This document shows positions 1-64,000 of a stretch of DNA of 64,000 nucleotides, one piece after another. How positions within the stretch are numbered: position 1 is the stretch's first letter; every line of letters starts with the position of its first letter. The notes beneath the pieces were generated by a model, which was given only the letters and a program-made list of their open reading frames with translations, did not search any database and had not been told where the DNA came from. The stretch spans positions 1 through 64,000 of the IMG/VR virus record IMGVR_UViG_3300035396_000367; one strand, written 5' to 3'. A program made the position numbers and the translations under genes. The DNA is from a virus.

Positions 1-466
1 CCGGTCTACAGATTGAAGGGTTCTTGTATTTCCCAAACGGTGCGTTGAACATACCTTTCTGATTCTCACGGTATAATCCGTTGTAACAGGTCTTGTTCAG
101 AAAATAGAAAAGAACCGTTCTGTCTTTACCACCTGCGTTGTACATAGCACGGAGATCATAAAAGTATTCTTCCCTTTGTTCCTGTGACATAAATAGAAAT
201 TTACGCTCATACTTTTGCAGCGTCTTTATGAACCACTTGCAGTCATCCCTGACAAGCTCATAGCACTTAATCAAGTCTTTATTACCGTCGTTCAGGAAAG
301 CTTTACGTATACCGTAAGTCTCGTACAGGTGGAAAAACATAGCCGCCCCGCCAGCAAAAGGCTCATAATAAGTCATATCTTCAATACATGTAGGAAGCAG
401 TGTGTCCAGAACTGGCATTAGTTGACGTTTACCGCCGGCCCATTTAACGATTGGTGAAAATTTCAT
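1..466 (-). CDS. dam: DNA adenine methyltransferase (Dam/D12 class), 3' end beyond the window
   Basis: Not in the ORF track. Manual translation from ATG at 466 (SD AAGGA upstream) gives MKFSPIVKWAGGKRQLMP...YYEPFAGGAAMFF...AFLNDGNKDLI...FFYFLNKTCYNGLYRENQKGMFNAPFG, which contains the Dam motifs KWAGGK, EPFxGG and LNxxCYNGLYR. Confidence 0.93.
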   Translation of the reverse strand, partial: MKFSPIVKWAGGKRQLMPVLDTLLPTCIEDMTYYEPFAGGAAMFFHLYETYGIRKAFLNDGNKDLIKCYELVRDDCKWFIKTLQKYERKFLFMSQEQREEYFYDLRAMYNAGGKDRTVLFYFLNKTCYNGLYRENQKGMFNAPFGKYKNPSICRP

Positions 467-481
467 TATAATTCCTTACGT

Positions 482-512
482 ATATAGTACAGTTTTTCCG
501 AGTAATCCCTAA
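482..512 (-). promoter_or_regulatory. Putative phage-specific promoter TTAGGG-N17-TACTAT upstream of dam
   Basis: Minus strand TTAGGGATTACTCGGAAAAACTGTACTATAT. The same 31-nt pattern (TTAGGG-WWW-ACT-N10-GTACTATAT) recurs at 6866-6896; both copies lie directly upstream of an RBS. Confidence 0.6.
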
Positions 513-2086
513 GATATTTTCATACCACCTGATGCAAAAATATCCATAGGACTTGCCGACGCAGCCACTTTTGGAAGCTCCTCATAGTACATATCTCGGT
601 CGTGGAAGTCTTCCGGCTTTACTATGTCAAGTCCAAGCAGTACCTGGTCCTGTGAAAAAACGTCTGTCGTATACAGGGTAGTAGTCTGTGCTTTAAAGAA
701 TAGGTTTATAACTTTACCCATTCTACCCTGGCGTTGCTTAGCTATCTCAAGTTCGAGTAAATCAACATCCTCTTTTGGATCATAATACTTCTGACGATAC
801 AGGAAGAAAATGTTATCTGCAACTTCCTCAAAAGCACCTGTTTGTTTCAGCGATGACATTCTAGGTCTGTAGTTATACTTCTTTGTTTTTGGATCTTTCT
901 TCCCGGTCTCAATGGAACGTCCAATTTGGGCCACTAGAACAAAGTGACAGTTCAGTGTCTTGGCAAGCATCTGTGCTTTTTTCAGAGCCTTAGCGTGAGC
1001 CGCAGTTGAATCACGCGTATCATCCATATCCGCTAACCGGCCGAATAAGTCGAATATAACTACCATTGAATTTACACCGAGCTTACGCTTCAATCCCTCA
1101 ATTCTTTTCGCTGCTTGGTCGAGCGTTTGGGAGGGTGTGTCGTCTATGTGGATATAACTGTTTCTCTGTTTACCACGACAGAAAGTATTTATCTTACCAG
1201 TCTGGTACTCTGTCCACCCGGATGGATTCCGGATTATATCGTGAAGGTCTACCTGTGTACCTATCGAAACAATACGATCCGATAAAGGGACCTTTTGCAT
1301 CTCCAATGAACAGATAGCAACGTGAACCGGCTCGGTAAGCATTGAGTGACCAACGTTCACACCAAACAAAGTATTGTCCGAACCCATGTTTATAAATTCA
1401 GACATGTTACTTATTCTAACCGCGACATTATCAACGAATGCGGATTTACCGCAACCTGGTCTGGCACCGACTATCGTTACACGACCCGGAGCAAACGCTT
1501 CTGTCAGAAAATAATCTAAGTGGCTGAACCCTGTCGGAATAAATGACAAACCTTTCCGCCTACGCTCAAGCTCCGCAGCCCAGTCACCTGCAAGTATCGA
1601 ACCTAACGTTTGGTACATGTCCTCTGCGTTTAAGTCAGAGTTAATTATTTTAGATTTTACTATTTCAAGTTCTGCAAGGAGTGCATCCTCACCAGTGCTG
1701 TCGTCTGCTACATACTGAGATATCTTTGGTGTAAGGTATGTAGACAATTCTGTTTTCAAAGCGTTTCTTTTAACAGACTCTATCGCCGCACGAAGCGCAG
1801 ATTCATTCATTTCCCCGGCTGATGTCCTACCGTAGGTTCGGAATGATTCTATTATCTCTGGAGATACCGGAGATGAAGCATTACACTCGTGTGCAAGCAT
1901 GTTTAGAGTAGCTACGTCTAAGGATAAACCTCGTAAGTGAGCAGATGCAATCGCGTAAAAAAGATCAGATACCCCTGGTGAGTAGAAGTCTGTTGCTTCA
2001 AGTCTCGGTATATACTTTGATCTTAAACTTTCATCGGTGAGTAGCCTACTAACAATCGTCTGTTCGGCCAGTTCTAAGTTCGCCAT
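509..2086 (-). CDS. dnaB: Replicative DNA helicase, DnaB-like
   Basis: N-terminal domain (ELAEQTIVSRLL...DFYS), IPTGFSHLD, Walker A GARPGCGKS, SLEM, LVAQIGR, RPRMSSLKQTGAFEEVAD, IAKQRQG. The start is probably ATG at 2086, which overlaps the dnaC stop (TAATG); the ORF track starts at 2092. Confidence 0.92.
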   Translation of the reverse strand: MANLELAEQTIVSRLLTDESLRSKYIPRLEATDFYSPGVSDLFYAIASAHLRGLSLDVATLNMLAHECNASSPVSPEIIESFRTYGRTSAGEMNESALRAAIESVKRNALKTELSTYLTPKISQYVADDSTGEDALLAELEIVKSKIINSDLNAEDMYQTLGSILAGDWAAELERRRKGLSFIPTGFSHLDYFLTEAFAPGRVTIVGARPGCGKSAFVDNVAVRISNMSEFINMGSDNTLFGVNVGHSMLTEPVHVAICSLEMQKVPLSDRIVSIGTQVDLHDIIRNPSGWTEYQTGKINTFCRGKQRNSYIHIDDTPSQTLDQAAKRIEGLKRKLGVNSMVVIFDLFGRLADMDDTRDSTAAHAKALKKAQMLAKTLNCHFVLVAQIGRSIETGKKDPKTKKYNYRPRMSSLKQTGAFEEVADNIFFLYRQKYYDPKEDVDLLELEIAKQRQGRMGKVINLFFKAQTTTLYTTDVFSQDQVLLGLDIVKPEDFHDRDMYYEELPKVAASASPMDIFASGGMKIS

Positions 2087-2799
2087 TACCAACCCTTCCT
2101 TAAATTCTCTGTAAGGTTTTTAGTATACCCACCAGCAAATTCAAATATTAAATTTTTCCTACGAATCAACGAGTCTATACTTATACCAAATGTAGAAGCA
2201 AATGCACCGTTCTCATCTAAAATGTTTGTCGTCATAATAGTTGACAACCCTTTACTATCACGAGCTCTGAGTAGTAGATCTAATTCCTTCACCTGAAACT
2301 TATCCTGTGCAAGGTTTACTTTATCCACATCATCCAATACTAAGATTTTCGATTCTCGAATAAAGTCAAGATCAGCATAACCCTCATCGTCTCCTGGTTT
2401 CCATGTACGCGTTACTTTGTTTACATAGTCTCCGAAAATAACAAAGTATGCGGAGACGTTATGAAGTATTGCTTCTCTCAGAACTGCTACAGCAAGGTGA
2501 GTCTTTCCAGAGTTATTATCCCCGGATAAAACCATACCGAATCCGTTCCGTACTTTTTCATCTAAAGTCTCTACGTACCTTGATACCATTTTGTACCCCT
2601 CGGCAGTACCAGGTGTCACTACATAATTCTGCAGAGTCTTATCCCTATACTTTTCCGGGATGTTTGATTCTTCAAACATAGTCTCTAACCGTTTACGCGT
2701 CGAGTATTCTCTCCGGCAAGGACATAACGTCATACCGCTTGAACCAAAAATGTATCCATCGTCACACGGAGGAATACCGCAGGGTTTAAATGATTCCAA
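2086..2799 (-). CDS. dnaC: DnaC/IstB-like AAA+ helicase loader
   Basis: N-terminal Cys cluster (CGIPPC...CPC), SNIPEKY, Walker A GDNNSGKTH, Walker B ILVLDDV, sensor TIMTTN; adjacent to dnaB; TTG start. Confidence 0.88.
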   Translation of the reverse strand: MESFKPCGIPPCDDGYIFGSSGMTLCPCRREYSTRKRLETMFEESNIPEKYRDKTLQNYVVTPGTAEGYKMVSRYVETLDEKVRNGFGMVLSGDNNSGKTHLAVAVLREAILHNVSAYFVIFGDYVNKVTRTWKPGDDEGYADLDFIRESKILVLDDVDKVNLAQDKFQVKELDLLLRARDSKGLSTIMTTNILDENGAFASTFGISIDSLIRRKNLIFEFAGGYTKNLTENLRKGW

Positions 2800-2940
2800 T
2801 TAGTCCTCTCTTATAATTCCAATTTTTAGCAGAATCATCTCTATAAAAGTCAGCAGTGCCATAATTACAAGTAGCCCTACCCAGTACACATTCTCTTTAA
2901 AGTTTTCTGCTGCGTTTTTTAACCGGTTTAATGTCTTCAA
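2800..2940 (-). CDS. Unannotated small single-TM membrane protein (46 aa)
   Basis: TTG at 2940 with GAGGA 8 nt upstream. Translation MKTLNRLKNAAENFKENVYWVGLLVIMALLTFIEMILLKIGIIRED*. Its TAA (2800-2802) abuts the dnaC TTG, and it fills the ruvC-dnaC gap exactly. Confidence 0.6.
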   Translation of the reverse strand: MKTLNRLKNAAENFKENVYWVGLLVIMALLTFIEMILLKIGIIRED

Positions 2941-3607
2941 TTTTAATATCCTCTAATGCAGAAAGCACATCGTCGTCTATTTTAGACTCGACACCTTCAA
3001 ACTTAACTTGGTCAACAATACCCTCTTGTACACCGCCCCAGAACGCTATAAGTGCAGACTCAGCCATCCCGTCATGGTATGTAGTACACTTACTTGTCTT
3101 TTTGAAAGAGAAATTTGGAAAAAGTTTCTGAGCAATTTCTATCGCCATTTCCTTATCGGCCAGTTTACCTTTAGGGAATATATCTTTCTTCCACTTCTGT
3201 GGCCTAGTAAATTTTACTTCACACCCTGAACCGGAAAGTACACCCACAACTAATCCGAAAGCTTCACCAAAGCTGAACATAGACACCACACCCTGCCCCG
3301 GCATAGCTGTAACTTCTTCAACATACGCCACGATCTTCCCTGTACTTCTGCTTTGAATCTCATGGACGAAACGAGACATCTCGTTGAAGTCTATTATGCT
3401 TTTTGTTTTGAACCCAGGCTTCTTCGGTTTCTTCCCTGCTGCAATTTGCTCTGGTGTTAACTTTTTAACCTTTCTTCTCGTCGACAATGTTTTTACATAC
3501 GTAGGTGTTGGAATAGAGGCTATGTACTTAACAACCCTGTCACTTATTGCGATAGCTGTTATTGCACCATCCTTCCCCGGGTCCACGCCTATTACTACAG
3601 TATTCAT
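2897..3607 (-). CDS. ruvC: Phage RuvC-like Holliday junction resolvase
   Basis: VIGVDPGKDGA, AYVEEVTAMPGQGVVSMFSFG, PQKWKK and HDGMAESALIA match phage RuvC motifs. It also has a Lys-rich insertion and a charged C-terminal tail. Confidence 0.85.
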   Translation of the reverse strand: MNTVVIGVDPGKDGAITAIAISDRVVKYIASIPTPTYVKTLSTRRKVKKLTPEQIAAGKKPKKPGFKTKSIIDFNEMSRFVHEIQSRSTGKIVAYVEEVTAMPGQGVVSMFSFGEAFGLVVGVLSGSGCEVKFTRPQKWKKDIFPKGKLADKEMAIEIAQKLFPNFSFKKTSKCTTYHDGMAESALIAFWGGVQEGIVDQVKFEGVESKIDDDVLSALEDIKIEDIKPVKKRSRKL

Positions 3608-3843
3608 TTTACGTGACTAACCATTTCTTCAGATTTTTCTTCCATGAGCTGAAGAAATACTTTTGCAGCATCCTTTGATGATATTGTTAATCCGTTGTTA
3701 CTATGTTTCCAGTAGACTTCCTCGTCTGGCTCGTCCTCCCTCTTCCACATAACACTTATCCTGAAATTGTTTACACCTTTGAACTCACCAAATGTGATTG
3801 ACAATGCTTTTGTTTCTGATAGTTTTATTGTTTTGTTTTGCAT
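3604..3843 (-). CDS. PC4/YdbC-like ssDNA-binding protein (putative)
   Basis: 79 aa. LSITFGEFKGVNNFRISVMW...WKHSNNGLTIS resembles the PC4-fold pattern (EFKG...IR...KGISL); located in the replication block. Confidence 0.6.
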   Translation of the reverse strand: MQNKTIKLSETKALSITFGEFKGVNNFRISVMWKREDEPDEEVYWKHSNNGLTISSKDAAKVFLQLMEEKSEEMVSHVK

Positions 3844-4871
3844 ACCTTTTCCTTTTTTGGTTTTAAATCTGTGTATACTTCACACGTTTTGTAAAGTCTC
3901 ATCTCGTCTACAGGGCTTGCAAGGTACGGCTGTCCGTTCACATCCAACGGGTGCCACAACTTAGCAGCGTATGGAAATACAGGGCTCTTTGATTCACGTA
4001 GCGTTTCGTCTACATACTTTTTGAAGTTAGGAGACTTAGCTAGTTTGTCGGCAGTGTCCTCAGTTACACCTTTAATCATGTTTGCAAACTTAGGACGCAT
4101 AACTGATTTAAAATAGGATAAAAGAATTACTCTTTTTTTGATTAGATTAACACCAGTCATCTCACCGTTGGATATACGATCTAAATAGTTTTTAACTGTT
4201 TCATGGAATCTTTCCGGAGCATTTATATGCGGTGACTTATACTTGATGAGGTTTTCGTGGAACTGAGCCATAGCCTTTGTCCCTGGAGCGTAGTTTAGTA
4301 TTTTACAAATCTGTTCGAATAACGGCTTTGTCTTTTCGGGTATGTCTGATATTAAGTCTGAAGTAATAGAAACTCTTTTATCTTTCATCTTACCGTGAAA
4401 GTCTCTGAGTGAATCTGCACGTGAGCTTTGAATGTCTTCCACATCCTGCTTCATTCTGTGAAGCGTTGATGCAGCTTTAGTTACCTTGTACTCTTTCGCG
4501 TACTCACCCGTGAAAGGAACTGTTGGGACATTAAGGGCGTTACCAAACGATCCAACATACTTTTTGTATAATGGAGAACTTAGCGCGAGGTCACGTATCT
4601 TCCACATAACCACAACGTAAGAGCCACCTGTCTTATCTAGTATACCAATCTTCATGAACTTTTGTAAAAACTTTATTGCTGTAGCATGTGGTATTCCATG
4701 GATATCTTCGATCATCTCCTGGTCAAACACGGCTGTCCCGGATGCAACATCCTGGGTAGCTATTATTAAATCAAGCAGTACCAATTCGTCACAGTTTAAA
4801 CCTAAAAACTTTGTGTACATCACACCAACTGAGTATGTGTACCTATCACCTGGAAAATTAAATAAACTCAT
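3825..4871 (-). CDS. Hypothetical protein, possible replication initiator with N-terminal winged HTH
   Basis: 348 aa. The N-terminus (LGLNCDELVLLDLII...QEMIEDIHGIPHATAIKFLQKFMKIGIL) looks like a wHTH; it lies upstream of dnaC/dnaB and has an ATGA overlap with the helicase gene. Confidence 0.45.
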   Translation of the reverse strand: MSLFNFPGDRYTYSVGVMYTKFLGLNCDELVLLDLIIATQDVASGTAVFDQEMIEDIHGIPHATAIKFLQKFMKIGILDKTGGSYVVVMWKIRDLALSSPLYKKYVGSFGNALNVPTVPFTGEYAKEYKVTKAASTLHRMKQDVEDIQSSRADSLRDFHGKMKDKRVSITSDLISDIPEKTKPLFEQICKILNYAPGTKAMAQFHENLIKYKSPHINAPERFHETVKNYLDRISNGEMTGVNLIKKRVILLSYFKSVMRPKFANMIKGVTEDTADKLAKSPNFKKYVDETLRESKSPVFPYAAKLWHPLDVNGQPYLASPVDEMRLYKTCEVYTDLKPKKEKVCKTKQ

Positions 4872-6289
4872 GTTATTTCAAACCCCCATTCCGCATACCA
4901 CCTTGCTCGACACTCCCATATCTTTGCAAGGTATTTTACTTTATCATCTATGTAATCATATACGGTAGGAGTCATCTTCCCTGACAACATCCTCCGGATA
5001 CGCCCGACACGTTGTTTTAAGTTACCCTCATTATTAGATGGGCACGTTAGATGTACAACATTCAGGCATGGAACATCCAACGCTTCATCCGCAAGCTTTG
5101 TAGCGAGCAGAACATCAAAATCACCTTCCCGACAAGTACTCAGAGTATCTTTTCGATACACCCTATCTTTCTTACCGTGAAGTACAAAAGCATTTACACC
5201 AAACTTTTCTGACAGTATCTTACCAAGCATCTCACAGTGTTCAACTCTTTCCGATAGCACGATCTGTTTCTTGCCCAGTTTATGCTCGTTTAAAATCCTC
5301 TGAAGTATCTGTGCGTTTCTGTATTTATCTGCAGCAATACTATTTAGCATCCTGCTCCAAGTTGCAACACCGGTGTAATCAAAAAAGTAGTCTGTTGCAA
5401 CACGTATAACTTTAGCTGAAGTTATTATACCAGCGTCTTCCAGTTCTGCATCACTTATAACAAAAATCTTACTTCCGATGTATTCGTACAGTAGGAAGTG
5501 CATCTTGTCTTTTCTGAACGGAGTTGCTGAAACACCGAACCTGTACTTTGCCGGTATCCTGTTTATACAAAACATAAAAGTTTCAGCAGGGGCTCTGTGG
5601 CACTCGTCGATTAGTAAGGTCCCGAAAGTTCGTTGAATCTCTGCCCATTGTTCAGGTGTTGCATTCGATAAGGATTGCACCAGTGCCACTGTAATGTCAC
5701 CTATCTCAAACCTACCATCCCCAATCACACCTATTGTTGCGTCTTCCAGAATAAACTTTTCTTTTATCTGTTCAATCCACTGCTGTTGCAAGTCTTTCAT
5801 ATGAACAAGAATTAGTGTCCGTTGCCGTCGAGCTGATGCTTCGTATATTGCTAGAACTGTTTTACCGGAACCACAAGGTGCTTCTATCACACCTTGTTCG
5901 AACTTTGATATAACCTCTCTCGCTTTAGCCTGATGAGGTCTTAACTTTAACCAAGGCTGTGGGTAGAACTTTATTGGCTCTGATGTTACTCTACGATCTA
6001 TGTATTCGATTGAGTACCCAAACTCAGCCAGAACAACCCTCGCGTAAGCACCTGTACCTCTTGGTATGCAAAAGTACGTGGGTGTTTCCGCATAGGATAA
6101 AACGTATTCCTGTATCCCTAATTCTCTAACCTTTTGCCTATCCCCACGAGCCTGCGCTAAAGCAAATTCAAACTTTGGATTCTTATGTGTTAAATCGTAT
6201 CTGAATTTCTCTTTAATCGGCTCTGGAATAGTTATAGGTAACCTGAGAACTGTATCAATTATTACCGGTATTTTCTGTTGCTGCTGCAT
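4868..6289 (-). CDS. Superfamily 2 DNA helicase (DExH; UvsW/A18/XPB-like)
   Basis: Q motif LRPHQ, Walker A APCGSGKT, DECH, motif III SATP, EALDVP, motif VI QRVGRIRR, VYDYID. Confidence 0.92.
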   Translation of the reverse strand: MQQQQKIPVIIDTVLRLPITIPEPIKEKFRYDLTHKNPKFEFALAQARGDRQKVRELGIQEYVLSYAETPTYFCIPRGTGAYARVVLAEFGYSIEYIDRRVTSEPIKFYPQPWLKLRPHQAKAREVISKFEQGVIEAPCGSGKTVLAIYEASARRQRTLILVHMKDLQQQWIEQIKEKFILEDATIGVIGDGRFEIGDITVALVQSLSNATPEQWAEIQRTFGTLLIDECHRAPAETFMFCINRIPAKYRFGVSATPFRKDKMHFLLYEYIGSKIFVISDAELEDAGIITSAKVIRVATDYFFDYTGVATWSRMLNSIAADKYRNAQILQRILNEHKLGKKQIVLSERVEHCEMLGKILSEKFGVNAFVLHGKKDRVYRKDTLSTCREGDFDVLLATKLADEALDVPCLNVVHLTCPSNNEGNLKQRVGRIRRMLSGKMTPTVYDYIDDKVKYLAKIWECRARWYAEWGFEIT

Positions 6290-6836
6290 TCTCTTTCTTT
6301 TTTACACCGATGGCAACATCACCGAAAAACTCTTGGATAAGTTCTTTTTCAGTGAACCCTGCAACCGCGATGTACTTCTCTTTGAAAGATGCCGCATCAT
6401 TTAAAAGTTTTGGATTTACGTAAAACTTGATATACCCAGGTACTGAAACTTTCAATTCTTTTTTGAATAGAAAGTTAGTAATCCTGGATATTAGTGTGTA
6501 CCGAGGTGACTGTACGGAATAACCGTACTTGTAGTCTTGATGCATGGAGGAGATCATCGCGTGCACCTTGTCCATACCCTTGGCTGTTTTTGCAATAACG
6601 GACAGCATGTCTAGTGCATTCACTCTCTGGCAGTATGGGCAAGCAAGAAACCCATCAGAGATAATTATCGTATTGGTTGTCCGCCCACATCTTTTACATT
6701 CGTGGACATTAACCTCTGAGTACTTTTTTACAATCTTTTTAGCAACCCGTTTATCTTCCGGGTCCGAAATAAGGTCGTTTATAGCAGTAGTAGTATCATT
6801 ACTAAACTGCTCCCTCTGCTCTTTAAGTTCTTTCAT
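6255..6836 (-). CDS. Hypothetical Zn-ribbon protein
   Basis: 193 aa with CKRC...CPYC; SD AAGGA; first gene of the replication block. Confidence 0.7.
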   Translation of the reverse strand: MKELKEQREQFSNDTTTAINDLISDPEDKRVAKKIVKKYSEVNVHECKRCGRTTNTIIISDGFLACPYCQRVNALDMLSVIAKTAKGMDKVHAMISSMHQDYKYGYSVQSPRYTLISRITNFLFKKELKVSVPGYIKFYVNPKLLNDAASFKEKYIAVAGFTEKELIQEFFGDVAIGVKKKENAAATENTGNN

Positions 6837-6838
6837 TA

Positions 6839-6885
6839 TTCGTTCCTTGTAAATATTTCATACCAATATAGTACGAAGGAACGAA
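6839..6885 (-). promoter_or_regulatory. RBS-sequestering RNA hairpin (10-bp perfect inverted repeat)
   Basis: TTCGTTCCTT (6839-6848) and AAGGAACGAA (6876-6885) are exact reverse complements. In the minus-strand mRNA the 3' arm contains the SD (AAGGA) of the gene starting at 6836. Confidence 0.6.
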
Positions 6886-6896
6886 GTTTACCCTAA
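6866..6896 (-). promoter_or_regulatory. Putative phage-specific promoter TTAGGG-N17-TACTAT at the start of the replication block
   Basis: Minus strand TTAGGGTAAACTTCGTTCCTTCGTACTATAT; same motif and spacing as 482-512. Confidence 0.6.
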
Positions 6897-6898
6897 AG

Positions 6899-7405
6899 TT
6901 AAGATTTAAGCAAACGAGAAACAATACTCGCGTCTATTTTGACACCGTCTTTTTCGCATATTTCTCTGAATACATTCATATCGAAGTTTGGACATGTCTT
7001 ACCTCCGGCAGTCGGAAGCTCGTAGTGACCCAAAAGCTTAACACCGGGAACAATATTACGGAATAAACGTACCAGATTGTATGCTGTCTGGAACTGAGCA
7101 ATGGAGAACTTGTTTACACCTATCAGGCAGAAACCTAGTGAATTTTCGTTGAACCCCTTAGCGTGCGCACCAACTTCCTCTTTCTCAATAATAGTATCAA
7201 GGTCTAACCCCCTACCGATCTCGAACAAACCGTCATCCGCTGAAGCGTATGCTTTTGTTGACTTTCTGAAACCGTTTAGGATAACACCGTTGTACCCTAT
7301 ATCTTTCCAACCGTTACCCTGTACGTGCCACTCTTTTACCAGAGCTGCATCGCCAAAACCGCTGTCGCTACAATGAAAAACTAATGCCTCTATTCTCTTA
7401 TCCAT
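6899..7405 (-). CDS. Endolysin, N-acetylmuramoyl-L-alanine amidase (Amidase_2, T7 lysozyme-like)
   Basis: VFHCS (Zn ligand His), WHVQGNGWKDIGYN, VGAHAKGFNENSLGFCLIG, GHYE...KTCPNF (His/Cys Zn ligands). No separate cell-wall-binding domain. SD GGAGG. Confidence 0.92.
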   Translation of the reverse strand: MDKRIEALVFHCSDSGFGDAALVKEWHVQGNGWKDIGYNGVILNGFRKSTKAYASADDGLFEIGRGLDLDTIIEKEEVGAHAKGFNENSLGFCLIGVNKFSIAQFQTAYNLVRLFRNIVPGVKLLGHYELPTAGGKTCPNFDMNVFREICEKDGVKIDASIVSRLLKS

Positions 7406-7427
7406 TTTATTCCTCCGATTCCTTTTT

Positions 7428-8255
7428 TTAATTTTGTGAGTTCGCGTAAATTCCGATAACTACGGCAACAAGTACCATAGCGATAGGGACCCAAATATGT
7501 GTTTTATTTTTGAAAAAGCGTTTCGCTTTGTAGGTGAATAACCGGAACTTCTCTTTGAATGTAAATTTCTTTGCAGTCTTTTTATCAACTGAAATCCAGG
7601 CTTCCCGCTTTGCAGCAAGATCTTCGAAATCTTCCCATGACATTTCAACGTACCCGTCTTCATCCCATTTCTCATTCCAACTGTTTCTGATTAGCAACCC
7701 ATGTTCGGAAGAAGCAGCTGCACACACCAAATGGTAACCACGTAAAGTACCATTCTCAGGCTTCCATATCTGTCCGTCACTTCCGTAGATAGGAATAGAT
7801 AGTGTTACAGTTGTTTTAGCGTTCATCGCGTCGATTACATCCTGCCGTGTATATGCTCTGTAATACGACTCAATCTTTAGAAGTTCAGCCATCTTTTTCT
7901 TCTCTGCATCCCACGTAAAGTTTGACATATATGGGCACATGGATTCTGGCAAACAACCTATAGTTCTTTGAATTTCGTAAGCATTCCTTGGATACATCCC
8001 GTCGGAGTCTTGGTTAACCCTATTGATGTATGTAAGCCACGGTGCGATGTAATCTTTCAATTTCGAGTCGAAAGCTTCCTGAACCTCTCTCTGCGTGGCT
8101 GTAGCGAACGCTACACAGGATCCTAGCATACCTTGGTCCCTAACTGGCCGTAGGTATTGTCTGAAGTCAATATCCCAGTTTGATGCTTTTGGAAAAATAC
8201 CAGCAGCTTTCCAGTCTCTTCTGTCTTCCGGTGATAAAAGTAAATTAAAATTCAT
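7428..8255 (-). CDS. Papain-like cysteine peptidase (family C1) with C-terminal membrane anchor
   Basis: IDFRQYLRPVRDQGMLGSCVAFA (oxyanion Q, catalytic C), GYHLV (H), IRNSWNEKWDEDGY (N). A basic stretch precedes a hydrophobic tail IWVPIAMVLVAVVIGIYA. Start placed at ATG 8255 because of the SD TAAGGAG; the ORF track starts at 8309. Confidence 0.88.
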   Translation of the reverse strand: MNFNLLLSPEDRRDWKAAGIFPKASNWDIDFRQYLRPVRDQGMLGSCVAFATATQREVQEAFDSKLKDYIAPWLTYINRVNQDSDGMYPRNAYEIQRTIGCLPESMCPYMSNFTWDAEKKKMAELLKIESYYRAYTRQDVIDAMNAKTTVTLSIPIYGSDGQIWKPENGTLRGYHLVCAAASSEHGLLIRNSWNEKWDEDGYVEMSWEDFEDLAAKREAWISVDKKTAKKFTFKEKFRLFTYKAKRFFKNKTHIWVPIAMVLVAVVIGIYANSQN

Positions 8256-8280
8256 TATAAACTCCTTACGTGTTAATTTA

Positions 8281-8309
8281 AGTATACTATGGCTGTACCT
8301 TATTCTCAA
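8281..8309 (-). promoter_or_regulatory. Sigma70-like promoter for the peptidase and amidase genes
   Basis: TTGAGA (8304-8309), 17-nt spacer, TATACT (8281-8286), about 25 nt upstream of ATG 8255. Confidence 0.55.
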
Positions 8310-8317
8310 CTGATACT

Positions 8318-9790
8318 TTATGCTCCGTAAATGTGTAAACTCACTCCGAGACTTCTCGCTTTTTCCAAAGCCTCATCTGCGTACTTTAGTAGGAATGAGT
8401 ATGTATTTCCGTGAAGTGTGTGTATTGAAACACCTACTGACATACGCAACGACTCCTCTAAACCAAACGGCTTTACTACTGTATTAAACTGAGCCTGCAT
8501 TTTAGCAAATTTGTAGTTTATCTCATCAACAGTTTGAAGCCTATCAACACACACGATAAATTCGTTACCGGCAAGACGACCCACACAGTCTGTTGGATCA
8601 AAAAAACCTTTTAAGAAATCCCCAATTAGTCTGAAAAATCTATCACCGTAGTCGTAACCAAATTTATCATTGATAAGTTTTAAATTATCAATGTGGACAA
8701 CACCGACAATGAATAACTCACCTAGACGAACTTTTTTCTTAATGAAACTTTCAAAGTACTTACGTGTAAACGTGTTGCTTACAGGATCTAAGTCTTTCTT
8801 TTCCAGGTTAGCTTTTATTTTAACATCCTCTGTTATATCTTGAGAGGTCATAAGTATATTTATTACTACCCCATCTGCATTTAGAATAGGTGTGTGCGTT
8901 CTCTCATACATAGATGTTTCGTCGTTTGCAAATGTTATTTTCTCAACCATAGTATCAGTTTCTTTTTTCGCTATTGCACGCTCAATTGAAGCTGTACGTA
9001 ACTTTGCTATCTCCATATCCAGACGCTGGTCCCGGCAGTAATCGAAGTCATTCTTGTCCTGCATATAATTCATAAGTTCTTTACCAGGGAAACAGTGTAT
9101 GTTTGCTTTCGTGTACTTGAAAGTATTTACGTCCAACACAGCTAGTTGATACGGACTGTACGTAAAAATGCTACTCATTAGGTTCTCGCTATAAACAACT
9201 TTCGCGTTGTACTCACTCAGCTGCAGTGCCTGCCTCTCATTCTCAGTAACAGTCTTATACATACTGTCAGATATCGAAATCCTGATACGAAGAAGAATAC
9301 CGGTTAGAAAAAGGAATACAGAAAGTATTATTGCGAATGGCAATGCTTTTAGTATTTCAAAATCATACTTTACGTAAAAACCAAATGCTATGGCAAGCAT
9401 ACTGTATATTGAGTATGTTATGTAAACACGCATTGCGGATAGGGAGAACGTACAGTATAGAACTGAGATACTTATTAAAAATATACTTGCTTCACTCGGA
9501 TAGTCCATCGCTACAACAGTTGAAAACGATAACCAAGTTGAAATAATGAACATTAGTACAACGTTAACATGCCCTGCAATATTAACCCCTACTGATTTAA
9601 AACGAAGTATCAAAAAATAAATAACTACAAAAATACTGATAACTACCATTTTAACCGGAATAAGATCTATGTTCGCACCTGTTAAGAAAAGAAAAATGTT
9701 TGGAACAATAGTTAGTATCAGAAACATTAGAATCGACGTTTTATGATACGCCGAGTAGAAACCTGTGTGGAAAGACTCTTTTAAATTCAT
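8318..9790 (-). CDS. Membrane sensor with about 6 TM helices, a PAS/PAC domain and a degenerate GGDEF domain (AGNEF)
   Basis: Six hydrophobic segments; PAC-like motif THTPILNADGVVINILMTSQDITE; GGDEF-domain signature DPVSNTFTRKYF...HIDNLKLINDKFGYDYGD...GRLAGNEF...SVGVS...LLKYADEAL. Start probably ATG 9790 (ATGA overlap with the upstream small ORF); the ORF track starts at 9799. Confidence 0.9.
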   Translation of the reverse strand: MNLKESFHTGFYSAYHKTSILMFLILTIVPNIFLFLTGANIDLIPVKMVVISIFVVIYFLILRFKSVGVNIAGHVNVVLMFIISTWLSFSTVVAMDYPSEASIFLISISVLYCTFSLSAMRVYITYSIYSMLAIAFGFYVKYDFEILKALPFAIILSVFLFLTGILLRIRISISDSMYKTVTENERQALQLSEYNAKVVYSENLMSSIFTYSPYQLAVLDVNTFKYTKANIHCFPGKELMNYMQDKNDFDYCRDQRLDMEIAKLRTASIERAIAKKETDTMVEKITFANDETSMYERTHTPILNADGVVINILMTSQDITEDVKIKANLEKKDLDPVSNTFTRKYFESFIKKKVRLGELFIVGVVHIDNLKLINDKFGYDYGDRFFRLIGDFLKGFFDPTDCVGRLAGNEFIVCVDRLQTVDEINYKFAKMQAQFNTVVKPFGLEESLRMSVGVSIHTLHGNTYSFLLKYADEALEKARSLGVSLHIYGA

Positions 9791-9945
9791 TTTCCGCAAT
9801 ACAATGTTTCTATAATTTTATCCACAATATAAAAAACTGGAAACAATATTCTGAATACTATAATCATCCTAATTCTTCGCCAATATATTGCTACAACAAC
9901 GCTAAGTGAAACGTAAATCAAAAATATTAAAAATGCTGTTCTCAC
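9787..9945 (-). CDS. Unannotated 52-aa hydrophobic membrane protein
   Basis: GTG at 9945 overlaps the receiver-gene stop (GTGA), and its TGA overlaps the GGDEF gene ATG (ATGA). Translation MRTAFLIFLIYVSLSVVVAIYWRRIRMIIVFRILFPVFYIVDKIIETLYCGK*. Confidence 0.7.
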   Translation of the reverse strand: MRTAFLIFLIYVSLSVVVAIYWRRIRMIIVFRILFPVFYIVDKIIETLYCGK

Positions 9946-10394
9946 GCTAACGCCCTTCGGATCTGCTTGGTTATTGATGCTTCTATGAATTTAACTATCG
10001 AGTTAGCTTTATCACCTTTGGAGATGTACCTTACTTTACTCTTTAAAGAATATTCCCCAATCACCATGTTGTCATCCGTCATACCTGTAAATATTGTAAT
10101 GTCCCCACCGCCTGAGAATATTGCAGTCTCTGATGAACGACTACCTGACTCACTTAGTTTGTCAATCACTGCACTCCCTTTTCCATCCGGCAAGTTCCAG
10201 TCAATTATACATACGTCGTACTTTTCCTTGCGGCGTTGTAGGAATGAATTGACATCCTCGAATCTGTCGATTGAGTATTCAATAGAGTCTTTATACGTAA
10301 CCATTCTCTCATCTATCAGCATCTCAAGTACATCGAGAATAGATAGCGAGTCATCGACAAGTAAAAAATGTAATGTTTTTTTAATTTTTTTCAT
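9942..10394 (-). CDS. Single-domain response regulator (REC, CheY-like)
   Basis: FLLVDD acidic pocket, YDVCIIDWNLPDGKG (phosphoacceptor Asp), IFTG (conserved Thr), YISKG (conserved Lys); no output domain. Confidence 0.88.
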   Translation of the reverse strand: MKKIKKTLHFLLVDDSLSILDVLEMLIDERMVTYKDSIEYSIDRFEDVNSFLQRRKEKYDVCIIDWNLPDGKGSAVIDKLSESGSRSSETAIFSGGGDITIFTGMTDDNMVIGEYSLKSKVRYISKGDKANSIVKFIEASITKQIRRALA

Positions 10395-11046
10395 TTTGTT
10401 GAGTTTGATACCAGTAGTCTGTGAGTCGAACTAACACTAATTCAATCTTGATCTTCTTCTGCTCGTAATCAAGCGTAGAGTAAAGAATGTCAAGTATTGT
10501 ATCAAGATACTTGAATTTCTTATCTTCGAAACAGGCAAGCTTTCTTTCAGTTGATATTATTTTTCCAGTAGTGTTAGGGAGTTGAAAAAAGTGTCTATCA
10601 ACGTTGCTTATAACTGTGTGGTAAATTTCACGCAAGTCGTGTGCCGTTCCGGTAGGACTGGTATTATTTTTTACTGCATCAAGAAATTTAAAAGTTAACT
10701 CTCGCTGCACGTACATTAGTGTTAGCTTTATTGCAACATCCACTTGGCTATTTGTAAGATAACTCTCTTGCTTCTCATCTAAAATCTTTAGCATTGTGAT
10801 AATGTTTAGAGTTGTATCGTCGATGTTACTGACGTGGTGACTAACAAGTTCCTTTATCTCAACTATGTGGCTAACGTACTTCTCCATAGCCGGGTCTTTT
10901 ATTACACCTACTGATTTAAGTATGCTAATAACAAGTGGTACGAGCTCTCGCATCATTGCAATAACTACAACAGTTACGACAACAAAAACTACTAATGAAG
11001 GGTTTGTGTACCCCAATTGTTCTAATACTTTAAATAGATCACTCAT
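10381..11046 (-). CDS. Single-pass membrane protein with a large soluble domain (holin/antiholin-like candidate)
   Basis: 221 aa. One N-terminal TM (SLVVFVVVTVVVIAMM), then a helical soluble region. ATGA overlap upstream and 14-nt overlap with the REC gene. Confidence 0.6.
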   Translation of the reverse strand: MSDLFKVLEQLGYTNPSLVVFVVVTVVVIAMMRELVPLVISILKSVGVIKDPAMEKYVSHIVEIKELVSHHVSNIDDTTLNIITMLKILDEKQESYLTNSQVDVAIKLTLMYVQRELTFKFLDAVKNNTSPTGTAHDLREIYHTVISNVDRHFFQLPNTTGKIISTERKLACFEDKKFKYLDTILDILYSTLDYEQKKIKIELVLVRLTDYWYQTQQNEKN

Positions 11047-11441
11047 TGTTTCTTTTTCCTCATCTTAGTTTTTTGATCAACGTCTTTATCTTCGAACCCT
11101 CTTTTGTCTAAGAATGAGTCAAATCTATCGAAAAGATTAAATCCTATAAGCACATAAAGTACAATCACCAATGCACTATATTGACTAACCTGAAAAATAA
11201 GCACAGCAGGAGACGAAACGTCAGTCCTGTAAGCAGACAAATACAAATATGAAAAACAGATTGCTGATATTGTCGCTATCGTATTTTTCACTTTAAAACT
11301 CTTTACTATCTCAAGCATCCTTCCAGGTACGTATACGAATGCCATCGTTATAATAAATATACCGAAACACACAGCAAGGTAACTCAGAACTCCCTCTGAT
11401 GATAAAAACTGAACTATTAAACCTTCACTTGTCTTTTCCAT
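11043..11441 (-). CDS. Holin-like membrane protein (3 TM)
   Basis: 132 aa, three hydrophobic segments and a highly charged C-terminus (DKRGFEDKDVDQKTKMRKKKQ). This is class I holin-like architecture, in a cluster ending with the endolysin. Confidence 0.55.
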   Translation of the reverse strand: MEKTSEGLIVQFLSSEGVLSYLAVCFGIFIITMAFVYVPGRMLEIVKSFKVKNTIATISAICFSYLYLSAYRTDVSSPAVLIFQVSQYSALVIVLYVLIGFNLFDRFDSFLDKRGFEDKDVDQKTKMRKKKQ

Positions 11442-11442
11442 T

Positions 11443-11748
11443 TCACGCGCCCTCGCTATTCTTCTTCTCAGTAACCAGCCCTATGTTCGAGTATGCTGCA
11501 GGCCCGCCCCACAGTATCGAAATAAGTGGAGCCCATACTAGAATACCACTAACTATAATGTCTATTTTAAAAACAGACACTACCATAAGGTACACAGTCA
11601 GAATATACGCCATAATTCGCATACCATTTACGATCTTCCACTTACGGGATGCTTTCCTGTTAAGCTGTTCGAACTCAAAATCCTCTACCGGAGTCTTTTC
11701 TTCGTTTGCGTGAATCTCAACTATCCGCTTTTCCCGATCTGTAAGCAT
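11443..11748 (-). CDS. Holin-like membrane protein (2 TM)
   Basis: Two TM segments (IMAYILTVYLMVVSVF; IIVSGILVWAPLISILWGG) after SRKW. Start placed at ATG 11748 (SD AGGAG); the ORF track starts at TTG 11793. Confidence 0.55.
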   Translation of the reverse strand: MLTDREKRIVEIHANEEKTPVEDFEFEQLNRKASRKWKIVNGMRIMAYILTVYLMVVSVFKIDIIVSGILVWAPLISILWGGPAAYSNIGLVTEKKNSEGA

Positions 11749-11764
11749 TTTGAACTCCTGTAGT

Positions 11765-11793
11765 ATTTTACTACAATTAACCGTTTTTTTCAA
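11765..11793 (-). promoter_or_regulatory. Sigma70-like promoter for the holin/REC/GGDEF operon
   Basis: TTGAAA (11788-11793), 17-nt spacer, TAAAAT (11765-11770), immediately upstream of the SD of the gene starting at 11748. Confidence 0.55.
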
Positions 11794-11818
11794 TACAATA
11801 GCAATCTATTTACCATTT

Positions 11819-14698
11819 TTATTCTACAAACCTATCACTAAAATCAGTTTTATCGTAATCCCATATCTTTAGATACTCCACGGTTGTATTCCCACCGTAA
11901 TTTCCACTTCCAGTCCACCCTGCAAATGTTAGATTAAAATCTAAAGCAGATATACCTGTTAGGTTAATTGAAGCATTTGAATCAGCGTAAATAACAACAC
12001 CATCTCTATAATACCTTACTTTGTCTGTAGTGTTACCTATCCCACTACTGGAGTAGACAAAAGCAAAATGGTATAGTGTATTAGCTACAAAAGGATTACC
12101 ATAGTGTGCCCCTTCAGAGAATTCGTATACTAAGTCTCCTGCCGTATTCCTATGCATTTTATTTAGAACACCTGTTTCACCCGTATTGGCATTGAATGAA
12201 ACTTCCCAACCCCTAGCGTAATCATAAATGTCCCCTGGAGTACCTATTATAAAAATTGCCCTATTGCTTGTACCATCCCATTTCATCCAAAATTCAATAG
12301 TAAATTCAGAGCAGTTATTTCCAACTAAGCTTGTAAAATTAGTGTATTCTACCCTGTGTGTTGTTAAGTTCGGCTTGTAACCATTCCCGAATTTACAAGG
12401 TGAGGAGCCTAGTGAAACGTCACCATAGCTTACATATCCTTTCCCCACCTCACTCTGTGGCTTACTAACGTCCATTTTATTAAATAACACTAGCCCTGGG
12501 TACGCAATACCTGCATCCAATTCTGTGTTAGCATAATTCCATATTTTGAAACTACCTATGTAACCGTTAAAAGGTGATGTATTACTTGCAGAAATTCCTA
12601 TAAAAAATCTATGCGTAAGTATTGTGTTTGTTATATTATTTACTGAAGATGCAATCTGCGTTGCTCCGTTGTATACGCGTATTCTATCTGAACCTCCCGC
12701 TATCCCATTATAATTAACCACTACCTTTAGTGTACTGAAAGCAGATGTACTTAGAGAAATTGCTGTCGATATTTCATTAGCACCCCATTTAAAGTATAGT
12801 GTAGAACCATTTATGTACATGTAATAGTTTGCATTCACAGTTCCATTTTGTGTAATCCCAAATAGATAAGCAGCTGCCGCAGTAGGAAATACTACCGGTT
12901 TTATCTTCATCTGTATTGAAAACGCATTCCCTAAACACACATTCGGATATGTTACGTAGTTACCCACAGTGTTAATAAGTGCTGACACTCCATCAAAAGT
13001 TGGGCTACCAGTAACCATCCCGGTAGGTCCAACAGTAGGATTGTTAACTTCTAGTGCACTTCCCATACCGCTATCCAAAAGTAGACCACCTGTAGGCTGT
13101 ACGTATCCGTCGGTAGATGTGCACGAGCTACTCGCTATTAAATTTTGACTAGATAAAGTCGCAGCCGTAAGATACTTTAGCATATCCAGCTTCAAGTAAC
13201 CTGCGGATGTTAACACAACTGCTCTGTTTATTCGAAACGAATACTGTATGCTAGGCGTATCCTCTTCAAAGACTAACTGCAAAGAAGAAATGCTTTTTCC
13301 AACAGCACCTGCTGTGAATGGTATTCTAAATCTATACCAAGTGTTTTTTGCTGTTGGAGAAAGTGTTATAGCATGAAGAGGTTGCGTAGTGGATTGAACG
13401 ACCATAGACAAGTTCCTTGCAACTGTTCCGTCAGAAAATGTGATGTCTACGCCCCCCTGGTATACTTGAACAGAGTCTGTTAGTGACATTAAACTCACTT
13501 CCAATACATCCCCTGTTGCGACTGTTAGTGCCATCCCGCTTGCGATTGTGTAGTACGCGTAGTGATTACCCGCAGAAGCATTATTTGTGGCTGTTAACTG
13601 TATATACCTGTTGAACGATGGTCCGCCATATTTTAACTGCATCGCTGTAGGATCGTTCTGTTCAAGTAAAACTGCTGCTACCGCTGCGTTGCTCTGATCT
13701 TCGTTCATTGCTATGAAATTGCTATACCACCCACCAAAAGATTGATAGTTAGAACTGTAGGAACTTGAGTTTGGTTGAGCACCAAGAGTCTGTGACCCGC
13801 CAATTTTGTCCGTCCTAGTCCACGTATTCGTAAAATAGTCTGTGTATGTTTGACCATTTCCGGTATAGTATACTGTAAGTATAGCTGTTTTCAATGGGCT
13901 ACCTGTTCCTGGTATCCCGTCCTTATTCCAAGAAAAAGTTACCTTATACGAACCTAGAGCTGTCGGTCCGTACGGTGCGTTTGTTCGTAAAAAAGCTGCA
14001 CCTCCGTTTGCACTTGTCCACCCTGTGAACAACCCAGCACCTGTTATACCAGTTCTATACCCTAGCCCAGCATACGGACCATACGTTAAATTTGGTGTAG
14101 AAATGTACCAATACCCTTTGTAACCATCCGGAGCGAAGTCGAAACCGTAGTTCCCATTCGTGAAATGATTATCCGCAGTAGCACATGTATTTGACAAATG
14201 CCAAAGCCAGTTGGTCGCTAGTTGGTTTGGTGTTACCCAGAAACTTATCGTACCTTTTGCAAGTGACATTTTTCTGTTCATTAGCATGTGAAATATATGG
14301 TTAGAACCTGATCCACCGCTGCTGTCAGGGTATATTCGCAATGAGTCGTATGTTTTTGGAAGTGGGCTGTCCGGCCTCTCTATAGCTGTAACAACGTCTA
14401 GCGACATATCGTCATTCGAGTTTGAACCAAGCGCACCAGCATAATATGTTTTAATAATACTATTAGGATCACCTACAGTCGGCGATGCAAATGATTGGGA
14501 CCGAGGGAAATGAGTTAACTCGTTCCCTTTGCAATAAAAAACTACTTCAGGTGGCAACGAAACTTCAGATACTTTTTCTATACCGTTCTCTGTTTGTTTC
14601 CACTCCTCTTTAACTTTCGTTAAAGATACTTCATCCTGTACCCACTTTTCACGTACATCTTGAATACTGCTTATACCTCGAACAACCGTCTTACCCAT
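11819..14698 (-). CDS. Virion fibre/adhesin with about 3 LamG (concanavalin A-like) domains
   Basis: 959 aa, rich in G/S/T/N. Repeated LamG signatures GTISFWVTP, FSIQMKIKP...FNGYIGSFKIWN and FTIEFWMKW...YHFAFVY...YLKIWD. Confidence 0.75.
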   Translation of the reverse strand: MGKTVVRGISSIQDVREKWVQDEVSLTKVKEEWKQTENGIEKVSEVSLPPEVVFYCKGNELTHFPRSQSFASPTVGDPNSIIKTYYAGALGSNSNDDMSLDVVTAIERPDSPLPKTYDSLRIYPDSSGGSGSNHIFHMLMNRKMSLAKGTISFWVTPNQLATNWLWHLSNTCATADNHFTNGNYGFDFAPDGYKGYWYISTPNLTYGPYAGLGYRTGITGAGLFTGWTSANGGAAFLRTNAPYGPTALGSYKVTFSWNKDGIPGTGSPLKTAILTVYYTGNGQTYTDYFTNTWTRTDKIGGSQTLGAQPNSSSYSSNYQSFGGWYSNFIAMNEDQSNAAVAAVLLEQNDPTAMQLKYGGPSFNRYIQLTATNNASAGNHYAYYTIASGMALTVATGDVLEVSLMSLTDSVQVYQGGVDITFSDGTVARNLSMVVQSTTQPLHAITLSPTAKNTWYRFRIPFTAGAVGKSISSLQLVFEEDTPSIQYSFRINRAVVLTSAGYLKLDMLKYLTAATLSSQNLIASSSCTSTDGYVQPTGGLLLDSGMGSALEVNNPTVGPTGMVTGSPTFDGVSALINTVGNYVTYPNVCLGNAFSIQMKIKPVVFPTAAAAYLFGITQNGTVNANYYMYINGSTLYFKWGANEISTAISLSTSAFSTLKVVVNYNGIAGGSDRIRVYNGATQIASSVNNITNTILTHRFFIGISASNTSPFNGYIGSFKIWNYANTELDAGIAYPGLVLFNKMDVSKPQSEVGKGYVSYGDVSLGSSPCKFGNGYKPNLTTHRVEYTNFTSLVGNNCSEFTIEFWMKWDGTSNRAIFIIGTPGDIYDYARGWEVSFNANTGETGVLNKMHRNTAGDLVYEFSEGAHYGNPFVANTLYHFAFVYSSSGIGNTTDKVRYYRDGVVIYADSNASINLTGISALDFNLTFAGWTGSGNYGGNTTVEYLKIWDYDKTDFSDRFVE

Positions 14699-14701
14699 AG
14701 T

Positions 14702-15343
14702 TTAAACCACCACTACATTTAGTAATGAGTCCGCTGGCCAACCACTTCTAATTGTTCCGTTGACAGTCTTCAGCTCCTGGATTGTTTGTGCAGCCTCTAT
14801 AACCAGTGTCTTAGCGTACTCTATTTGAAAACAGGAGTGTACAAAAATGTTAGCTGCCCTACACACCGTACCCATATCTTCCTGAGACATATGTACCCAA
14901 GAATTATCAAAAAGTTTGAACATCTCTGCTACATACAATCCGCTTACTATTGCTAGATACTTTGCAGTTAACGTACTTCTTGACTCTCCATCCACATCGA
15001 TCTTCACTTTTGACAAGTCAGCTAATGTAACTTCAATTCCCGATGCTTCGTACTCCTTTCTCGTTACCTTTAAGCTTTCTAGTACTTCTCTCTTTACATC
15101 AGCTAATGACCTTTCCAATACGCTGTATGTTGCAACAACAGTCTTATTCAACGCATCAATCTCCCAAAGGTCTAGCGGGTTAACCTGAAGCTGTTGGTAG
15201 AACTGGTCCACTGCTACACCGGAATGCACAACAGGGTATATACCTATTTTTGTAAAATCAAAAGGTGAACCATCGAAACTCTTCTTTGCAGGTAACGAGA
15301 GTAGCGTTCTTACCACTACGTTGTTTTTTACTTCTGCGTACAT
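14702..15343 (-). CDS. Tail fibre assembly-type protein (DUF4376-like)
   Basis: SLADVKREVLESLKVTRKEYEASGIEV...DGESRSTL...FKLFDNSWVHMSQEDM...HSCFQIE matches the DUF4376 pattern; adjacent to fibre genes. Confidence 0.7.
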   Translation of the reverse strand: MYAEVKNNVVVRTLLSLPAKKSFDGSPFDFTKIGIYPVVHSGVAVDQFYQQLQVNPLDLWEIDALNKTVVATYSVLERSLADVKREVLESLKVTRKEYEASGIEVTLADLSKVKIDVDGESRSTLTAKYLAIVSGLYVAEMFKLFDNSWVHMSQEDMGTVCRAANIFVHSCFQIEYAKTLVIEAAQTIQELKTVNGTIRSGWPADSLLNVVVV

Positions 15344-15352
15344 AACTTACCC

Positions 15353-15787
15353 TCACTCAGCTTTATTTAGATAATACGCGTGTATTATATCTTCAGTACC
15401 CGGTGCTACCATATCTTTCCATTCTTCGTTTCCGGCATTTAAAGAATTTCTAATCGATGTAGCAGATATGTGTTCAAATCCTGAACCTTTAATTTCTTCA
15501 ATCTTGTACCCTACGTCACGCCCGTAGTATATACCCTCTACATCAGGTACTACCATTGCTGTACCGTGTATCCCTTCTTTCTTCATCCATAGCCCGATCA
15601 TTTCAACTCGTACACTGGCTGGAAACAATTCAGATGTGTCTCTCACAAGTATTAAAACAGGCAAACCCTTCTGAGTCTGCATAGACTGGATTATCCCTGA
15701 GTGTCCTTTATGGAACGGAACATACCTGCCAAGAAACATTATATGTTTCCCTTTAGCTTGTTCTTCTGTTGAATAATTCTTAAACAT
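15353..15787 (-). CDS. HxGH-family nucleotidyltransferase (cytidylyltransferase-like); candidate minimal ATP sulfurylase
   Basis: FLGRYVPFHKGH (HIGH motif), IYYGRDVG, ISATSIR. Start placed at ATG 15787 (GGAG 7 nt upstream; 8-nt overlap with cysC); the ORF track starts at 15832. Confidence 0.8.
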   Translation of the reverse strand: MFKNYSTEEQAKGKHIMFLGRYVPFHKGHSGIIQSMQTQKGLPVLILVRDTSELFPASVRVEMIGLWMKKEGIHGTAMVVPDVEGIYYGRDVGYKIEEIKGSGFEHISATSIRNSLNAGNEEWKDMVAPGTEDIIHAYYLNKAE

Positions 15788-16286
15788 GGATACACTCCAA
15801 TATGTATTTTTTAAACTTTTCGTAGGATACATCCACAGTCTCTACACCTGTGTCTACAGTTAAATCTGGATTAAGCGGAGTTTCGAAAGGTGAGTCTAAA
15901 CCTGTGAAGTTTTTAATCTCACCTGCCAAAGCTTTTTTATACAAACCTTTTGTATCCCTACCTGCACACACTTCAAAATTAGCTGCAACATGTACTACAC
16001 GGCAGTTTTGTATAATTGACTTAGCCAATTCTCTAGATGCATGAAATGGAGATATAAATGCAGTAATAACATTCATCCCGTTATCATTAAACAGTTTACA
16101 AACTTCCGCAATTCGTCTCAAGTTCTCTGTACGGTCAGCTTCACTAAAACCTAAGTTGTTACAAAGTCCTTTACGTATTTCATCACCATCCAGAACAACT
16201 ATATTTTTTATCTCTGACTTTAGCATATTCGCTAAAGTAGATTTACCGCTACCTGACAATCCGGTAAGCCAAAAAGTGTGTGACAT
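15780..16286 (-). CDS. cysC: Adenylylsulfate (APS) kinase
   Basis: FWLTGLSGSGKSTLA, LDGDEIRKGLCNNLGFSEADRTENLRRIAEV, AFISPF, RDTKGLYKKALAGEIKNFTGLDSPFETP. Confidence 0.96.
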   Translation of the reverse strand: MSHTFWLTGLSGSGKSTLANMLKSEIKNIVVLDGDEIRKGLCNNLGFSEADRTENLRRIAEVCKLFNDNGMNVITAFISPFHASRELAKSIIQNCRVVHVAANFEVCAGRDTKGLYKKALAGEIKNFTGLDSPFETPLNPDLTVDTGVETVDVSYEKFKKYILECIHV

Positions 16287-16296
16287 TCGTATCTCC

Positions 16297-16335
16297 TACT
16301 TTATAAAGTATACCATCTAACTTTATAATTTCCAA
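16297..16335 (-). promoter_or_regulatory. Sigma70-like promoter for cysC with an overlapping 14-bp palindrome
   Basis: TTGGAA (16330-16335), 17-nt spacer, extended -10 TGgTATACT (16307-16315). Perfect palindrome TACTTTATAAAGTA at 16297-16310. Confidence 0.45.
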
Positions 16336-16907
16336 CCGAAATATTCAATCTCAGTCTCGCACAACTGATTGACGATAGCTACAGCCTCATCCGTGTATAG
16401 ACCCATGTAGTTATATGCCGGTGTGACATTTAGACTTCGCATACTGACGGATGGTCGTAACATATTCCTTTTTTTTAGAAGTTCCCCAACCTCATCGTCA
16501 AGGTTATCATAATCTATTATTATATCTACTGTTTTCTCACCAGCTTCAGTCAGAATATACTTTGTCTGATCCATGTACATCCATCGATTTATCTCGGTGT
16601 CTGACTCCAACTTATCCTTCCGCAACTTTAAAAATGAAACAAAATCCTCTGGGAATCTTTCAAAACCTGCGTTCTTGTGTTTCAAAAAACTGTAATACGA
16701 CGCTATACGCCTGTAACAATTACGTACAACCGTAAATTTTATGTAGTGTTGATACTTACATCTAAGTTCCTCGGTATCTAACCAGGAGTGTTTATTCCCT
16801 TCCTCACGTTTATCACCGTCTAACAAACCTAGGTAACTACGTAGTGATGTACCCCCTGACTTAGGTATGTGTATGAACAACATTTTGTTTCTGTTAAGTA
16901 CAAGCAT
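16323..16907 (-). CDS. PAPS-dependent sulfotransferase (Sulfotransfer_2 family)
   Basis: 5'-PSB motif FIHIPKSGGTS and 3'-PB motif FTVVRNCYRRIASYY, with typical downstream motifs (DFVSFL, DQTKY, YDNLDDE, EIEYFGW). Confidence 0.9.
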   Translation of the reverse strand: MLVLNRNKMLFIHIPKSGGTSLRSYLGLLDGDKREEGNKHSWLDTEELRCKYQHYIKFTVVRNCYRRIASYYSFLKHKNAGFERFPEDFVSFLKLRKDKLESDTEINRWMYMDQTKYILTEAGEKTVDIIIDYDNLDDEVGELLKKRNMLRPSVSMRSLNVTPAYNYMGLYTDEAVAIVNQLCETEIEYFGWKL

Positions 16908-16937
16908 GATTAACTCCGTTTTAATATTATACTATGG

Positions 16938-19900
16938 TTAGTCTACTATGTACCACACATCTCCGTAGCTACCACCCGAAGTTGGTGCCACAGTTACTAT
17001 GCTAGTTTTTGGAGTACCCTTCGGACCAACGATACCATCATGTGTAACTACTAGGTTACCGGGTGCAATCGAACCAGCGTACACATCTTTATTCTTTGCA
17101 ATAACAACGTCCAGTGTTGTACCTAAGAAAGCTGTCATGTATGCCGACATAAGGTAGTAATAGTCAAAGTACCCATATACTCCACCAAAGTTGAACCTAA
17201 CTAGCCCATTGTTTGAGTCACTTGCAAAGTCAGACCATGCACCGTCTACTGGTTTGAATCTTACCTCACCGTAACTGCTGGTAGAACCATAACTACTGAA
17301 TATATCCTGTGAACCAGAAGCACCCGAAGTTATCCAAGCTTCACCGCCGGTATACAGGAAAACACCATCGGTAGCACCACTACCTATAACCAAATTAGCC
17401 GGTGTATCCACATTACCGGATGGGTTTACTAGCGAACCATCATCCCCGAACTTGTAGGAAGACGCCTCCACCAACATTAGAGCCCAGTTGCTTGCGGATA
17501 CCGCAGGAATGTTTCCTATGTTTCCCAAGTCTATACTCCTGTAAAGACACCCTTTGTAGGATATTATCTCGTCTCTTCCGTAGGGTATAGCGACGTTCCA
17601 CTCTGTCAATCCCGTTAAAGGAATTTTTTGCCAAATAGCACTACCTATATCTGCACGTAAACATTTGTATATGTGTGTAGCGTTACCAACACTTGATACA
17701 AGGGTAGAGGAAGGGGTATAACCCTTAGACAAGTCATCTGTGACTGCAGGTGGTACCGGTACATTGTTTAACTCTAAACCAGAAGCAGTTATTAGAAAAG
17801 TATATACCTCCATGTCCAACGTATATGGGTTTTGGTACCCATAACCATAATCGTAATAATCACCAGCTGTAAAAGTCCCACTAACTACCTGCACCCCTCT
17901 ACCAGTTGTACCACCTTGTGAGAATTTTAACTTATTATCACCAGCCCATAGCTCTTTTACAAGTCCGGAGTAGTATGCGTACTCCATCTGTGTTGTAAGT
18001 ATGCTAAAAATGCCAGGAGATACCTCACCAATATCAGAAATAATACCATTGATGCCTTCTATAGTTTTTTCAACTGTTAGTGTCGCTGGACTTAAAACAA
18101 GGATATTACTTAGTTGCGCTATATTTGCGGCCTCCGAATCACCTTGTGTAGGAGTGTAACCAATCAATAATTTCTGTTGTAAACTATCGTACCGAAGTCT
18201 AACTACGTCAGCCTGATGTATACCGGATGTACCACCGTACACTTTCGCAGGTTTTTTTTGACTCGTATGTGACAAGATTGTCGTAGCAGAAAATGAACTG
18301 CCGTCCAAGTTAACCCTACAAACAACTAAGCTTGTCTGCAACGTAACGTCAATCACACCCGCTACAGCCGCAAAAAACACATAGTTACCGTCTGTCGCCA
18401 TAGGGACTGATGCGCGTAAGAATGTTCCTTGATGATAACCACCTAGATTGTTATCTGGAACTACACCACCTTTAAATGAACCAAGCGGAACATATACAGG
18501 ATGCGCTGAATCGGATACAGTTATAGAAGAACCGTCAAACGAAATACGAACTATGTGTACGGTAGCACCTGCAGCTGTTGTGTCCTTCATGTACGACATA
18601 AACACTTCACCGGAAGATACGTTAAGTAATTCTATACCACCTAGCATGGTCTCAGAACCAACCCCTGGTAATGGTACCTCGTCTAACGTAGTACCAGTAG
18701 CTGAACACACCCGCAGTAATACAGTATCCCTATCAACGCCTGAAACACCTACCAACAATATGTCACTGGATGTTATCAAAGTTGCGCGGACTACCGTATA
18801 AAACCCAGTAATTGTACTTAACAAAGTATCTTGATCATCGTATAACTTAACACCGTCAAGAGGATAAAAAACACCTTGATTTTTTGGCATGTCATGTACT
18901 GTATACGCTGCGTAAAGTAAGTACCCACCTGTGTATTGCGTACCGGGTATTACGCCGCTATGTACCACGTGTCCATTCTGGAGTATATCACCTTGGTGAA
19001 ACCAAATAGTGTAACTCTCGTAACCGCCATACTCGTGCTTCAAGTACCAGCTAACGTACCCATCCTCCGCCGTAGCGTCATACTCTAAATTATTGTACTG
19101 GTTAAGTATGTAGGTCATGTAACCTGGGCCTAGGAGAATCTCAAACGGATCTGATTCCAACGCGCCCATTAGTACACCGTACGTAAGCCAATCTGCATCA
19201 GCGACAGATGGGTTGTGCGTGTTTGCTACTCGTAGCCGCCTATTCAATAGAACAAGGTCACCTCTATTATACCCTGTGATCAATGCTATATCCGTTTTAC
19301 CGGCCGTCCACGTAGAGTAATTCTTTGGATCGTATATAACTGAACTCCCGTACAGTTTTACTTCTCTGTAAAATGAGACGTTACCGGAGTCATAATCCAG
19401 CAAATAGACCCTATCACCAGCTTCATTAAGCATATGCTTAGGGTACTCATTTATATCGCGAGGCTCACTCAGCAACTTTTCCATATGCGTGGTTGTTATA
19501 CCAAACTCTGTGAACCCACCTCCGTTACCACGACCTTTAGCTCTCCATATTCTTACACCTCGTTTTCGAAGCGTGCCCTCCGGCCTAACATCTGTCAAGT
19601 TCGCTATTTCTTCCAGTCCACCAACTGCCAACCAGTCGTAACCTGAACCACTCTTTACCTTAAAGAATACAAACTTATCATCTGCAGATGCTGCTAAAAT
19701 CTCCAGCCCTTTATCTAATGTCGATGTAATCGCAGGCGGTGTACCATTAAAATAAGAAACCATATTCGTATCTGAATATGTTTGTAAAAAATTAACGCTT
19801 CTAAATGGCGTTATACGACCTAATGGAAAGTATACCTCACCCATCCCAAAAGCACTACGTGTACCCTGCTTTATGTAGGAGGACGCTGGCCCTATATATT

Positions 19901-22900
19901 TCCATTGTGCAGCGTCGGAGTACTCAAACCAGTCTCTCCTTGTCTCAGCACCTGTACACTCGTAGACGTTCCAAGAACCATCAGCAAGATTATTTAGTAC
20001 TAGAGTACCTACTGTGTAAAATGTAGTTCCGTTTGTTCCGGTGTACAAATGTTCCCATTCAGAGCCTGCATGTGTAACCCACGCAACTGCAGGGGATGTC
20101 TTCTGCAAATCTTTAGGCACGTATGACCATATAGCCGCACCAGCTGTATTCGAAACACATAACCAGTAACCTAATGGCCAGATCCAAATTGAACCAACCT
20201 TATAACCGCTATTTACGTCGGATGTTACAGATGGTGACTTTGTAGAATCTGTATACGAATCAACGAAACAACTAACCCACACTCCAGAACCATTGTGTAT
20301 GAAAAGTTTTGCAGAACCTGTAGAGTACCAGAATGTTCCTACCGGATAACCATCCGCTTCATTTTCCATAACTGTAGGATCTGAAGCACTCTTTACAAAG
20401 TTATCAGATAGTGCTTTCCATACTGATGAGTTACCAGGAGTAGCACCCTCAGTGTACGTAAGTGAAACGTACAGTTTTTGACTGTAGTAAACAACTCTGT
20501 TTGATTTATAAAACTCGTCTGCACGCCACTCTGTTACAGTTGACTCAGATAAAGCAATCTCTTTTGATTCTGTACCTAATCCTAGTCTTACAACTGATGA
20601 ACTAATTTTACTTATGTCACCTAACCCTAACCCGGCTAATGATTCGTTAACTTTCTGCGATTTAGTAATATCTACGTATAGAGTATTGTTTACGCTGCTA
20701 TTAGTAAATAGCACTGCTTTTAACTGCGAGTCACTTATACTCAATAGAATGTATGAAGTTGTTGAAGCACCTATTTTTATCTGCACATCGCCTAATAGCG
20801 CAGCACTAGACCCTATATAGGTTACAGTCTTCATAGACTTAATTGTCTGTCCATCAAGTGAAACATCTACAAAACTTTTAAACTGAGTGTAGGGTGTGTT
20901 AACAAGAGAAAGATTTTGACCGTATACGTGAGTACCTATAGCATCCCACACGCTCCTTTCCGTACAGGTACCATTACCCGCATCTATGTACTCTGTTATA
21001 GCACCTTGCATAGCTCCCTGGTACGATCCTACGTGTCTTCCAAAGAATGCACCAACACCAGCGTTAAGTCCGAATAATGTGTATGGATTTCCAGAATCAC
21101 CCTCCACCTCATACACAAATGTAGCTGCGAAAGGAGCTCCATTTGGGTTCAATTTAATTAGTACATCTCTCCTGTACGATGTTCCGTATATCTTTTTCGT
21201 AACTATAAACGCTAAATCACCAGCACCTGTATTCGGGTGGCTAAATACAATCGGATTATCTCTAAAACTCCAACCGGAACCAGCTGCGTATGACGATGTC
21301 CCTAAATAAACACCAGAGCTTGTGTAACACCAAAATGTCGTCGTAGCACCATTTAAGTAGAAGTACAGATGGTTACCTTGCACAAAAAACCCACTTGGAT
21401 TATTTGGGAAGTCTGTGTTTGTAGTAACAACAACCGTAGACCCTGAAAGTATAAAAGTCACATGCCGGTACGACTGACCGGTTATTGAACAAACAAGTAC
21501 TTTTTTACCATCCTTAAACCCAAACGCTGATGCACCATTAACGCCGGATACGTTGTATGTTGTTAGAGTTGGTGATACAAAAGTATTTCCATAGTAAGCT
21601 ACCTCTACTGACGTTCCCACTGTCAGCTTGGATACACCTACCAACCCACCGTCTATCAAATGATTCCATATGTTTGAAACTGTTGTTAGCATAGGATTAG
21701 CATTCGACACGGACCACGTGTCTGTAGTATCCCCGGATATGTCTAAATACTTTTCAGTAAAAGCGTCCCAGTACGAACCATCTTGAGGCTGCTGATTTAT
21801 ATTATTAGTTTTACATCGCCAAGTAACTCCCGCGTATAAAACAAATTCACCCTCTGTATAGTTTAAACTGCTAGACCACTCTTTGTAAGTATTACCGATA
21901 GAGGACACTGCTTCTGAAATTAAATCAGCATAGTAAAACCTTTTCCAAAACGCATCACCTACCGAGGAAGAAATACATATGTACTCACCATATATGGAAC
22001 CTGTTGAGTAGCCTAATGTGGAGTCATCCTGTTTAGCAGGAGTTACGTATCTTTCTGATAAATCAGTTTGAAATAGCAAGGAGCTATCCACTGATTCCAG
22101 CTTTACTATTATGTCTAGATTCCCTGTGGATGTATTAAAGTAATTAACAGATACTAAACAGTCACCAATTGTTCCTACAGCTTGTGTCAACTCTCCCTTA
22201 TATCTTATCTCACCATCCTCCAGTACTGCCTGATGTAGTACTCGGTTACTGTCAGTATAGAGTATGTGCAGGAATGATTCACCTGTGGCTCTCTTTAGTA
22301 CGACCAGTTGAATAGATACATACGTAAATGAAAAATCATACTCTACGTAGGATCTGTCCGTATTAACTTCTACTATTTTTGATACGTTACTAAATGCTAA
22401 AAAGAATTTACCATCTGCACTGTTTGCAGCACCAGCTACTGGTATTGCGTCTGCCCAGTTTAACAAGTCTACGTATGACGGAGCATTTGTAAAACCACCT
22501 GTAGCGTAAAAAACAATTCTAGAATCAGGAGGTGTTGATGTAAAACTTTTGTAAGCAAATAATGCATTTTTCCCAAGAGAGGTACCGTCAACAACTGGAA
22601 CGAACTCAGTTGCTAAAGCAATATTACCAAGGCTTGTATCCTCCGTTATATCGGCCCCATTATTTACAGCGAATAGTTGAACTTTACTCTGATCAGAGTT
22701 CCATAAAGTTAACGCTGTGTAACCACTTTGTGATAATTTCGAACCGAGTATACTAAAGCTGTATGCGTACCTATTGGACCATGAGCTAAGTACGCCACCA
22801 GCCTGTACCGACTGCTTTGTTGCCCACTGTAGTTGACTATTTACTCTCCACAATTTTATTCTATCTGCGTCAGAAAACTCAAAATCAAAAAAGGATATAC

Positions 22901-25900
22901 CTGAAACATCATATTCCTCTTCGTACACAAAATTTCCTGAGAGTTTGTATATCGTAGTACCGTACTTTATGTAGAATATATTTGTATCAGCAATCTGCCG
23001 AATTAAATCTGGTAGAATAGAAACTGTTACACCACCCATACCTTTAAACGTTACAAGTCCTATGTTTTTGTTTAAACCTATTCTATTAAAATTAGAAACT
23101 GTATGCTTTAATGAGCCTTGTGCTATACTTACCCACACCGCAGATCCAACTGTTGCGTCCACGCAAATGAAAATACTTGTTCCGTTTACCCAGTGGACAC
23201 CCACCGTGTGCCCGTCTAACTCGTCATCATTGACTGTCGGATTACTTGAGGATGTAAAAACCGATGAACCACCAACCTTATGCCACGATTGCGAATAGAA
23301 TATGTAACAATCAGAACCGTAGTACCATAGGGAACCGTTTTCGTAAAGTGTGTCACCTAACCCCGGGGCTCTCTCCCCGTACACTACTTCATTTTTACCA
23401 TTAGGTATAAGCACTCCATCTTTTATAAAGTACCCTTCATTTGACACTAACCTTACAAAATATCCGTACAGTGGAAATGATGCTGGTATCACATCATATA
23501 GTGTATCGGATACAATAGACGTTACAGTATCAGAAGTAAATATCGAAAACTCAACACCAGGATCTACAGAGTTACTGTTTGATACTAGAGAACCTTCAAC
23601 TACTTCCGCTGTATAGTTTGAAACTAACTTTTCCTTTACTACTGCAGTAGTCGAAACTCCAAATTTAAAAAGTGAGGAGTGTACACCAACCGAAACTGTC
23701 TCCCACGCAGCTGATGTCCCAGGTACATCGGATGTGTTCTCCAAGCATTTATACCAACCACCGTTGTAGCTGAATACCCATCCACCAATCCCGGTACCGG
23801 AGAACGATATTACAGAAGCCTGCTGTTTTAAACAGTAAGCTGCACCTTTCTTGTACAGAACCGATGAATAACTTATTGGAATATCAGTCTCTACTTCACC
23901 CAGTATTGCACCTGTAGCTGAGTCATAATCGTACTCATAAATTGTGAACTTTCCATAGTACCCGAAAGCAATTGCGAAACCTTTATCTGTAGGTGCTATT
24001 GATATTTTTGACAACGGTACAGTATACACACCCGAAGCGAACGCAACATCCCAGAAAAAGTCTACATCTGTAAACATGTCCGATATTTCTGTCAACGCGG
24101 ATTGTGTTGGTAAATCCACCCTACCTGTCCCATCAAATACATAAGTGACAAGTGTGCTAGTTGAACCGTACAAAGTAGCTGCATAGTAACCTGAGTAAAT
24201 AACCCGCCCTTTGCTGTAACTACTTACTGCGTGTACAAGATTTGCTGTTTGTGCACTACTAATAACTGCACCGGTGTAATCAACATACGTGTAAGTGAGT
24301 GTGTTACCTAAATACATGGATTGGGATGAGTGACACGGAAGAATTAAAAGTATCTTTCCACCTACAGAATAAACACGAATCATGTCCCTAAAATAGCTAA
24401 GCTGTGCCCCATCTATTTTTGTTCCGAAGTAACCAAACAAAGGTGTACGTGTAGTAATAGTAGTTAGTGAACCACCAACCATTGTTGCAGTTTTCAAATA
24501 AGCATTGTCGTGTGTCGCAGTTACGAATAGTAAAAATAGTTTTCCATTAGCAACTGTTATATCACATAGAAAATCTGCGTAGGCAACAACCGTGTCAGCG
24601 TCTACTCCATTTGAGAAAGTCACTCCGGATACAGAGCTAACCCACAACCACATAGTACCTTCAAATAAGAAAGATCCACTAGAAAATGCTGTAGCAGTTA
24701 TTGAGTCAACCAGTGTGCTCGTCATCGAAACATCTGCCTCTATAGAGCTGTCGTTTTGAGAAACGTTTACCCACACTGACGCACCTGTAGCTTTAACTGT
24801 GCAGATATATACTACACCCTCTTCAGTAACCCAAATAGTTCCTTCATCATACGTATCATCTGTCACTGACGGTGCTACCAATTTATCAGCTAATGTAATT
24901 GCTGAAACCTTAACCCAAACTGCTGAACCAACTAGTGAAGAAGAACAGTAATACACTGATGACGATGTAAACCATAGTGACCCCTTCGCGTAACCTAAAT
25001 GCGCGTCATCGCTATTTGTAGGGTTCGAAGTTGCACCGTACTTATTAGTTCCTCCGGATATCTGTACCCACGCCGCTGACTTATTGCTAGAACTAACGCA
25101 GAAATAGATCACACCACGGTATACTGAAAAGTCCCCTGACTTATACCCAGAGGATTCGTTATGAGCTAATGACGGAAGAACAGTCATGTCATGAATTGCT
25201 GATGTAATTTTTACCCACTTCGAACCTGTTGAGTCTGAGAATACACACAGGTATGTAGCTCCGTTAACACAGGATGTACTCCCTACACTGTACCCATTAG
25301 ATAAATTCATAGATGAATCTGGGTACTTTTCTACGCTCGCGTATGTTACAACTGCTGCATGTGTAGACAATGCGTCAACACCTACAAACCAAATACTGGA
25401 TACGTCCTCGGATGGAAGAATATCTCTTAGGCTGTATATGTTTGGTGCTAACCCTGAACCAGATTTTTCTAAAGCTAAACTCTCTTTAGAGATAGAAAAG
25501 ACATTTAAGTCTGTGCTGAATATGCTGAACAAATTAAATACGTTACCGTTTTCAACAACTTCAAATTTTGCTGGCTGTGTGTTAGAAACTATCTCCTTTA
25601 CTTCCCCAATGCTACCTCGGTGTAACCCTACGTGAGCACCTTTCACCTTCAGGTTAGTTCCCTGGAAGATAATAGTACCAGATACAAGATTAAATGCGTA
25701 ATCTGTTCCTGAGAATAACTTTGCAGCTTCACCTATGTATTCGTCAGGGCATACAGTTTCAAGCAAATAGTTTACAGAAGTTTTGTACAAACCATTTTGT
25801 GTAACCATACCTCCGCCGGCAGGACCTATTTCCCCGTATAATGTTGTTACAAGATTAGCTTTTGCTTCTGACCCTTTATATATAGAGCCATTCTTAGTCA

Positions 25901-26570
25901 ATACTGCCGTAGCGTATGTACCTTCAAACGCAGTCCTGAAAGCAGTTTCATCATAATAATAACTTGGCGTACCTGTACCGTTTCCGAAATCAAATGTTTG
26001 AACACCATTAAAAGACTTATCAGCGAAAACACTCCAATTATTTTGAGATGCTGGCAACATCTTAATTGAGAAAACAGTAGGTGGAACACCAGGTACACTT
26101 CCACCTGGTGTTATTGGATCTTCTCTCCACGCTCGAACCGTACCCACGCTACCTGGTACCAACCCTTGCGCAGTTGTTAGATAAAACTTATCCCAACCCC
26201 AGTGCATTGTTGGATTACCCTCTACTGTAAGTCTTACCCACTCCTTACCGTCTTCAATAGAACCCATAGGTATCAAGTTAGCTGCTGTTGGATTTGCACT
26301 CGTTGGATTATTTAGTGGAGCAACGTCGTATGCTGTAAAATTTTCAACCGGAAAAGTAGCTATAACTTCTGCACCAAAAACTATTAGCACCGTTCCGTTA
26401 TCATCTACGTTCACATCCATGTTTACAAGACTCTTGTGTTCTGTCTCGTAAATTATTGAGTTAGATATTTCGACACCAGTATCCAGCCGCTTGCGTATAA
26501 GTCGTATCGAGTTACCCTCTATAGCAGCCGTGTATATAACTTCATTTTTAATTATTGTCTTAGTACTCAT
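16938..26570 (-). CDS. Giant tail fibre/adhesin (3,210 aa) with CBM5/12-like and PTxxDD-GY-W repeats
   Basis: Rich in S/G/T/V/Y. About 10 copies of P-x3-DD-x3-GY-xx-GS-x-W...Y-x-C...AVW and several W-x5-Y-x2-G-x2-V-x-Y-x-G modules; C-terminal APTSGGSYGDVWY; located in the tail gene cluster. Confidence 0.75.
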   Translation of the reverse strand: MSTKTIIKNEVIYTAAIEGNSIRLIRKRLDTGVEISNSIIYETEHKSLVNMDVNVDDNGTVLIVFGAEVIATFPVENFTAYDVAPLNNPTSANPTAANLIPMGSIEDGKEWVRLTVEGNPTMHWGWDKFYLTTAQGLVPGSVGTVRAWREDPITPGGSVPGVPPTVFSIKMLPASQNNWSVFADKSFNGVQTFDFGNGTGTPSYYYDETAFRTAFEGTYATAVLTKNGSIYKGSEAKANLVTTLYGEIGPAGGGMVTQNGLYKTSVNYLLETVCPDEYIGEAAKLFSGTDYAFNLVSGTIIFQGTNLKVKGAHVGLHRGSIGEVKEIVSNTQPAKFEVVENGNVFNLFSIFSTDLNVFSISKESLALEKSGSGLAPNIYSLRDILPSEDVSSIWFVGVDALSTHAAVVTYASVEKYPDSSMNLSNGYSVGSTSCVNGATYLCVFSDSTGSKWVKITSAIHDMTVLPSLAHNESSGYKSGDFSVYRGVIYFCVSSSNKSAAWVQISGGTNKYGATSNPTNSDDAHLGYAKGSLWFTSSSVYYCSSSLVGSAVWVKVSAITLADKLVAPSVTDDTYDEGTIWVTEEGVVYICTVKATGASVWVNVSQNDSSIEADVSMTSTLVDSITATAFSSGSFLFEGTMWLWVSSVSGVTFSNGVDADTVVAYADFLCDITVANGKLFLLFVTATHDNAYLKTATMVGGSLTTITTRTPLFGYFGTKIDGAQLSYFRDMIRVYSVGGKILLILPCHSSQSMYLGNTLTYTYVDYTGAVISSAQTANLVHAVSSYSKGRVIYSGYYAATLYGSTSTLVTYVFDGTGRVDLPTQSALTEISDMFTDVDFFWDVAFASGVYTVPLSKISIAPTDKGFAIAFGYYGKFTIYEYDYDSATGAILGEVETDIPISYSSVLYKKGAAYCLKQQASVISFSGTGIGGWVFSYNGGWYKCLENTSDVPGTSAAWETVSVGVHSSLFKFGVSTTAVVKEKLVSNYTAEVVEGSLVSNSNSVDPGVEFSIFTSDTVTSIVSDTLYDVIPASFPLYGYFVRLVSNEGYFIKDGVLIPNGKNEVVYGERAPGLGDTLYENGSLWYYGSDCYIFYSQSWHKVGGSSVFTSSSNPTVNDDELDGHTVGVHWVNGTSIFICVDATVGSAVWVSIAQGSLKHTVSNFNRIGLNKNIGLVTFKGMGGVTVSILPDLIRQIADTNIFYIKYGTTIYKLSGNFVYEEEYDVSGISFFDFEFSDADRIKLWRVNSQLQWATKQSVQAGGVLSSWSNRYAYSFSILGSKLSQSGYTALTLWNSDQSKVQLFAVNNGADITEDTSLGNIALATEFVPVVDGTSLGKNALFAYKSFTSTPPDSRIVFYATGGFTNAPSYVDLLNWADAIPVAGAANSADGKFFLAFSNVSKIVEVNTDRSYVEYDFSFTYVSIQLVVLKRATGESFLHILYTDSNRVLHQAVLEDGEIRYKGELTQAVGTIGDCLVSVNYFNTSTGNLDIIVKLESVDSSLLFQTDLSERYVTPAKQDDSTLGYSTGSIYGEYICISSSVGDAFWKRFYYADLISEAVSSIGNTYKEWSSSLNYTEGEFVLYAGVTWRCKTNNINQQPQDGSYWDAFTEKYLDISGDTTDTWSVSNANPMLTTVSNIWNHLIDGGLVGVSKLTVGTSVEVAYYGNTFVSPTLTTYNVSGVNGASAFGFKDGKKVLVCSITGQSYRHVTFILSGSTVVVTTNTDFPNNPSGFFVQGNHLYFYLNGATTTFWCYTSSGVYLGTSSYAAGSGWSFRDNPIVFSHPNTGAGDLAFIVTKKIYGTSYRRDVLIKLNPNGAPFAATFVYEVEGDSGNPYTLFGLNAGVGAFFGRHVGSYQGAMQGAITEYIDAGNGTCTERSVWDAIGTHVYGQNLSLVNTPYTQFKSFVDVSLDGQTIKSMKTVTYIGSSAALLGDVQIKIGASTTSYILLSISDSQLKAVLFTNSSVNNTLYVDITKSQKVNESLAGLGLGDISKISSSVVRLGLGTESKEIALSESTVTEWRADEFYKSNRVVYYSQKLYVSLTYTEGATPGNSSVWKALSDNFVKSASDPTVMENEADGYPVGTFWYSTGSAKLFIHNGSGVWVSCFVDSYTDSTKSPSVTSDVNSGYKVGSIWIWPLGYWLCVSNTAGAAIWSYVPKDLQKTSPAVAWVTHAGSEWEHLYTGTNGTTFYTVGTLVLNNLADGSWNVYECTGAETRRDWFEYSDAAQWKYIGPASSYIKQGTRSAFGMGEVYFPLGRITPFRSVNFLQTYSDTNMVSYFNGTPPAITSTLDKGLEILAASADDKFVFFKVKSGSGYDWLAVGGLEEIANLTDVRPEGTLRKRGVRIWRAKGRGNGGGFTEFGITTTHMEKLLSEPRDINEYPKHMLNEAGDRVYLLDYDSGNVSFYREVKLYGSSVIYDPKNYSTWTAGKTDIALITGYNRGDLVLLNRRLRVANTHNPSVADADWLTYGVLMGALESDPFEILLGPGYMTYILNQYNNLEYDATAEDGYVSWYLKHEYGGYESYTIWFHQGDILQNGHVVHSGVIPGTQYTGGYLLYAAYTVHDMPKNQGVFYPLDGVKLYDDQDTLLSTITGFYTVVRATLITSSDILLVGVSGVDRDTVLLRVCSATGTTLDEVPLPGVGSETMLGGIELLNVSSGEVFMSYMKDTTAAGATVHIVRISFDGSSITVSDSAHPVYVPLGSFKGGVVPDNNLGGYHQGTFLRASVPMATDGNYVFFAAVAGVIDVTLQTSLVVCRVNLDGSSFSATTILSHTSQKKPAKVYGGTSGIHQADVVRLRYDSLQQKLLIGYTPTQGDSEAANIAQLSNILVLSPATLTVEKTIEGINGIISDIGEVSPGIFSILTTQMEYAYYSGLVKELWAGDNKLKFSQGGTTGRGVQVVSGTFTAGDYYDYGYGYQNPYTLDMEVYTFLITASGLELNNVPVPPAVTDDLSKGYTPSSTLVSSVGNATHIYKCLRADIGSAIWQKIPLTGLTEWNVAIPYGRDEIISYKGCLYRSIDLGNIGNIPAVSASNWALMLVEASSYKFGDDGSLVNPSGNVDTPANLVIGSGATDGVFLYTGGEAWITSGASGSQDIFSSYGSTSSYGEVRFKPVDGAWSDFASDSNNGLVRFNFGGVYGYFDYYYLMSAYMTAFLGTTLDVVIAKNKDVYAGSIAPGNLVVTHDGIVGPKGTPKTSIVTVAPTSGGSYGDVWYIVD

Positions 26571-26579
26571 GTTACTACC

Positions 26580-28715
26580 TTACCACATTTTTATTTTTGA
26601 CGTGATGTTTATTTTTGCGTGTTTTACACCTGTAGCAGTTATGTATGCCAGAAGAAGAGTGTCTGTGTCTAAACCTACAATCTCTTTTAATACTACCATG
26701 TCCGAAACCATCGATGCAACACTAAATCTCTCTGAAAATACAAAGTCTGAAACAACCCATTTATAGATACAAATATCTTTTGTGTTTGTGAATGTAACAA
26801 GCGTATCTATTGACAATCTGCAGGAAGCAATTGAAACAGAATGATTCAGACCATCCTCCGGAATTACCTCTTGAGAAACAAATCCGTAAGTTATTGACAG
26901 TAGTGATCCTACAGAAACACTATTCGTAGACTCTGCTAAGTAGTCCACCCACTCATCATTTGAGTATGAAGGGGCACCTGTTGGATTATCAACTAAAAGT
27001 GTCCAGAGCTTTCCACCGCTGGATACAATATCCCCGGATTTGTAAATAGTAACTGTTGAATCGTATGCACTGCATTTATGACCTAGTGGAATCCAGTTAG
27101 CACCAATTGAGGGAGGGTATGACATTCCGGATGCATTTACAAGTTTCCAGATAACACCATTATGAACAAGCATGTCGCCAACTTTATTGTAAGCTATTGC
27201 ATTTTCATCATACGTAGCTAACCTTGCTGTTGAAGGTTTCCAGTATGCAGGATCACTTAGCGAACCTACTGCACCCTCTGCTTGGTCTTGTTGACTTACG
27301 TACAACACTCCACCTGATAAAACAACTTCCCTTTCTTTATACCCGTATGGCCTATCAGAACGGAATTCTTCTACTACACCAAGGTTCATCAATTTCCACT
27401 TAGCAGCACCTGGTGTTGCATCGAAGCAACGCCACATATATTTAGTAGTTGAGTGTATGAACCAGGATCCAACTTCGTACCCTTGCGTACTATCTGAACC
27501 TGCACCAGGGGAATCATTGTCGTATGTATTCTTTTTTACACTGCTTGCTTTTTCAGAAGTCAGATGGTAACGCTCTTCTTCACTTCCACCTTGTAAGTCA
27601 GGAAACTGGTTGTGTCTAAGTATTGACGCACCTCCACCAGAACCACCAATCGCAGCTGTTAACATTTCAAACTCAGAAGCTTGACCCTTTATTATCGCAC
27701 GTGCTACTAATTTAAACGGAGAAGCCCCGGTTAACGACGGAGGAAGTGCTGTTGGAGATAGCGGTACCTCCTTCAATTCATTAAAAACACCTACCTCTTG
27801 CACAACATGAACAACCTGATACGCAACAAATATAAAGTAAGCAACATACACATTCGTTTCAGAAAATGTAACGTAACTTCCACCTTGGAATTTATGATTG
27901 TTATTTAAAACAGTTCCTGAAACAGTACCTGTCCAGTTACCCGGCACACCGTACCACAGCTTAAACGTAGACGGCACTGCGCCACCGCCATAATTAACTT
28001 GAATATCTCCTATTCTTACAACACCTGAATTAACAGCAAATGTTCTCCCACCCTCGTCTGTCGTAGACAATCCACTGACGTAAGAAACTTGTGCAGCCCT
28101 CATATCGTTTATCTCAGGTCTAATTAGTTTCTCATCCTTACCGTAGCGTAGGTCGAATACTGAGTACCCATCCCCGTAGTATGAAACTAAGTATAAGAGT
28201 ACGTTCATACCTATATCCTTAGTTTGTGAACCAGTAAGTGGAAATGCAATTGAAACTTCTACAGCTCGCAGCACGTAACTTCCACCACCATTAGATTCTA
28301 AGTAGAATAAATAGTTCCCGTTCGCTGGTAGTGCCGCTAATGTAGTTGTCTCGTATCTTATTGCTACAAGCTGCTCATCCAACTCATCTTCATAAGTCCC
28401 GACTATAGCAGTTCCAGTAGCAACGGTAAAAACAGAACCGTTGAAAGTCAAATCAAAACCACTAAAAACACCAGGACCTATGTACTTCTCTAAATACTTT
28501 CCAAGTGTTATACGTTGTGTCTGCTCTGTAACAGGGTATGTATTAGGTATACCCAGTTCTTCCATATTCGGAATGTAAACAGCACCAGTAGGGTGTGCGT
28601 TCGTGTCTCGATCCAGAAGTGCATTATGGCTGGTAACTCCACCAGAACCTGCTTGAGAAAATCTATCAAAAAACTTTCTTGTTACTTTGTTATCTCTAAA
28701 TGTAGTAGACCTCAT
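26580..28715 (-). CDS. Tail fibre/baseplate-attached protein with 3 CBM5/12-like modules
   Basis: 711 aa. HNALLDRD and HNQFPDLQGGSEEERYHLT fibre-type motifs, one PTxxDD-GY-type repeat and three CBM5/12-like repeats. Confidence 0.7.
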   Translation of the reverse strand: MRSTTFRDNKVTRKFFDRFSQAGSGGVTSHNALLDRDTNAHPTGAVYIPNMEELGIPNTYPVTEQTQRITLGKYLEKYIGPGVFSGFDLTFNGSVFTVATGTAIVGTYEDELDEQLVAIRYETTTLAALPANGNYLFYLESNGGGSYVLRAVEVSIAFPLTGSQTKDIGMNVLLYLVSYYGDGYSVFDLRYGKDEKLIRPEINDMRAAQVSYVSGLSTTDEGGRTFAVNSGVVRIGDIQVNYGGGAVPSTFKLWYGVPGNWTGTVSGTVLNNNHKFQGGSYVTFSETNVYVAYFIFVAYQVVHVVQEVGVFNELKEVPLSPTALPPSLTGASPFKLVARAIIKGQASEFEMLTAAIGGSGGGASILRHNQFPDLQGGSEEERYHLTSEKASSVKKNTYDNDSPGAGSDSTQGYEVGSWFIHSTTKYMWRCFDATPGAAKWKLMNLGVVEEFRSDRPYGYKEREVVLSGGVLYVSQQDQAEGAVGSLSDPAYWKPSTARLATYDENAIAYNKVGDMLVHNGVIWKLVNASGMSYPPSIGANWIPLGHKCSAYDSTVTIYKSGDIVSSGGKLWTLLVDNPTGAPSYSNDEWVDYLAESTNSVSVGSLLSITYGFVSQEVIPEDGLNHSVSIASCRLSIDTLVTFTNTKDICIYKWVVSDFVFSERFSVASMVSDMVVLKEIVGLDTDTLLLAYITATGVKHAKINITSKIKMW

Positions 28716-28725
28716 TCAAAACCCC

Positions 28726-31700
28726 TTAATAATGTGCTGAACAACTGACAATGCAGTTAAATGAGCCCCAAGCACGTGTAAGAATTACCTCACCGCACTT
28801 TATTGAAGAACCGCTTACGTATCTAAACAGTACATGCAACTTTGAAGGAGTAACTCTCAAAGCATACACGTTTACAGTTTTACCAGGCGCATTACACAGT
28901 ACATCCCAATCCCCTGCAGTCCCTTCTTCCTTTTGTGGACTACCTGCAACCATGTAGTCACCTGCTACACTAAAATCACCCTCAAGAAATACCGCATTAA
29001 AAAATGAACCACCTATCTGTTGTGTTCGCGTTGAAAATAGTTGACAAGCAGCGATGAACCCGTTAATATCAATACCACCACCTTGATCATAATACCTACA
29101 TACATTTCTAATACCCCTGTAGTGCCCCCACCATGGGTTTTCGAAACCAGCTAGATCAGGGTTGTGAGCTTCCCATAAATTTAGTAGTGAAGTATATATG
29201 TCGGTACCTAATGTCTCAACTTCAAGACCTCTAGCAACAGCTGCCGCAAATCTAGGGTTCGAGTTAGGTGGGCCAAAATGATCATTAGAAGGTATCATCA
29301 CCGAACCGGATGATAGGTTTGATACCCCCAGCACTTCTAGCGCATTAGTTTTTACCAACCCTTCAAATTTAAAGGATGTGTTATTTCTCAGTTTAAAAAT
29401 GTCTGCCGTTACAACCGGCGTAGTTATCCCTAGAGGAAAGTCAACGTATGAATTGAATGAAAGAATTCTTTTTACGTATAATGTTTCAAACTTAGCGTAC
29501 CTACCTGTCATATCCCCTGATGTTTCTATCGAACCATACAGTTTCAAGTTACCATCTTGTTCAAACTCACCCTTGTCGTAAGTGTGCGCTATCACGTGTG
29601 TGGAGTTACTCACAAGTACACCTGTCGCAGGTACACGCCTTGCTTCAACAAAAACATCTTTTGCAAGATTTACAACGTGACCTTCCCCAAACAATGCCGC
29701 TGTAAACGATGACAAAACAGTCACACCGTACCCACCATAAACAACACCACCCCTTAAAGCAAAACAAGCTTCAGCATCAGATATGTTTATGTTCAGTGCC
29801 TTTTCAGCATAAACCATACCTCCGTACATTGCAGAACAATTTAGTACTTTTGATGTTATTTTTAAATCAGCACCTTCTATTACTTCTACCAACCCGCCAC
29901 GATCAATCTCAGGAACTACAGCACCCGAGCTAACCTCTAAGTTGTCACATACAGCTATAGTACCAGCAGGTGTAATACGTATATCTGGTTTATCAGGATA
30001 CCATACCTTATACCCAAGTACCAAGTATGGGTTAGAAACAGGGCTAGTGTCAGCGTGCACTACTGTACTTAACGTAGAAAAGTCTGATAGATTAAGCTCA
30101 TGCGAAGTTATCTTTGCTGCGTGCAGATTAACTGCAGTCTTCATGTATGAATACATAAGAAAAAATATACGATCATCTTGTGACTTTACAGCAGATAGTA
30201 CGTATGAAAAACTTGCGTTTATTGATGAAGCCCAATTACTGCTATATGGTGTATAGTTACCAGGTTTAATTTTAAATAAGTTAGTAGAAACTTTTGTGTT
30301 TAGAATACCTATAGTCGGAGGAGAATCAATTTCATAAATAGCTTCCCAGTTTGCGTCGTTCACATAAGGCTTATTTTGAACGGAGGATAAGTTATCTTGC
30401 TTGCATCTCCAGACTGCTAATAATTCTGTCGCACCTATCGTGTGTATGACTAAGTCTGATTGTTTATAATCAACACCTTGAACCCAATACTGTATGTCTG
30501 TAGCTGGATTATGAATGTACTCGAGCTCTGCTATAGCTAAATCAGGGTCTACTTCACCTTTTCGATACGTTATAAATATTCTACCTGCTGAGTCTACAAC
30601 AACAGGTAGATTAAAACTGTCTTTATTCATCCAGTCAAACTTATCAAACTTATAGTAATTAAAAGCACCGGAACGTATCGAAGCAAAAAAACCTGGAAGT
30701 GCTAAATCTTCTTCACCTATATCCGCGAGTACTCTTAATATCCAGTACCCTAATATCGGGTCTGGTGTTCCTGCATCGTCACCTGTATTTGTTAGAACAG
30801 GATTGTACATTTCTACAACAACTACACGGTATTGGCCGCCACTACTATTTATAACGCACCTGGTTGTTAAAACGAATTTCCCACCACCGAGTGATGCTAC
30901 ATCTGCAAGTAAATGAGTACTCGCTTGAAAAAGAATATTTACCAACTTGTCAGGGTAGCTGTAATTACTTGTAACCCTAAGCGATGAACGGTCAGAAGAA
31001 AATGTAAAAGCAATTAGTTTAACTGTAATGTCAGACCCACTCCAATACAACGGAACATTCTCCGAATTAAGATCTGAATAAAACATACTGAACATCTTAC
31101 ACGTTTCATCATAAAAAATCCTGCTGCTATTTAAGCAACCTTGCGCAAATTCAGATACCTGTGTATAGTCACCTGACATAGCGTAGTCTTGTAGGATACC
31201 TCTGTGCTGAAGAATAACTGATGTTGCACTTACCTTATATGTTACCCATTTAAGTTTGTTCCTAGATACAGCCCCCTGATAAAAAATTATAATTTCATCA
31301 TCAGATATTTTTAACGGATGGTGCCATATTACAGCTTCTGATTCAGAAAAGGATACTTCAGCATGTAGCTCATTATCCGAATAATCCCACACAGAAAAAA
31401 GTCCATAATTACCTGCATCTTCACTTCTTCTTGTCAAAACTTTTATACCTGGTGACAAGTCAACTACAAAGTATGCAGTTGTATTCATATTGTCAGGACC
31501 CCAGTTCTGAGTTGATGTATTTGTATAGTTTATACTTCTACCAAAATCAGCAGGTATTTTTCCATCGAATAAACTTGAACGAACTTCAGTGAAATGTGGA
31601 GCAGGCGGTATACCATAGGATCCAGCAACATCATAGATTCCACCCCTGCCATCTACTGTACCACCCTCTATCACAATATTGTGAGGTACTTTTAATGCTA

Positions 31701-33114
31701 CACCTACACCACCATTCGAGTACCAACCTACGTACCTGTCGAGTTGAACTTTAACGCCATCAACCTTTAATACAGAGTAAATCTCACCTGAGAACCCAAC
31801 TGAGTTATCATAGTAAATTATTCTATCACCAGCCTTTAACGTTATACCTGCTACAGATATCTCAGTATCTTCTTCGGATGCGTGTGATCCTATACCGGTA
31901 TTCTCCAAACTTTTAACAATAAATTTTGCCTCTTTGCTCCCTTTGATTAAAACAACACCGTCGCTTAGTCGTATATTGTTCCAAGAGTTTAAATAAATCG
32001 GATTATAAAAAACGTACCCGGGTACACCCTGTGTACTTTCTTCCCACCCCGGAGAAGCATTCTCTGGAGCCGGAGGTTCTAACACTACACGAAGACCTTC
32101 CGGCCACTCTATTCTACCAGTTACTGAATTGTAACCACCGTAAGTAGCAGCAGCCGGATCATCTTTTTCCCCAAACAATGTAACTAACTCTTTATGTGAT
32201 TTTACCTCATACCTGTAAGCCACCTTTTTTCCACCTGCGGATGGTAGTGTTATCTGACCTTGTGACCTCGCGTAATCAAAATAAATCGAAATGTAACCTA
32301 GTGATGTGTTACCGCTTGTAACCTTTGCGTACAGCGGATCTGACCCATTCCAATTTAGTGATGAAATATTAAGTATTTGAAAACCTGAATCTGTTTCGAA
32401 GAAACTACCAGCTACAGCACCTATTCCTCCGGCAGTATCCTGACCGTACATTGTAAATCGTAGAGTTTCAACACCCGGTGTCCCAGGTGACTGTGCTTCA
32501 GGAAAAAGTTGATTAGTTGATACATAGAAATTTATTCCGGCGGAGGATAGCACTGACTCTTGTGCTTCAATTGTTATTCCCATGTATTTTGGAGCGTCGG
32601 GCACTGATGCCACATCTAGTACCGGCTCACTTACGTCTATTAAACGTATCGCGGAACCAAATGGAAATGAATCTGAGTTTTCGGTGTAACTTCCCTTGAA
32701 TACAGCTGAGTCGAAATAATCTGAAAGAATGTTTTCATTCTCTACTAGGTAATGTGTGAAGTTTCCCCAGAATCCCTGAGTATAGTACAGAGTTGAGGAT
32801 ATGAGATCAGCGAAGCTTTGGTTGAATGCAAGTCCGTTAAATCCGTCTTCACTGAATTTAGCGTTAACCACTTTGTCAACGAATGTGTCAATTGCTGCAA
32901 GCATATCTCCTAGATTCGGAAGGAACACTGCCGTATCTACGGATAACGCTTCTTTTACTGCTGTCCGAAGTTCCTCGGATAAAGAAACTTTATTTACAAA
33001 GCTACTGTCGGAGGCTACAACAGATACAAGGTTCTCTATGTACCTGAAGTTCTCCATTAAGTTTTCAGCAATAATCGTGTTGTTAGTACCGAATATATTT
33101 TTTAAACCTGACAT
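28726..33114 (-). CDS. Large tail-associated structural protein (1,462 aa)
   Basis: Long ORF whose start overlaps the Tal-like gene stop. Beta-rich, with one CBM5/12-like module (WVQGVDYKQSDLVIH...WRCK...ANWEA) and Gly-rich beta-helix-like repeats (AMYGGMVY, ALRGGVVY). Confidence 0.65.
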   Translation of the reverse strand: MSGLKNIFGTNNTIIAENLMENFRYIENLVSVVASDSSFVNKVSLSEELRTAVKEALSVDTAVFLPNLGDMLAAIDTFVDKVVNAKFSEDGFNGLAFNQSFADLISSTLYYTQGFWGNFTHYLVENENILSDYFDSAVFKGSYTENSDSFPFGSAIRLIDVSEPVLDVASVPDAPKYMGITIEAQESVLSSAGINFYVSTNQLFPEAQSPGTPGVETLRFTMYGQDTAGGIGAVAGSFFETDSGFQILNISSLNWNGSDPLYAKVTSGNTSLGYISIYFDYARSQGQITLPSAGGKKVAYRYEVKSHKELVTLFGEKDDPAAATYGGYNSVTGRIEWPEGLRVVLEPPAPENASPGWEESTQGVPGYVFYNPIYLNSWNNIRLSDGVVLIKGSKEAKFIVKSLENTGIGSHASEEDTEISVAGITLKAGDRIIYYDNSVGFSGEIYSVLKVDGVKVQLDRYVGWYSNGGVGVALKVPHNIVIEGGTVDGRGGIYDVAGSYGIPPAPHFTEVRSSLFDGKIPADFGRSINYTNTSTQNWGPDNMNTTAYFVVDLSPGIKVLTRRSEDAGNYGLFSVWDYSDNELHAEVSFSESEAVIWHHPLKISDDEIIIFYQGAVSRNKLKWVTYKVSATSVILQHRGILQDYAMSGDYTQVSEFAQGCLNSSRIFYDETCKMFSMFYSDLNSENVPLYWSGSDITVKLIAFTFSSDRSSLRVTSNYSYPDKLVNILFQASTHLLADVASLGGGKFVLTTRCVINSSGGQYRVVVVEMYNPVLTNTGDDAGTPDPILGYWILRVLADIGEEDLALPGFFASIRSGAFNYYKFDKFDWMNKDSFNLPVVVDSAGRIFITYRKGEVDPDLAIAELEYIHNPATDIQYWVQGVDYKQSDLVIHTIGATELLAVWRCKQDNLSSVQNKPYVNDANWEAIYEIDSPPTIGILNTKVSTNLFKIKPGNYTPYSSNWASSINASFSYVLSAVKSQDDRIFFLMYSYMKTAVNLHAAKITSHELNLSDFSTLSTVVHADTSPVSNPYLVLGYKVWYPDKPDIRITPAGTIAVCDNLEVSSGAVVPEIDRGGLVEVIEGADLKITSKVLNCSAMYGGMVYAEKALNINISDAEACFALRGGVVYGGYGVTVLSSFTAALFGEGHVVNLAKDVFVEARRVPATGVLVSNSTHVIAHTYDKGEFEQDGNLKLYGSIETSGDMTGRYAKFETLYVKRILSFNSYVDFPLGITTPVVTADIFKLRNNTSFKFEGLVKTNALEVLGVSNLSSGSVMIPSNDHFGPPNSNPRFAAAVARGLEVETLGTDIYTSLLNLWEAHNPDLAGFENPWWGHYRGIRNVCRYYDQGGGIDINGFIAACQLFSTRTQQIGGSFFNAVFLEGDFSVAGDYMVAGSPQKEEGTAGDWDVLCNAPGKTVNVYALRVTPSKLHVLFRYVSGSSIKCGEVILTRAWGSFNCIVSCSAHY

Positions 33115-36100
33115 TATAGGCCACCTATAAACAATTTCTGTTGTTCTTTACTAACAACCCTTACCCCGTCCCCTTTAACAGTGTACTTATCTCGTATCTC
33201 CGTTAAAGTCATGCTCATAGTGTAACCTGAAGACTGATTCATACTTTCTTCGCAGCTTATGAGTTCAAATAATTCGTAATTTAGGAATGTATAAATATCA
33301 TTCACGCCTATTATATCACCTAATTGTATTATAGGCAACCCTACACAAGATACATCCATTTTTATTAAAGGAAATGCTTTTCTTGGAAGCATGTAATTTG
33401 CTATCTTTTTCGCTGTCGCTACATCAGTTACGTAAGGATTGCTGAATTTATACTCTATTTCCTGGTACCTTTTTATCGATTTCTGGTCCCTAACTATAGT
33501 CAGTTCTTTAGCAGCAGACACCATAGGCCTACCTCTTAACTCAACTCTCGATACCCATACACTCATCCCGGAAGGGTCCTCTGTTTCAACGTACAAGGCA
33601 TCTGCCGGGTTATCTGTAGGGTTTTCCACTCTAAGGTATACCGCGTCTGAATACACGTCTGATACGTCAAATAGCATGTTTAAATGGAATCCTGACAACC
33701 CTTTAACGTTTGTATTCTGTGCAGGGTAATAATACAGGCCTGCCGGAGTATAGGATCTGAGTCTTCTAATCTTACCGTCCCCTCTTTGCAAGCTTTTCGC
33801 ACTTCCGCTTCCTGACATATACGTTTTGTCAACGTCTAGGCGATCAACACCTACTCTAGTCGGGTAATGCAGAACTAACTTCTTCCCCTCGCACGATGCA
33901 CGCATACTGTCAGAAAGCACAAGTACCCATACCTCTTCCCCGTTATGAATCTCTGGCCTAAATGAGTAAGCCCCTTGGTAGTATGTAAATGCTGCTTTTT
34001 CACCACCAGCATAAACTATTGTGTTCAGTTTCTCGTATTCCCCAATTGTGGTGTCAGTTGATGCCGTTCTCCTTATTCGGTTAGAACCAAAGAACAATCT
34101 GCAACCGCTGCTTCCTGTCGACATAGACAACTCAACAGACGATGCTGAACCTGCAACTTGGCTCTTAACTCTAACGTAAACAGTACCTCCGTTGAAAACT
34201 GTTCTCTCTACACTCGCAGTACCAGGGAAAGTATCATTTATAGCATTTACAATATCCTCAGCATACACTGTGTAATCACCGTACTGGTTAAGCTCTGAGT
34301 ACCTTTCAACATCAATCTCTACGTCTGGAGAACCATCTAATGATAGTCTAAATTTTGTAGACCCAACAGGTACCCGTATACCCCCTGTCAAGTCCAATGC
34401 ATAGGCCGCACCTATACCGTCAGTAAAATCACCGTCGTCTCCACCCGGTATCGACAGTCTTGACCACTTGTCTGAAAACCCTGGAACATCCGTCGCAAGC
34501 GTTGCTGTCTCGGATAGATAATACGCAGCACCATTTTTAACTAGTTTATCCTGAGAATATGCCACTGCCGACCATACGTCAACCCCGATGTTAAAGTATG
34601 GTTCCCATACCTCCCGGTATAAGTCAGGCTCTAAACCTAACGATGTTGAAACTGGAGGATTCGAAACTATTATGCACTTGTATAAAACCTCGTTGTAAAC
34701 AACTAAATCACCCAACCCGTATTCAATCGTGTCACTCCATACAATCAATGAATTTGTAACAGTCCAAACTAATGGAGAAGAACCCGGAACATCCGAACTG
34801 CTCGCTGATAATAACGAGGTATAGTACAACCCGGAGTATTCTACGTAGGACCCTTCCGAGTATGATTGTGGAACCCACGTAGATACAAAGCTAGGAGTCT
34901 TGCTTATCCACCCTACGGATAGAGAAGGATCGTTACCCTTATTTACCAGTATTGACTTGTATACTTTTCCGAAATCTTTCACAACAGAATTTATAGGATA
35001 CTTAATTGCACCGTCCCAATCTACCAATATTGAGCTACCTAGTTTAACCCAGTCTGTACTGGATAGAGAAGGCTCGTCTGTAGTAGCATCGCCTGCATAC
35101 CAATACTCTCCGGTGTGTAAAACAACACTGTGGGAATATGTGCCAGCAGACCACGCACCTATCGCATAGTTTTGAAGCTCCCAACTTGTAGTCGAGTCAA
35201 CAGGACTTTCCGCAGTTTCAACAACACACTTATACAAGCAGCCAGAGTATATCACAACATCGTTTACGGAGTATCTTCTGTTCTGAACATAATCGTAACC
35301 AGCCATTGTCTTAACCCACGGAGCCGATGTGTCGTATACCACAACTCCACTCTTTTCAATTATGAATGGAACTATCCCTATGTTCTTTTTCGAACTAGAA
35401 TAAACCGTACCTAAGTAGAATACAATATCACCAAACTTATAAGATTTTGAAGCATCCCAATCATCAATTGAGAAACTACTTGACACAACTTCCCACCTGT
35501 CACTTAAAGTACTTGGAGGAGTCAAACGTCTATTTGTAAGTATGGCTCTATATAGAACACCACCGTGAATAACCATTGAGTCTTTCAAATATGTTACACC
35601 AGGTTCCCATTTTGTTATACTTGAGTCAATAACCCAATAAGCTGGAGTATTTAGTGAAGGAGTTTTCCCCTTATTAACAGCACCTGATACCATAGGCACC
35701 TTAGCTGCATCTGAAGCATTTATACCAAGTATGGTGTCACCATCAGAGTATTCTTTCAAGTTATCCCAAAACTCAATGTAAGAAGATTCAACCGGCTCCG
35801 TAACTAGGTCAACACCTTGCGTCCCAGGTGTAACTACTTTACGAACACGACCGTGATTTGTATCTAAAATGTAAGAACCAGCAGGAGCTGTTACGGACAC
35901 CGGTCCTGATAAATCGTAGCTTCTTAAATTACCAAGTGTGTCTATGCACACCCAACTGTTTTTGAATTTTGTAATAAATGCAGGATCCTGGAAGTCTATT
36001 ATGTCAAGACCACTCCATGAGGATGTGCATCTAAAAATCCTACCATCTGATTCAACTAAGTCACCTACCGCATAAGCTACGTATGGAGCTAATGTAAAAG

Positions 36101-39100
36101 TATTTGCTGATACTTCATCCCAGTATGTAGGTTCAGTACCAGGAGTTTTTGCTACGTTTAAACTTTCTGCCTCGAACACCCTGTCAATACCTGAAACAAG
36201 ATGCGATACATATTCGCCAACCTGATAGTCTCTCCCGGCAGCCCAGGATTGCAATCTTGAGTCATACACTTTTAACCAGTGTGTATCAGTGCTTGGTAAA
36301 ACACCTTGACTAGCCTGTAAAGCTCTGTACATGCACCCGTTCCATTTAACAATTGAACCTTCGGCATAGCTTAGAGTAACATCCCACGCATTTAAGTCTG
36401 TAAGCATGGAACTCCAGAATCCTAGAGCTGTTGATGGATCCTGATTAAGATTGTCGACGATACAACAGTACAAAAACCCATGTCTAAATACAGAGTCTCC
36501 ACGGTAATACTGCCAGGTTGAACTCCACGACATAGTATCCCTATTGTACTTTGAAGGGTATTCTGCCGGTACATCCACTAATGATTTATCCCAAGGAGCA
36601 AAAGCACGGTACACTTTTTCTAACTGATTTACTACCCTGTCGGAACCATAACCTGCGTGTACGATAAATTTACTAGGACTCAGCACATGATTATTAAAAT
36701 CTGATTCAGATCCGGTAAAGAATCCTGTCGCATCTAAGTACCCTATGTCCTCTACAAAGTTCATGTTGAATCTGATAGGAGATTGAATGTCACCAACGTA
36801 CGCCGGGTTACTAAATGTAACATCGTAATCTGTGTTGTTACCCTTGTATAAAAATATAGGAGTTAAGTTATCCCACAGCCGGTGCAACTTTGCCCATACC
36901 AGGTCTGAATAACTCCAACCAATTGATGACAACTCTTTTGTAAGTACGCTTGATCCAACAAATAAACCTGTCTCAACGTCTATGTCTCTAAAGGGTACTG
37001 GGTCCAGTTTATCTGTAGAAACAACAATCTTATTTTTAACGTCAGAGTCGTTTACGTCGTACCCTACCTCTATTAAATTTTTGTCGTAGGCAAGTGAGAA
37101 GTAAGGCACTATCAATTCTTCTTCAGACCTAACATATACGTCGCCAATATTTCCGCTACCAAGGTATACGGATGACATGCTGCTATCAGAAAAAAGATGT
37201 GTGAAAGTATCAAGAGACTTTAACGAATCCAATAGCGTAACACCTTCAATAATTGAAATAGTTATTCCAACTTTGTCGGTGTAACCAGAAACTGTTCCAT
37301 CACCGCCAAACTGCTCGATTAAAGTGTTTGGTGTTGTGTAAATCTCTATGTCCACACCAGGTATTATATCCGAGTAAACAGACGAGAATTGAACAGCACT
37401 CTTGTCATCTACCCACAACCCGGCAGCGTCTATACCTGCCACTCTAAATCTTCTGAATTCCTTCGTTGTCTCCACATACTTCATTCCGTTACTGTCCATT
37501 AGCAACGATGTGGCAAAGTTAAGCGTTTCACTTATCTCTGCATTGTTAATGTCGTAGCCGCGTATAATGACAGAACCGTTTTGATTGCAAAAACTGTTTT
37601 CTGTAACTCTGCACCCTATAACTCCGTACTCTGGAGATTCAATTGTTAGAGATCCCCAACCAGTACTTAGAGTAGTACCAACTGTTGATTCAAATGTTCT
37701 AAACACACCTGAGTATCTTTTTATTTTTTTACCGTTACCTACTTTTATAACCGCACCGTTCTTAGGTGTAAAAAATAATTTAATACCTCCGGCACCGTCT
37801 GCCACAAAATTATCACCGACATCTGAACCATCCACGTATACATATTGTATGTCAAATAATGGATCTAAATATGCAGAAGGAAGTGTAAAGTATGTTGTCG
37901 CACCGTCACCTGTAGCAGGTAATTGAACAAAATCCTGATAGACTGCGCACCTTATTTTCTGAGAGGATTCTACCATGTCATCTGACCATGCGTATATATC
38001 ACTTGTAGTTGCAGCAAACCCTCCAAACTTTTGAAAGTACCAGTATCTATCTCCGGCACCAGAAACTTTAGTCATATCTCTAACCACTACTCGCTTAACC
38101 GGCTTACCTGCCAAGTTTTCAAAAGTAGCCGTTACCGCTTTCTCAGTAACTGAATAGGAAACACCTTTACTATTTCTACCGTCGTTGTAACCGCCGTACA
38201 TTACCGGTATTTTTTTAGAATAGTCATACGTAAAACCATTCAATGTATCTCTACCGTCCACGACAAGAGGTATCAGATTTGAATTTGTGTGAGGGTTCTC
38301 TATGTCAATTATATGTACGTAGTAACTTCCACTATTATGTTTAACAACAGCGTATACCTTTCCATCTTCCGGAAACGGAGAAACACCAATTACAGAGCTA
38401 ATCTCTTCGCTCTCTTCTAACTTGTAGTACCCTGCACCGTGTTCTGGAAGTGTATTGTTGGATGCGAACTCTGAATATGTACAATCCAAAACTAAACCAC
38501 CAGACAACAACTTTATGTAAAAAATGTTTCCGTTGTATATTGAGTTTCTGTCGTAATAAATACAAAATAAATTTGTGTAACTACTCACCCATTTTTTAAC
38601 ACGAGAATCTGTTAATGAAAAACCTAACGTGTCTATAACTGTGAATGTAGCCGCTGGATTATAAACAACAAAGTACCTGTAGTCACTACCTATATTCACG
38701 TATGCACTTGTCTCGCTCAACACTATCTCACTAAGTGAGTCACCGAACCTCCACGTGTTCGGACCATACCCAGAGTTTGAACCCTCAATGTAGTATGGAT
38801 TAACGAATGACGGAGAACCAGCATTAAATACACTAACTGAAAAAATATCATTAAACTGTAGTAGTTCTGTTCCTACAACCTGCTCTTTTATTCCAGCAGC
38901 AGAACCTTCTACTACTTTTGATATTGACATACCTGACGTATAGAATGTGGAACCATCAAACCTACCTGATATTAGTTCCGTACCAGGAACACCAACAGTG
39001 TTACTCTCTATGTACAAAGCACCGTTTGAATATGTTGTTGTAAACTTTAAGAAGTGGACTGTATCCATTTTACTTTTAACTGCAACGATTATATCGTACC

Positions 39101-41510
39101 GAGACATAGTATCTGTAATGTTAACGTAAGTTATGTCACCTGTATAATTTGGAATAACCGGCATTGTAAGTCCATCCTTCCAGAACTGTATCGCGGATAT
39201 ACTGTTGTCACCTGTGAACAAAATAAAGTATGAACCGTGTACCTTACTCGTATCCGGCTCTGTATTGAACAAGTCATACTTGTAAACTGCTTTTGTACCA
39301 ACTGACAATACACTACTAAGTGTCTGTCGGTACACCTGAACATCTGAAGAATTTACAACTGGAAATTTTAAGTTGAACCTACAGTTTGAGAATCTTGCCA
39401 GGAAAGAGTCTCCTAATTCATTTTGAAGAGTAGCAGTATAATTAGTTAAGTCTACACCGTACACTGCTTTCTTCTCTATCGTTGAAGAGCCCTCATACAA
39501 ACGCAACAGCTGTAACTGATCATTATACTCAACCTGTGAAATAATTGCTTTTTCAAGATACTTATTGTTGTGTACAACATTCGCGTTATCAAATTCTGAC
39601 ACATTTGTAAAATTAAAAATTGACTTTGTATCAAATAGGAGTTCTTGCCCACTCAGCGAGCCTTCCTCAAAAATAACTTTGTACAGTTTAGTTTTATCGT
39701 TAAAACATATATATGAACCATTGAACTTATTAAGTATCGAACCAATCGCACCGGCTTGAATTACGAATGATGACCCTTCGTAATGTATGTAGGCCTCTGT
39801 ACTTCCATTAGAAAACAAATATATTACTACAGTCTCCTTTGTGTACGGATTGAATGTAACAGACAAACACTTGGCACCGTTAATGAACAGTGCTGGAGGT
39901 GAAATCCTACGAGATATTGCTACAGCATCTTTAATAACAATTCTACCACTCTCATCGTTGAAAACAACCGATAGCATCCCGGAGGCTATCTCTTGTAGAA
40001 TAGCCCAACCGGACTGATCTTTAAATGAGGCATACGCTACTATAGGATCGTGAACGACACCAGTTAGGTCTAAAGTCGATACATCAACGCCTGCATCTAT
40101 TAACAGTGCCTTTACTAGAAAAGAAAACTTTCTCCCACTCCAGTCTCTAAAGAGAATATCACCACGAACAACTTTTTTTCGTATCAGTGCCCGGATACCG
40201 TCTTTACATCTGAAGTCTACTTCCATCGCCTTACTCTTAACCGAGTACGAGTTTACACTCCCTTTAAACCTTGTGAAAGACTGTCCGTTGTATATTACTG
40301 AAATCACAACACCTATGTCCGTATCCATGTACAAACTGTAGGGAGAGTCCTCATTGAACTTTGATAGAAATGAATCATGATTACTCAACGTGAAACTAGC
40401 GTCTGCAGCACTGTACCCTTGAAGGTCCTCCGCTTTGGATCTTGAAATTCTGAAAGTCTTAGCTCGATTAAACCCTTCTATGTAATCTTTCTGCTCCGGG
40501 TCAGCAGTGTGCGAAGCAACGTCGTACTCCACAGACAAGTCATACAGCTTCGAAACACCGTAGTTTGCATGGAAGAAGAATTTGAACTGCAAATATCTTC
40601 CGTACACAACGTCTGTCAGTAATTCCCCTGACTCACACTCAACCCACGGAGACCATGAACCAAAATCTTTCTCAGATACAGACCTAACAAATACACTTAC
40701 GTTTGACCCACCCCAAGTAACTCGTCCCCAGTTTATAAAATCTGGACCACCCTCAACAACAGGTGAAACTGAACTATCTGAACCACTGCATAAAGTTACG
40801 TCTTCTGTAACACCACTCTTTAAAGATAACGCCGGGTATATTTTAAGTACATCCCCTTCTTCGAAGTCAACACTTCCACTTGTTAGATTAAAAGATACAT
40901 ACCGATTAGAGTATTTTATCCCAACATACGCATCCTCTGTTACACCTACAGAAGAACCTTTTACAACGAATCTTGCAGACGGACCACCATCCACACACAG
41001 CAAATACCAAGTCTCAGAGAATAAATTCTTTAAATATTTTACGTCAGTTATGGAACCATCACCTATGTTTAGTTGCTCACCTACTACACCATACGAATCA
41101 ACACCACCTATCACAACACTATTCCCGGGAGAGCCTACACCATAAAAGTTGATGCAGGAAATGCTCGAACCAGCTGAAGGAAGTTTTAGAAAGTTTGAAC
41201 TTAACTCTATTGTGTTTGTAGCTTCATTTATTGATTTAACTCTGTGAGGTGTATCACTTCCTGAAAGTGTTATGTAGTTCCCCAAGGCACTGAACAGTAC
41301 AGGCCCAGGTGCTATAGTTACACTATTAACTGTAGACGAAACTACTGTCGCATCAAAATACTTTCTCGTCTCTTGAAACTGTGCAAATTGGTCATAAGTG
41401 TATATCTTAGATATAAAATCATCTTTCAGCCAATCAAACTTTATTGAATAAGCATACTCATTTTTTAACTCTTTTGTTTTTCTCTCTGAAGCAAGTGTTA
41501 ACTTAAACAA
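33114..41510 (-). CDS. Baseplate hub / Tal-like tail-tip protein with large insertions (2,798 aa)
   Basis: Hub-like N-terminal segment (ADASFTLSNHD...FKGSV...CKDGI...GWAILQEIA...FNDESGRIVIK) and C-terminal segment (DQKSIKRYQEIEYKFSNPYVTDVATAKKIA...LPIIQLGDII), enclosing an array of about 13-14 CBM5/12-like repeats. It is the second gene after the TMP. Confidence 0.75.
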   Translation of the reverse strand: MFKLTLASERKTKELKNEYAYSIKFDWLKDDFISKIYTYDQFAQFQETRKYFDATVVSSTVNSVTIAPGPVLFSALGNYITLSGSDTPHRVKSINEATNTIELSSNFLKLPSAGSSISCINFYGVGSPGNSVVIGGVDSYGVVGEQLNIGDGSITDVKYLKNLFSETWYLLCVDGGPSARFVVKGSSVGVTEDAYVGIKYSNRYVSFNLTSGSVDFEEGDVLKIYPALSLKSGVTEDVTLCSGSDSSVSPVVEGGPDFINWGRVTWGGSNVSVFVRSVSEKDFGSWSPWVECESGELLTDVVYGRYLQFKFFFHANYGVSKLYDLSVEYDVASHTADPEQKDYIEGFNRAKTFRISRSKAEDLQGYSAADASFTLSNHDSFLSKFNEDSPYSLYMDTDIGVVISVIYNGQSFTRFKGSVNSYSVKSKAMEVDFRCKDGIRALIRKKVVRGDILFRDWSGRKFSFLVKALLIDAGVDVSTLDLTGVVHDPIVAYASFKDQSGWAILQEIASGMLSVVFNDESGRIVIKDAVAISRRISPPALFINGAKCLSVTFNPYTKETVVIYLFSNGSTEAYIHYEGSSFVIQAGAIGSILNKFNGSYICFNDKTKLYKVIFEEGSLSGQELLFDTKSIFNFTNVSEFDNANVVHNNKYLEKAIISQVEYNDQLQLLRLYEGSSTIEKKAVYGVDLTNYTATLQNELGDSFLARFSNCRFNLKFPVVNSSDVQVYRQTLSSVLSVGTKAVYKYDLFNTEPDTSKVHGSYFILFTGDNSISAIQFWKDGLTMPVIPNYTGDITYVNITDTMSRYDIIVAVKSKMDTVHFLKFTTTYSNGALYIESNTVGVPGTELISGRFDGSTFYTSGMSISKVVEGSAAGIKEQVVGTELLQFNDIFSVSVFNAGSPSFVNPYYIEGSNSGYGPNTWRFGDSLSEIVLSETSAYVNIGSDYRYFVVYNPAATFTVIDTLGFSLTDSRVKKWVSSYTNLFCIYYDRNSIYNGNIFYIKLLSGGLVLDCTYSEFASNNTLPEHGAGYYKLEESEEISSVIGVSPFPEDGKVYAVVKHNSGSYYVHIIDIENPHTNSNLIPLVVDGRDTLNGFTYDYSKKIPVMYGGYNDGRNSKGVSYSVTEKAVTATFENLAGKPVKRVVVRDMTKVSGAGDRYWYFQKFGGFAATTSDIYAWSDDMVESSQKIRCAVYQDFVQLPATGDGATTYFTLPSAYLDPLFDIQYVYVDGSDVGDNFVADGAGGIKLFFTPKNGAVIKVGNGKKIKRYSGVFRTFESTVGTTLSTGWGSLTIESPEYGVIGCRVTENSFCNQNGSVIIRGYDINNAEISETLNFATSLLMDSNGMKYVETTKEFRRFRVAGIDAAGLWVDDKSAVQFSSVYSDIIPGVDIEIYTTPNTLIEQFGGDGTVSGYTDKVGITISIIEGVTLLDSLKSLDTFTHLFSDSSMSSVYLGSGNIGDVYVRSEEELIVPYFSLAYDKNLIEVGYDVNDSDVKNKIVVSTDKLDPVPFRDIDVETGLFVGSSVLTKELSSIGWSYSDLVWAKLHRLWDNLTPIFLYKGNNTDYDVTFSNPAYVGDIQSPIRFNMNFVEDIGYLDATGFFTGSESDFNNHVLSPSKFIVHAGYGSDRVVNQLEKVYRAFAPWDKSLVDVPAEYPSKYNRDTMSWSSTWQYYRGDSVFRHGFLYCCIVDNLNQDPSTALGFWSSMLTDLNAWDVTLSYAEGSIVKWNGCMYRALQASQGVLPSTDTHWLKVYDSRLQSWAAGRDYQVGEYVSHLVSGIDRVFEAESLNVAKTPGTEPTYWDEVSANTFTLAPYVAYAVGDLVESDGRIFRCTSSWSGLDIIDFQDPAFITKFKNSWVCIDTLGNLRSYDLSGPVSVTAPAGSYILDTNHGRVRKVVTPGTQGVDLVTEPVESSYIEFWDNLKEYSDGDTILGINASDAAKVPMVSGAVNKGKTPSLNTPAYWVIDSSITKWEPGVTYLKDSMVIHGGVLYRAILTNRRLTPPSTLSDRWEVVSSSFSIDDWDASKSYKFGDIVFYLGTVYSSSKKNIGIVPFIIEKSGVVVYDTSAPWVKTMAGYDYVQNRRYSVNDVVIYSGCLYKCVVETAESPVDSTTSWELQNYAIGAWSAGTYSHSVVLHTGEYWYAGDATTDEPSLSSTDWVKLGSSILVDWDGAIKYPINSVVKDFGKVYKSILVNKGNDPSLSVGWISKTPSFVSTWVPQSYSEGSYVEYSGLYYTSLLSASSSDVPGSSPLVWTVTNSLIVWSDTIEYGLGDLVVYNEVLYKCIIVSNPPVSTSLGLEPDLYREVWEPYFNIGVDVWSAVAYSQDKLVKNGAAYYLSETATLATDVPGFSDKWSRLSIPGGDDGDFTDGIGAAYALDLTGGIRVPVGSTKFRLSLDGSPDVEIDVERYSELNQYGDYTVYAEDIVNAINDTFPGTASVERTVFNGGTVYVRVKSQVAGSASSVELSMSTGSSGCRLFFGSNRIRRTASTDTTIGEYEKLNTIVYAGGEKAAFTYYQGAYSFRPEIHNGEEVWVLVLSDSMRASCEGKKLVLHYPTRVGVDRLDVDKTYMSGSGSAKSLQRGDGKIRRLRSYTPAGLYYYPAQNTNVKGLSGFHLNMLFDVSDVYSDAVYLRVENPTDNPADALYVETEDPSGMSVWVSRVELRGRPMVSAAKELTIVRDQKSIKRYQEIEYKFSNPYVTDVATAKKIANYMLPRKAFPLIKMDVSCVGLPIIQLGDIIGVNDIYTFLNYELFELISCEESMNQSSGYTMSMTLTEIRDKYTVKGDGVRVVSKEQQKLFIGGL
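34460..36530 (-). repeat. Tandem array of about 13-14 degenerate CBM5/12 (ChtBD3)-like protein repeats
   Basis: Examples: WDVTLSYAEGSIVKWNGCMYRA, WEPGVTYLKDSMVIHGGVLYRA, WDASKSYKFGDIVFYLGTVY, WSDTIEYGLGDLVVYNEVLYKC; period about 45-50 aa. Confidence 0.75.
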
Positions 41511-41511
41511 A

Positions 41512-43548
41512 TTAGATCTCCTGAATCTCCATCCTGTACTGGTATGTAGATGTGGCCGCTTCCTGTTCCGATTTAGAGGTTTTCCGTCTATCTACTGATA
41601 AACTACCCGGAACTATTGTGCATCGATAAAAGTCCAACGTATCTGTTATCAAACCAAGTATACCTGTCCTTTCGGAAAGTTCTTTAAGCTGTAGATACAT
41701 ACCGTGTGAAATCTTATCTCCTCCAACTGACATTTTATCATAATTTTTAGAACCTATGGTCTGTTTAGCGTACCCACCACCTAGTAGCTTTACAAGAACA
41801 GTATTTGACTCATTGCTGAGACCTGCTGTACTCGGGTTTGCTTCAAACTTAGTAACTGCACTCTCGTCATTTATAAACAAATTACTAAAGTTTGAACTGG
41901 TATATATTTTTATACCTGAAAATTCAACGTACCTATCTTCTGCAATTGCTGATCTAAGTACGTAGGGTGTAACCTGTAAACTATCTGATTTAAAATTATA
42001 TTTCAAAAACAAATCAGTACCTGGACTGTAGTTATTGAATGTCAATCTTCCAGTTGAAAGTTGCAGCCTTGCTAACTCTGTTGATCCGTCCATAAACTGT
42101 ATCTTGTCAGAGTCTATATCAACCACAGTTGTATGCACGTTTATTGTACCATCAGGAGTACGGACATACAAAACTAAATCTGCATCCTTCTTCACTCCTT
42201 TAAATTTAGTATAAAATATGTTAGAACTCTGAGATACATTCTCTGTTAGAAAGTCCTTTGTTAAAGGTACCTGTACGGTAGAAATTGAACTGCCTGAAAA
42301 CCCATAAGTAGTAATTGTAGACGAAGCATCTACCCTTCCACCAGGTACTGTGAAAGGATTTGGAATACCTGTGTACGTTTCAACACCGTTAACATTCACT
42401 TTGAAGTAAGCCAGTACGTAATTTTGATACTCAGCCTCTCCGAACTTATTAGTGTACGGAAGATATACTGCACAAAACTTACCATTACTGTCGCTCGCAA
42501 CCTGTGTCGCACCTCTCACTACTTCTTCGTCAGGGCTATTTGATGTATTGTCATAATAATAGGGCACTACAGTTATCTCATACCAATCCCCCGGCGTAGC
42601 TGTGTCTTGCATTGCACTGTTGGATATTACAACCCTTACAAAGTCACCCATGTAAGAACCTGAAAATATGTATTTCAAATACTTTAATGTAACATCGGTG
42701 TATTTCATTACTTTGTACTCACCACCTTTTACAGATGGAAATACACCAGAGTCAATATGCTTTATTCCCACACCACCATGGACTGTAGGTATTCCAGCCT
42801 GGAATGTAAACGACTCTGGTATTGTTTGAAAGTTTCTCCTACTTCCAACAAACTCAATATTGTTTAAGTGGTACATTAAACCACCACCTAACGGCTGAAA
42901 GTCGAATGTAAGGCTGTGACTACTTTCAGTCCCTTTCATTCTAAATACAGAGTAATCTTTCCCGTCACGTAAGCAGTCACTATGGTGGAAAAAACTATAG
43001 GATATTAAAAGGACATCACCGTCCTCAATAGTTTTAACAGAGTCCAAACCTGTCACCCTAACTAGGTTAGAATGAAGCACCGGTGTACTTGCCGTGTTTA
43101 AACGATCCAGCTCTTCCGCGTAGGGTTCTAACAGTGAAATATTTAGTGATGGAACAGGGTATACAACACCAAACTTATTTTGGATGAATGCGTCAACTGA
43201 GTGCGTACCGGCAGAAAAAACTATCGGACCATACTCTGTTGTTACGTCTACAGATATGTTACCAGGCGATAAACATTTCACAACCTCTTTAACGGATCTT
43301 GTTATAAAGTCGGAAGCTGTGCTTAGAAGGTAAGGTCCTTTTTCTTCGTACGTTTGTTCAACGTCAGAGAATACATCAACAGAACCGTACATAGGATGTC
43401 TGTCCAGCTCTTGCTTTGCACTCAGCATGTTTGTATCGAGATAGTTTCCATCTTCATCTATCTCAACACCTCTACCGAAAGATTCGTAAGGACCAATCTT
43501 CCACCGTATAACACCTATCTCATTTCTAAAAAAATTATTATCTGGCAT
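41512..43548 (-). CDS. Distal tail (Dit-like) / tail protein
   Basis: First gene after the TMP. The C-terminal ~100 aa (LLGGGYAKQTIG...YRCTIVPGSLSV...YQYRMEIQEI) looks Dit-like. Start placed at ATG 43548 (SD GAGGG); the ORF track starts at 43566. Confidence 0.6.
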   Translation of the reverse strand: MPDNNFFRNEIGVIRWKIGPYESFGRGVEIDEDGNYLDTNMLSAKQELDRHPMYGSVDVFSDVEQTYEEKGPYLLSTASDFITRSVKEVVKCLSPGNISVDVTTEYGPIVFSAGTHSVDAFIQNKFGVVYPVPSLNISLLEPYAEELDRLNTASTPVLHSNLVRVTGLDSVKTIEDGDVLLISYSFFHHSDCLRDGKDYSVFRMKGTESSHSLTFDFQPLGGGLMYHLNNIEFVGSRRNFQTIPESFTFQAGIPTVHGGVGIKHIDSGVFPSVKGGEYKVMKYTDVTLKYLKYIFSGSYMGDFVRVVISNSAMQDTATPGDWYEITVVPYYYDNTSNSPDEEVVRGATQVASDSNGKFCAVYLPYTNKFGEAEYQNYVLAYFKVNVNGVETYTGIPNPFTVPGGRVDASSTITTYGFSGSSISTVQVPLTKDFLTENVSQSSNIFYTKFKGVKKDADLVLYVRTPDGTINVHTTVVDIDSDKIQFMDGSTELARLQLSTGRLTFNNYSPGTDLFLKYNFKSDSLQVTPYVLRSAIAEDRYVEFSGIKIYTSSNFSNLFINDESAVTKFEANPSTAGLSNESNTVLVKLLGGGYAKQTIGSKNYDKMSVGGDKISHGMYLQLKELSERTGILGLITDTLDFYRCTIVPGSLSVDRRKTSKSEQEAATSTYQYRMEIQEI

Positions 43549-43558
43549 GTGTTTACCC

Positions 43559-46500
43559 TCACTCACTGTATCTTAAATTTTCGTCTTCTAGTGCCCCACG
43601 TATAACCATAGCGAGAGACCTTTGTCTGTCCGCATCAAGCTGAGAAGGATCAATAAAGTCTGCATCAATTTGTATCGTAAAGTTATTTGTAACAGGACGT
43701 ACTTGAGACCATGTAGATATATCCTTTGGCCCTGATACAACTTTTTGACCATACATTTCAGAAAACTCTTGAAGTGTCTTTGCTATCTCAAACTGACCAT
43801 TACCTACCGATCTTAAATAAAGATCCTCAGCTTCTGATATTCTATCAACCTCACCTTTGTCTGTTGTGTAAACACCCCCGGTATCACGGTTAAAACTTTG
43901 CTGTAAGTTTCGTAACGCATCAAGGTTAGCCTGAATGAAACTTTTCTCATCAGTAGCTTTACCATGCTCAGACTTGTAAAGTTCGTACTGTTTTCGAAGT
44001 AAGTCGTTTGCTTCTTTCGTAAGTGATACAACCTCTGCTTGCTGATCTGCTGCACGACTATTTATTGACATAACGTCATTGTTTACGCTGATCAATTCTG
44101 CAGTAAGTGCAAGACCTTCAGTTGAGTTACCAAGTTGGTCTGTTATAACTCCTATCAATCCGTCAAGCTCGTTTGGACTTAGCGATACACCTGCAGTAAT
44201 TGCAGCGTTAAGTGGTGTCAATGCTGTTGTTATCTGTGTAGCTGTCATTGACGTACCGGAAAGCCCTGTGGATATCCTACCTACTACACCTACCCTACTA
44301 ACAGACTGTGCCGCTGAAGCAATAGATAGTGCATCAGCCTGTGCTGCTGCAAGCTGAATCTGTTCACCGTAGAATGTTTTTATTTCATCCGTCAGTTCTA
44401 GATTACCGCGAGCTGTCTCAGAGAATATCTGTGTCATCTGCTTCGGCATAGCGTTGTAAGCATCAAGGACATTACCTGCCCCCATACCGCTTACTGAACC
44501 AGCAAATGCTGAACCATCTATATTCTCTGCAAAAGATCTGAACTCATCAAACGCTTTATTTATACCTTCAATTTTTAATTTGTTCTTACTTGTCCACTCA
44601 TTGAACATATTCTCGATTGAAGAAAACTTAACCTCTGCTGTGTAAACAAAGTTATCCATCCCGGTAGCTATTACGCTAACGAAGCTGTCTGTCTGGAACT
44701 TGTACACATCAGATGTTTCATTCGCAGAAGAAACACGGTAGTTAGCTAAAGCACGTGTCAGCTCTATAACACCCATGTTTCCAACTTGGTCAGCTACACC
44801 TTTATCCAGTGAAGCAATTTGCTGTAGTTGTGATTGAGACAGTGCAGTATTAGAACCTGTTACTGAAGACTTAGCTATATTATTGCTTAGTAAGTAATTT
44901 GTAAGGTCTGTCTGGTTCATGAAGTTACCACTCTGTATATCTGATACAAACGAACTCGAACCAGATGACATATCCTTAAACTTCTTATTACCAGATGTTG
45001 AGAAATCAAACCCACCGGATGTATTCTTTCTAAGTTTACTTACCCAGTCACCAACCATACCTAAACCAGAAGCAGCACCTTTTAATGATTCATAAAACCC
45101 TGCATTCTTTGCTTTCGCAGAATCTAGAGCAGATCCTATCAAGTCCCACGCACGTTTTGTGTCAGTAGCACCGTCCATCATCTTGTTTACTGCACCGGTT
45201 ATCTTCTGCATATCGTCTACAAACTTCTGAACATCACCTACATTCGCAGTAGATAATGCTGCTATCTGGTCGTCAATCGCTTTTAACGCTTCTGCTTTTT
45301 CTTTAATCTTAGTAGCATATTCACTTTGCTGCTGAGTCTGTAAAAGAATAGCTGTCTGGTATCTCTCTTCATCTGCAGTAGTCCATAATAAACCTTTCTT
45401 CGCCTCTTCTTTAAGCTCATCGTTTGTCTTATATGCCGCGCTTGCTTCATTCTCTAGTGCAGTTTTTTCAGATGCTATTCTAGACTTATCAGTGTTTAGC
45501 TGATCTACTTGCATAGTTCTTGAACCAGTTTTTAGGAACATTCGATCCATAGCACCCTGGAAATCAAACTCTCTACCTCCGTCTTGCGTAGCCCTAAAGA
45601 CCTGTATAAACTCCATAGTAGCAAGTGCCGCTTTCGAAAGCCCCTTACCGAACTCTTTTACATCACCACCAGCAGCTGTCCATATCTCTGCTATCTTATC
45701 TATTTTACCTTGTACTCTCTCAGAAAGAGTATCGAAAGATTCTGATACCTGCTCTACTGAGTATCTTGCTTCTTGCATAGACGCATACAGCATAGCCTCT
45801 GCTTCACTTAGATTTTCGTCTAGACCAAGCTTAGCAGATATATCCTTTGAGTTACCAATTGCCGTACCTTTTCTCTTCTCTGCTTCTTCATCCCACCAAG
45901 CACCCTCTTTCATACCTTCATCAAACGTTGCGAATGATGACCAATCCTCGCTTGAGTAAAGAGAACTTTGTTTAGCTTTGAAATCGTTAAAACCCATGTT
46001 ACTTTTAATAGTCGCAGTATCTGCCACTAACTGACCACCTGATACACTAAGTCCGTTGTCTGTTTCGAACATGTCTCTCATCTGGACCCAAGCTGTGTTA
46101 TTTGCAAATGCACCTAAGTCAGATGCAACAGCAGACATAATGTCCGACATCCCACCTAATAGATCGTCAACACTCTTGTACAGTAAACTAGCCGCACTTT
46201 CTATCATTCGTGCAGACTCTAACTGTAGTGTAAGTGCCTTAGTTTGGTTTTGAGCTTCTCTAAATTTTCTTTCTTGTTTTGTTTCCTTGTTGAACGCTCG
46301 TGTGAGTATGCTACTAACCTGTACACCAATAGCCTGACCCATCTGTGTCCCGATTGCTTTACCAAGTGGACCCCAGATAGAACCTATAGCACCACCAACT
46401 GTCTCACCTGTTTCTCTACCAAGCTTACGGTTTTTAGCCATCTCTTCCTGTAAGTCCTCTCTATCACCCTCACCCTTTGCAACGTACTTATCGAGACCTT

Positions 46501-49500
46501 TCTCTTTCATCTCTGCGTAGTTACTTCTGGTCCCGAGTATACCGTCCCAAATTTTCTCACGAATTTGTTCCTCGAACTTATCTGTAGCAGCACCTAGCAT
46601 ACTAAATATGTCAGCTGCTGCTGCACCTTTATCTCCACTCATCGCACCTTTTGAGGAGGATGCGGATGTAGCCGCCGTAGATTTTGATGAGCTACTACCA
46701 GACTGAACTGCACCGGCTAAGGCCTTAATATCTACCTTAGCACCTTCCTTTTCTTTTTGCTCCTCTAAAGATTTGCTTTCAACTTTTTCAAAACTTTCTT
46801 TTTTATTATCATCGGAGGCTTTACCTCTAGCGTATTCGTAAAGTTCTGAGTTCCCGGACATACCAGATAGGAATGCGAGACCCATATTACCACCCTGCTC
46901 TTTTACAGCAGTTCCTGCAATTTTACGCTTCTCGTCCATTTCTTTAAAGAAAAGATTCTTACGTACTTCACTTTGTTCAGCTCGGTACATTTTCTTATCT
47001 TCTTTGCTTGCACCTTGCGCTCCCATAGCTTTAGACTTTTTTAGTCTCTCCGACCAGCTGTCGCGCATTGCCTCAACAGCTTCTTTGTCCATACCTTTTA
47101 GAACTGAACGAACATCCTGACGGAAACGAGATGTATCACTTCGCATTGACTGAAGTTTAAACTTTGTCTCTTTCCCAAAAGCAACAGCTGATTCAGCAAG
47201 GTTCTTGTTTATTTCTTTAGACTTAGAAAAGAATGTATCGAAATCACCTGTTTTAAAAGCTTTACTTCTACCCTCTTGAAGCTTCTCTCTTTCCGGACGT
47301 AAGTTTAATGCTCGTTTCTCATAAAACTTTTTAGATTGTTCTAATTCCTGCGATGATTCATACTTCTTCATCCCTCTAATAAGAGAATAACTAGTACCAA
47401 AACCACCTTTATTTACGTACGACTTTACATCAAAGTTTTTAAGATTTTGTTCCTCTGCAATCTTATTAGACTTTTTAGTTGCAGCTGTAACCTCTCTCTT
47501 TGCTTTATACTCTGAAATGTTTGCTTTTACATTCTTAGAAACATACTTACCAAAACCAGATGCTATTATTTTCATCTCAGCAAGTTTAGACGATAGTACA
47601 TTACCCGCTTTGTAAACTGCTGTAGTTATGTTACCAGTTTTTACCATGTCAAGTGCTGACTCTTTTCTTACTTCCCGTTTTTCTGGCAGCATAAACTCGT
47701 TAGACTGTTTTGTTTCCGGTATATAACTTAAGTTTAGTGATTTAGTACTTACAGGTACTGATACAGGCCCTGGAGTAACTTCTACTACTGGATCTGAACT
47801 TCCCATAACTTTAACACTATCCATAATCTCTGTAAACTTAAAAAACGATTTATCTTGATCTTTTCTTAATCTAGACAACTCTTTACTAAACTTTTCTAAA
47901 CCTATACTAAGTTCTTTTGATACTTCTATTTCTTTCTTAGTCGTTTCATCAAGTTTTGCCATCTCCCCGGAATTAACTTCAACCTCAATACTTTCAACCA
48001 TTGATTTCATGTAGGAAGCTGACCCACCTGCTGCGGATATAACACTCCCTGAAGCAGCCGATACTCTTCTACCATCTGAACCGTACTTAGGCAACCTTGA
48101 AGCAATCTGTTGTACACCAGGTGACCCTGCGTATCTTGCAGGAATAACAACTTCACCCGGATGTAGAACTGCGGGTATCTCACCTGCGACGTAGGCCTCG
48201 TGGTTACGCATATCGGAACCGTAGTAACCATTTACTACACCACCACCGGTTGCCATGTACACTGCACCTTGTGCATGTTTCTTACCTTTCAGCTGTACCC
48301 CAAATTCGTTGGCTAACCCTTGTATTAAATCTGTAAATCCAATTTTTAGGTCTTGAAAGAATGTATCCTCACCTAATGACCCACCAGCACCACCTGGACC
48401 ACTTACATTAGGCAATATCTTCTCCCACTGTTCTAGCGTACTTTTCATCTGGTCTTTAGATATACTATCAGGTGTTGCCGCTATCTTTTCAATCAAAGCA
48501 CTTTTCTGCTTGTCTACTATGTCCTTTAGAGATACTCCAGAAACTGCAGATATTTCTTTTAACGCTGGTAAAAGATTCGTTAAGTCTACTGATAGAAGAT
48601 CTACGCTATTCAATAACTCTTTTATACTCGCATCCGCAGAAACCCTTATTTCGTCTATCGGTACTTTTTTAGAGAAAGCTTTCTTTAAATTCTCTCCGAC
48701 ATCATTCATAAGATTGCTTCTTGCATCAGAGTTTATTGATGCAAACATATCCGTGATACCTGTTATAACAGACTCCGCATCTGTAAGATCCGAGTTTATA
48801 AAGTCGTTGAATCTGTTTACAGTTGAATCAACGGTACTGTACATTCTCTCGTTTGCTTTCTGCACATCTAGCATTAGTGAATAGTATTGCTGAACACCAC
48901 CTATTGCTGATTTAGCACTATCGTCTACTTTATCCCATGATAACTTACCACCTTGTGTAAATACATCTATTAGAGAAACTATTGTATCTTTGTAAATGTC
49001 AGCAGCATCACCAGCCGTATTCATTGAGTCGCCGAATACTTGTACTTCAGCAAAAGTCTTATTCAAAGATTTCTGAAGTTCTTTAAAAGCAGAAACCTCT
49101 CCTACCGTTGTCTGAACCTTTGTCCATATAGTTTCAAACTTACCTAACATATCTCCGGCTTCCTTTGCTTTTTCAGAAATCTCTACAAGTTTTTTAGAAA
49201 CATCTCCTGACTTATCTGTTTCAGCTACTTTCTCAAACATTTCTTTTTGCTTAGTAAGCTTGTAGTAGCTATCTCGAAGTGTGTCAACAGCTGTCGAAAC
49301 TTCCGATACAACAGACTCCTCCATATCCAGAGATGTGTTTGATAAACCTTTAGCTGAATATAGTTTTCGAATAGCTGAGTATTTTTTTAACTGGTCGATT
49401 GTCTGATTTATACTCTTACCTATTCGCATACTGTTAGCTTCTATGCTTACATCAAACATTTGAGATAAGAACTCACGCCCTTCTTTGCTCTTAATATCTA

Positions 49501-52500
49501 CAGTTGATAAAACACTCTTCAATACATTTTCGAAACTTACTAAAGCATCCTCTGCCGCATAGTATGAGTCAACAATACCTGATGCCCCCATACCTGATAA
49601 AGCTGCTGACAGTTCAGTTATAGCTTTTATATCCGCATCGTATTTTTTACCAGCCGACAAAGCATCGCTTATTGCTTTTACTTTCTCTAACCCACTTATG
49701 TAAGTTGTTAGCATAGCAGACGATTCTTCCCAGTTACTACCCTGTAAGTTAGGATCTTCAAGTATTGATTGAACACGAGATAACTCAGTAGCAAACTCTG
49801 AGGACATCTTTTCATAGTTATTAAATAACTTAGAGTTCCCAATCTTTCTACCAACTTCTTCTAGCGTAGTTAATTTATCAGTCAACTGGTCTATACCTAA
49901 CGACGAAGAGTCTTTAGCATACTGGGCTGTCATATCCGAAACTAATTTTGGATTAACATACTCGCTACCTGCCATACTTTGTTTTTTTGCAGTTGATATT
50001 ACAGTCTTCCACTTATCCAAAGCGTCTGACCTTTGATCTATGGAACCGCCAGCAAACGAAGGACCAGATGAGAATTTCTTTGCATCTGTACCAACGTAGC
50101 TTATTCGTTGAGAAATCCTATCATGGTCTGCACTATCTATTTTACGATATGACTCGTACACAGCATCTAGAGCACCTTGCATTTCTCTTACGTTTTTAAG
50201 TTCAAACAGTTGACGAGCTTCTAATTTCAACTCAAATTTCAACTCAGGATTTTCACTAAACTTACCAATCTCGTCGTTTAAGTCTTTCACCCTGGAAGTA
50301 ATGGCTGAAATCTTAGCACCAGTCTCATCAAACGCACCACCCATACCTTCGTATACTTTTCCAAGTGCACTTGCTTCGGATAATGACCTACCTAATGTTA
50401 ATTTAGAACTTCTCTGTCTCATCTTTTCTAACTCAAAGTTTGACTTACCTAGTTCTTCACCTAATATTTGTGCGCTTTCTTCCATCCTTTTTATTTCTGA
50501 GGAGATATCTTCCTTCTTTTTAGGATCTGTCTCTCTTTGTAAATTACCTTGTTGAACAGACTTCATCTTCTCTAATAAAAGAATCCTTTCTTTTATTGTA
50601 CTTACATACTTCTCGGCAGCATCTATACGACCCTTATCGTCATTGTAGTTTTGTATTCCACCACCTTTTATTGCGGAAGTAACAGTATTTATATTCGAAA
50701 ATGCAGCACCTACATCCATAACTGACTGCTTCAAACTGTTTGCAACATCACCAACGATGTACATATTTTTCAGCATACTCGTTGTCATTGATTCAAACTT
50801 AACACTATTTTTGTCTATGGACATACCTAGCGATTCGAACTGCCCAATAATGAAATCTAAGTTTTTCTGAACTTTTTCTTTGTACTCTTTCATCTGTTCA
50901 GCATTACCGGCACTCTTTGATGCTTCATCAAATATCTTTGAGAACGTAGTAACTTCACTGTACTGCACGCCCAATTCAGCAAGTGTTTGTCCCAGCTGAC
51001 GAATCTGGGTTAGTGCCTCTTTACCTGATGTAAAAGTGTTATCAAAAATATCTACTGCCAATGCTTTTTGAATAGAGTCTACTGATTTTTTAACAACTGA
51101 TAAATCAATACTACCGAAAGCCTTAACGTACATACTTGTAAGCTCTTCCTGTAAATATTTACCGTAGTTCACTAGTTCAGGATCACCTGACTTTTTCATT
51201 ACATCAATTGTCTCTTTTATGTTACCACCTGAACGACCAACAGCCGCAGAAAGTTTTGTAAAGTTCTCACCTACACCCTCCGCAGAAACTTTACCCATCC
51301 CCTGAAATGCAGTAGCCATCTCACGTACAGCTGTTTTAAACTCTTCTTTTTTCTTAGAAATTAGGTCAGTTATTTTAAGGTACTGCTCCATCGCCTTAGC
51401 TTGTTCTTCAATACTTTTTTGCTGAGCGTCAGACCCTGCTGCACCTAAAGCACCATCCGCATCGTCCCCCATTTCCTTCATACTTTTCGACATAGTTGCC
51501 ATGGTCTCTGACATAACCTGTAAGTTTCTTGGATCAACACCTACAGCTTTAAATATCTCGAGGAATCCTTCAGCCTCTTTCGTACCACCCATTCCAGCCT
51601 TTTTCAGTCCTTCTTTTATAGCCTTTTGCATCCCTTCAGAGGATCTACCTCCAGACTTTTTAAACTCTTGCTCGATACTCGCTAATACTGTACCGAATGA
51701 TTTTTTAGCTTTATCTCCACCTTGCTCCGATATCATCCCTTTATAAATAGCTTTCGCTGCGTCAACACCTATACCTCTGGCATTGTTGATGGCGATAACA
51801 GCACCCATGCTCTGTTGTGTCAATCCTAGCATTTCACCAAGAGAGTTCTGACGTGATATCATCGCTAAGTCTGCACCACTATTCATGATGGCATTAGCTT
51901 CTGTATTTATATTTTTTATCGATACTAATAATTTTGCAAAAGTTTTTTCATTGCTTGTAGCACGTACAACTGATGTATCTGTAGAGAACGAACCTACTGT
52001 TTCATTTGCGGATATTGATGTTAGTGCTTTCTTAAATACTCCCTTAGCTGAGGATGCATCTTTCTCCATCCCCTCAGCTAAAGACTTGATCTTCGCGACC
52101 TCTTCCTTAGCTTTCATTACATGAGTGTACCTTTCATGAATTTCTTTTGCTAGAGCTTCTCCACCCTTTTTATCGGATATCCCGTACTCAAATTTAACCT
52201 CTGCTTTTACAGATTCTATGTCTGTACCCTTACCCTCATCTACCATTTTACCAAAGTACTTACCCGCCTGTTTACCAGCGTTTTGTGTATTGTTTGCCTT
52301 TTTCAAACCGGCAGTTGCATCCTCTATATCTTTTCTGGATTGATTAACTAATGATTCATAATCAGCTGTAACTTTTGCAAGGTACTCTTTCATTCCTTCA
52401 ACGCTAAATGCGTCTTCAATTGTCTTGTCAACAACTGATGAAACTTTAGAAGAACTAACACTTCCTGGCTTAATTGTTTCATTTATTTTTTTAAGAAGTT

Positions 52501-55500
52501 TACCAGGTAGGTCTGTGTTATTCTGAATGAAATCAGTAGCATACTCCATTAAATCAATACCATCTATCTCACCAGATATTTTTGATCCAACATCTTCTAA
52601 TGACGCGCGTACTGAGTCTACGTAACCTTTTCCATAAACACCTAAGTCTTCAGTTGTCTTCCCTGTTGAAGCAACTGATGCAGTTTTAAACAACTTCTTC
52701 CCTGGCTCATCCAGTAACCCTTTCTCGCTACTATATGATAACTGGTCGACAACACTTTTCTTTCGAACAATAGCTACCTGCCCAGACTGCTCTTTAACAA
52801 CACTGGACATCGCTGCATCTATCTTCACTGCAGCACCAAACAAGTCTCCATAATTTGCAACAATAGATCCTATATGTTTCGACATGTCCTCAAGATACCT
52901 ATTGTAATCCGATAATTCAACATCACCAAAATTAAGAAACTCTTTTGATACGGAAGACATTTTTGAAAGTTTATTAACAGACTTGTCTATTGCTTTGTCT
53001 AATACTTCAAAAGTTTCTGTGAAAGCTTTTACTGATTTTTGAGCTATACCTAAAGTATCAGTGTACGACACACTAGGTCCTGCACCTATACTCTGAACTT
53101 GTTTAAGTTCACCTCCATCTCCCTTTGCAGCCGTATACGCTTCATTAACGCTTGAATACTGTTTAACCATTTCTTCACTAGCATATTTGTCAACCTTTTT
53201 CTGATCAAGCTTTCCGTCTGTGAGAAGACTCTCTTTTGGACTCAAGTCTATTACGCTTATTTTATTATCTGTGTTTAACAAGTAACTTTGAACTTCTTTA
53301 TATTCACCGTTAGCCTGCTTCACACGCTTCGTAAATACAGCAAGTGTATTCTCTGTTATTTTTGCAGCCTTATCCGCATCCAACTTTACATTCTCTGCGA
53401 TGCCAGCATACATTCCATTTAAGTCTGTCGATACGGATACTGAACCACTTGCAAGAGACTCTGCCAGTTGGTTAGCTCTTTCCCTTAGAGCTTTGTCTGC
53501 ACCTGGTGCCTTGATTACACTCTCGGCCAGTCTACTAGATAGTGCTGTCATCTCGCTTACCGGTTGAGAAACATCAGCATTTCTAATGTAGTTAGCAAGG
53601 TCTCCGCCAACCATTTTAGAAATCATTACTTTCAAACCTTTCTCGTAATCTGTTCCAAATGCCTCGAGCTGTCTTGTCATATTTATTGTAAACGCTCCGG
53701 CAGTATCAGACTTCTCAAGAATAGTACTAAGTAAGTTTACGACTTGGCCAGAACCCCTCTCACCTGCTTTTGTAAACAAACTATCCATTTGCTCAATCGC
53801 ATCGTTTATATACGCCTGTGAGCTTACGTATTCTTCCGTAGCTTTCTTTACTTCTTTTGATTTTTTACTAATTAACTTTTCATTACCTGATTCTTTAGCA
53901 ACTGATAAAGCAGCTTCTGCTTGTGATTTATTAGTAGTTGCTTTTTGTAAATCCTCAATTCGAGATGTACCTAAACTCGCACCAAACAATGACGAGATAC
54001 CCTCGTACCACTTACCAGAACCTTTTCTATTCATAGCAGTGAAAACATCGTCGATAGCATTCGCAAGAGATATAATATAATCAACCTCACGTGCTTCTTC
54101 AATATCACGTAATGTTTTTGCAAAAACATCTAAACTACTCGCAGATTTTAAAACTGCGACACCATATGTTGTATACCCGGCAACTACACCTGGCATTATA
54201 CCAGCTAGATCCTTTCTTAGTTTTAGTTCACGGTCCAATGCCTTTTCGTTCAGATTTGAAGCGTTAGAAACTTTCGAAGCAGCAGAGACATAAGCTTCTA
54301 GTGCACCCTGATTTTCTGAAAGACTGTATCTATCCTTTTCAATGTCTTTTCGTCTACCGGCCATAGCCTTCGAACCTTTCACGTCGGTGTTTGCTTTAAT
54401 CGCACCGGCTCCAACACCAATACCAGCAATAGCGGCTGCCACGGCTGCTGCAATAGCTACAGGAGGTATAGCCAGTGTACCTGCAGCTGCTGCACCTCCA
54501 CCACCCGCTGCACCACCCGCGAATAAACCTCGTAGCCCTGCGAATAAACCACCCTTTACTGCAATGTCTCTACCTGTATCTTTCACTACATCCTTAGTCT
54601 TTTTAGATAAAGTTTCTTTTGTAGCTTTTGCTGCGGCCTCCCTGGCAAGTACATCTGTAGCCGCGTCACCAAGCTGTGAGGTTTTCTTAGATATTTTACC
54701 TTTACCAGTTGACATACTCTCTCTTATTTTCATAAGAGCTATTTCTTGTTGTAACAAAGAATTAACCGCTGCTCTCTCACCTACTTCGCTTTTAACAGAA
54801 AGATTTAAACCTTCTTGTAAAACTTTAGTTTGACCAAGGGCTACAGCCTCTTTGTCTATACCTGCAACACTTACATTTTTCAATGCAGCAAACTCTGCAG
54901 CAAGCTTTTTCGAATCTATAGTGTTCTTCTTCAGTAGGCCACCGATCAAGGAGAAAGCATCCAACTGTCCACCTGTTAAAAGCTTTAATGCTGTTGCAGC
55001 AACAGCTGTTGTTGTAACTACTGTACCAAGCCCAACAACTACAGTCCGTACTCCACCAGGTAATTCATTTACTGTACTTAGGATACCTCGAATAGCTTTA
55101 GCACCACCATCTAACACCGGAAGAGTGAGTTGACCGCTAACCTGAACAACTTCACCCCATGTATTCTTCAGCGACTCTAATGTTCGTTTTGTACTTTCCA
55201 TCGCAATCTGATTTTCAGCCATTGCGGAACCGTTTGAGTATAATGAATCTGTTGTTGCCTTTGTAACAATATCCCAGTTTTCGAACATCGCTGTTACAAA
55301 TGAACCGTATCGTACTTGACCTAACGATAAAGCTATCTGCTGTTTCTGAGCGTCTGTTATATTATTCCAGCTACCTGCCAAATCGTTAAAAACATCCTGT
55401 GCATCTCTGTACTCTTGTGCTGTCTTACGTATGGATATACCTACTGAGTTCAATGACTCCTCTGCTTTATCCGTACGCATATTTGTAAGCATCTGTTTCA

Positions 55501-58500
55501 TTACACGACCAATTGTAGAACCACCCTTACGTGTAACTTCTTGCATAGCAGCAACCATACCATTCAACCGATTAAACTCTAAACCGGATATCTTTGCTAA
55601 AGCACCAACTTGCTTAACTGCTTCACCTAAATCTTTTGCAGTAACCGCGTTCTTATTAGCAACATTATTCCAAGAATCAAGAATTGCCATAGACTCTTTT
55701 AAACTAAAACTGTACTGTCGTGTTGCCGCAGTAAGGTTATCCATCGCCTCTACTTGTGTCATGTCAGTTACGTTTGCAGCAACAGCTGTTGTCTTTGTTA
55801 GCGATGTCACCTCTGCTTGACCAAGACCCTGCCTAGAAAACTCTATTGCAGTGCCCATAACATCATCTATCGGACGAGCCATTTCCTGAGCAATACCGTA
55901 TAGATCATTTTTAATTTTACCAAAGTCAGTGGATGCTTCGCTCATTACCTGTCGTAGTGTATTTACCTGCTCTTCAACAGAAAGCATTGCACCTACTGCC
56001 TGACGAGCCTGCGCTTGAATACCATAGAATAAGTATGAACCAGCACCAAATTTAGCAATCCTACCCATAACAGTTTCGAGCTGTTTAGCTAAACCACCAC
56101 GGAGTGCATTAGTACTCTCCTCAATAGATGTAGTGACCCTACCTTGAGAATCAATAACCATTTTTAATAATCCAATCTCTCTACCACGTATGTCTAGAAT
56201 TTTTTCTGTCTGGATTATTTCCTTACTTAGAACATCAAACCCCTGACCTTTAAGATCAATAGCAACAGCAGCAGTTGTCTTTGCTCTTTTGTTAAAGTCT
56301 TGCATTTGCTCTTTTACACGACTTGTTTCTATTTCACGTATTCGTGTCGGATCACCCGAGTTTATAGCAGAGTCATACTCAAATGCATTTTTAGAACTAG
56401 CTATACTAGCTTTAAGTCCATCATACTTTGCAAAAGCATTAAATGCCTGGGACTGTTGCTCTGGTGTCTTAGCAACCTTACCCATTGCTGTAAGTGATGT
56501 AACATATTCTTTTTGAACCATTGCAAGTTCTTTAAGTGACTGAAGTCTCTCCTCTAAAGGAACATTCGCGTCACGAGTTGTCTTAGCTATTTGAGATACG
56601 GAGGATGCATGTTTACCTACCTCAGCAAAAAGCTGTTCGAATGTACGTAGCCCTTTAGGAGTTGCATCCATTCCGGATATTTTAATAAGCATCTTTTCGA
56701 GTTTCTCTAACTCAAGCTCTGCACTTTTTATTGCTGCCACACCAAATGTTTTGTCTGCACCCTGTATGTTTCTTAGTTTATCTAACTCTTCCCTGTACTC
56801 GGAGATACCGCGTTTAACTGATGAGATAGCCTCTTTTTTTGATTTATCTGTTGTAGCACTTTCAACAGCTATTCCAATAATCTTTTTGTTAGTAGCGGCC
56901 AGGTACGATAACTCTCTAGCGTATAGTCTTACTTCGGATGCTTGATCTTTCCACAAAGAGTTTTTCTTTGTTGTAGCCATATTCTGTAATGACTCTTTTG
57001 CTTTATCGCTTGATTCTATTAGTTCCTTTAGAGAACGTTCAATGTCTTTTATTTTTAACTCTGTACCCATGTCAAGCGCACCGTCACCGGCTATCTTTTG
57101 CTTTAAGGCTTGTATCGTTTCTAGCCTACCCTTCAGTGTTGTACCTGCTTCAGCACCTTCTTTCGGTTCTAAATAATTTGATAAAGCACTACTACTGGAT
57201 GACCTTTCTATAATATTTTTAGAAGAATCATTTGCACGTCTCGCTTCTCTTTTTAAATATTTTGAAAGTTTATCTGCGTCACCTATTTCTGACAGTAAAG
57301 ACTCATAGCTCTCACCTGTAACTTTCTTCCCAGGTGTTTTAACACCTGATGCTGTCTCAGCAGCTGCCGCATTTAATGTTGGAACACCGGAACTTGCTTT
57401 TGATAGTCTTGTTTTTATATCACAAACATCCTGGTCTATTTGCTCAAGTGTGCGTTTAAGCATAGAACCACTTTCTGTTATTGCTTTAACAAGCTTATCA
57501 CAGCACTCCCCAAAGCCTTTAGCTTCTTCTGAACCAGTTGCATACTTTTTATCTTCAGTTGCCTGGTTAATAACTTTAGCTTTTTCTGACTCCATTGCTG
57601 CACTTTTCTCAAGTAACTCGTCATCAGATATACTTCTACCTTTAAATGAAGACATCTTAGAATATGCTGTTTTAGCGTCAAACGTATCCCCGAACTCCAA
57701 GCCTTTGGAAGCCAAAAACTCATCCAAGAATTTACCTTTTACAGATGAGTCACCGTTTTTAGATGAAGCTACTTCAGCTTCAAATCTACTTTTCACTTCG
57801 GGTTTATTCATATGTTCTTGGAAACCAAGGTCCTTTACAATCGACATTGAAGTTCCTGCAAGCTGAACCTCTCTTTCTGCTTCAGCTATAGGCTTATCTA
57901 CTTTAACAATTGTAGCTACACGATTTACTAACTCCCTTAAACTTGTTAAAAACGTATTGTCTGCAGCACTCATCGTACCTTTTGAGGAAGCTTCTCTAAT
58001 CGCTGTCATACGTGATTCTAACTGTGCAGATAATTCTAGTTCTGTCCCTTTATTATTCTCACCAAGAAGACCTTCCGTATTTAAGCCCTTTACAAACTCC
58101 TTACGAGGTATGTGTACAATATCTGTATCTATACCTGTTATCTTCCCTAAAGATTTACCCCAGTCTGACTCGGGTATGCTTCTCTGGTATAATGCCTGTT
58201 GTGTAGCAGACTTCTCCGCAACTTCTGTTGGTGAAAGTGTTGATGTTTTGTAATCTCTTACCTTTACTCTGTAGCCATCTCCGTCCTTAACAGCTCGTGC
58301 CTCATCCACAGTACCTAGAGAAGCACCATCACTACTTCTATCCAGTTTTTGCTCTACCGCAACGTACCCAGCTTCTATCTCTTTAGCAAAGTCTATATGA
58401 GAAAGATTTTCCAACGATTTGTGCACATTCTTACCTATCGCAGCAGACTCTGATTCCTTACCTGAAAAGTCACGTCCCATCACAGCACCAAACAATGATG

Positions 58501-61500
58501 ATTTTCCGAACATACCCCGCGTAGCTATACTCTGCACACCAGAAGGAGTGAGACCGCTATCCTTAGTTCCGTACCCTTGAGTTGCTACCATATTTCTGAT
58601 GCCTTCTGCATAAGCATCTTCCATATTAGCACCGGATACTGTTCCCTGAGATACAACGTCTGTATCATAAATTTTCGTTGCGAGTTTTGAGTCTACAAGA
58701 TTTCTACCTGTTTCTGGATCACCGTACACAATTGACTTCTGCGCAAGTTCGCTCCCATTTACGTAGTTACCAACTTCTTTTGCTGTGTTTTTAAACCTGT
58801 ACTTCAGAGCTGCCGCTACACTAAATTTATCTGGATCTATTTTTGTCCCAGGAGCAGTTTTACCGGATTCAATATTACTTTGAAGCATCTGCTCTTCTTG
58901 CTTCTTTAAAACTTCACGTGTCCATTGAATCTCACGGTGTATACTCGCTTCAATTGCTTCTCGTGTTTTTACGTCTACAGTTTCACCAAAAGATTCTATA
59001 CTTGAAACAAGTTTATCCCTTAATCTTTTTACCAAAGCATCGACACGCTCTTGGCCACCACTTGTGTTTGTATCTAAATCAGAAGGTTTGATATCACCAA
59101 ACACCAATTTAGAAGAAAATGCTTCCAGGTTTCTATCTAAACCTTGCTCTTTACTTGCAGTGATACCAGCCATTATTTTCTGAATTTCTTCAGGCCTGTT
59201 ATCCCCGATTAGCATACTACCAGATACTCTAGCCAAAACACTCTTATCGCTGGATAAATGAGACCTATCACCTTTCTCAGTTTTAGCTGTTATTTCAGAC
59301 TCTGTGATATCCTGAATTTTACTATTTACTTGAGATAAACCAGACTTAGCCTGGTTACGTGTTCTCTCATCAAAACCAGTTGATACAACCCTACCTTGAC
59401 TTGTTTTAGTATAAAGTTTTGCTGTATCAAGATTACCGCCACGGAACACATCTTTCGCTTTGGTTAAGTCTGTCAGCAATAATAACTGTGACTCATCCGC
59501 CTTATCTATCGCAAGAGACAGTGCACTTCTCGCATCGAGGAAGGACATACCTTTTTCATTTATTTCCGTGAGAACACTTACCGCATTGCCTTTTAATGTG
59601 TCCAATGCACTTTTGTTTTTCTTTGGCTTACTGTTCTGACCGATCTGTGATGCTGTTTCTATTTTAGACATTGCTGAGTAGGCACGCTTAGAATAAGCAG
59701 CCGACTCGTCATAATTTGCAGCTGCCTGGTCTATCCCTATAACTATCCCCTCCAGGTCTTTTGAGACACGTGCAGATAATTTATCAATCATAGAAACTAA
59801 ATCGAATCTCTCTGCAGCTGGTGCACTTTTTAATTGACCAATTGCAACTTTTAATTTTGCAAGGTTGTCTACTGCTTTAGTTCGCTTTGATAAAATAGTG
59901 GAAGCTGTTCCTGGACGTACACCAGATTCTACTTTTGCTAAGTTTGCTACGTTATCCAATACTGCAACATTACTATCAATGTCTGAAATTATTGCTGCCA
60001 GTTCTTTATCAGGACCTTCTTTACTTGAGAATGCCGACACAACCCTGTCGCCTATATTCTTAAGAATAGACTCGTCTATTGCTGCTACCTTGTCTGCAAC
60101 CTCTGTAAAGTCCCGAGTGGAAGCGGAGTTCCCTTTTAGTTGAGCATCTGATTGTACCCTTACCATTAGTGTTCTAATAAACTCTTGATACTTCGGACTA
60201 TTCTGTCTACTAGCACCTTTTACTTTTTTCAGTCTTTCATCCACAGAACCTTTCTCTGGACTAGACAAACCCTTGTAGTCTTTACCATACATTATTTTTG
60301 ATAAATCTTCCGGAAGTCTTTCTAATTCTGCTACTGTAAAACCTTCGTACGCTGCTTTATTCTCCGGTGACTCTAGGCTAGTACGCTCTTTCTCTGTAAG
60401 ATCGTTATAATCCTTTCCCAAAATCTGTTTAGCTTTGAACTTTTTAAGCTCATCAAAGAACTCTTGCGTAGGCGAGTATATACCTCTCTCACTTCCAAGA
60501 AATTCAGAGTCCTTATACTCCATCTTCCCGGACGTACCCTTAACCTCAACTTTTTTCTGGAAGTATACTGCCATCTGGTCTGACAGTCTTCTAATAGCAT
60601 CTGCTTCGCTTTTAGATACCTCTAGCTTCCTTCCATTTTTAACTAAGTCTCCTGACTCATCAAACTCACCTATTGATGTCCCCATACTCTTAAACGCTTT
60701 TACAGTTTCTTCGATTGAGGTTGGCTGAACTGTAAGAGGCTCTGAACGTAAGTTTCCTTCCTTATCCATCCTATGTTTGTACTTCAGTTTGTCAATTGAC
60801 ACACCTTTGAATACATCCAGCATGTTATTTATAGTTCTCTCGTAGTCGTTGTCCTTCGCAGATCTGTCACGCGACCCCTCACTCGCATGGAAACCACCTA
60901 TAGATTTTAGTTCATCTAACTGTGGGTCAGATGACTTCATGCTACCAGGCTCTCCTGTCTCATTTCGTATCTCATCACTACTCATACCCGATTTTGTGAT
61001 GTAAGTTGTTTTATCAGGGTCTTCTTTTGTTCGTTGCACTAACTCTAAGTCTTTTGTTACACTTATAATGTACTTCTTTATACGAGCTAAAGCTTCTTGC
61101 TCTCTCTTCTTTAAATCAAAGGCCGGCATTTTACCACCTTCAACTTTGGATACATCAGAGTACGCTTTTGCAGGCATAGTTACGTACTCGTTCCATATTG
61201 CATCTATCGATTGCTGTACATCCGCTGAGGATAGCTGCCCTTGATCTATAGCCGCGTTTAATCTTTGCTCAGGTGTGAGCTTCTCGGCAATACCTCTCAG
61301 TCTATCCTCGCTGAAAGCATTTATTAAAGCACCATCTACACTCTGCTTAGTTTCATCCCACTTACGAGATACTGATGTAGAAGAATCCTTCCCACGTGAA
61401 CCTGAAACTCCAACTACTTTTTTTACAAATTCCCCTATATTTTTCTCAACTACTGAAACAGCTTCTTTCGCGGAGCTTATCTCTTTAACAGGCGCATTAG

Positions 61501-64000
61501 AACTCTTTAGTTGATCTAACTTCACAGTTGCTGCGTCTAAAGATTCTTTTAAGGATTTGGCCTCGGATATCCTTTCAGTCAGTAGAGATTCTTCCTTACC
61601 CGTTGTACCTGACGTGCTACTTCCTTTTAAGTTATCCAGTCTTCTACTGAAAGCTATGTAAAGATTAGAAAACCTTTCATACACGTCTTTCGAACCTTGA
61701 TATGGAGATTGTTCCCGTACTTGAACCTGGTCTTGCTGGTCAGGTAACTCCCGCGTATGTGTACCGTATAACCCTGTATTTGTTAGTAAACTCTCAATCT
61801 GACTTAAGGAGCCTTCCTTAACTGGCTCATATGAACCCACTGTACCTCTAGACCTATTCCTAAGATATGCGTCTAGTACGTCAGAAAACTCTGATAAACG
61901 AACTAGCAGACTACTAACCGACTTAAAGTTTTTATCTTTTAAATCTCCTGTCGATACATCTATCTTTTTATCTGATAAATGCTGTTTCATACCCTCTATC
62001 TCTGCTGTAACATCCTGTATAAATTCTTGCGTGTCTGCAAAATACTCAGGATTTTCAGTGCCCTTATCACTTATCTCTTTAGACATCCCTTTCAGCTTAG
62101 CTAGTATCTTTAACGCAGCGTTATCAACACCCCCTTTTCTCTTAAAGTCTACTACACCATTTTTTGAACCTTTAGCTTCCTTCGCATAATCCTGGTACAA
62201 CTCTTTGTACGGGTTTCCTTGCTGCATTTTTAGCAAAGATTCTGTCTCACCTTTATGTGCAGACTCCTCTGTTTGATACCTATTGAACAAGTCAAGCGTA
62301 GGGTCTACTCTAACATCCTTAGATGACTCCACTAATACTTTTGCATAATTTGATTCTGTCTCAGGAGTTTTATTTGACGATATCATTCCACGTGCTATCT
62401 TATCCGAAAATACTTTTGATAGAGTTTCTCCGAATATAGCATTCTTATTTTTTCGTGGATCCATTTGTACTGTACTTAAACCCTCTTTTACAGTTGACTG
62501 TATGTGGCTCACAGACTCTGTAAATATTTTACCAATTTCTGCAGTTTTATCTATTACAAATTTTGTAGCTGTGTCCACACCTTTAAACATAGTCTTCTCT
62601 ACATTACCAACTGCCGAAGAAATATCTGCTTTATTAAAAGTGATATGAGTAGTAACTGTACCCAAAGCATCAACCATCTCAGCTATATGTACTTGTACTT
62701 TTTCACTTAACCCTTTAGATATTTCAGAAAGTTTACCCTCTATTACTGCTTTGTTTGAAGAAACGGAACCCTGCATAGCAAATGGTATACCCTCAGATGC
62801 AACAGATGCTTTCGACTCTATGTCTTTTCTTTTCTCTGTCGCCTTAGCTACAACCTTCTCCTGTGCATTTATCTTTGCAGACAGCTGAGGCATCTTCTCT
62901 GGTGTTAGTGGATTTGAAGGATTTACTTGAGCAGACTTTTCGATACGACTCTGCATTTCTTTTTTTAGCTTTTCTAAGTTATCTTTTGCAGACTTTTCAT
63001 ATTCCTGGTACGATGAAGTGTCACGTTGTTTATCACTTACAATATTCTCAATGTATGCGGGTGTTGCTTTAGTGAAATTATTAAAAGACTTTGATAACGA
63101 TAAATCAGGGGACTTGTACATAGCAGAAGTATCCAACGCTTTTTTTACGTCTAACTCTAGCTCTGATATTGCTTTATTTATTTTGTCAATTCGAGTAAAG
63201 TACACTTTTCGAACTTTGTCAGTAAGATTATCCGATTTTAGAAGTTCTTGTTTTTCAAACTTCTCTTTTGTTAATTCTGTTTTTTTAGAATAGGCTTCCT
63301 CTATTGTTTTCTGTGTCATTGAATGACCAGCACCTTGATTCTGCATTTCACGGTAATTATTTAGCTGAGCATCTCTTAACGAGAATGTCTGTTTTACAGC
63401 TTCTCTTCCTCTGGATGTGTCCCCTGCGTATCTGTCGAAATCAGCAGGTTTTCTATTTGATTGTTTTTCTTTTTTTAAAGATTCTAAACCCGCGACACCA
63501 GCGTCGGTGTTTAGCGCACCTTTAGATTTTAAAAAATCTGCGTACTTGCCTAACGCTTCATCCACCTGACTACCAAGCTTGCTATACTCGGGTGCACCGA
63601 TGCTTGAAAGTTTTGTAAAAGATTCTGCTATAACTCTTTGCAGTCTTTCTCCGTTTACACCAGTTACAGCAATCAACTGAACAAGTAGAGATTGTAATTG
63701 ATTTAAGTCTGACATCGGTTTAGCAACCGTATCTTTATGAATTTCTTCAGTTCCGGAAGCTACGGACTGACCTTGACGATAAAACCCTGCTGATTTTAAT
63801 TCTTCCCTTACAACCTCTCCAACATGCTTATCGCTGCTTCCAGCTTTAGAAAGTATTGTACCTATTTTTTCAATCGGCTTTAATCTGTCTTCAAGTGACT
63901 TAACTACTTTTTCGAACTGTTGAATTGAACGAGCTGTAATTTTCCCATCTTCTGAAGTTTTAACGGCTGATTGAGTTTGCTCTACTAATTTAATTAGAGC
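43559..64000 (-). CDS. Giant tape-measure protein (>6,800 aa; 5' end outside the window)
   Basis: TP901/PhageMin_Tail-like segment at about 55150-56050 (MLSVEEQVNTLRQV...AVAANVTDM...ILDSWNNVANKNAVTAKDLGEAV...GGSTIGRVMKQML), hydrophobic Gly/Ala segments at about 54400-55050, GG...EIPAVLHPGEVVIP motif at about 48140-48260, and coiled-coil composition. I read the frame from 63716 to 64000 and found no stop, so the gene extends beyond the ATG at 63715 given in the track. Confidence 0.9.
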   Translation of the reverse strand, partial: ALIKLVEQTQSAVKTSEDGKITARSIQQFEKVVKSLEDRLKPIEKIGTILSKAGSSDKHVGEVVREELKSAGFYRQGQSVASGTEEIHKDTVAKPMSDLNQLQSLLVQLIAVTGVNGERLQRVIAESFTKLSSIGAPEYSKLGSQVDEALGKYADFLKSKGALNTDAGVAGLESLKKEKQSNRKPADFDRYAGDTSRGREAVKQTFSLRDAQLNNYREMQNQGAGHSMTQKTIEEAYSKKTELTKEKFEKQELLKSDNLTDKVRKVYFTRIDKINKAISELELDVKKALDTSAMYKSPDLSLSKSFNNFTKATPAYIENIVSDKQRDTSSYQEYEKSAKDNLEKLKKEMQSRIEKSAQVNPSNPLTPEKMPQLSAKINAQEKVVAKATEKRKDIESKASVASEGIPFAMQGSVSSNKAVIEGKLSEISKGLSEKVQVHIAEMVDALGTVTTHITFNKADISSAVGNVEKTMFKGVDTATKFVIDKTAEIGKIFTESVSHIQSTVKEGLSTVQMDPRKNKNAIFGETLSKVFSDKIARGMISSNKTPETESNYAKVLVESSKDVRVDPTLDLFNRYQTEESAHKGETESLLKMQQGNPYKELYQDYAKEAKGSKNGVVDFKRKGGVDNAALKILAKLKGMSKEISDKGTENPEYFADTQEFIQDVTAEIEGMKQHLSDKKIDVSTGDLKDKNFKSVSSLLVRLSEFSDVLDAYLRNRSRGTVGSYEPVKEGSLSQIESLLTNTGLYGTHTRELPDQQDQVQVREQSPYQGSKDVYERFSNLYIAFSRRLDNLKGSSTSGTTGKEESLLTERISEAKSLKESLDAATVKLDQLKSSNAPVKEISSAKEAVSVVEKNIGEFVKKVVGVSGSRGKDSSTSVSRKWDETKQSVDGALINAFSEDRLRGIAEKLTPEQRLNAAIDQGQLSSADVQQSIDAIWNEYVTMPAKAYSDVSKVEGGKMPAFDLKKREQEALARIKKYIISVTKDLELVQRTKEDPDKTTYITKSGMSSDEIRNETGEPGSMKSSDPQLDELKSIGGFHASEGSRDRSAKDNDYERTINNMLDVFKGVSIDKLKYKHRMDKEGNLRSEPLTVQPTSIEETVKAFKSMGTSIGEFDESGDLVKNGRKLEVSKSEADAIRRLSDQMAVYFQKKVEVKGTSGKMEYKDSEFLGSERGIYSPTQEFFDELKKFKAKQILGKDYNDLTEKERTSLESPENKAAYEGFTVAELERLPEDLSKIMYGKDYKGLSSPEKGSVDERLKKVKGASRQNSPKYQEFIRTLMVRVQSDAQLKGNSASTRDFTEVADKVAAIDESILKNIGDRVVSAFSSKEGPDKELAAIISDIDSNVAVLDNVANLAKVESGVRPGTASTILSKRTKAVDNLAKLKVAIGQLKSAPAAERFDLVSMIDKLSARVSKDLEGIVIGIDQAAANYDESAAYSKRAYSAMSKIETASQIGQNSKPKKNKSALDTLKGNAVSVLTEINEKGMSFLDARSALSLAIDKADESQLLLLTDLTKAKDVFRGGNLDTAKLYTKTSQGRVVSTGFDERTRNQAKSGLSQVNSKIQDITESEITAKTEKGDRSHLSSDKSVLARVSGSMLIGDNRPEEIQKIMAGITASKEQGLDRNLEAFSSKLVFGDIKPSDLDTNTSGGQERVDALVKRLRDKLVSSIESFGETVDVKTREAIEASIHREIQWTREVLKKQEEQMLQSNIESGKTAPGTKIDPDKFSVAAALKYRFKNTAKEVGNYVNGSELAQKSIVYGDPETGRNLVDSKLATKIYDTDVVSQGTVSGANMEDAYAEGIRNMVATQGYGTKDSGLTPSGVQSIATRGMFGKSSLFGAVMGRDFSGKESESAAIGKNVHKSLENLSHIDFAKEIEAGYVAVEQKLDRSSDGASLGTVDEARAVKDGDGYRVKVRDYKTSTLSPTEVAEKSATQQALYQRSIPESDWGKSLGKITGIDTDIVHIPRKEFVKGLNTEGLLGENNKGTELELSAQLESRMTAIREASSKGTMSAADNTFLTSLRELVNRVATIVKVDKPIAEAEREVQLAGTSMSIVKDLGFQEHMNKPEVKSRFEAEVASSKNGDSSVKGKFLDEFLASKGLEFGDTFDAKTAYSKMSSFKGRSISDDELLEKSAAMESEKAKVINQATEDKKYATGSEEAKGFGECCDKLVKAITESGSMLKRTLEQIDQDVCDIKTRLSKASSGVPTLNAAAAETASGVKTPGKKVTGESYESLLSEIGDADKLSKYLKREARRANDSSKNIIERSSSSSALSNYLEPKEGAEAGTTLKGRLETIQALKQKIAGDGALDMGTELKIKDIERSLKELIESSDKAKESLQNMATTKKNSLWKDQASEVRLYARELSYLAATNKKIIGIAVESATTDKSKKEAISSVKRGISEYREELDKLRNIQGADKTFGVAAIKSAELELEKLEKMLIKISGMDATPKGLRTFEQLFAEVGKHASSVSQIAKTTRDANVPLEERLQSLKELAMVQKEYVTSLTAMGKVAKTPEQQSQAFNAFAKYDGLKASIASSKNAFEYDSAINSGDPTRIREIETSRVKEQMQDFNKRAKTTAAVAIDLKGQGFDVLSKEIIQTEKILDIRGREIGLLKMVIDSQGRVTTSIEESTNALRGGLAKQLETVMGRIAKFGAGSYLFYGIQAQARQAVGAMLSVEEQVNTLRQVMSEASTDFGKIKNDLYGIAQEMARPIDDVMGTAIEFSRQGLGQAEVTSLTKTTAVAANVTDMTQVEAMDNLTAATRQYSFSLKESMAILDSWNNVANKNAVTAKDLGEAVKQVGALAKISGLEFNRLNGMVAAMQEVTRKGGSTIGRVMKQMLTNMRTDKAEESLNSVGISIRKTAQEYRDAQDVFNDLAGSWNNITDAQKQQIALSLGQVRYGSFVTAMFENWDIVTKATTDSLYSNGSAMAENQIAMESTKRTLESLKNTWGEVVQVSGQLTLPVLDGGAKAIRGILSTVNELPGGVRTVVVGLGTVVTTTAVAATALKLLTGGQLDAFSLIGGLLKKNTIDSKKLAAEFAALKNVSVAGIDKEAVALGQTKVLQEGLNLSVKSEVGERAAVNSLLQQEIALMKIRESMSTGKGKISKKTSQLGDAATDVLAREAAAKATKETLSKKTKDVVKDTGRDIAVKGGLFAGLRGLFAGGAAGGGGAAAAGTLAIPPVAIAAAVAAAIAGIGVGAGAIKANTDVKGSKAMAGRRKDIEKDRYSLSENQGALEAYVSAASKVSNASNLNEKALDRELKLRKDLAGIMPGVVAGYTTYGVAVLKSASSLDVFAKTLRDIEEAREVDYIISLANAIDDVFTAMNRKGSGKWYEGISSLFGASLGTSRIEDLQKATTNKSQAEAALSVAKESGNEKLISKKSKEVKKATEEYVSSQAYINDAIEQMDSLFTKAGERGSGQVVNLLSTILEKSDTAGAFTINMTRQLEAFGTDYEKGLKVMISKMVGGDLANYIRNADVSQPVSEMTALSSRLAESVIKAPGADKALRERANQLAESLASGSVSVSTDLNGMYAGIAENVKLDADKAAKITENTLAVFTKRVKQANGEYKEVQSYLLNTDNKISVIDLSPKESLLTDGKLDQKKVDKYASEEMVKQYSSVNEAYTAAKGDGGELKQVQSIGAGPSVSYTDTLGIAQKSVKAFTETFEVLDKAIDKSVNKLSKMSSVSKEFLNFGDVELSDYNRYLEDMSKHIGSIVANYGDLFGAAVKIDAAMSSVVKEQSGQVAIVRKKSVVDQLSYSSEKGLLDEPGKKLFKTASVASTGKTTEDLGVYGKGYVDSVRASLEDVGSKISGEIDGIDLMEYATDFIQNNTDLPGKLLKKINETIKPGSVSSSKVSSVVDKTIEDAFSVEGMKEYLAKVTADYESLVNQSRKDIEDATAGLKKANNTQNAGKQAGKYFGKMVDEGKGTDIESVKAEVKFEYGISDKKGGEALAKEIHERYTHVMKAKEEVAKIKSLAEGMEKDASSAKGVFKKALTSISANETVGSFSTDTSVVRATSNEKTFAKLLVSIKNINTEANAIMNSGADLAMISRQNSLGEMLGLTQQSMGAVIAINNARGIGVDAAKAIYKGMISEQGGDKAKKSFGTVLASIEQEFKKSGGRSSEGMQKAIKEGLKKAGMGGTKEAEGFLEIFKAVGVDPRNLQVMSETMATMSKSMKEMGDDADGALGAAGSDAQQKSIEEQAKAMEQYLKITDLISKKKEEFKTAVREMATAFQGMGKVSAEGVGENFTKLSAAVGRSGGNIKETIDVMKKSGDPELVNYGKYLQEELTSMYVKAFGSIDLSVVKKSVDSIQKALAVDIFDNTFTSGKEALTQIRQLGQTLAELGVQYSEVTTFSKIFDEASKSAGNAEQMKEYKEKVQKNLDFIIGQFESLGMSIDKNSVKFESMTTSMLKNMYIVGDVANSLKQSVMDVGAAFSNINTVTSAIKGGGIQNYNDDKGRIDAAEKYVSTIKERILLLEKMKSVQQGNLQRETDPKKKEDISSEIKRMEESAQILGEELGKSNFELEKMRQRSSKLTLGRSLSEASALGKVYEGMGGAFDETGAKISAITSRVKDLNDEIGKFSENPELKFELKLEARQLFELKNVREMQGALDAVYESYRKIDSADHDRISQRISYVGTDAKKFSSGPSFAGGSIDQRSDALDKWKTVISTAKKQSMAGSEYVNPKLVSDMTAQYAKDSSSLGIDQLTDKLTTLEEVGRKIGNSKLFNNYEKMSSEFATELSRVQSILEDPNLQGSNWEESSAMLTTYISGLEKVKAISDALSAGKKYDADIKAITELSAALSGMGASGIVDSYYAAEDALVSFENVLKSVLSTVDIKSKEGREFLSQMFDVSIEANSMRIGKSINQTIDQLKKYSAIRKLYSAKGLSNTSLDMEESVVSEVSTAVDTLRDSYYKLTKQKEMFEKVAETDKSGDVSKKLVEISEKAKEAGDMLGKFETIWTKVQTTVGEVSAFKELQKSLNKTFAEVQVFGDSMNTAGDAADIYKDTIVSLIDVFTQGGKLSWDKVDDSAKSAIGGVQQYYSLMLDVQKANERMYSTVDSTVNRFNDFINSDLTDAESVITGITDMFASINSDARSNLMNDVGENLKKAFSKKVPIDEIRVSADASIKELLNSVDLLSVDLTNLLPALKEISAVSGVSLKDIVDKQKSALIEKIAATPDSISKDQMKSTLEQWEKILPNVSGPGGAGGSLGEDTFFQDLKIGFTDLIQGLANEFGVQLKGKKHAQGAVYMATGGGVVNGYYGSDMRNHEAYVAGEIPAVLHPGEVVIPARYAGSPGVQQIASRLPKYGSDGRRVSAASGSVISAAGGSASYMKSMVESIEVEVNSGEMAKLDETTKKEIEVSKELSIGLEKFSKELSRLRKDQDKSFFKFTEIMDSVKVMGSSDPVVEVTPGPVSVPVSTKSLNLSYIPETKQSNEFMLPEKREVRKESALDMVKTGNITTAVYKAGNVLSSKLAEMKIIASGFGKYVSKNVKANISEYKAKREVTAATKKSNKIAEEQNLKNFDVKSYVNKGGFGTSYSLIRGMKKYESSQELEQSKKFYEKRALNLRPEREKLQEGRSKAFKTGDFDTFFSKSKEINKNLAESAVAFGKETKFKLQSMRSDTSRFRQDVRSVLKGMDKEAVEAMRDSWSERLKKSKAMGAQGASKEDKKMYRAEQSEVRKNLFFKEMDEKRKIAGTAVKEQGGNMGLAFLSGMSGNSELYEYARGKASDDNKKESFEKVESKSLEEQKEKEGAKVDIKALAGAVQSGSSSSKSTAATSASSSKGAMSGDKGAAAADIFSMLGAATDKFEEQIREKIWDGILGTRSNYAEMKEKGLDKYVAKGEGDREDLQEEMAKNRKLGRETGETVGGAIGSIWGPLGKAIGTQMGQAIGVQVSSILTRAFNKETKQERKFREAQNQTKALTLQLESARMIESAASLLYKSVDDLLGGMSDIMSAVASDLGAFANNTAWVQMRDMFETDNGLSVSGGQLVADTATIKSNMGFNDFKAKQSSLYSSEDWSSFATFDEGMKEGAWWDEEAEKRKGTAIGNSKDISAKLGLDENLSEAEAMLYASMQEARYSVEQVSESFDTLSERVQGKIDKIAEIWTAAGGDVKEFGKGLSKAALATMEFIQVFRATQDGGREFDFQGAMDRMFLKTGSRTMQVDQLNTDKSRIASEKTALENEASAAYKTNDELKEEAKKGLLWTTADEERYQTAILLQTQQQSEYATKIKEKAEALKAIDDQIAALSTANVGDVQKFVDDMQKITGAVNKMMDGATDTKRAWDLIGSALDSAKAKNAGFYESLKGAASGLGMVGDWVSKLRKNTSGGFDFSTSGNKKFKDMSSGSSSFVSDIQSGNFMNQTDLTNYLLSNNIAKSSVTGSNTALSQSQLQQIASLDKGVADQVGNMGVIELTRALANYRVSSANETSDVYKFQTDSFVSVIATGMDNFVYTAEVKFSSIENMFNEWTSKNKLKIEGINKAFDEFRSFAENIDGSAFAGSVSGMGAGNVLDAYNAMPKQMTQIFSETARGNLELTDEIKTFYGEQIQLAAAQADALSIASAAQSVSRVGVVGRISTGLSGTSMTATQITTALTPLNAAITAGVSLSPNELDGLIGVITDQLGNSTEGLALTAELISVNNDVMSINSRAADQQAEVVSLTKEANDLLRKQYELYKSEHGKATDEKSFIQANLDALRNLQQSFNRDTGGVYTTDKGEVDRISEAEDLYLRSVGNGQFEIAKTLQEFSEMYGQKVVSGPKDISTWSQVRPVTNNFTIQIDADFIDPSQLDADRQRSLAMVIRGALEDENLRYSE
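58100..58560 (-). other. PD-(D/E)XK (RecB-like) nuclease domain embedded in the tape-measure protein
   Basis: Motifs in the expected order: LTPS (58541-58552), GKNVHKSLE, VAVEQKL, GTVD (58304-58315), VRDYKT (DYK at 58247-58255), QQALY (58187-58201). Confidence 0.75.

Follow-up and report, generated by a model that had tools for sequence, protein, structure and literature searches.

In a large, uncultured microbial-mat phage, five consecutive genes encode the small membrane proteins m132, m221 and m52, a stand-alone receiver (REC) and a 6TM-PAS-GGDEF membrane sensor; they are found in the same order and with the same gene overlaps in a second large phage, which is otherwise unrelated. All-against-all BLASTP of the two genomes gave no other common protein beyond the genes of this block and a displaced homologue of the neighbouring gene m116. 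Judged by this comparison, the genes for signalling and for small membrane proteins are a real, selected unit. This unit probably moves between phages as a whole, and its expression probably coincides with that of the late genes, following the tail-fibre genes. The best explanation overall, which we put forward tentatively, is a self-contained, phage-mobile signalling cassette, the output of which would most likely be a membrane event performed by m132.

Organization of the locus

The analysis is based on two genomes and on fragments of one close relative. The first genome (G000) is the whole 91.7-kb record from which the window, the 64,000-nucleotide stretch under analysis, was taken (completeness 49% according to CheckV), and the second (G001) is an IMG/VR phage contig of 99 kb; the two records are only 47-49% complete. 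A Logan assembly, made independently from the same run, contains positions 5500-13000 within a single contig; the gene order is therefore not the product of a chimeric assembly.

The initial annotation had described eight genes with their domains and five junctions, and all of these hold; the genes are on the minus strand (table 1). The chain of holin-like, single-pass, REC, 52-aa and 6TM-PAS-GGDEF genes was borne out, as were all the junctions: there is a 1-nt gap between m116 and m132, an ATGA overlap of m132 and m221 (11043-11046), a 14-nt overlap of m221 and REC, a GTGA overlap of REC and m52 (9942-9945) and an ATGA overlap of m52 and the GGDEF gene (9787-9790), and thus m52 spans both the stop of REC and the start of the GGDEF gene. 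The genes themselves are confirmed with two corrections to their starts. m116 most likely begins at ATG 11748, with AGGAG 7 nt upstream, and not at TTG 11793, and the C1 protease gene most likely begins at ATG 8255, with AAGGAG upstream. The latter start leaves a 62-nt gap behind the GGDEF stop, in which TTGAGA-17-TATACT is contained.

The sigma70-like promoter proposed to head the chain exists as a site: it is located at 11793-11765 in a 70-nt gap behind a LamG fibre gene, with AGGAG and ATG 11748 coming next. Its function as a promoter is no more than plausible, because promoter-like matches in the region are no commoner than in shuffled sequence (24 found, 27.4 expected). Similar promoter-like sites are present in other intergenic gaps of the same phage.

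Table 1. Genes and promoter-like sites of the locus (positions in the window).
Feature	Position	Strand	Basis or remark
Promoter-like site TTGAAA-17-TAAAAT	11765..11793	-	10/12 consensus positions
m116, 101 aa, two TM helices	11443..11748	-	ATG 11748; long version from TTG 11793
m132, three TM	11043..11441	-	Hydropathy; first gene of the conserved block
m221, TM helix and all-helical domain	10381..11046	-	HMMER family; AF2 model
REC, stand-alone CheY-like receiver, 150 aa	9942..10394	-	PF00072
m52, membrane micro-protein, 52 aa	9787..9945	-	Conserved in G001
6TM-PAS-GGDEF membrane sensor, 490 aa	8318..9790	-	PF00990; AF2 model
Second promoter-like site TTGAGA-17-TATACT	8281..8309	-	62-nt gap between GGDEF and C1 genes
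C1 cysteine protease, papain family, 275 aa	7428..8255	-	PF00112, phrog_16701
T7-lysozyme-type N-acetylmuramoyl-L-alanine amidase, 168 aa	6899..7405	-	phrog_822, PDB 1lba

A block conserved in two phages

The conserved unit, located at 8318-11441, consists of overlapping or near-abutting genes, and identities to the G001 proteins range from 25 to 56%; the proteins detected by BLASTP are m221 (56%), REC (51%), m52 (45%), the GGDEF protein (51%) and the displaced m116. A search of IMG/VR for a conserved holin-REC-GGDEF-protease-amidase order had been proposed, and this expectation holds in part: the REC, GGDEF and small membrane genes are together in G001, and no homologue of the protease or of the amidase was found in its 99 kb. 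The occurrence of REC and GGDEF genes at unrelated loci had been named as evidence against a coupled system; in G001, the sole other phage with both, they stay together.

In both phages the block is the lowest-GC stretch of the genome, with 35.8% against a mean of 40.2% in G000 (z -3.1) and 27.7% against 33.2% in G001 (z -2.6). The GC content of m116, C1 and the amidase is at or above the genome mean (43.8% for m116 and 41.7% for C1). The low GC of the block could in part come from its many hydrophobic residues and not from transfer. The block is located behind fibre genes, in a late gene string, in both phages. In G001 it is flanked by fibre-like genes on one side and by a head-tail adaptor gene, one of the structural genes downstream of the block, on the other, and a further small two-TM gene lies directly upstream.

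Small membrane proteins

m116, in which a charged N-terminal part of 45 aa is followed by two TM helices, is located outside the conserved block. Its inclusion in the chain agrees with the 1-nt gap to m132 in G000 but not with G001, where the homologue (35% identity, E 2e-16) is found amid replication-type genes, at a distance of 46 kb from the block. A copy of m116 with 90% identity is present on an 8.6-kb JGI contig, which is probably the contig carrying the 85% identical REC.

According to hydropathy, m132 has three hydrophobic segments and a highly charged C-terminal tail, DKRGFEDKDVDQKTKMRKKKQ, from which an N-out/C-in orientation, a class-I-holin-like topology, is inferred. The G001 gene at the same position (L003 9615-10001) is weakly similar but collinear (25% identity, pairwise E 3e-5), and the two proteins have a common C-terminal FLDxxGxxDK motif. 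Both m116 and m132 had been called holin-like, a label that describes solely size, topology and charged tail. With regard to topology only, the holin features (small size, two or three TM segments and a charged cytoplasmic C-terminus) are combined in m132, and m116 has two TM segments. Neither protein matched any family, of holins or otherwise, in Pfam, PHROGs and NCBIfam at permissive thresholds, and the Atlas scores of both were below 0.9, none of them for a holin family. Adjacency to an endolysin is not conserved between the two genomes examined.

m221 comprises an N-terminal TM helix and an all-helical domain of ~170 aa with the conserved motifs KQxSYLTNEQV and DRxFFQLPNTxGK. A full HMMER search against 1.84 billion representatives gave nine hits, eight of them 206-223 aa in length and none a fused form; the ninth, a eukaryotic SEA/WAP repeat protein, was judged spurious. 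By this search m221 founds a small new family of about nine clusters. The AF2 model (pLDDT 74) resembles generic helical bundles only. A role of m221 as the i-spanin of a two-component pair is unlikely, because a regular-expression scan of the minus strand from 4 to 16 kb detected no lipobox ORF of a spanin.

The previously unannotated m52 consists of one TM helix and a second hydrophobic or amphipathic helix. It is a real gene: its counterpart in G001 is found in the same place with the same overlaps and encodes 56 aa with 45% identity (E 1.6e-12).

An intact receiver and a degenerate GGDEF domain

REC matches PF00072 with E 1e-6, and its bit score is below the cut-off (29.3 against 30.2) because of an insertion of ~18 aa. 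Response regulators of the PDB align at the region of D65, and the full phospho-switch set (D14, D15, D65, T103, Y123 and K126) is present; these residues are invariant in alignment A4, which contains three homologues (85% and 51% identity). REC is the sole receiver in each of the two records. The absence of a histidine kinase, initially reported for the window, holds across the 91.7-kb record (49% complete): HATPase_c (PF02518) was not detected at E<=0.1 there or in the 99 kb of G001, and the control for this search was positive in 14/14 genomes. Thus the cognate kinase that a two-component system encodes together with its receiver was found in neither record; as both are about half complete, a kinase or an endolysin may be located in the missing halves.

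The GGDEF domain of the sensor is recognized by PF00990 (E 4.9e-22, 78.8 bits, cut-off 23.8) and by 41 PDB chains at E<=1e-3, and a PAS_4 match reaches 23.0 bits against a cut-off of 23.1. In the AF2 model, a long linker helix leads from six N-terminal helices (low confidence) to a PAS-like fold of five strands, behind which comes the GGDEF part, for which pLDDT is 75-92. Neither 5TMR-LYT nor another known sensor family was detected. At the active site of the G000 protein, HID replaces DxD, AGNEF replaces GG(D/E)EF and DPTD replaces RxxD; the G001 sensor, which is 51% identical over the full length, reads RVN, TGNEF and AEND. The first Asp of DxD, a metal ligand equivalent to PleD D327, is His in G000 and Arg in G001, and the second is also missing in G001. 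This first Asp is kept in the PDB alignments and in 8/8 nearest bacterial homologues, all eight of which have both DxD and GG(D/E)EF, and seven of which have RxxD. The guanine-contacting N374 and D383 are retained in the phage domain. Because both phages have lost the I-site, the GG(D/E)EF signature and the acids that bind the metal, synthesis of c-di-GMP by either protein is very unlikely, and so is the earlier suggestion that the module alters host c-di-GMP.

PleD and WspR, which are among the PDB and NCBIfam matches of the phage domain, also pair a receiver with GGDEF. However, they are fused, soluble and active cyclases with an RxxD I-site, whereas the phage receiver is separate and the GGDEF domain, predicted to be membrane-bound behind 6TM-PAS, lacks both the active site and the I-site. 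Degenerate GGDEF domains serve as sensors or scaffolds in Caulobacter PdeA (GTP-sensing), YybT/GdpP, CsrD, LapD and PelD, and there, as in the phage sensor, the fold has been kept under selection after the loss of cyclase chemistry. The order TM, PAS, degenerate GGDEF is common to GdpP and the phage sensor; YybT is referred to in PMC7824862. Those proteins carry an EAL or DHH output or bind c-di-GMP at RxxD, whereas neither feature is found in the phage sensor.

Protease, amidase and the link to lysis

The presence of a C1 protease and an amidase downstream of the chain was corroborated. The Q, C, H and N catalytic residues of C1 align to papain (QG..GSC, H and NSW are conserved), the match to PF00112 is strong (E 1.5e-12, 48.5 bits, cut-off 20.7), and the protein ends in a C-terminal TM anchor. 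The amidase matches phrog_822 (E 3e-21) and PDB 1lba (E 1.2e-10), scores 25.5 against a cut-off of 26 for Pfam Amidase_2, and aligns at 5/5 zinc-ligand and catalytic positions (T7 H17, Y46, H122, K128 and C130). It has no signal sequence, is the sole peptidoglycan hydrolase recognized in 91.7 kb, and is encoded 3.6 kb downstream of m132.

On the evidence of the two genomes, C1 and the amidase are neighbours outside the conserved block; a gap that contains a promoter-like site separates them from it, and their GC content is different. The 99 kb of G001 contain no homologue of C1 or of the amidase and no match to Amidase_2, Amidase_3, Phage_lysozyme or SLT, nor was a wall hydrolase found near the block. 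The view that the signalling genes are wired into a lysis cassette is consequently true of their adjacency in this phage and not of G001, where the block lies away from wall hydrolases; in this comparison the protease-amidase adjacency is specific to the present phage lineage. The lysis link of the block is weak. Here the block adjoins an enzyme that cuts the cell wall, and so it may time the bursting of the host.

Proposed function and alternative explanations

Under the tentatively preferred explanation, a host kinase or acetyl phosphate would supply the phosphoryl group of the receiver, and the dead GGDEF domain would act through binding GTP or a partner protein and not through c-di-GMP synthesis. 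As a small membrane protein, m52 would modulate the 6TM sensor, and the holin-like m132 would perform a membrane event under the control of the cassette, timing access for the adjacent signal-less amidase. That the output is indeed control of a membrane event by m132, timing an opening for the amidase, is a possibility to which we give about one chance in three.

Two sides of a lysis role are to be considered. On the one hand, three TM segments and a charged C-terminal tail give m132 the architecture of a class I holin, no wall hydrolase was recognized other than the amidase, which has no export signal, the cassette comes after fibre genes in both phages, and a small two-TM gene is located upstream of it in G001. 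On the other hand, there is no holin family match, no known wall hydrolase was found in the 99 kb of G001, and the protease-amidase pair is separate from the block.

Three known systems offer analogies. In T4 lysis inhibition, the holin T is governed by the antiholins RI (periplasmic) and RIII (cytoplasmic); the phage sets the time of permeabilization via small membrane-anchored partners that answer a signal, and genes for small TM proteins are near or tied to an endolysin without export signal. There is no sequence or family relation, however, T4 uses no receiver, PAS or GGDEF, and for the cassette a lysis link is suggested by topology and by adjacency in one phage. The LytSR two-component system, which governs the LrgAB/CidAB holin-like proteins of Firmicutes, likewise ties a multi-TM sensor and a receiver to holin- or antiholin-like proteins governing murein hydrolase access. 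LytS is a true histidine kinase and LytR a DNA-binding regulator, whereas the cassette has no kinase and no DNA-binding output, and its sensor ends in a dead GGDEF domain. MgrB and SafA are small membrane proteins that modulate PhoQ; m52 is like them in its length of ~50 aa, its one TM helix and its location upstream of, and translational coupling to, the gene of a multi-TM sensor. It has no homology to them, and a modulating role of m52 is suggested by analogy.

Among the alternatives, the one that survives best, although we consider it doubtful, is that the cassette interferes with host signalling and is unrelated to lysis. Phosphoryl groups of a host two-component pathway, for example one of envelope stress or motility, would be drained or intercepted by the receiver, and the pseudo-GGDEF domain would titrate GTP or bind host GGDEF/EAL or other partners, with the membrane proteins localizing the complex. 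An intact receiver without a phage kinase in the records, a GGDEF domain that is conserved without catalysis and keeps its guanine-contact residues, and the absence of a lysis enzyme beside the G001 cassette all agree with such interference. Interference of phage proteins with diguanylate cyclases and two-component systems of the host is on record (PMC8085984, PMC10714779). However, the fixed presence of the three-TM charged-tail protein and of the TM-anchored protein of a new family remains unexplained by interference, and a late-operon position after fibre genes allows little time for host reprogramming.

A more far-reaching form of the lysis reading, which we also consider doubtful, is a new kind of lysis clock that moves as a unit between unrelated large phages, and in which m132 would be held or released by a membrane complex of m221, m52 and the 6TM-PAS pseudo-cyclase. 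The state of the complex would be set by binding of GTP or a ligand and by phosphorylation of the phage receiver, with host kinases or acetyl phosphate as donors. In this way the energy or envelope state of the host cell would be read by the phage before the membrane is opened.

It is improbable that the cassette is a membrane sensor for conflicts between phages or with host defence. Such a sensor could serve superinfection exclusion, could detect a further infection in the manner of T4 RI, or could blunt a nucleotide-signalling defence, with a signalling nucleotide bound by the dead GGDEF domain. A mobile-looking, compositionally distinct accessory cassette common to unrelated phages is typical of conflict genes, and the sensor architecture is joined to a predicted nucleotide-binding pseudo-enzyme. 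Against this, no protein of the module matches a defence-system family of PADLOC, the I-site that binds c-di-GMP is absent, and such genes are more often early than late. The one PADLOC hit listed, of a restriction-enzyme model to the GGDEF protein, had E 0.0058 and 13.6 bits, did not pass for any single stretch and was read as chance. Finally, the idea that the phage protein is a working diguanylate cyclase, with which host c-di-GMP would rise late in infection and the biofilm state would shift, can be dismissed as scarcely credible, for despite the strong GGDEF profile match and the occurrence of GGDEF genes in other phages (Bacillus phage SP-15, Acinetobacter phage MD-2021a and several PHROG families) two residues that 8/8 bacterial homologues have, the Asp that binds metal and the acid at the third place of GG(D/E)EF, are missing from both copies.

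The classical view of holin timing is that of an intrinsic protein clock, for which few outside inputs are known, chief among them T4 lysis inhibition. If the preferred explanation of a signalling cassette acting through m132 is true, a receiver/sensor cassette fixed to holin-like proteins would let large phages read the physiology of their host. The sensor also offers a clear natural example of a GGDEF pseudo-enzyme that selection has kept with no output domain attached. Further gains from the block are m221, the founder of a new protein family, and m52, a membrane micro-protein that is conserved. Even if lysis is not the output, kinase-less signalling cassettes common to unrelated phages would remain, in the form of a small set of genes that is directly testable.

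The gene cluster and its setting

The initial annotation described a chain in which two holin-like proteins, a single-pass membrane protein, a stand-alone receiver, a 52-aa membrane protein and a 6TM-PAS-GGDEF protein are followed by a C1 protease and an amidase endolysin; every element of this list was found, and all five junctions are exact (see table). The domains were also borne out, namely REC, GGDEF, PAS (borderline in Pfam), Peptidase_C1 and Amidase_2/phrog_822. The small membrane protein m116, which opens the chain, most likely starts at ATG 11748 with AGGAG upstream, and the C1 protease at ATG 8255 with AAGGAG upstream. The corrected protease start leaves a 62-nt gap behind the GGDEF gene, in which a second promoter-like site is located (TTGAGA-17-TATACT).

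Transcription of the chain from a single sigma70-like promoter had been proposed, and the sequence TTGAAA-17-TAAAAT is indeed present ahead of m116. However, promoter-like matches in the region show no excess over shuffled sequence (24 found against 27.4) and there is the second site before the protease; this leaves a single promoter plausible but unproven, and the protease and amidase may form a separate unit. Comparable sites occur in other intergenic gaps of the same phage. Sigma70-like elements (TTGACT ... TGTGATAAAAT) are located in short gaps before the portal and minor-head genes, at 74551-74595 and 76372-76422 of the whole 91.7-kb record, and their resemblance to the promoter-like sequences ahead of m116 and of the C1 protease suggests host-type promoters in the late region.

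The window covers the first 64 kb of a 91.7-kb virus record, which derives from a microbial-mat metagenome; a second, independently made Logan assembly of the run has window positions 5500-13000 on a single contig. Nearly all genes of the window lie on the minus strand, in the order giant virion proteins (6,718, 2,798, 1,462 and 3,210 aa), LamG fibre gene, the cluster from m116 to the amidase, SF2 helicase and DnaB-type helicase; the terminase, portal and capsid genes are outside the window but within the 91.7-kb record. The zinc-ribbon-like gene behind the amidase and the SF2 helicase gene share an overlap of 35 nt. No tRNA genes were found in the 64-kb window, and the 711-aa and 684-aa genes tested had no match in PHROGs.

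Features of the window and counterparts of the cluster in the comparison phage G001 (identities are to the window protein)
Feature	Position	Strand	Length (aa)	Remarks
193-aa protein	6255-6836		193	CxxC...CxxC zinc-ribbon-like motif; between amidase and SF2 helicase; no family match
m52/GGDEF junction	9787-9790			ATGA
REC/m52 junction	9942-9945			GTGA
m221/REC junction				14-nt overlap
m132/m221 junction	11043-11046			ATGA
m116/m132 junction				1-nt gap
LamG fibre gene	11819-14698			
Giant ORF string	16938-63715	minus	6,718 (open at window edge), 2,798, 1,462, 711, 3,210	
G001 three-TM protein, charged tail			128	25% to m132; pairwise E 3e-5; C-terminal motif in common
G001 m221 homologue			216	56%
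G001 receiver			147	51%
G001 micro-protein			56	45% to m52
G001 6TM-PAS-GGDEF protein			494	51% over full length
G001 m116 homologue	L006 17626-17928 (G001 57626-57928)		100	VEDFxxExLxxKASRKWxIV motif and two TM helices conserved

A conserved five-gene block

A member of the m221 family (m221 being the single-pass membrane protein) is carried by G001, the IMG/VR contig UViG_3300035396_000446 (99 kb, 33% GC), where the gene chain from m132 to the GGDEF gene was found again with equally tight coupling. When the two records were compared all-against-all by BLASTP, the sole further shared protein was the m116 homologue. In both records the block also has the lowest GC content of any stretch (window 8318-11441, 35.8% against 40.2%, z -3.1; in G001, L004 9033-12160, 27.7% against 33.2%, z -2.6), part of which may be due to hydrophobic composition, and the GC content of m116, the protease and the amidase is at or above the genome mean. 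Gene order and coupling in G001, BLASTP and GC content together define m132, m221, REC, m52 and GGDEF as the conserved unit. As far as two genomes can be compared, these sequences behave like a cassette common to otherwise unrelated phages.

The wider neighbourhood is different. In the 99 kb of G001 there is no homologue of the amidase or the protease; the cassette there has fibre-like genes on one side and, on the other, an 826-aa gene beyond which lies a head-tail adaptor gene. The proposed lysis-cassette synteny holds for the chain from m132 to the GGDEF gene but not for m116, the protease and the amidase, and the view of a signalling module wired into a lysis cassette holds for the window phage only. 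Upstream of the G001 cassette, and separated from it by a 74-aa two-TM gene, lies a 204-aa protein (L003 8767-9381) carrying a GKSLG motif that resembles a GxSxG nucleophile elbow; it has no family or PDB match and might be an esterase-type enzyme.

The m116 homologue of G001 is located 46 kb from the cassette, among replication and nucleotide-metabolism genes, and adjoins an SF2 helicase. m116 is a small membrane protein common to both phages and independent of the cassette. The SF2 helicases near m116 were considered as a conserved anchor of the two phages and rejected, having only generic motifs in common.

Properties of the cassette proteins

The receiver has the acidic pair D14/D15, D65 as phospho-acceptor and T103/Y123/K126 as switch residues, all invariant in three homologues, and is enlarged by an insertion of some 18 aa; by sequence it would be a working CheY-type switch. 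As the initial annotation stated for the window, no histidine kinase was found: HATPase_c is absent from both records, each of which is about half complete.

In the AF2 model of the 490-aa GGDEF protein, six helices at the N-terminus (low confidence) are followed by a long linker helix, a PAS-like fold of five strands and a GGDEF fold. The first metal-binding Asp is replaced by His in the window phage and by Arg in G001, AGNEF and TGNEF, respectively, stand in place of the signature, and the I-site Arg is absent from both, while the guanine-contact Asn and Asp are retained. In the nearest bacterial homologues DxD and GG(D/E)EF are present in all eight and RxxD in seven of the eight. The common GNEF motif and the 50% identity over the entire protein point to a loss of catalysis long ago, after which another role would have come under selection.

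With the 221-aa protein as query, full HMMER against 1.84 billion representatives returned nine matches, eight of them 206-223 aa long; the ninth, P0106, was rejected as spurious, being a eukaryotic SEA/WAP repeat protein of 2,894 aa. The m221 protein consists of an N-terminal TM helix and an all-helical domain, which by the positive-inside rule is probably cytoplasmic; its model matched generic helical bundles only (Foldseek, VIA-align; Z < 8). Size, topology and a charged tail agree with the earlier description of m116 and m132 as holin-like, but neither matches a holin family in Pfam, PHROGs or NCBIfam, and ESM Atlas gave no informative matches for them. That m52 is a real micro-protein is established.

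Relatives of the phage and the cassette

CheckV estimates completeness at 49% for the 91.7-kb record and 47% for G001. A 167-kb contig also carries proteins of the window, and a 191-kb contig carries the m116 homologue of G001, from which a size of some 170-200 kb is probable for both phages; the present records would then be roughly halves. No close cultured relative was found. INPHARED phages contain no DNA or protein relatives of the cluster, the distant matches being limited to the GGDEF domain and the portal (Bacillus phages). IMG/VR scans with the GGDEF protein, C1, the major capsid protein, P0100 (from a close relative), P0105 and P0103 (both m221 family) returned nothing; G001 was reached by m221 and GGDEF alignments only. 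Genome contigs scanned with the GGDEF alignment gave only generic bacterial GGDEF proteins, and an NCBIfam search added nothing new.

A close relative of the phage is represented by two proteins, a receiver with 85% and an m116 with 90% identity; the JGI contig reported for each is 8.6 kb long and is probably one and the same. The receiver of this relative had no match in two JGI metagenome scans. In the same mat sample (run X1), contigs of 15.6, 19.0 and 17.3 kb have short stretches matching at 80% identity or more within the GGDEF, m52 and REC genes (window 8815-9483, 9780-9821 and 10380-10400), and on one of them the match spacing is kept (583 against 589 nt). This suggests more cassette relatives in the same mat community.

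Possible roles of the cassette

The likeliest single role, proposed tentatively, is control of membrane permeabilisation by the three-TM member. Three aspects speak for it: a holin-shaped protein belongs to the cassette as a fixed component, in both phages the cassette stands at the end of the string of late genes, and in the window phage it abuts a signal-less endolysin. That amidase has all the zinc and catalytic residues when aligned with T7 lysozyme, lacks an export signal and is the sole wall hydrolase recognised in 91.7 kb; in the C1 protease the papain catalytic residues are complete and the C-terminus bears an anchor. A regular-expression scan of the minus strand (4-16 kb) found no lipobox (spanin-type) gene near the cluster.

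The main rival is that the cassette interferes with host two-component or nucleotide signalling and has no connection with lysis; the phospho-acceptor receiver and the guanine-contact residues can be set beside this reading, and the holin-shaped member beside permeabilisation. Involvement in superinfection or defence conflicts ranks third; PADLOC assigned none of the module proteins to a defence-system family, and its restriction-enzyme match on the GGDEF protein (E 0.0058) is at chance level. Synthesis of c-di-GMP, and with it the suggested alteration of host c-di-GMP, is very unlikely, as the cyclase metal site and signature are lost in both phages.

GGDEF genes in phages are already known as such (PMC5977210), and the literature search found no paper on a phage receiver/GGDEF cassette or a REC/GGDEF lysis module of this kind. 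By function the nearest analogues are T4 lysis inhibition and LytSR-LrgAB/CidAB, neither of them homologous; by domains they are PleD/WspR and degenerate GGDEF proteins such as GdpP/YybT, which are likewise not homologous systems. Whichever role applies, it is established that these phages have a conserved, mobile-looking five-gene membrane signalling cassette, in which the receiver is intact and the GGDEF protein is a pseudo-enzyme.

Follow-up and report, generated by a model that had tools for sequence, protein, structure and literature searches.

An uncultured phage carries a compact cassette that probably makes PAPS and sulfates a sugar, with an NMNAT-like candidate ATP sulfurylase

Three closely packed genes in a structural-gene block

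The window analysed here is a stretch of 64,000 nucleotides from the viral record IMGVR_UViG_3300035396_000367 (91.7 kb, about 49% complete), and its cassette comes from an uncultured microbial-mat phage. The sequencing runs matching the stretch trace to one microbial-mat DNA metagenome only, possibly the source sample, and no RNA dataset among the runs listed contains it. Three co-directional open reading frames (ORFs) lie on the minus strand at 16323-16907, 15780-16286 and 15353-15832 (194, 168 and 159 aa), and they encode a sulfotransferase (P0001), an APS kinase (CysC, P0002) and a small HxGH adenylyltransferase-like protein (P0005), respectively. The most likely start of P0005 is Met16 of the 159-aa ORF, whose ATG (15787-15785) is preceded at 10 nt by the Shine-Dalgarno sequence GGAG; this start gives a protein of 144 aa (15353..15787, minus strand); the public gene call is likewise 144 aa. 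An earlier note on this DNA had the nucleotidyltransferase gene overlapping cysC, and it does, by 8 nt between the P0005 ATG and the cysC stop (ATGTTTAA); the 53-nt extent of the longer ORF falls away with the start moved to Met16. Elsewhere in the cassette the gaps are 30-36 nt, and a Shine-Dalgarno sequence precedes each of the three genes, including a GGAG upstream of the P0001 ATG at 16907. A blastn search of the cassette against phage records returned zero matches.

ORFs and family matches confirm that the three genes stand between a 3,210-aa gene and the DUF4376 and LamG genes, all on the minus strand. The gene upstream (16938..26570) encodes a protein of 3,210 aa, putatively a fibre or other structural component, and stops 30 nt short of the sulfotransferase start. 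The protein matches no Pfam family, and its C-terminal 2,000 aa have no tblastn match in 50,697 phage records; the name fibre, used in the earlier note, is drawn from its size and position alone. On the other side, the DUF4376 gene (14702-15343; Pfam E 1.4e-9; PHROG 10508 'tail fiber protein') starts 9 nt past the nucleotidyltransferase stop and is followed by a 959-aa Laminin_G_3 protein (11819-14698; Pfam E 1.9e-13). The cassette is probably transcribed together with the late structural genes.

The sulfotransferase and the APS kinase

P0001 (16323..16907, minus strand, 194 aa) matches Sulfotransfer_2 (PF03567) with E 1.2e-10 and 42.4 bits, above the gathering cut-off of 22, and the same family scores 41.4 bits in a six-frame search of the record. 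It also matches PHROG 3347 'galactose-3-O-sulfotransferase' (E 5e-9), and a word-index homology search with P0001 gave a single distant match. Two motifs served as criteria of PAPS binding, the 5'-phosphosulfate-binding PKxGxT and the 3'-phosphate-binding RxxxxRxxS, and P0001 has both intact: HIPKSGGTS forms the 5'-PSB loop, and VVRNCYRRIAS is the 3'-PB sequence. R62 and S70 are invariant in an alignment of 11 sequences that includes the sulfotransferases of related loci. The nearest relatives with solved structures belong to the heparan sulfate 6-O and 2-O sulfotransferases, the PAPS motifs of P0001 line up with those of the heparan sulfate 6-O-sulfotransferase 5t03, and a conserved HS motif (KHS in P0001) is a candidate for the catalytic base. 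Homology and the intact PAPS-binding motifs thus bear out the assignment to Sulfotransfer_2.

P0002 (15780..16286, minus strand, 168 aa) scores 193.9 bits against TIGR00455, above the equivalog cut-off of 138.7, and matches APS_kinase PF01583 with E 4.9e-54. The motif set expected of CysC (P-loop, LDGD, DRxENxRR, FISP and the KGLY...FTG lid) is complete, in the form of the P-loop GLSGSGKST, LDGDEIR, NLGFSEADRTENLRR, FISPF and the lid KGLYKKALAGEIKNFTGLDSPFE. The top PDB matches are the kinase domains of human PAPSS2 and PAPSS1 (E 5e-40), and in alignment all kinase motifs are common to P0002 and PAPSS2. The family scores and motifs uphold the identification as an APS kinase, and by its sequence P0002 is a bona fide CysC.

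A different donor could be imagined, in which the kinase and the nucleotidyltransferase make a PAPS-like compound without sulfate (a 3'-phospho-nucleoside diphospho-X) that the 'sulfotransferase' then moves. The O-methyl phosphoramidate pathway of Campylobacter offers a precedent, since the CysC homologue Cj1415 of C. jejuni phosphorylates a non-sulfate nucleotide, cytidine diphosphoramidate (PMC11800397), and relatives of the present cassette do occur in capsule-like glycan clusters with methyltransferases. However, the Campylobacter pathway further requires two enzymes, the glutamine kinase Cj1418 and the amidohydrolase Cj1417 (PMC11800397), and these families are absent among those listed for the record; P0002 also resembles human PAPSS about as closely as bacterial CysCs do, and P0001 bears the canonical 5'-PSB and 3'-PB motifs for PAPS. 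We consider a non-sulfate donor very unlikely.

PAPS_reduct/CysD (PF01507), Sat, GT1 and GT2 are each absent across the 91.7-kb record, and a Pfam scan of 42 other ORFs gave no glycosyltransferase among the 25 families listed of the 28 matched. In line with the earlier statement that the window has no visible glycosyltransferase, these searches found none in the record. Because the record has no PAPS reductase, sulfation fits better than sulfur assimilation, as had been proposed. An auxiliary metabolic module would instead supply extra PAPS for assimilatory sulfate reduction and cysteine synthesis in the host, with no target sulfated. Along with other cys genes, cysC is commonly listed among viral auxiliary metabolic genes, and CysC is found in other phage records as well; yet the present record lacks an APS reductase too, the first gene of the cassette encodes a PAPS-consuming sulfotransferase and the relatives are placed in glycan clusters, and we give this module hardly any credence.

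A small nucleotidyltransferase related to NMNAT

P0005 contains the motifs GRYVPFHKGH, VLILVRDT, PDVEGIYYGRDVGY and ISATSIR, and the PFHKGH within the first of them substantiates the earlier call of an HxGH nucleotidyltransferase. It matches the CTP_transf_like, HIGH_NTase1 and NMNAT models weakly and stays below every curated cut-off, with 25.6 bits against TIGR01527 (cut-off 181.2), 31.9 bits against NF002243 (cut-off 127) and 12 bits against the ATP-sulfurylase family PF01747 (cut-off 24.3); only a few relatives exceed the last of these, for example P0006 with 29.1 and P0057 with 26.0 bits. When GRYVPFHKGH is compared with the Sat motif QxRNPxHxxH, the HxxH is kept and the Q and RN are missing. 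The GRD in the segment YYGRDVGY was considered as an equivalent of the GRD loop of Sat and rejected as a family signature, since the D varies (G, K, E) in fused relatives and G-R alone is invariant. P0005 is not a Sat-type ATP sulfurylase.

An AlphaFold2 (AF2) model built from an alignment of 61 sequences has a pLDDT of 91.3 (69 with an earlier alignment of 6 sequences). Its best fold match is the NMNAT 1f9a (Z 14.0, rmsd 2.6 over 129 residues), followed by PPAT (Z 12.4), and over about 134-143 residues the model matches the catalytic domains of Sat with Z 9.2 (1v47), 8.5 (2gks) and 7.2 (1x6v). Superposition of the predicted structure on the Sat domain reflects the fold shared by the superfamily and is no proof of function. 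Profile alignment likewise ranks archaeal NMN adenylyltransferase first by sequence (E 5e-16), and P0005 shares GRxQPFHxGH and SxTxIR...W with the archaeal/NadM enzymes (M. jannaschii 1f9a and M. thermautotrophicus 1ej2). The P0005 family nevertheless differs from these NMNATs in that a segment of 33 residues, 77-109 of 1f9a, is cut to 8 residues in the profile alignment; in NMNATs this stretch, which lies after strand 4 and before the C-terminal subdomain, is part of the NMN site. The family has gained invariants of its own, namely R49, P81-D82 and G89-R90-x-V-G-Y94, and its genomic partners are an APS kinase and sulfotransferases rather than NAD genes.

Fusions and genomic context of the P0005 family

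At E <= 1e-3 the P0005 family comprises at least 3,145 clusters, a number that falls to 743 at E <= 1e-10; we found no published description of it in the literature. Full-length fusion to CysC is seen in 38 of the 149 best representatives, in the order kinase-nucleotidyltransferase in 27 and in the reverse order in 11, and public records label the CysC-nucleotidyltransferase fusions only 'adenylyl-sulfate kinase'. Another 62 of the 149 are stand-alone, and some loci have no kinase at all. CysC is adjacent in 18 of the 26 closest metagenome loci; in five of the remaining eight, a contig end lies about 200 nt or less from the nucleotidyltransferase gene. The pair of CysC and the nucleotidyltransferase thus passes the earlier note's test of co-occurrence in related genomes, being fused or adjacent in most relatives. 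A 96%-complete phage of 180 kb with a CysC-nucleotidyltransferase fusion has neither Sat nor CysD.

Around the nine closest loci, the 68 neighbouring ORFs belong most often to Sulfotransfer_2 (five members); the other families include GDP-mannose dehydratase, epimerases, GT8, GT25, GT2, methyltransferases and a sulfatase, and in three loci (L038, L039 and L177) the nucleotidyltransferase gene and a sulfotransferase-like ORF are 3-6 nt apart. Relatives of the cassette sit in glycan-biosynthesis clusters. A sulfotransferase is present in 17 of 239 related loci and heads the neighbour families of the nine closest; its co-occurrence holds, but more weakly than that of CysC. A conserved linkage to tail or fibre genes is not supported: a tblastn search with seven structural proteins of the window gave no match in the 239 related loci, which have no fibre, DUF4376 or LamG homologues, and linkage to a putative fibre gene is unique to the present phage among the loci compared.

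Among cellular genomes, a sample of 101 from Pelagibacteraceae has the P0005 family in 55 and canonical Sat in only 4. AprBA was considered as a neighbour of the Pelagibacter pair and ruled out: downstream come a gene for a DAO/GCV_T enzyme and an ORF whose sole match, to DUF4864, is sub-threshold. A scan of cellular genomes with the fused-form alignment (A7) returned ordinary CysC loci only. One protein of the P0005 family carries a fused DHHA1 domain, and the DHHA1 family includes pAp phosphatases and pyrophosphatases.

Because CysC is fused in both orders and sulfotransferase and glycan genes lie in the neighbourhood, P0005 can be read as a probable ATP sulfurylase; the basis of this reading is fusions and genomic context, and not homology to Sat or CysDN. 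It is probable, though by a modest measure, that P0005 represents a third and miniature kind of ATP sulfurylase. In the main alternative, CysC and the sulfotransferase draw on APS from the host CysDN or Sat, and P0005 acts elsewhere, perhaps in NAD salvage or by adenylylating some other small substrate that is phosphorylated or anionic. The nearest relatives in sequence and fold are indeed archaeal NMNATs (E 5e-16; Z 14), with which P0005 shares GRxxPxHxGH and ISxTxxR...W, NMNAT/NadM genes are common in phages, many family members are stand-alone, and P0005 falls under all curated cut-offs, PF01747 included. However, neither the fusions with a complete APS kinase, seen in both orders in 38 of the 149 best representatives, nor the neighbouring sulfotransferases would make sense for an NAD enzyme; the score of P0005 against TIGR01527 is far under the cut-off, and the 33-residue segment on the substrate side of NMNAT is deleted in the family. 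We regard this alternative as unlikely, if less so than the two set out above.

Discussion

The cassette probably makes PAPS and sulfates a sugar. In the proposed pathway, the NMNAT-like P0005 would convert ATP and sulfate to APS and pyrophosphate as a functional analogue of ATP sulfurylase; CysC, by homology, would phosphorylate APS at its 3'-OH, yielding PAPS, and would pull the unfavourable formation of APS forward; and the cytoplasmic Sulfotransfer_2 enzyme would pass the sulfate of PAPS to an acceptor, for which, among the options of virion, host glycan and DNA, a carbohydrate is favoured. Candidate acceptors are a precursor of the host envelope or exopolysaccharide, or a glycan bound for the virion. 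If P0005 is an ATP sulfurylase, the cassette could make PAPS without host APS, and sulfation during infection would be free of the host enzymes of sulfate activation. The 'self-contained' character of the pathway thus hinges on the role of P0005, which we infer from fusions and context. Against a sulfurylase stand the much closer relationship of P0005 to NMNAT than to Sat, and the fact that host APS could serve, so that CysC and the sulfotransferase are not strictly in need of a phage enzyme; also against the proposed pathway are the fibre linkage unique to this phage and the finding of no glycosyltransferase or acceptor-building genes in a 91.7-kb record that is about 49% complete. On balance we lean towards a translationally coupled cassette of miniature sulfurylase, CysC and sulfotransferase that would allow host-independent sulfation during infection.

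The same two-step logic is found in PAPS synthases and Sat-CysC proteins (human PAPSS1, 1x6v; Aquifex aeolicus, 2gks; Thiobacillus denitrificans, 3cr8), in which, as in the P0005 family, APS kinase is paired with or fused to an HxxH nucleotidyltransferase of the HIGH superfamily, and either of the two may come first. P0002 is homologous to the PAPSS kinase domain (E 5e-40) and the P0005 model can be laid on the Sat domain (Z 7-9), but the first enzyme has about 350-400 aa in Sat and 144 aa in P0005, which is without the PUA-like N-terminal domain and QxRN and is nearer to NMNAT by sequence. The CysDN type of ATP sulfurylase consists of the PP-loop protein CysD (PF01507) and the GTPase CysN, and PF01507 is absent from the record. 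In rhizobia (NodPQ with NodH) and in other sulfated-glycan clusters, PAPS supply (CysDN/CysC) is encoded beside a carbohydrate sulfotransferase. A comparable sulfated-capsule cluster is reportedly treated in one study (PMC11641403). Unlike NodPQ and NodH, the present cassette has a miniature HxGH enzyme in place of the GTPase-driven CysDN, is phage-borne and lies inside a structural-gene block. Phage-encoded sulfotransferases have already been listed as auxiliary metabolic genes in metagenome surveys (PMC8290583; PMC10829341), and PHROG 3347 is one phage family of this kind. Those surveys give neither PAPS-supply genes nor a mechanism, whereas P0001 is encoded together with CysC and a candidate sulfurylase.

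There is perhaps an even chance that the whole picture applies, in which a third class of ATP sulfurylase arose from an NMNAT-like ancestor and is widespread in phages, archaea and bacteria, and the phage makes its own PAPS and sulfates a glycan of the host surface or the giant fibre late in infection. To our knowledge, sulfate is activated by only two types of enzyme, Sat and CysDN. If the assignment is true, a sulfurylase of 120-145 residues would be the smallest known, the reading of sulfur metabolism would change in genomes annotated without sulfate activation, and thousands of proteins labelled 'adenylyl-sulfate kinase' or 'cytidylyltransferase-like' would become interpretable; two genes would also suffice as a compact source of PAPS in biocatalytic sulfation. 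A complete sulfation cassette within a structural-gene block raises the possibility that phages sulfate the envelope glycans of their hosts or their own virions, and such sulfation would bear on receptor masking and adhesion in mats rich in sulfated polysaccharides.

Gene Arrangement of the Cassette

Every large ORF called in the window lies on the minus strand. The earlier note's three consecutive genes between a 3,210-aa gene and the DUF4376/LamG genes are confirmed by ORFs and family matches. The 3,210-aa ORF (16938-26570) is followed, with small gaps, by three short genes encoding the sulfotransferase P0001 (16323-16907, 194 aa), the APS kinase P0002 (15780-16286, 168 aa) and the nucleotidyltransferase (NTase) P0003 (15353-15832, 159 aa if the longest ORF is taken). 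The DUF4376 gene (14702-15343) starts 9 nt beyond the NTase gene, and a Laminin_G_3 gene (959 aa) comes next; all six are on the minus strand. A Shine-Dalgarno sequence is found ahead of each cassette gene. Judging from the sequence, the NTase most likely starts at Met16 (ATG at 15787-15785, GGAG 10 nt upstream), which would make its start codon overlap the stop of cysC (ATGTTTAA) and give a protein of 144 aa, the length of the public gene call (P0005).

The window spans the initial 64 kb of a viral record that is 91.7 kb long and has an estimated completeness of ~49% (CheckV), and the single public run containing the stretch is a microbial-mat metagenome. A single 6,934-aa ORF (window 43559-64000) extends to 64363 of the record, and downstream of it are ORFs of 2,798, 1,462 and 3,210 aa; CBM_5_12 repeats in the 2,798-aa protein are the only Pfam match among these four. 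One of the 42 ORFs of this record in alignment A5 matches Volactin (PF25216, E 2.8e-63), which we take to be an actin-like family.

APS Kinase and Sulfotransferase

By homology, P0002 is a bona fide APS kinase. It scores 193.9 bits against TIGR00455 (cut-off 138.7) and E 4.9e-54 against PF01583, the solved structures most like it are the human PAPSS2 and PAPSS1 kinase domains (E 5e-40), and an alignment with PAPSS shows that it keeps every one of the P-loop, LDGD, DRxENxRR, FISP and lid motifs. P0001 is, on similar grounds, a divergent Sulfotransfer_2 enzyme (PF03567, 42 bits, cut-off 22). It matches PHROG 3347 "galactose-3-O-sulfotransferase", and among solved structures it comes nearest to the heparan sulfate 6-O and 2-O sulfotransferases. 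Aligned with sulfotransferases of related loci, P0001 retains HIPKSGGTS as its 5'-phosphosulfate loop and VRNxxxRxxS, in which R62 and S70 are invariant, as its 3'-phosphate motif. Because no signal peptide or membrane segment is seen in its sequence, we take P0001 to be a cytoplasmic enzyme. Only 2 of 50,697 phage records contain a P0001 match.

A Small Nucleotidyltransferase Associated with APS Kinase

P0005 has no curated family match above cut-off, and its weak matches are to the CTP_transf_like, HIGH_NTase1 and NMNAT models and to PF01747 (Sat) at 12 bits. When 1.84 billion representatives were searched with a profile, it fell into a family of 3,145 clusters at E <= 1e-3 (743 at E <= 1e-10) with the motifs GRxxPxHxGH, VLIxVRDT, IPDIxxxxYGRxVGY and ISATxIR; R49, D82 and G89-R90 are new invariant residues. 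A small number of members score above the PF01747 cut-off by themselves. The "GRD" of P0005 does not characterize the family and should not be taken for the Sat GRD loop; in fused relatives its last position varies among G, K, E and D.

The AlphaFold model of P0005, built on a 61-sequence alignment, is confident (pLDDT 91.3, pTM 0.83). It matches archaeal NMN adenylyltransferase 1f9a best (Z 14.0, rmsd 2.6 over 129 residues), followed by phosphopantetheine adenylyltransferase (PPAT, Z 12.4), NadD enzymes (Z about 10) and Sat-type ATP sulfurylases (Z 7-9). Searching PDB sequences with a profile gave the same picture, with NMNAT at E 5e-16 and Sat absent from the best 60 sequences. This resemblance bears on an alternative in which host APS is used and the small NTase has an unrelated role, e.g. 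NAD salvage. We consider this unlikely; in the profile alignment, the NTase family has just 8 residues in place of 1f9a residues 77-109, a stretch that presumably belongs to the NMN site of archaeal NMNAT, and members of the family are repeatedly joined to APS kinase.

Among the 149 best cluster representatives, 38 carry a full-length CysC-like kinase fused to the NTase (27 kinase-NTase, 11 NTase-kinase), 6 are fragments with a kinase C-terminus and 11 have a short kinase. The CysC-NTase fusions retain every APS kinase motif, and their public name is only "adenylyl-sulfate kinase". CysC also adjoins the NTase gene in 18 of the 26 closest metagenome loci (NTase 40-47% identity; CysC 37-59% identity to that of the window); in 5 of the other 8, the contig ends no more than about 200 nt from the NTase gene. 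Neither PF01747 nor PF01507 (CysD) was found in the 91.7-kb record, and both are absent from a 180-kb phage, 96% complete, whose CysC and NTase are fused in a 269-aa protein. A metagenomic protein of 432 aa (P0140) carries DHHA1 (E 7e-5, a sub-threshold match) fused to its NTase domain; we take DHHA1 to include pAp phosphatases and pyrophosphatases, and this part of P0140 could be such a partner.

In a more distant NTase branch (about 35% identity), the partner is an APS-kinase-like protein of just 135 aa. Phages of Xylella, Xanthomonas and Stenotrophomonas carry this branch as a fused PHROG 10255 "kinase"; the ~245-aa proteins at L001:5584-6321 (Xylella phage Sano gp35) and L002:5590-6321 (Stenotrophomonas phage DLP6) join the NTase to a short P-loop domain resembling APS kinase, and no sulfotransferase is annotated in the displayed stretches of these two phages. 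On a Pelagibacter chromosome (NZ_CP172842.1, L107:5552-6333), an overlapping 135-aa APS-kinase-like gene and NTase-family gene are surrounded by core metabolic genes. Of 101 sampled Pelagibacteraceae genomes, 55 contain the family (E <= 1e-33) and 4 contain PF01747; the sample (within G002-G104) includes an unpublished genome, G055, whose match is weak and supports no claim. Sat and true CysD/CysH are absent from five complete Pelagibacter genomes, and AprBA is present in P. ubique (PMC2211403).

Neighbors of Related Cassettes and the Candidate Acceptor

Relatives of the cassette are located in glycan-biosynthesis clusters. Across 68 ORFs neighboring the nine closest loci, Sulfotransfer_2 is the commonest Pfam family, with 5 members (E down to 1.2e-21); the remaining families include GDP-mannose dehydratase and epimerases, GT8, GT25, GT2, methyltransferases and sulfatase. 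Iterative searching from P0001 found sulfotransferase-like ORFs in 17 of 239 loci, in some only 3-6 nt from the NTase gene. Two further alternatives are both very unlikely: that the cassette boosts sulfur assimilation, and that it builds a donor resembling PAPS but lacking sulfate, like that of the Campylobacter phosphoramidate pathway.

In the 180-kb IMG/VR phage, the CysC-NTase fusion lies within a glycan cluster (L003:1707-7061) that encodes GDP-mannose 4,6-dehydratase, an epimerase, and FkbM and O-methyltransferases and has two genes resembling glycosyltransferases; an adjoining helicase bears a LAGLIDADG insertion. Two sulfatase and three radical-SAM genes neighbor CysC-NTase cassettes (L166-L190, alignment A3), a hint that sulfated glycans may be turned over or matured in these clusters.

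The linkage to fiber genes suggested in the earlier note is not conserved, with homologs of the window's structural genes in 0 of 239 related loci, and the protein of 3,210 aa is itself a putative "fiber". Tail-fiber regions are common insertion sites for accessory genes, and position alone is therefore no pointer to the virion. GT1 and GT2 searches of the 91.7-kb record, about half of the genome, were negative, and no glycosyltransferase appears among the 25 of 28 matched families listed in a Pfam tally of its 42 other ORFs. A carbohydrate is favored as the candidate acceptor because of the relatives of the sulfotransferase and the contexts of related cassettes.

A Putative Route to PAPS

The proposal that the phage makes its own PAPS for sulfation is partly supported: homology and motifs uphold the kinase and the sulfotransferase, and the association with fibers falls away at the related loci. 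We read P0005 as a putative ATP sulfurylase analog that would supply the first step toward PAPS, because of the fusions, the adjacency to CysC, the lack of a canonical alternative, the nearby consumers and weak sequence and domain signals; this reading of the family is inferential throughout. The chemistry would fit: PAPS synthase pairs an adenylyltransferase with a kinase for the 3'-OH of the adenylylated product, as the cassette would, and PPAT with dephospho-CoA kinase offers an analogous layout. Our literature searches returned nothing on this NTase family. The cassette is a pathway of a known kind, and an undescribed enzyme family probably performs its first step.

Follow-up and report, generated by a model that had tools for sequence, protein, structure and literature searches.

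A minimal HxGH nucleotidyltransferase family tied to APS kinase, a candidate sulfate adenylyltransferase of phages and SAR11 bacteria

A nucleotidyltransferase (NTase) of only 144 residues, encoded by a virus in overlap with an APS kinase gene, is probably a minimal sulfate adenylyltransferase (EC 2.7.7.4) that derives from enzymes of the NMNAT/PPAT type and feeds CysC and a sulfotransferase; the activity is inferred and has no assay behind it. The strongest result is the linkage to APS kinase, which is observed throughout the protein's family. To our knowledge, sulfate is activated by two types of enzyme, Sat and CysDN. The reaction proposed here is thus a known one, as is the HxGH superfamily, and what would be new, on the best reading and without an assay, is an unrecognised minimal family of different descent. 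A wider proposal can be built on this: that the family is a third, independent kind of ATP sulfurylase, NMNAT-derived and of about 120-145 residues; that with canonical or lid-less APS kinases it makes the smallest known PAPS synthase; that it forms part of a sulfation module spread by phages; and that in most sampled SAR11 it provides an overlooked PAPS route used for sulfation, not assimilation. In our judgment this wider proposal could as easily fail as hold. No description or test of such an enzyme family, or of phage PAPS modules, was found in the literature searched.

The window, that is, the whole stretch of DNA that was analysed, comprises the first 64,000 nucleotides of an IMG/VR virus record (IMGVR_UViG_3300035396_000367) of 91.7 kb, estimated to be about 49% complete. 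Its genes are oriented on the minus strand almost throughout. Three tightly packed genes, which on one strand follow the order sulfotransferase, cysC and NTase, are flanked by a 3210-aa ORF and two fibre-like genes:

16938-26570: 3210-aa ORF, a flank of the three-gene block
16323..16907, minus strand: sulfotransferase, 194 aa, the presumed PAPS consumer (PF03567 Sulfotransfer_2, E 1.2e-10; phrog_3347, E 5e-9)
15780..16286, minus strand: cysC, intact APS kinase, 168 aa (PF01583, E 4.9e-54; TIGR00455, 193.9 bits against a cut-off of 138.7)
15353..15787, minus strand: HxGH NTase, 144 aa, candidate minimal sulfate adenylyltransferase (from the ORF list, an AlphaFold2 model with mean pLDDT 92, and family membership)
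14702..15343, minus strand: DUF4376 tail-fibre-like gene, directly downstream of the NTase (PF14301, E 1.4e-9; phrog_10508 'tail fiber protein')
11819-14698: LamG-type fibre-like protein, 959 aa

As far as profile matches can tell, the neighbour gene encodes a genuine APS kinase, an equivalog-level CysC, and its motifs, read in the alignment, include the P-loop GLSGSGKST, LDGDEIR, NLGFSEADRTENLRR, FISPF and the lid KGLYKKA. The sulfotransferase carries PKSGGTS, the 5'-phosphosulfate-binding motif. Since a tail-fibre-like gene follows directly downstream, the module sits among fibre genes. The giant fibre-like neighbour proteins gave no Pfam match, and a DNA search of a phage collection with the three-gene block gave no match either. 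Neither Sat nor CysD/CysH was found in the window's record; about half of the genome is missing from that record, and APS may come from the host.

The NTase ORF (15353..15787, minus strand) specifies 144 residues and a stop codon; a listed ORF of 159 residues is the same frame begun at an upstream ATG at 15832. The longer start was rejected, as it has no ribosome site and homologues do not cover the extension, and the 144-aa start is preferred because homologues align from about residue 14 of that form. The preferred ATG lies within the final codons of cysC (…CAT GTT TAA; ATGTTTAA), which gives an overlap between the two genes of 8 nt (15780-15787). With a GGAG 7 nt before this ATG, and the ATG itself inside the end of cysC, the overlap and the translational coupling that it implies are real. 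The elements of the gene and its product are as follows:

15795..15798, minus strand: GGAG Shine-Dalgarno sequence, 7 nt before the ATG at 15787, within the 3' end of cysC (read from the sequence)
15701..15730, minus strand: GRYVPFHKGH, residues 20-29, HxGH motif for ATP binding, which includes the conserved GR (aligned with MJ0541 GRFQPFHKGH)
15635..15655, minus strand: LILVRDT, residues 45-51, strand 2 and, after it, R49-D50, which is specific to the family (R49 is 95% conserved)
15506..15547, minus strand: PDVEGIYYGRDVGY, residues 81-94, where the family has its signature P-(D/N)-I-x-x-(I/V)-x-Y-G-R-x-V-G-Y (from conservation)
15449..15469, minus strand: ISATSIR, residues 107-113, where HxGH nucleotidyltransferases have their ISxTxxR motif (aligned with NMNAT SGTEIR and Sat ISGTxxR)

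A preliminary description of this DNA had noted GRYVPFHKGH, IYYGRDVG (residues 86-93) and ISATSIR in a 144-aa ORF that overlaps cysC by 8 nt, and the sequence bears out every one of these points.

That the motifs are not a matter of chance follows from their conservation at 90% or more across 296 distinct family sequences, aligned to the family profile. Positions conserved to at least 90% are G20, R21, P24, H26, G28 and H29 (each at least 91%), R49, P81, G89 (98%), R90 (97%), V92 (95%), G93 (98%), Y94 (96%), S108 (97%), T110 (93%) and R113 (96%). Two of these, R49 and R90, are arginines that are new relative to NMNAT and invariant in the family. Position 91, the Asp of 'GRD', is D in 36% of the sequences, G in 42% and K in 9%, and D91 is hence not a family feature. 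The family can be written as GRxxPxHxGH … VR(D/N) … P(D/N)I..(I/V).YGRxVGY … ISATxIR over a domain of about 110-145 residues, and the window protein has all of the invariant positions. It matches positions 131-229 of phrog_10255 (E 3.8e-8), a 'kinase' entry of which the N-terminal half matches cysC and the C-terminal half the NTase. Database names of the members are 'cytidyltransferase', 'phosphopantetheine adenylyltransferase', 'FAD synthase' and 'AAA family ATPase', and fusions are named 'adenylyl-sulfate kinase'.

How closely the family is bound to APS kinase was counted over 162 fetched loci (80 viral, 80 from species genomes and 2 from named phages), with kinases found by an iterated CysC profile. 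An APS-kinase-like domain is present at 146 of the 162: in the same open frame at 73, within 400 nt at 61, and at a distance of 0.5-2.5 kb at 12. The NTase is accordingly fused to, or no more than 400 nt from, an APS-kinase(-like) gene at 134 loci, and several of the 16 without a kinase end at the edge of the locus. When the best representatives of 50%-identity clusters from an exhaustive HMMER search are considered (155 in all), 54 are fusions, mostly with full-length CysC, and both domain orders occur (42 CysC-NT, 12 NT-CysC). A count of how often the family adjoins or is fused to cysC had been proposed in the preliminary description, and the 146 of 162 loci, with fusions in either order, answer it in favour of the association.

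A tree of the NT domain places the window protein in a clade of 42 leaves (support 0.91), in which the fused members have lid-bearing, canonical CysC in 12 cases against 1. The closest viral relative, L004 (180 kb, 96% complete), encodes a 269-aa CysC-NT fusion (PF01583, E 1.7e-46) that sits in a GDP-sugar and glycosyltransferase cluster. In a second large subfamily, which includes SAR11, Xylella phage Sano and similar phages, the NT domain is paired with a shortened kinase that keeps the P-loop, D.(V/I)R, LGFS.EDR..Q.RR and F(V/I)xP and is without the 19-residue lid. The substrate of this lid-less, APS-kinase-like partner, which many members have, is unproven, and this counts against the sulfate adenylyltransferase reading. 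Structural neighbours in the ESM Atlas are APS_kinase + CTP_transf_like clusters; two clusters of the fused form are named there, automatically, 'Sulfate adenylyltransferase/adenylylsulfate kinase (Met3)', and the idea of a sulfurylase is therefore latent in some automatic labels. Prediction of a complex between CysC and the NTase of the window gave a score of 0.00, which is evidence neither way.

Clustering of 580 ORFs beside the viral loci defined the families of recurrent neighbours. The commonest is a 73-aa DUF2061 membrane protein, found at 27 loci and mostly directly downstream; none was detected in the window's own record. A DUF2061 protein is also encoded within the nodH-nodP-nodQ sulfation locus of rhizobial Mesorhizobium (bioRxiv 10.1101/2022.04.26.489235). 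A separate kinase and 2OG-Fe(II) oxygenases recur as well, and two sulfotransferase clusters are seen, in 8 and in 5 viral loci, at positions -1 or -2. Searched over whole records, 18 of 50 related viral records have a match to Sulfotransfer_1/2/3; in the remaining two thirds, most of them fragments, no sulfotransferase was found. Some relatives, L084 among them, lie in nucleotide-sugar clusters with no kinase adjacent, which counts against the sulfate adenylyltransferase reading.

Five cellular genomes that carry the family were considered: two complete Pelagibacter genomes, a Woesearchaeota MAG, an unclassified MAG of 1.2 Mb and a Bacteroidia MAG. No PF01747 (Sat) match was found in any of the five, nor any real CysD/CysH, the only matches to PF01507 being weak and N-terminal, in proteins of about 525 residues that are presumably GMP synthase. 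All five have APS kinase(-like) genes, with a full one in the archaeon (E 2e-62), and two have sulfotransferases, namely one Pelagibacter and the 1.2-Mb MAG, where about 10 kb separate the sulfotransferase gene from the module. Canonical CoaD, CoaE and NadD are encoded elsewhere in the two Pelagibacter genomes and the Bacteroidia genome (only these three gave clear matches), so that the NTase and kinase pair is not filling a gap in CoA or NAD synthesis. Of 81 Pelagibacterales genomes sampled, 60 carry the family. Among 121 sampled Bacteroidia genomes there was one true member (G005), the other four matches covering the N-terminal half only. SAR11 is known not to assimilate sulfate, and the lineage is regarded as unable to activate it; the absence of Sat and CysD from SAR11 is, for that reason, expected in any case.

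The descent of the protein was approached by profile and by predicted fold. Pfam gave only sub-threshold matches to HIGH_NTase1, Citrate_ly_lig and CTP_transf_like. The NMNAT models are matched only over residues 17-81 and below their cut-offs (TIGR01527, 26.1 bits vs 181.2; NF002243, 32.5 vs 127), and the CoaD model TIGR01510 is absent from the NCBIfam matches at E <= 0.1. A profile of 69 stand-alone homologues finds archaeal NMNATs as the best match in the PDB (1f9a, E 3e-18), in an alignment that is split, with family positions 12-82 on residues 4-76 of the chain and 91-137 on 110-154. Residues 77-109 of MJ0541, about 30 residues that form two helices around strand 4, have no counterpart in the family, and the signature at residues 81-94 stands in their place. 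The helix-strand-helix segment of NMNAT that is lacking here, between 'DIE' and 'GYEV', is, we assume, the NMN/nicotinamide riboside pocket.

With the AlphaFold2 model (mean pLDDT 92, pTM 0.85) as query, Foldseek ranked archaeal NMNATs first (TM ~0.7), followed by PPAT and NadD, with Sat only at E ~1e-3 and TM 0.5-0.6. VIA-align left PPAT (Z 14.7) and NMNAT (Z 14.5, rmsd 2.9 over 129 residues) tied. By profile and modelled fold, then, the protein groups with NMNAT and PPAT within the HxGH superfamily, as a reduced form of such enzymes. The earlier remark that its N-terminal motif is nearer to that of NMN adenylyltransferases agrees with the profile, Foldseek and VIA, all of which place NMNAT/PPAT closest, and the comparison with Sat and NadM that had been suggested puts it near NadM-type NMNAT (TM ~0.7) and far from Sat (E ~1e-3). 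A shortened or truncated Sat can be ruled out, as both sequence profile and fold side with NMNAT/PPAT.

Resemblance to Sat at the level of sequence is slight. PF01747 has no match in the window protein at E <= 0.1; one relative (P0002) exceeds the cut-off of 24.3 with 29.1 bits, only over residues 13-68, the strand-1-to-strand-2 region, and another (P0012) reaches 23.7 bits against the same cut-off. The QxRN sulfate/APS-binding motif that stands just before HxxH is absent; the sequence there is FLGRYVPFHKGH in the window protein and GR(W/Y)QPFHxGH in the family consensus, where the Sat loci compared read FQTRNPMHRxH. When the family was aligned by hhalign with Sat domains from eight alphaproteobacterial loci (one wrong-frame row included), FHKGH paired with HRAH (HRxH) and ISATSIR with ISGTxxR, i.e., the nucleotide-binding motifs of Sat are present. 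The GRDHAG of Sat fell in three competing placements of low probability, at strand 3/PDIE, at the VRD after strand 2 and at the YGR after strand 4, and the pairing of YGR with VGRDHAG appeared only in a low-probability, sub-optimal alternative alignment. With three such placements in competition, equivalence of GRD to the Sat motif is unresolved; a G-x-D-type loop after strand 4 remains possibly equivalent, an inference from topology alone.

The preliminary description had drawn on the GRD motif as evidence for an ATP sulfurylase. That argument is weak, given that D91 is unconserved (Asp in only 36% of the family) and that GRDHAG is placed ambiguously and inconsistently. Its wider claim, a non-canonical ATP sulfurylase carried under the label 'cytidylyltransferase', survives on other grounds: the genomic context (about 90% of 162 loci), the genomes without Sat or CysD, and the database names. 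Support for the ATP sulfurylase reading is thus owed to comparative context and not to GRD.

A mechanism can be proposed on these lines. ATP binding through the HxGH loop and an ISxT-type helix is established for the HxGH superfamily, and ATP would be held here by the HxGH loop, R21 and the ISATxIR helix. The acceptor pocket, shortened by loss of the NMNAT helices, would be lined by R49 and R90, and these two arginines may hold sulfate (an inference) as it attacks the ATP alpha-phosphate, with APS and PPi as the products. Formation of APS from sulfate and ATP is thermodynamically uphill, and the ATP sulfurylase reaction is reversible and favours formation of ATP. The translationally coupled CysC would convert APS to PAPS and in this way pull the unfavourable first step, while host pyrophosphatase would clear PPi; PAPS would be spent by the phage sulfotransferase one gene upstream, the acceptor being probably a carbohydrate, given the tail-fibre genes around the module. 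That sulfate is the substrate, what R49 and R90 do, and which acceptor the sulfotransferase uses are all inferred. Sulfation of glycans on the virion or the cell surface is suggested by this arrangement, and is speculative.

Other functions must be weighed against a sulfate adenylyltransferase. An NMN or NaMN adenylyltransferase, carried as a phage NAD-salvage gene with cysC as an incidental neighbour, would account for archaeal NMNATs being the best matches in sequence and fold, for the NMNAT-like GRxxPFHKGH motif, and for the NADAR-domain gene that adjoins the fused form in Xylella phage Sano. This is nonetheless very unlikely: 26.1 bits is far under the TIGR01527 cut-off of 181.2, the counterpart of MJ0541 77-109 is missing, the linkage to APS kinase extends over about 90% of loci and both fusion orders, and NadD is already present in the Pelagibacter and Bacteroidia genomes with the family. 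It is also unlikely, if not to be dismissed, that the protein is a PPAT-like or sugar/polyol-phosphate nucleotidyltransferase that makes a glycan building block, with the kinase acting on its product or precursor. PPAT and NMNAT are equal in VIA-align (Z ~14.5), the L004 and L084 genes lie in nucleotide-sugar and glycosyltransferase clusters, and kinase plus HxGH-NTase pairs are a common design elsewhere (RfaE, COASY and NadR are generally known examples). The partner in the window and its clade is, however, a full equivalog-level APS kinase, even the short kinases keep the APS-binding motifs, and the host genomes have canonical CoaD and CoaE; the pocket-forming segments are deleted, not elaborated, which fits a very small acceptor, and sulfation of glycans would account for these glycan contexts just as well.

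If the acceptor is indeed a small oxyanion, nothing in the sequence tells one from another, and the same chemistry might act on selenate, sulfite, thiosulfate, phosphite or similar; SAR11 loci near YeeE/YedE-type sulfur-transport genes could be cited in support. PAPS-using sulfotransferases as the recurrent downstream partners and the equivalog-level CysC of the window speak for sulfate, and leave only a slim chance of another anion. Fusion and adjacency, for their part, show coupling and not its direction, and ATP sulfurylase chemistry is generally known to be reversible with ATP formation favoured, so that the protein might be an accessory of CysC that does not form APS, either a regulatory or scaffolding subunit or a consumer of APS or PAPS (e.g., in the reverse, ATP-forming direction). 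Such a role earns very little credence, in that every catalytic motif of an active HxGH transferase is invariant in the family and the genomes with both the pair and sulfotransferases have no other source of APS.

Should the sulfate adenylyltransferase reading prove true, a third type of sulfate-activating enzyme, one third the size of Sat, lies behind 'cytidyltransferase' labels, and sulfur metabolism as deduced from genomes will have to be reread; genomes and viruses scored as lacking ATP sulfurylase could still produce APS and PAPS. Phages would be able to carry a self-sufficient, three-gene sulfation kit, and the position of the present kit among fibre genes points to glycans that carry sulfate, either in the virion or at the surface of the infected cell. 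Given the family's presence in 60 of 81 Pelagibacterales, the finding would matter for how the most abundant bacteria of the sea handle sulfur. Biotechnology would gain a very small enzyme for PAPS regeneration.

Comparison with known systems helps to define what the family shares with each. Sat (PF01747; e.g., PDB 8a8d) belongs to the same HxGH superfamily and catalyzes the reaction proposed here, but has about 380-400 residues with an N-terminal PUA-like domain, whereas the window protein is a single domain of about 140 residues (144). Fusion to APS kinase in both orders parallels animal PAPSS, where the kinase comes first, and the fungal and bacterial Sat-CysC proteins, where the sulfurylase comes first. 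CysDN has the same proposed reaction and the same position in the pathway, upstream of CysC, with an unrelated fold, that of a PP-loop ATP pyrophosphatase plus a GTPase.

In structure the nearer parallels are elsewhere in the HxGH superfamily. NadM-type NMNATs (MJ0541 of M. jannaschii, 1f9a; 1ej2 of M. thermautotrophicus) have GRxxPFHxGH, SxTxIR and a C-terminal 'W..lV' helix in common with the family. They differ in that archaeal NMNAT has GIGSAQ where the family has VRD(T), with R49 at a Gly position, and YSGN where the family has YGRxVGY, which adds R90; and the genomic setting ties the family to APS kinase, not to genes of NAD metabolism. CoaD/PPAT likewise consists of one minimal HxGH domain of comparable length (VIA Z 14.7). 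The pathway logic of CoaD and CoaE is also alike, an adenylyltransferase followed by a P-loop kinase that phosphorylates the adenosine 3'-OH, with the difference that the partner kinase of the present family is of the APS-kinase type.

The pairing of a lid-less APS-kinase-like domain with a domain of the NT family (small HxGH nucleotidyltransferases read as candidate minimal sulfate adenylyltransferases) extends to a cellular lineage, SAR11, that is thought unable to activate sulfate. The pair and two viral fusions lie at the following positions.

L108 5552-6333: kinase-NT pair, Candidatus Pelagibacter nBUS_30 (NZ_CP172842.1)
L001 3148-4321: kinase-NT fusion region, gp34-gp35 of Xylella phage Sano (NC_042344.1)
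L004 1707-7061: CysC-NT fusion in a glycan cluster, IMGVR_UViG_3300024265_000030 (180 kb)

In SAR11 a 135-aa lid-less APS-kinase-like gene is directly followed by a 124-aa NT-family gene, at a chromosomal site that is syntenic between genomes. The family was found in 60 of the 81 Pelagibacterales genomes sampled, and the 90%-identity clusters hold 11,617 and 12,599 members. SAR11 genomes carrying the pair lack Sat and CysD and contain sulfotransferase-like genes, a combination that hints at PAPS synthesis in SAR11.

Among cultured phages, the 245-aa protein of Sano labelled "kinase" joins a lid-less APS-kinase-like domain and a domain of this NT family in one chain; a NADAR-domain gene immediately precedes its gene, and an annotated "cysteine dioxygenase" lies 3 kb upstream. 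Related fusions are present in Stenotrophomonas, Xanthomonas and Clavibacter phages, and cultured systems are therefore available for testing. The closest viral relative of the window NT protein is the CysC-NT fusion of L004, surrounded by genes for GDP-mannose 4,6-dehydratase, an epimerase/reductase, two methyltransferases and glycosyltransferases. A search of the whole 180-kb record gave no match to Sulfotransfer_1, _2 or _3.

The window itself carries a series of giant genes and, separately, two genes with GGDEF-like and receiver-like products.

43559-64000, minus: giant open frame, at least 6718 aa from the ATG at 63715
33114-41510, 16938-26570 (3210 aa) and 28726-33114: further ORFs that come after the giant frame (sizes 2798, 1462, 711 and 3210 aa)
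8318-10394, minus: GGDEF-like membrane protein and receiver-like gene

The largest frame runs for 6813 codons without closing by the window end, so that 6718 aa is a lower bound. A Pfam search of the 3210-, 1462-, 711- and 684-aa proteins gave no match; the series is unusually long for a phage, unannotatable and presumably fibre-like. The 493-aa multi-pass membrane protein has a C-terminal GGDEF-like domain with a degenerate signature (RLAGNEF), and a stand-alone receiver-like gene (150 aa) lies just upstream; fibre genes and small membrane-protein genes flank the two.

The gene that most often lies beside the kinase-NT module encodes DUF2061, a predicted membrane protein of 73 aa; it is present in 27 of about 87 viral loci, mostly immediately downstream of the module.

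L030 5338-5559: DUF2061 gene of one such viral locus

A role as a small membrane component connected with sulfate is possible for this protein. The Mesorhizobium nodH-nodP-nodQ locus is likewise reported to contain a DUF2061 gene (bioRxiv 10.1101/2022.04.26.489235).
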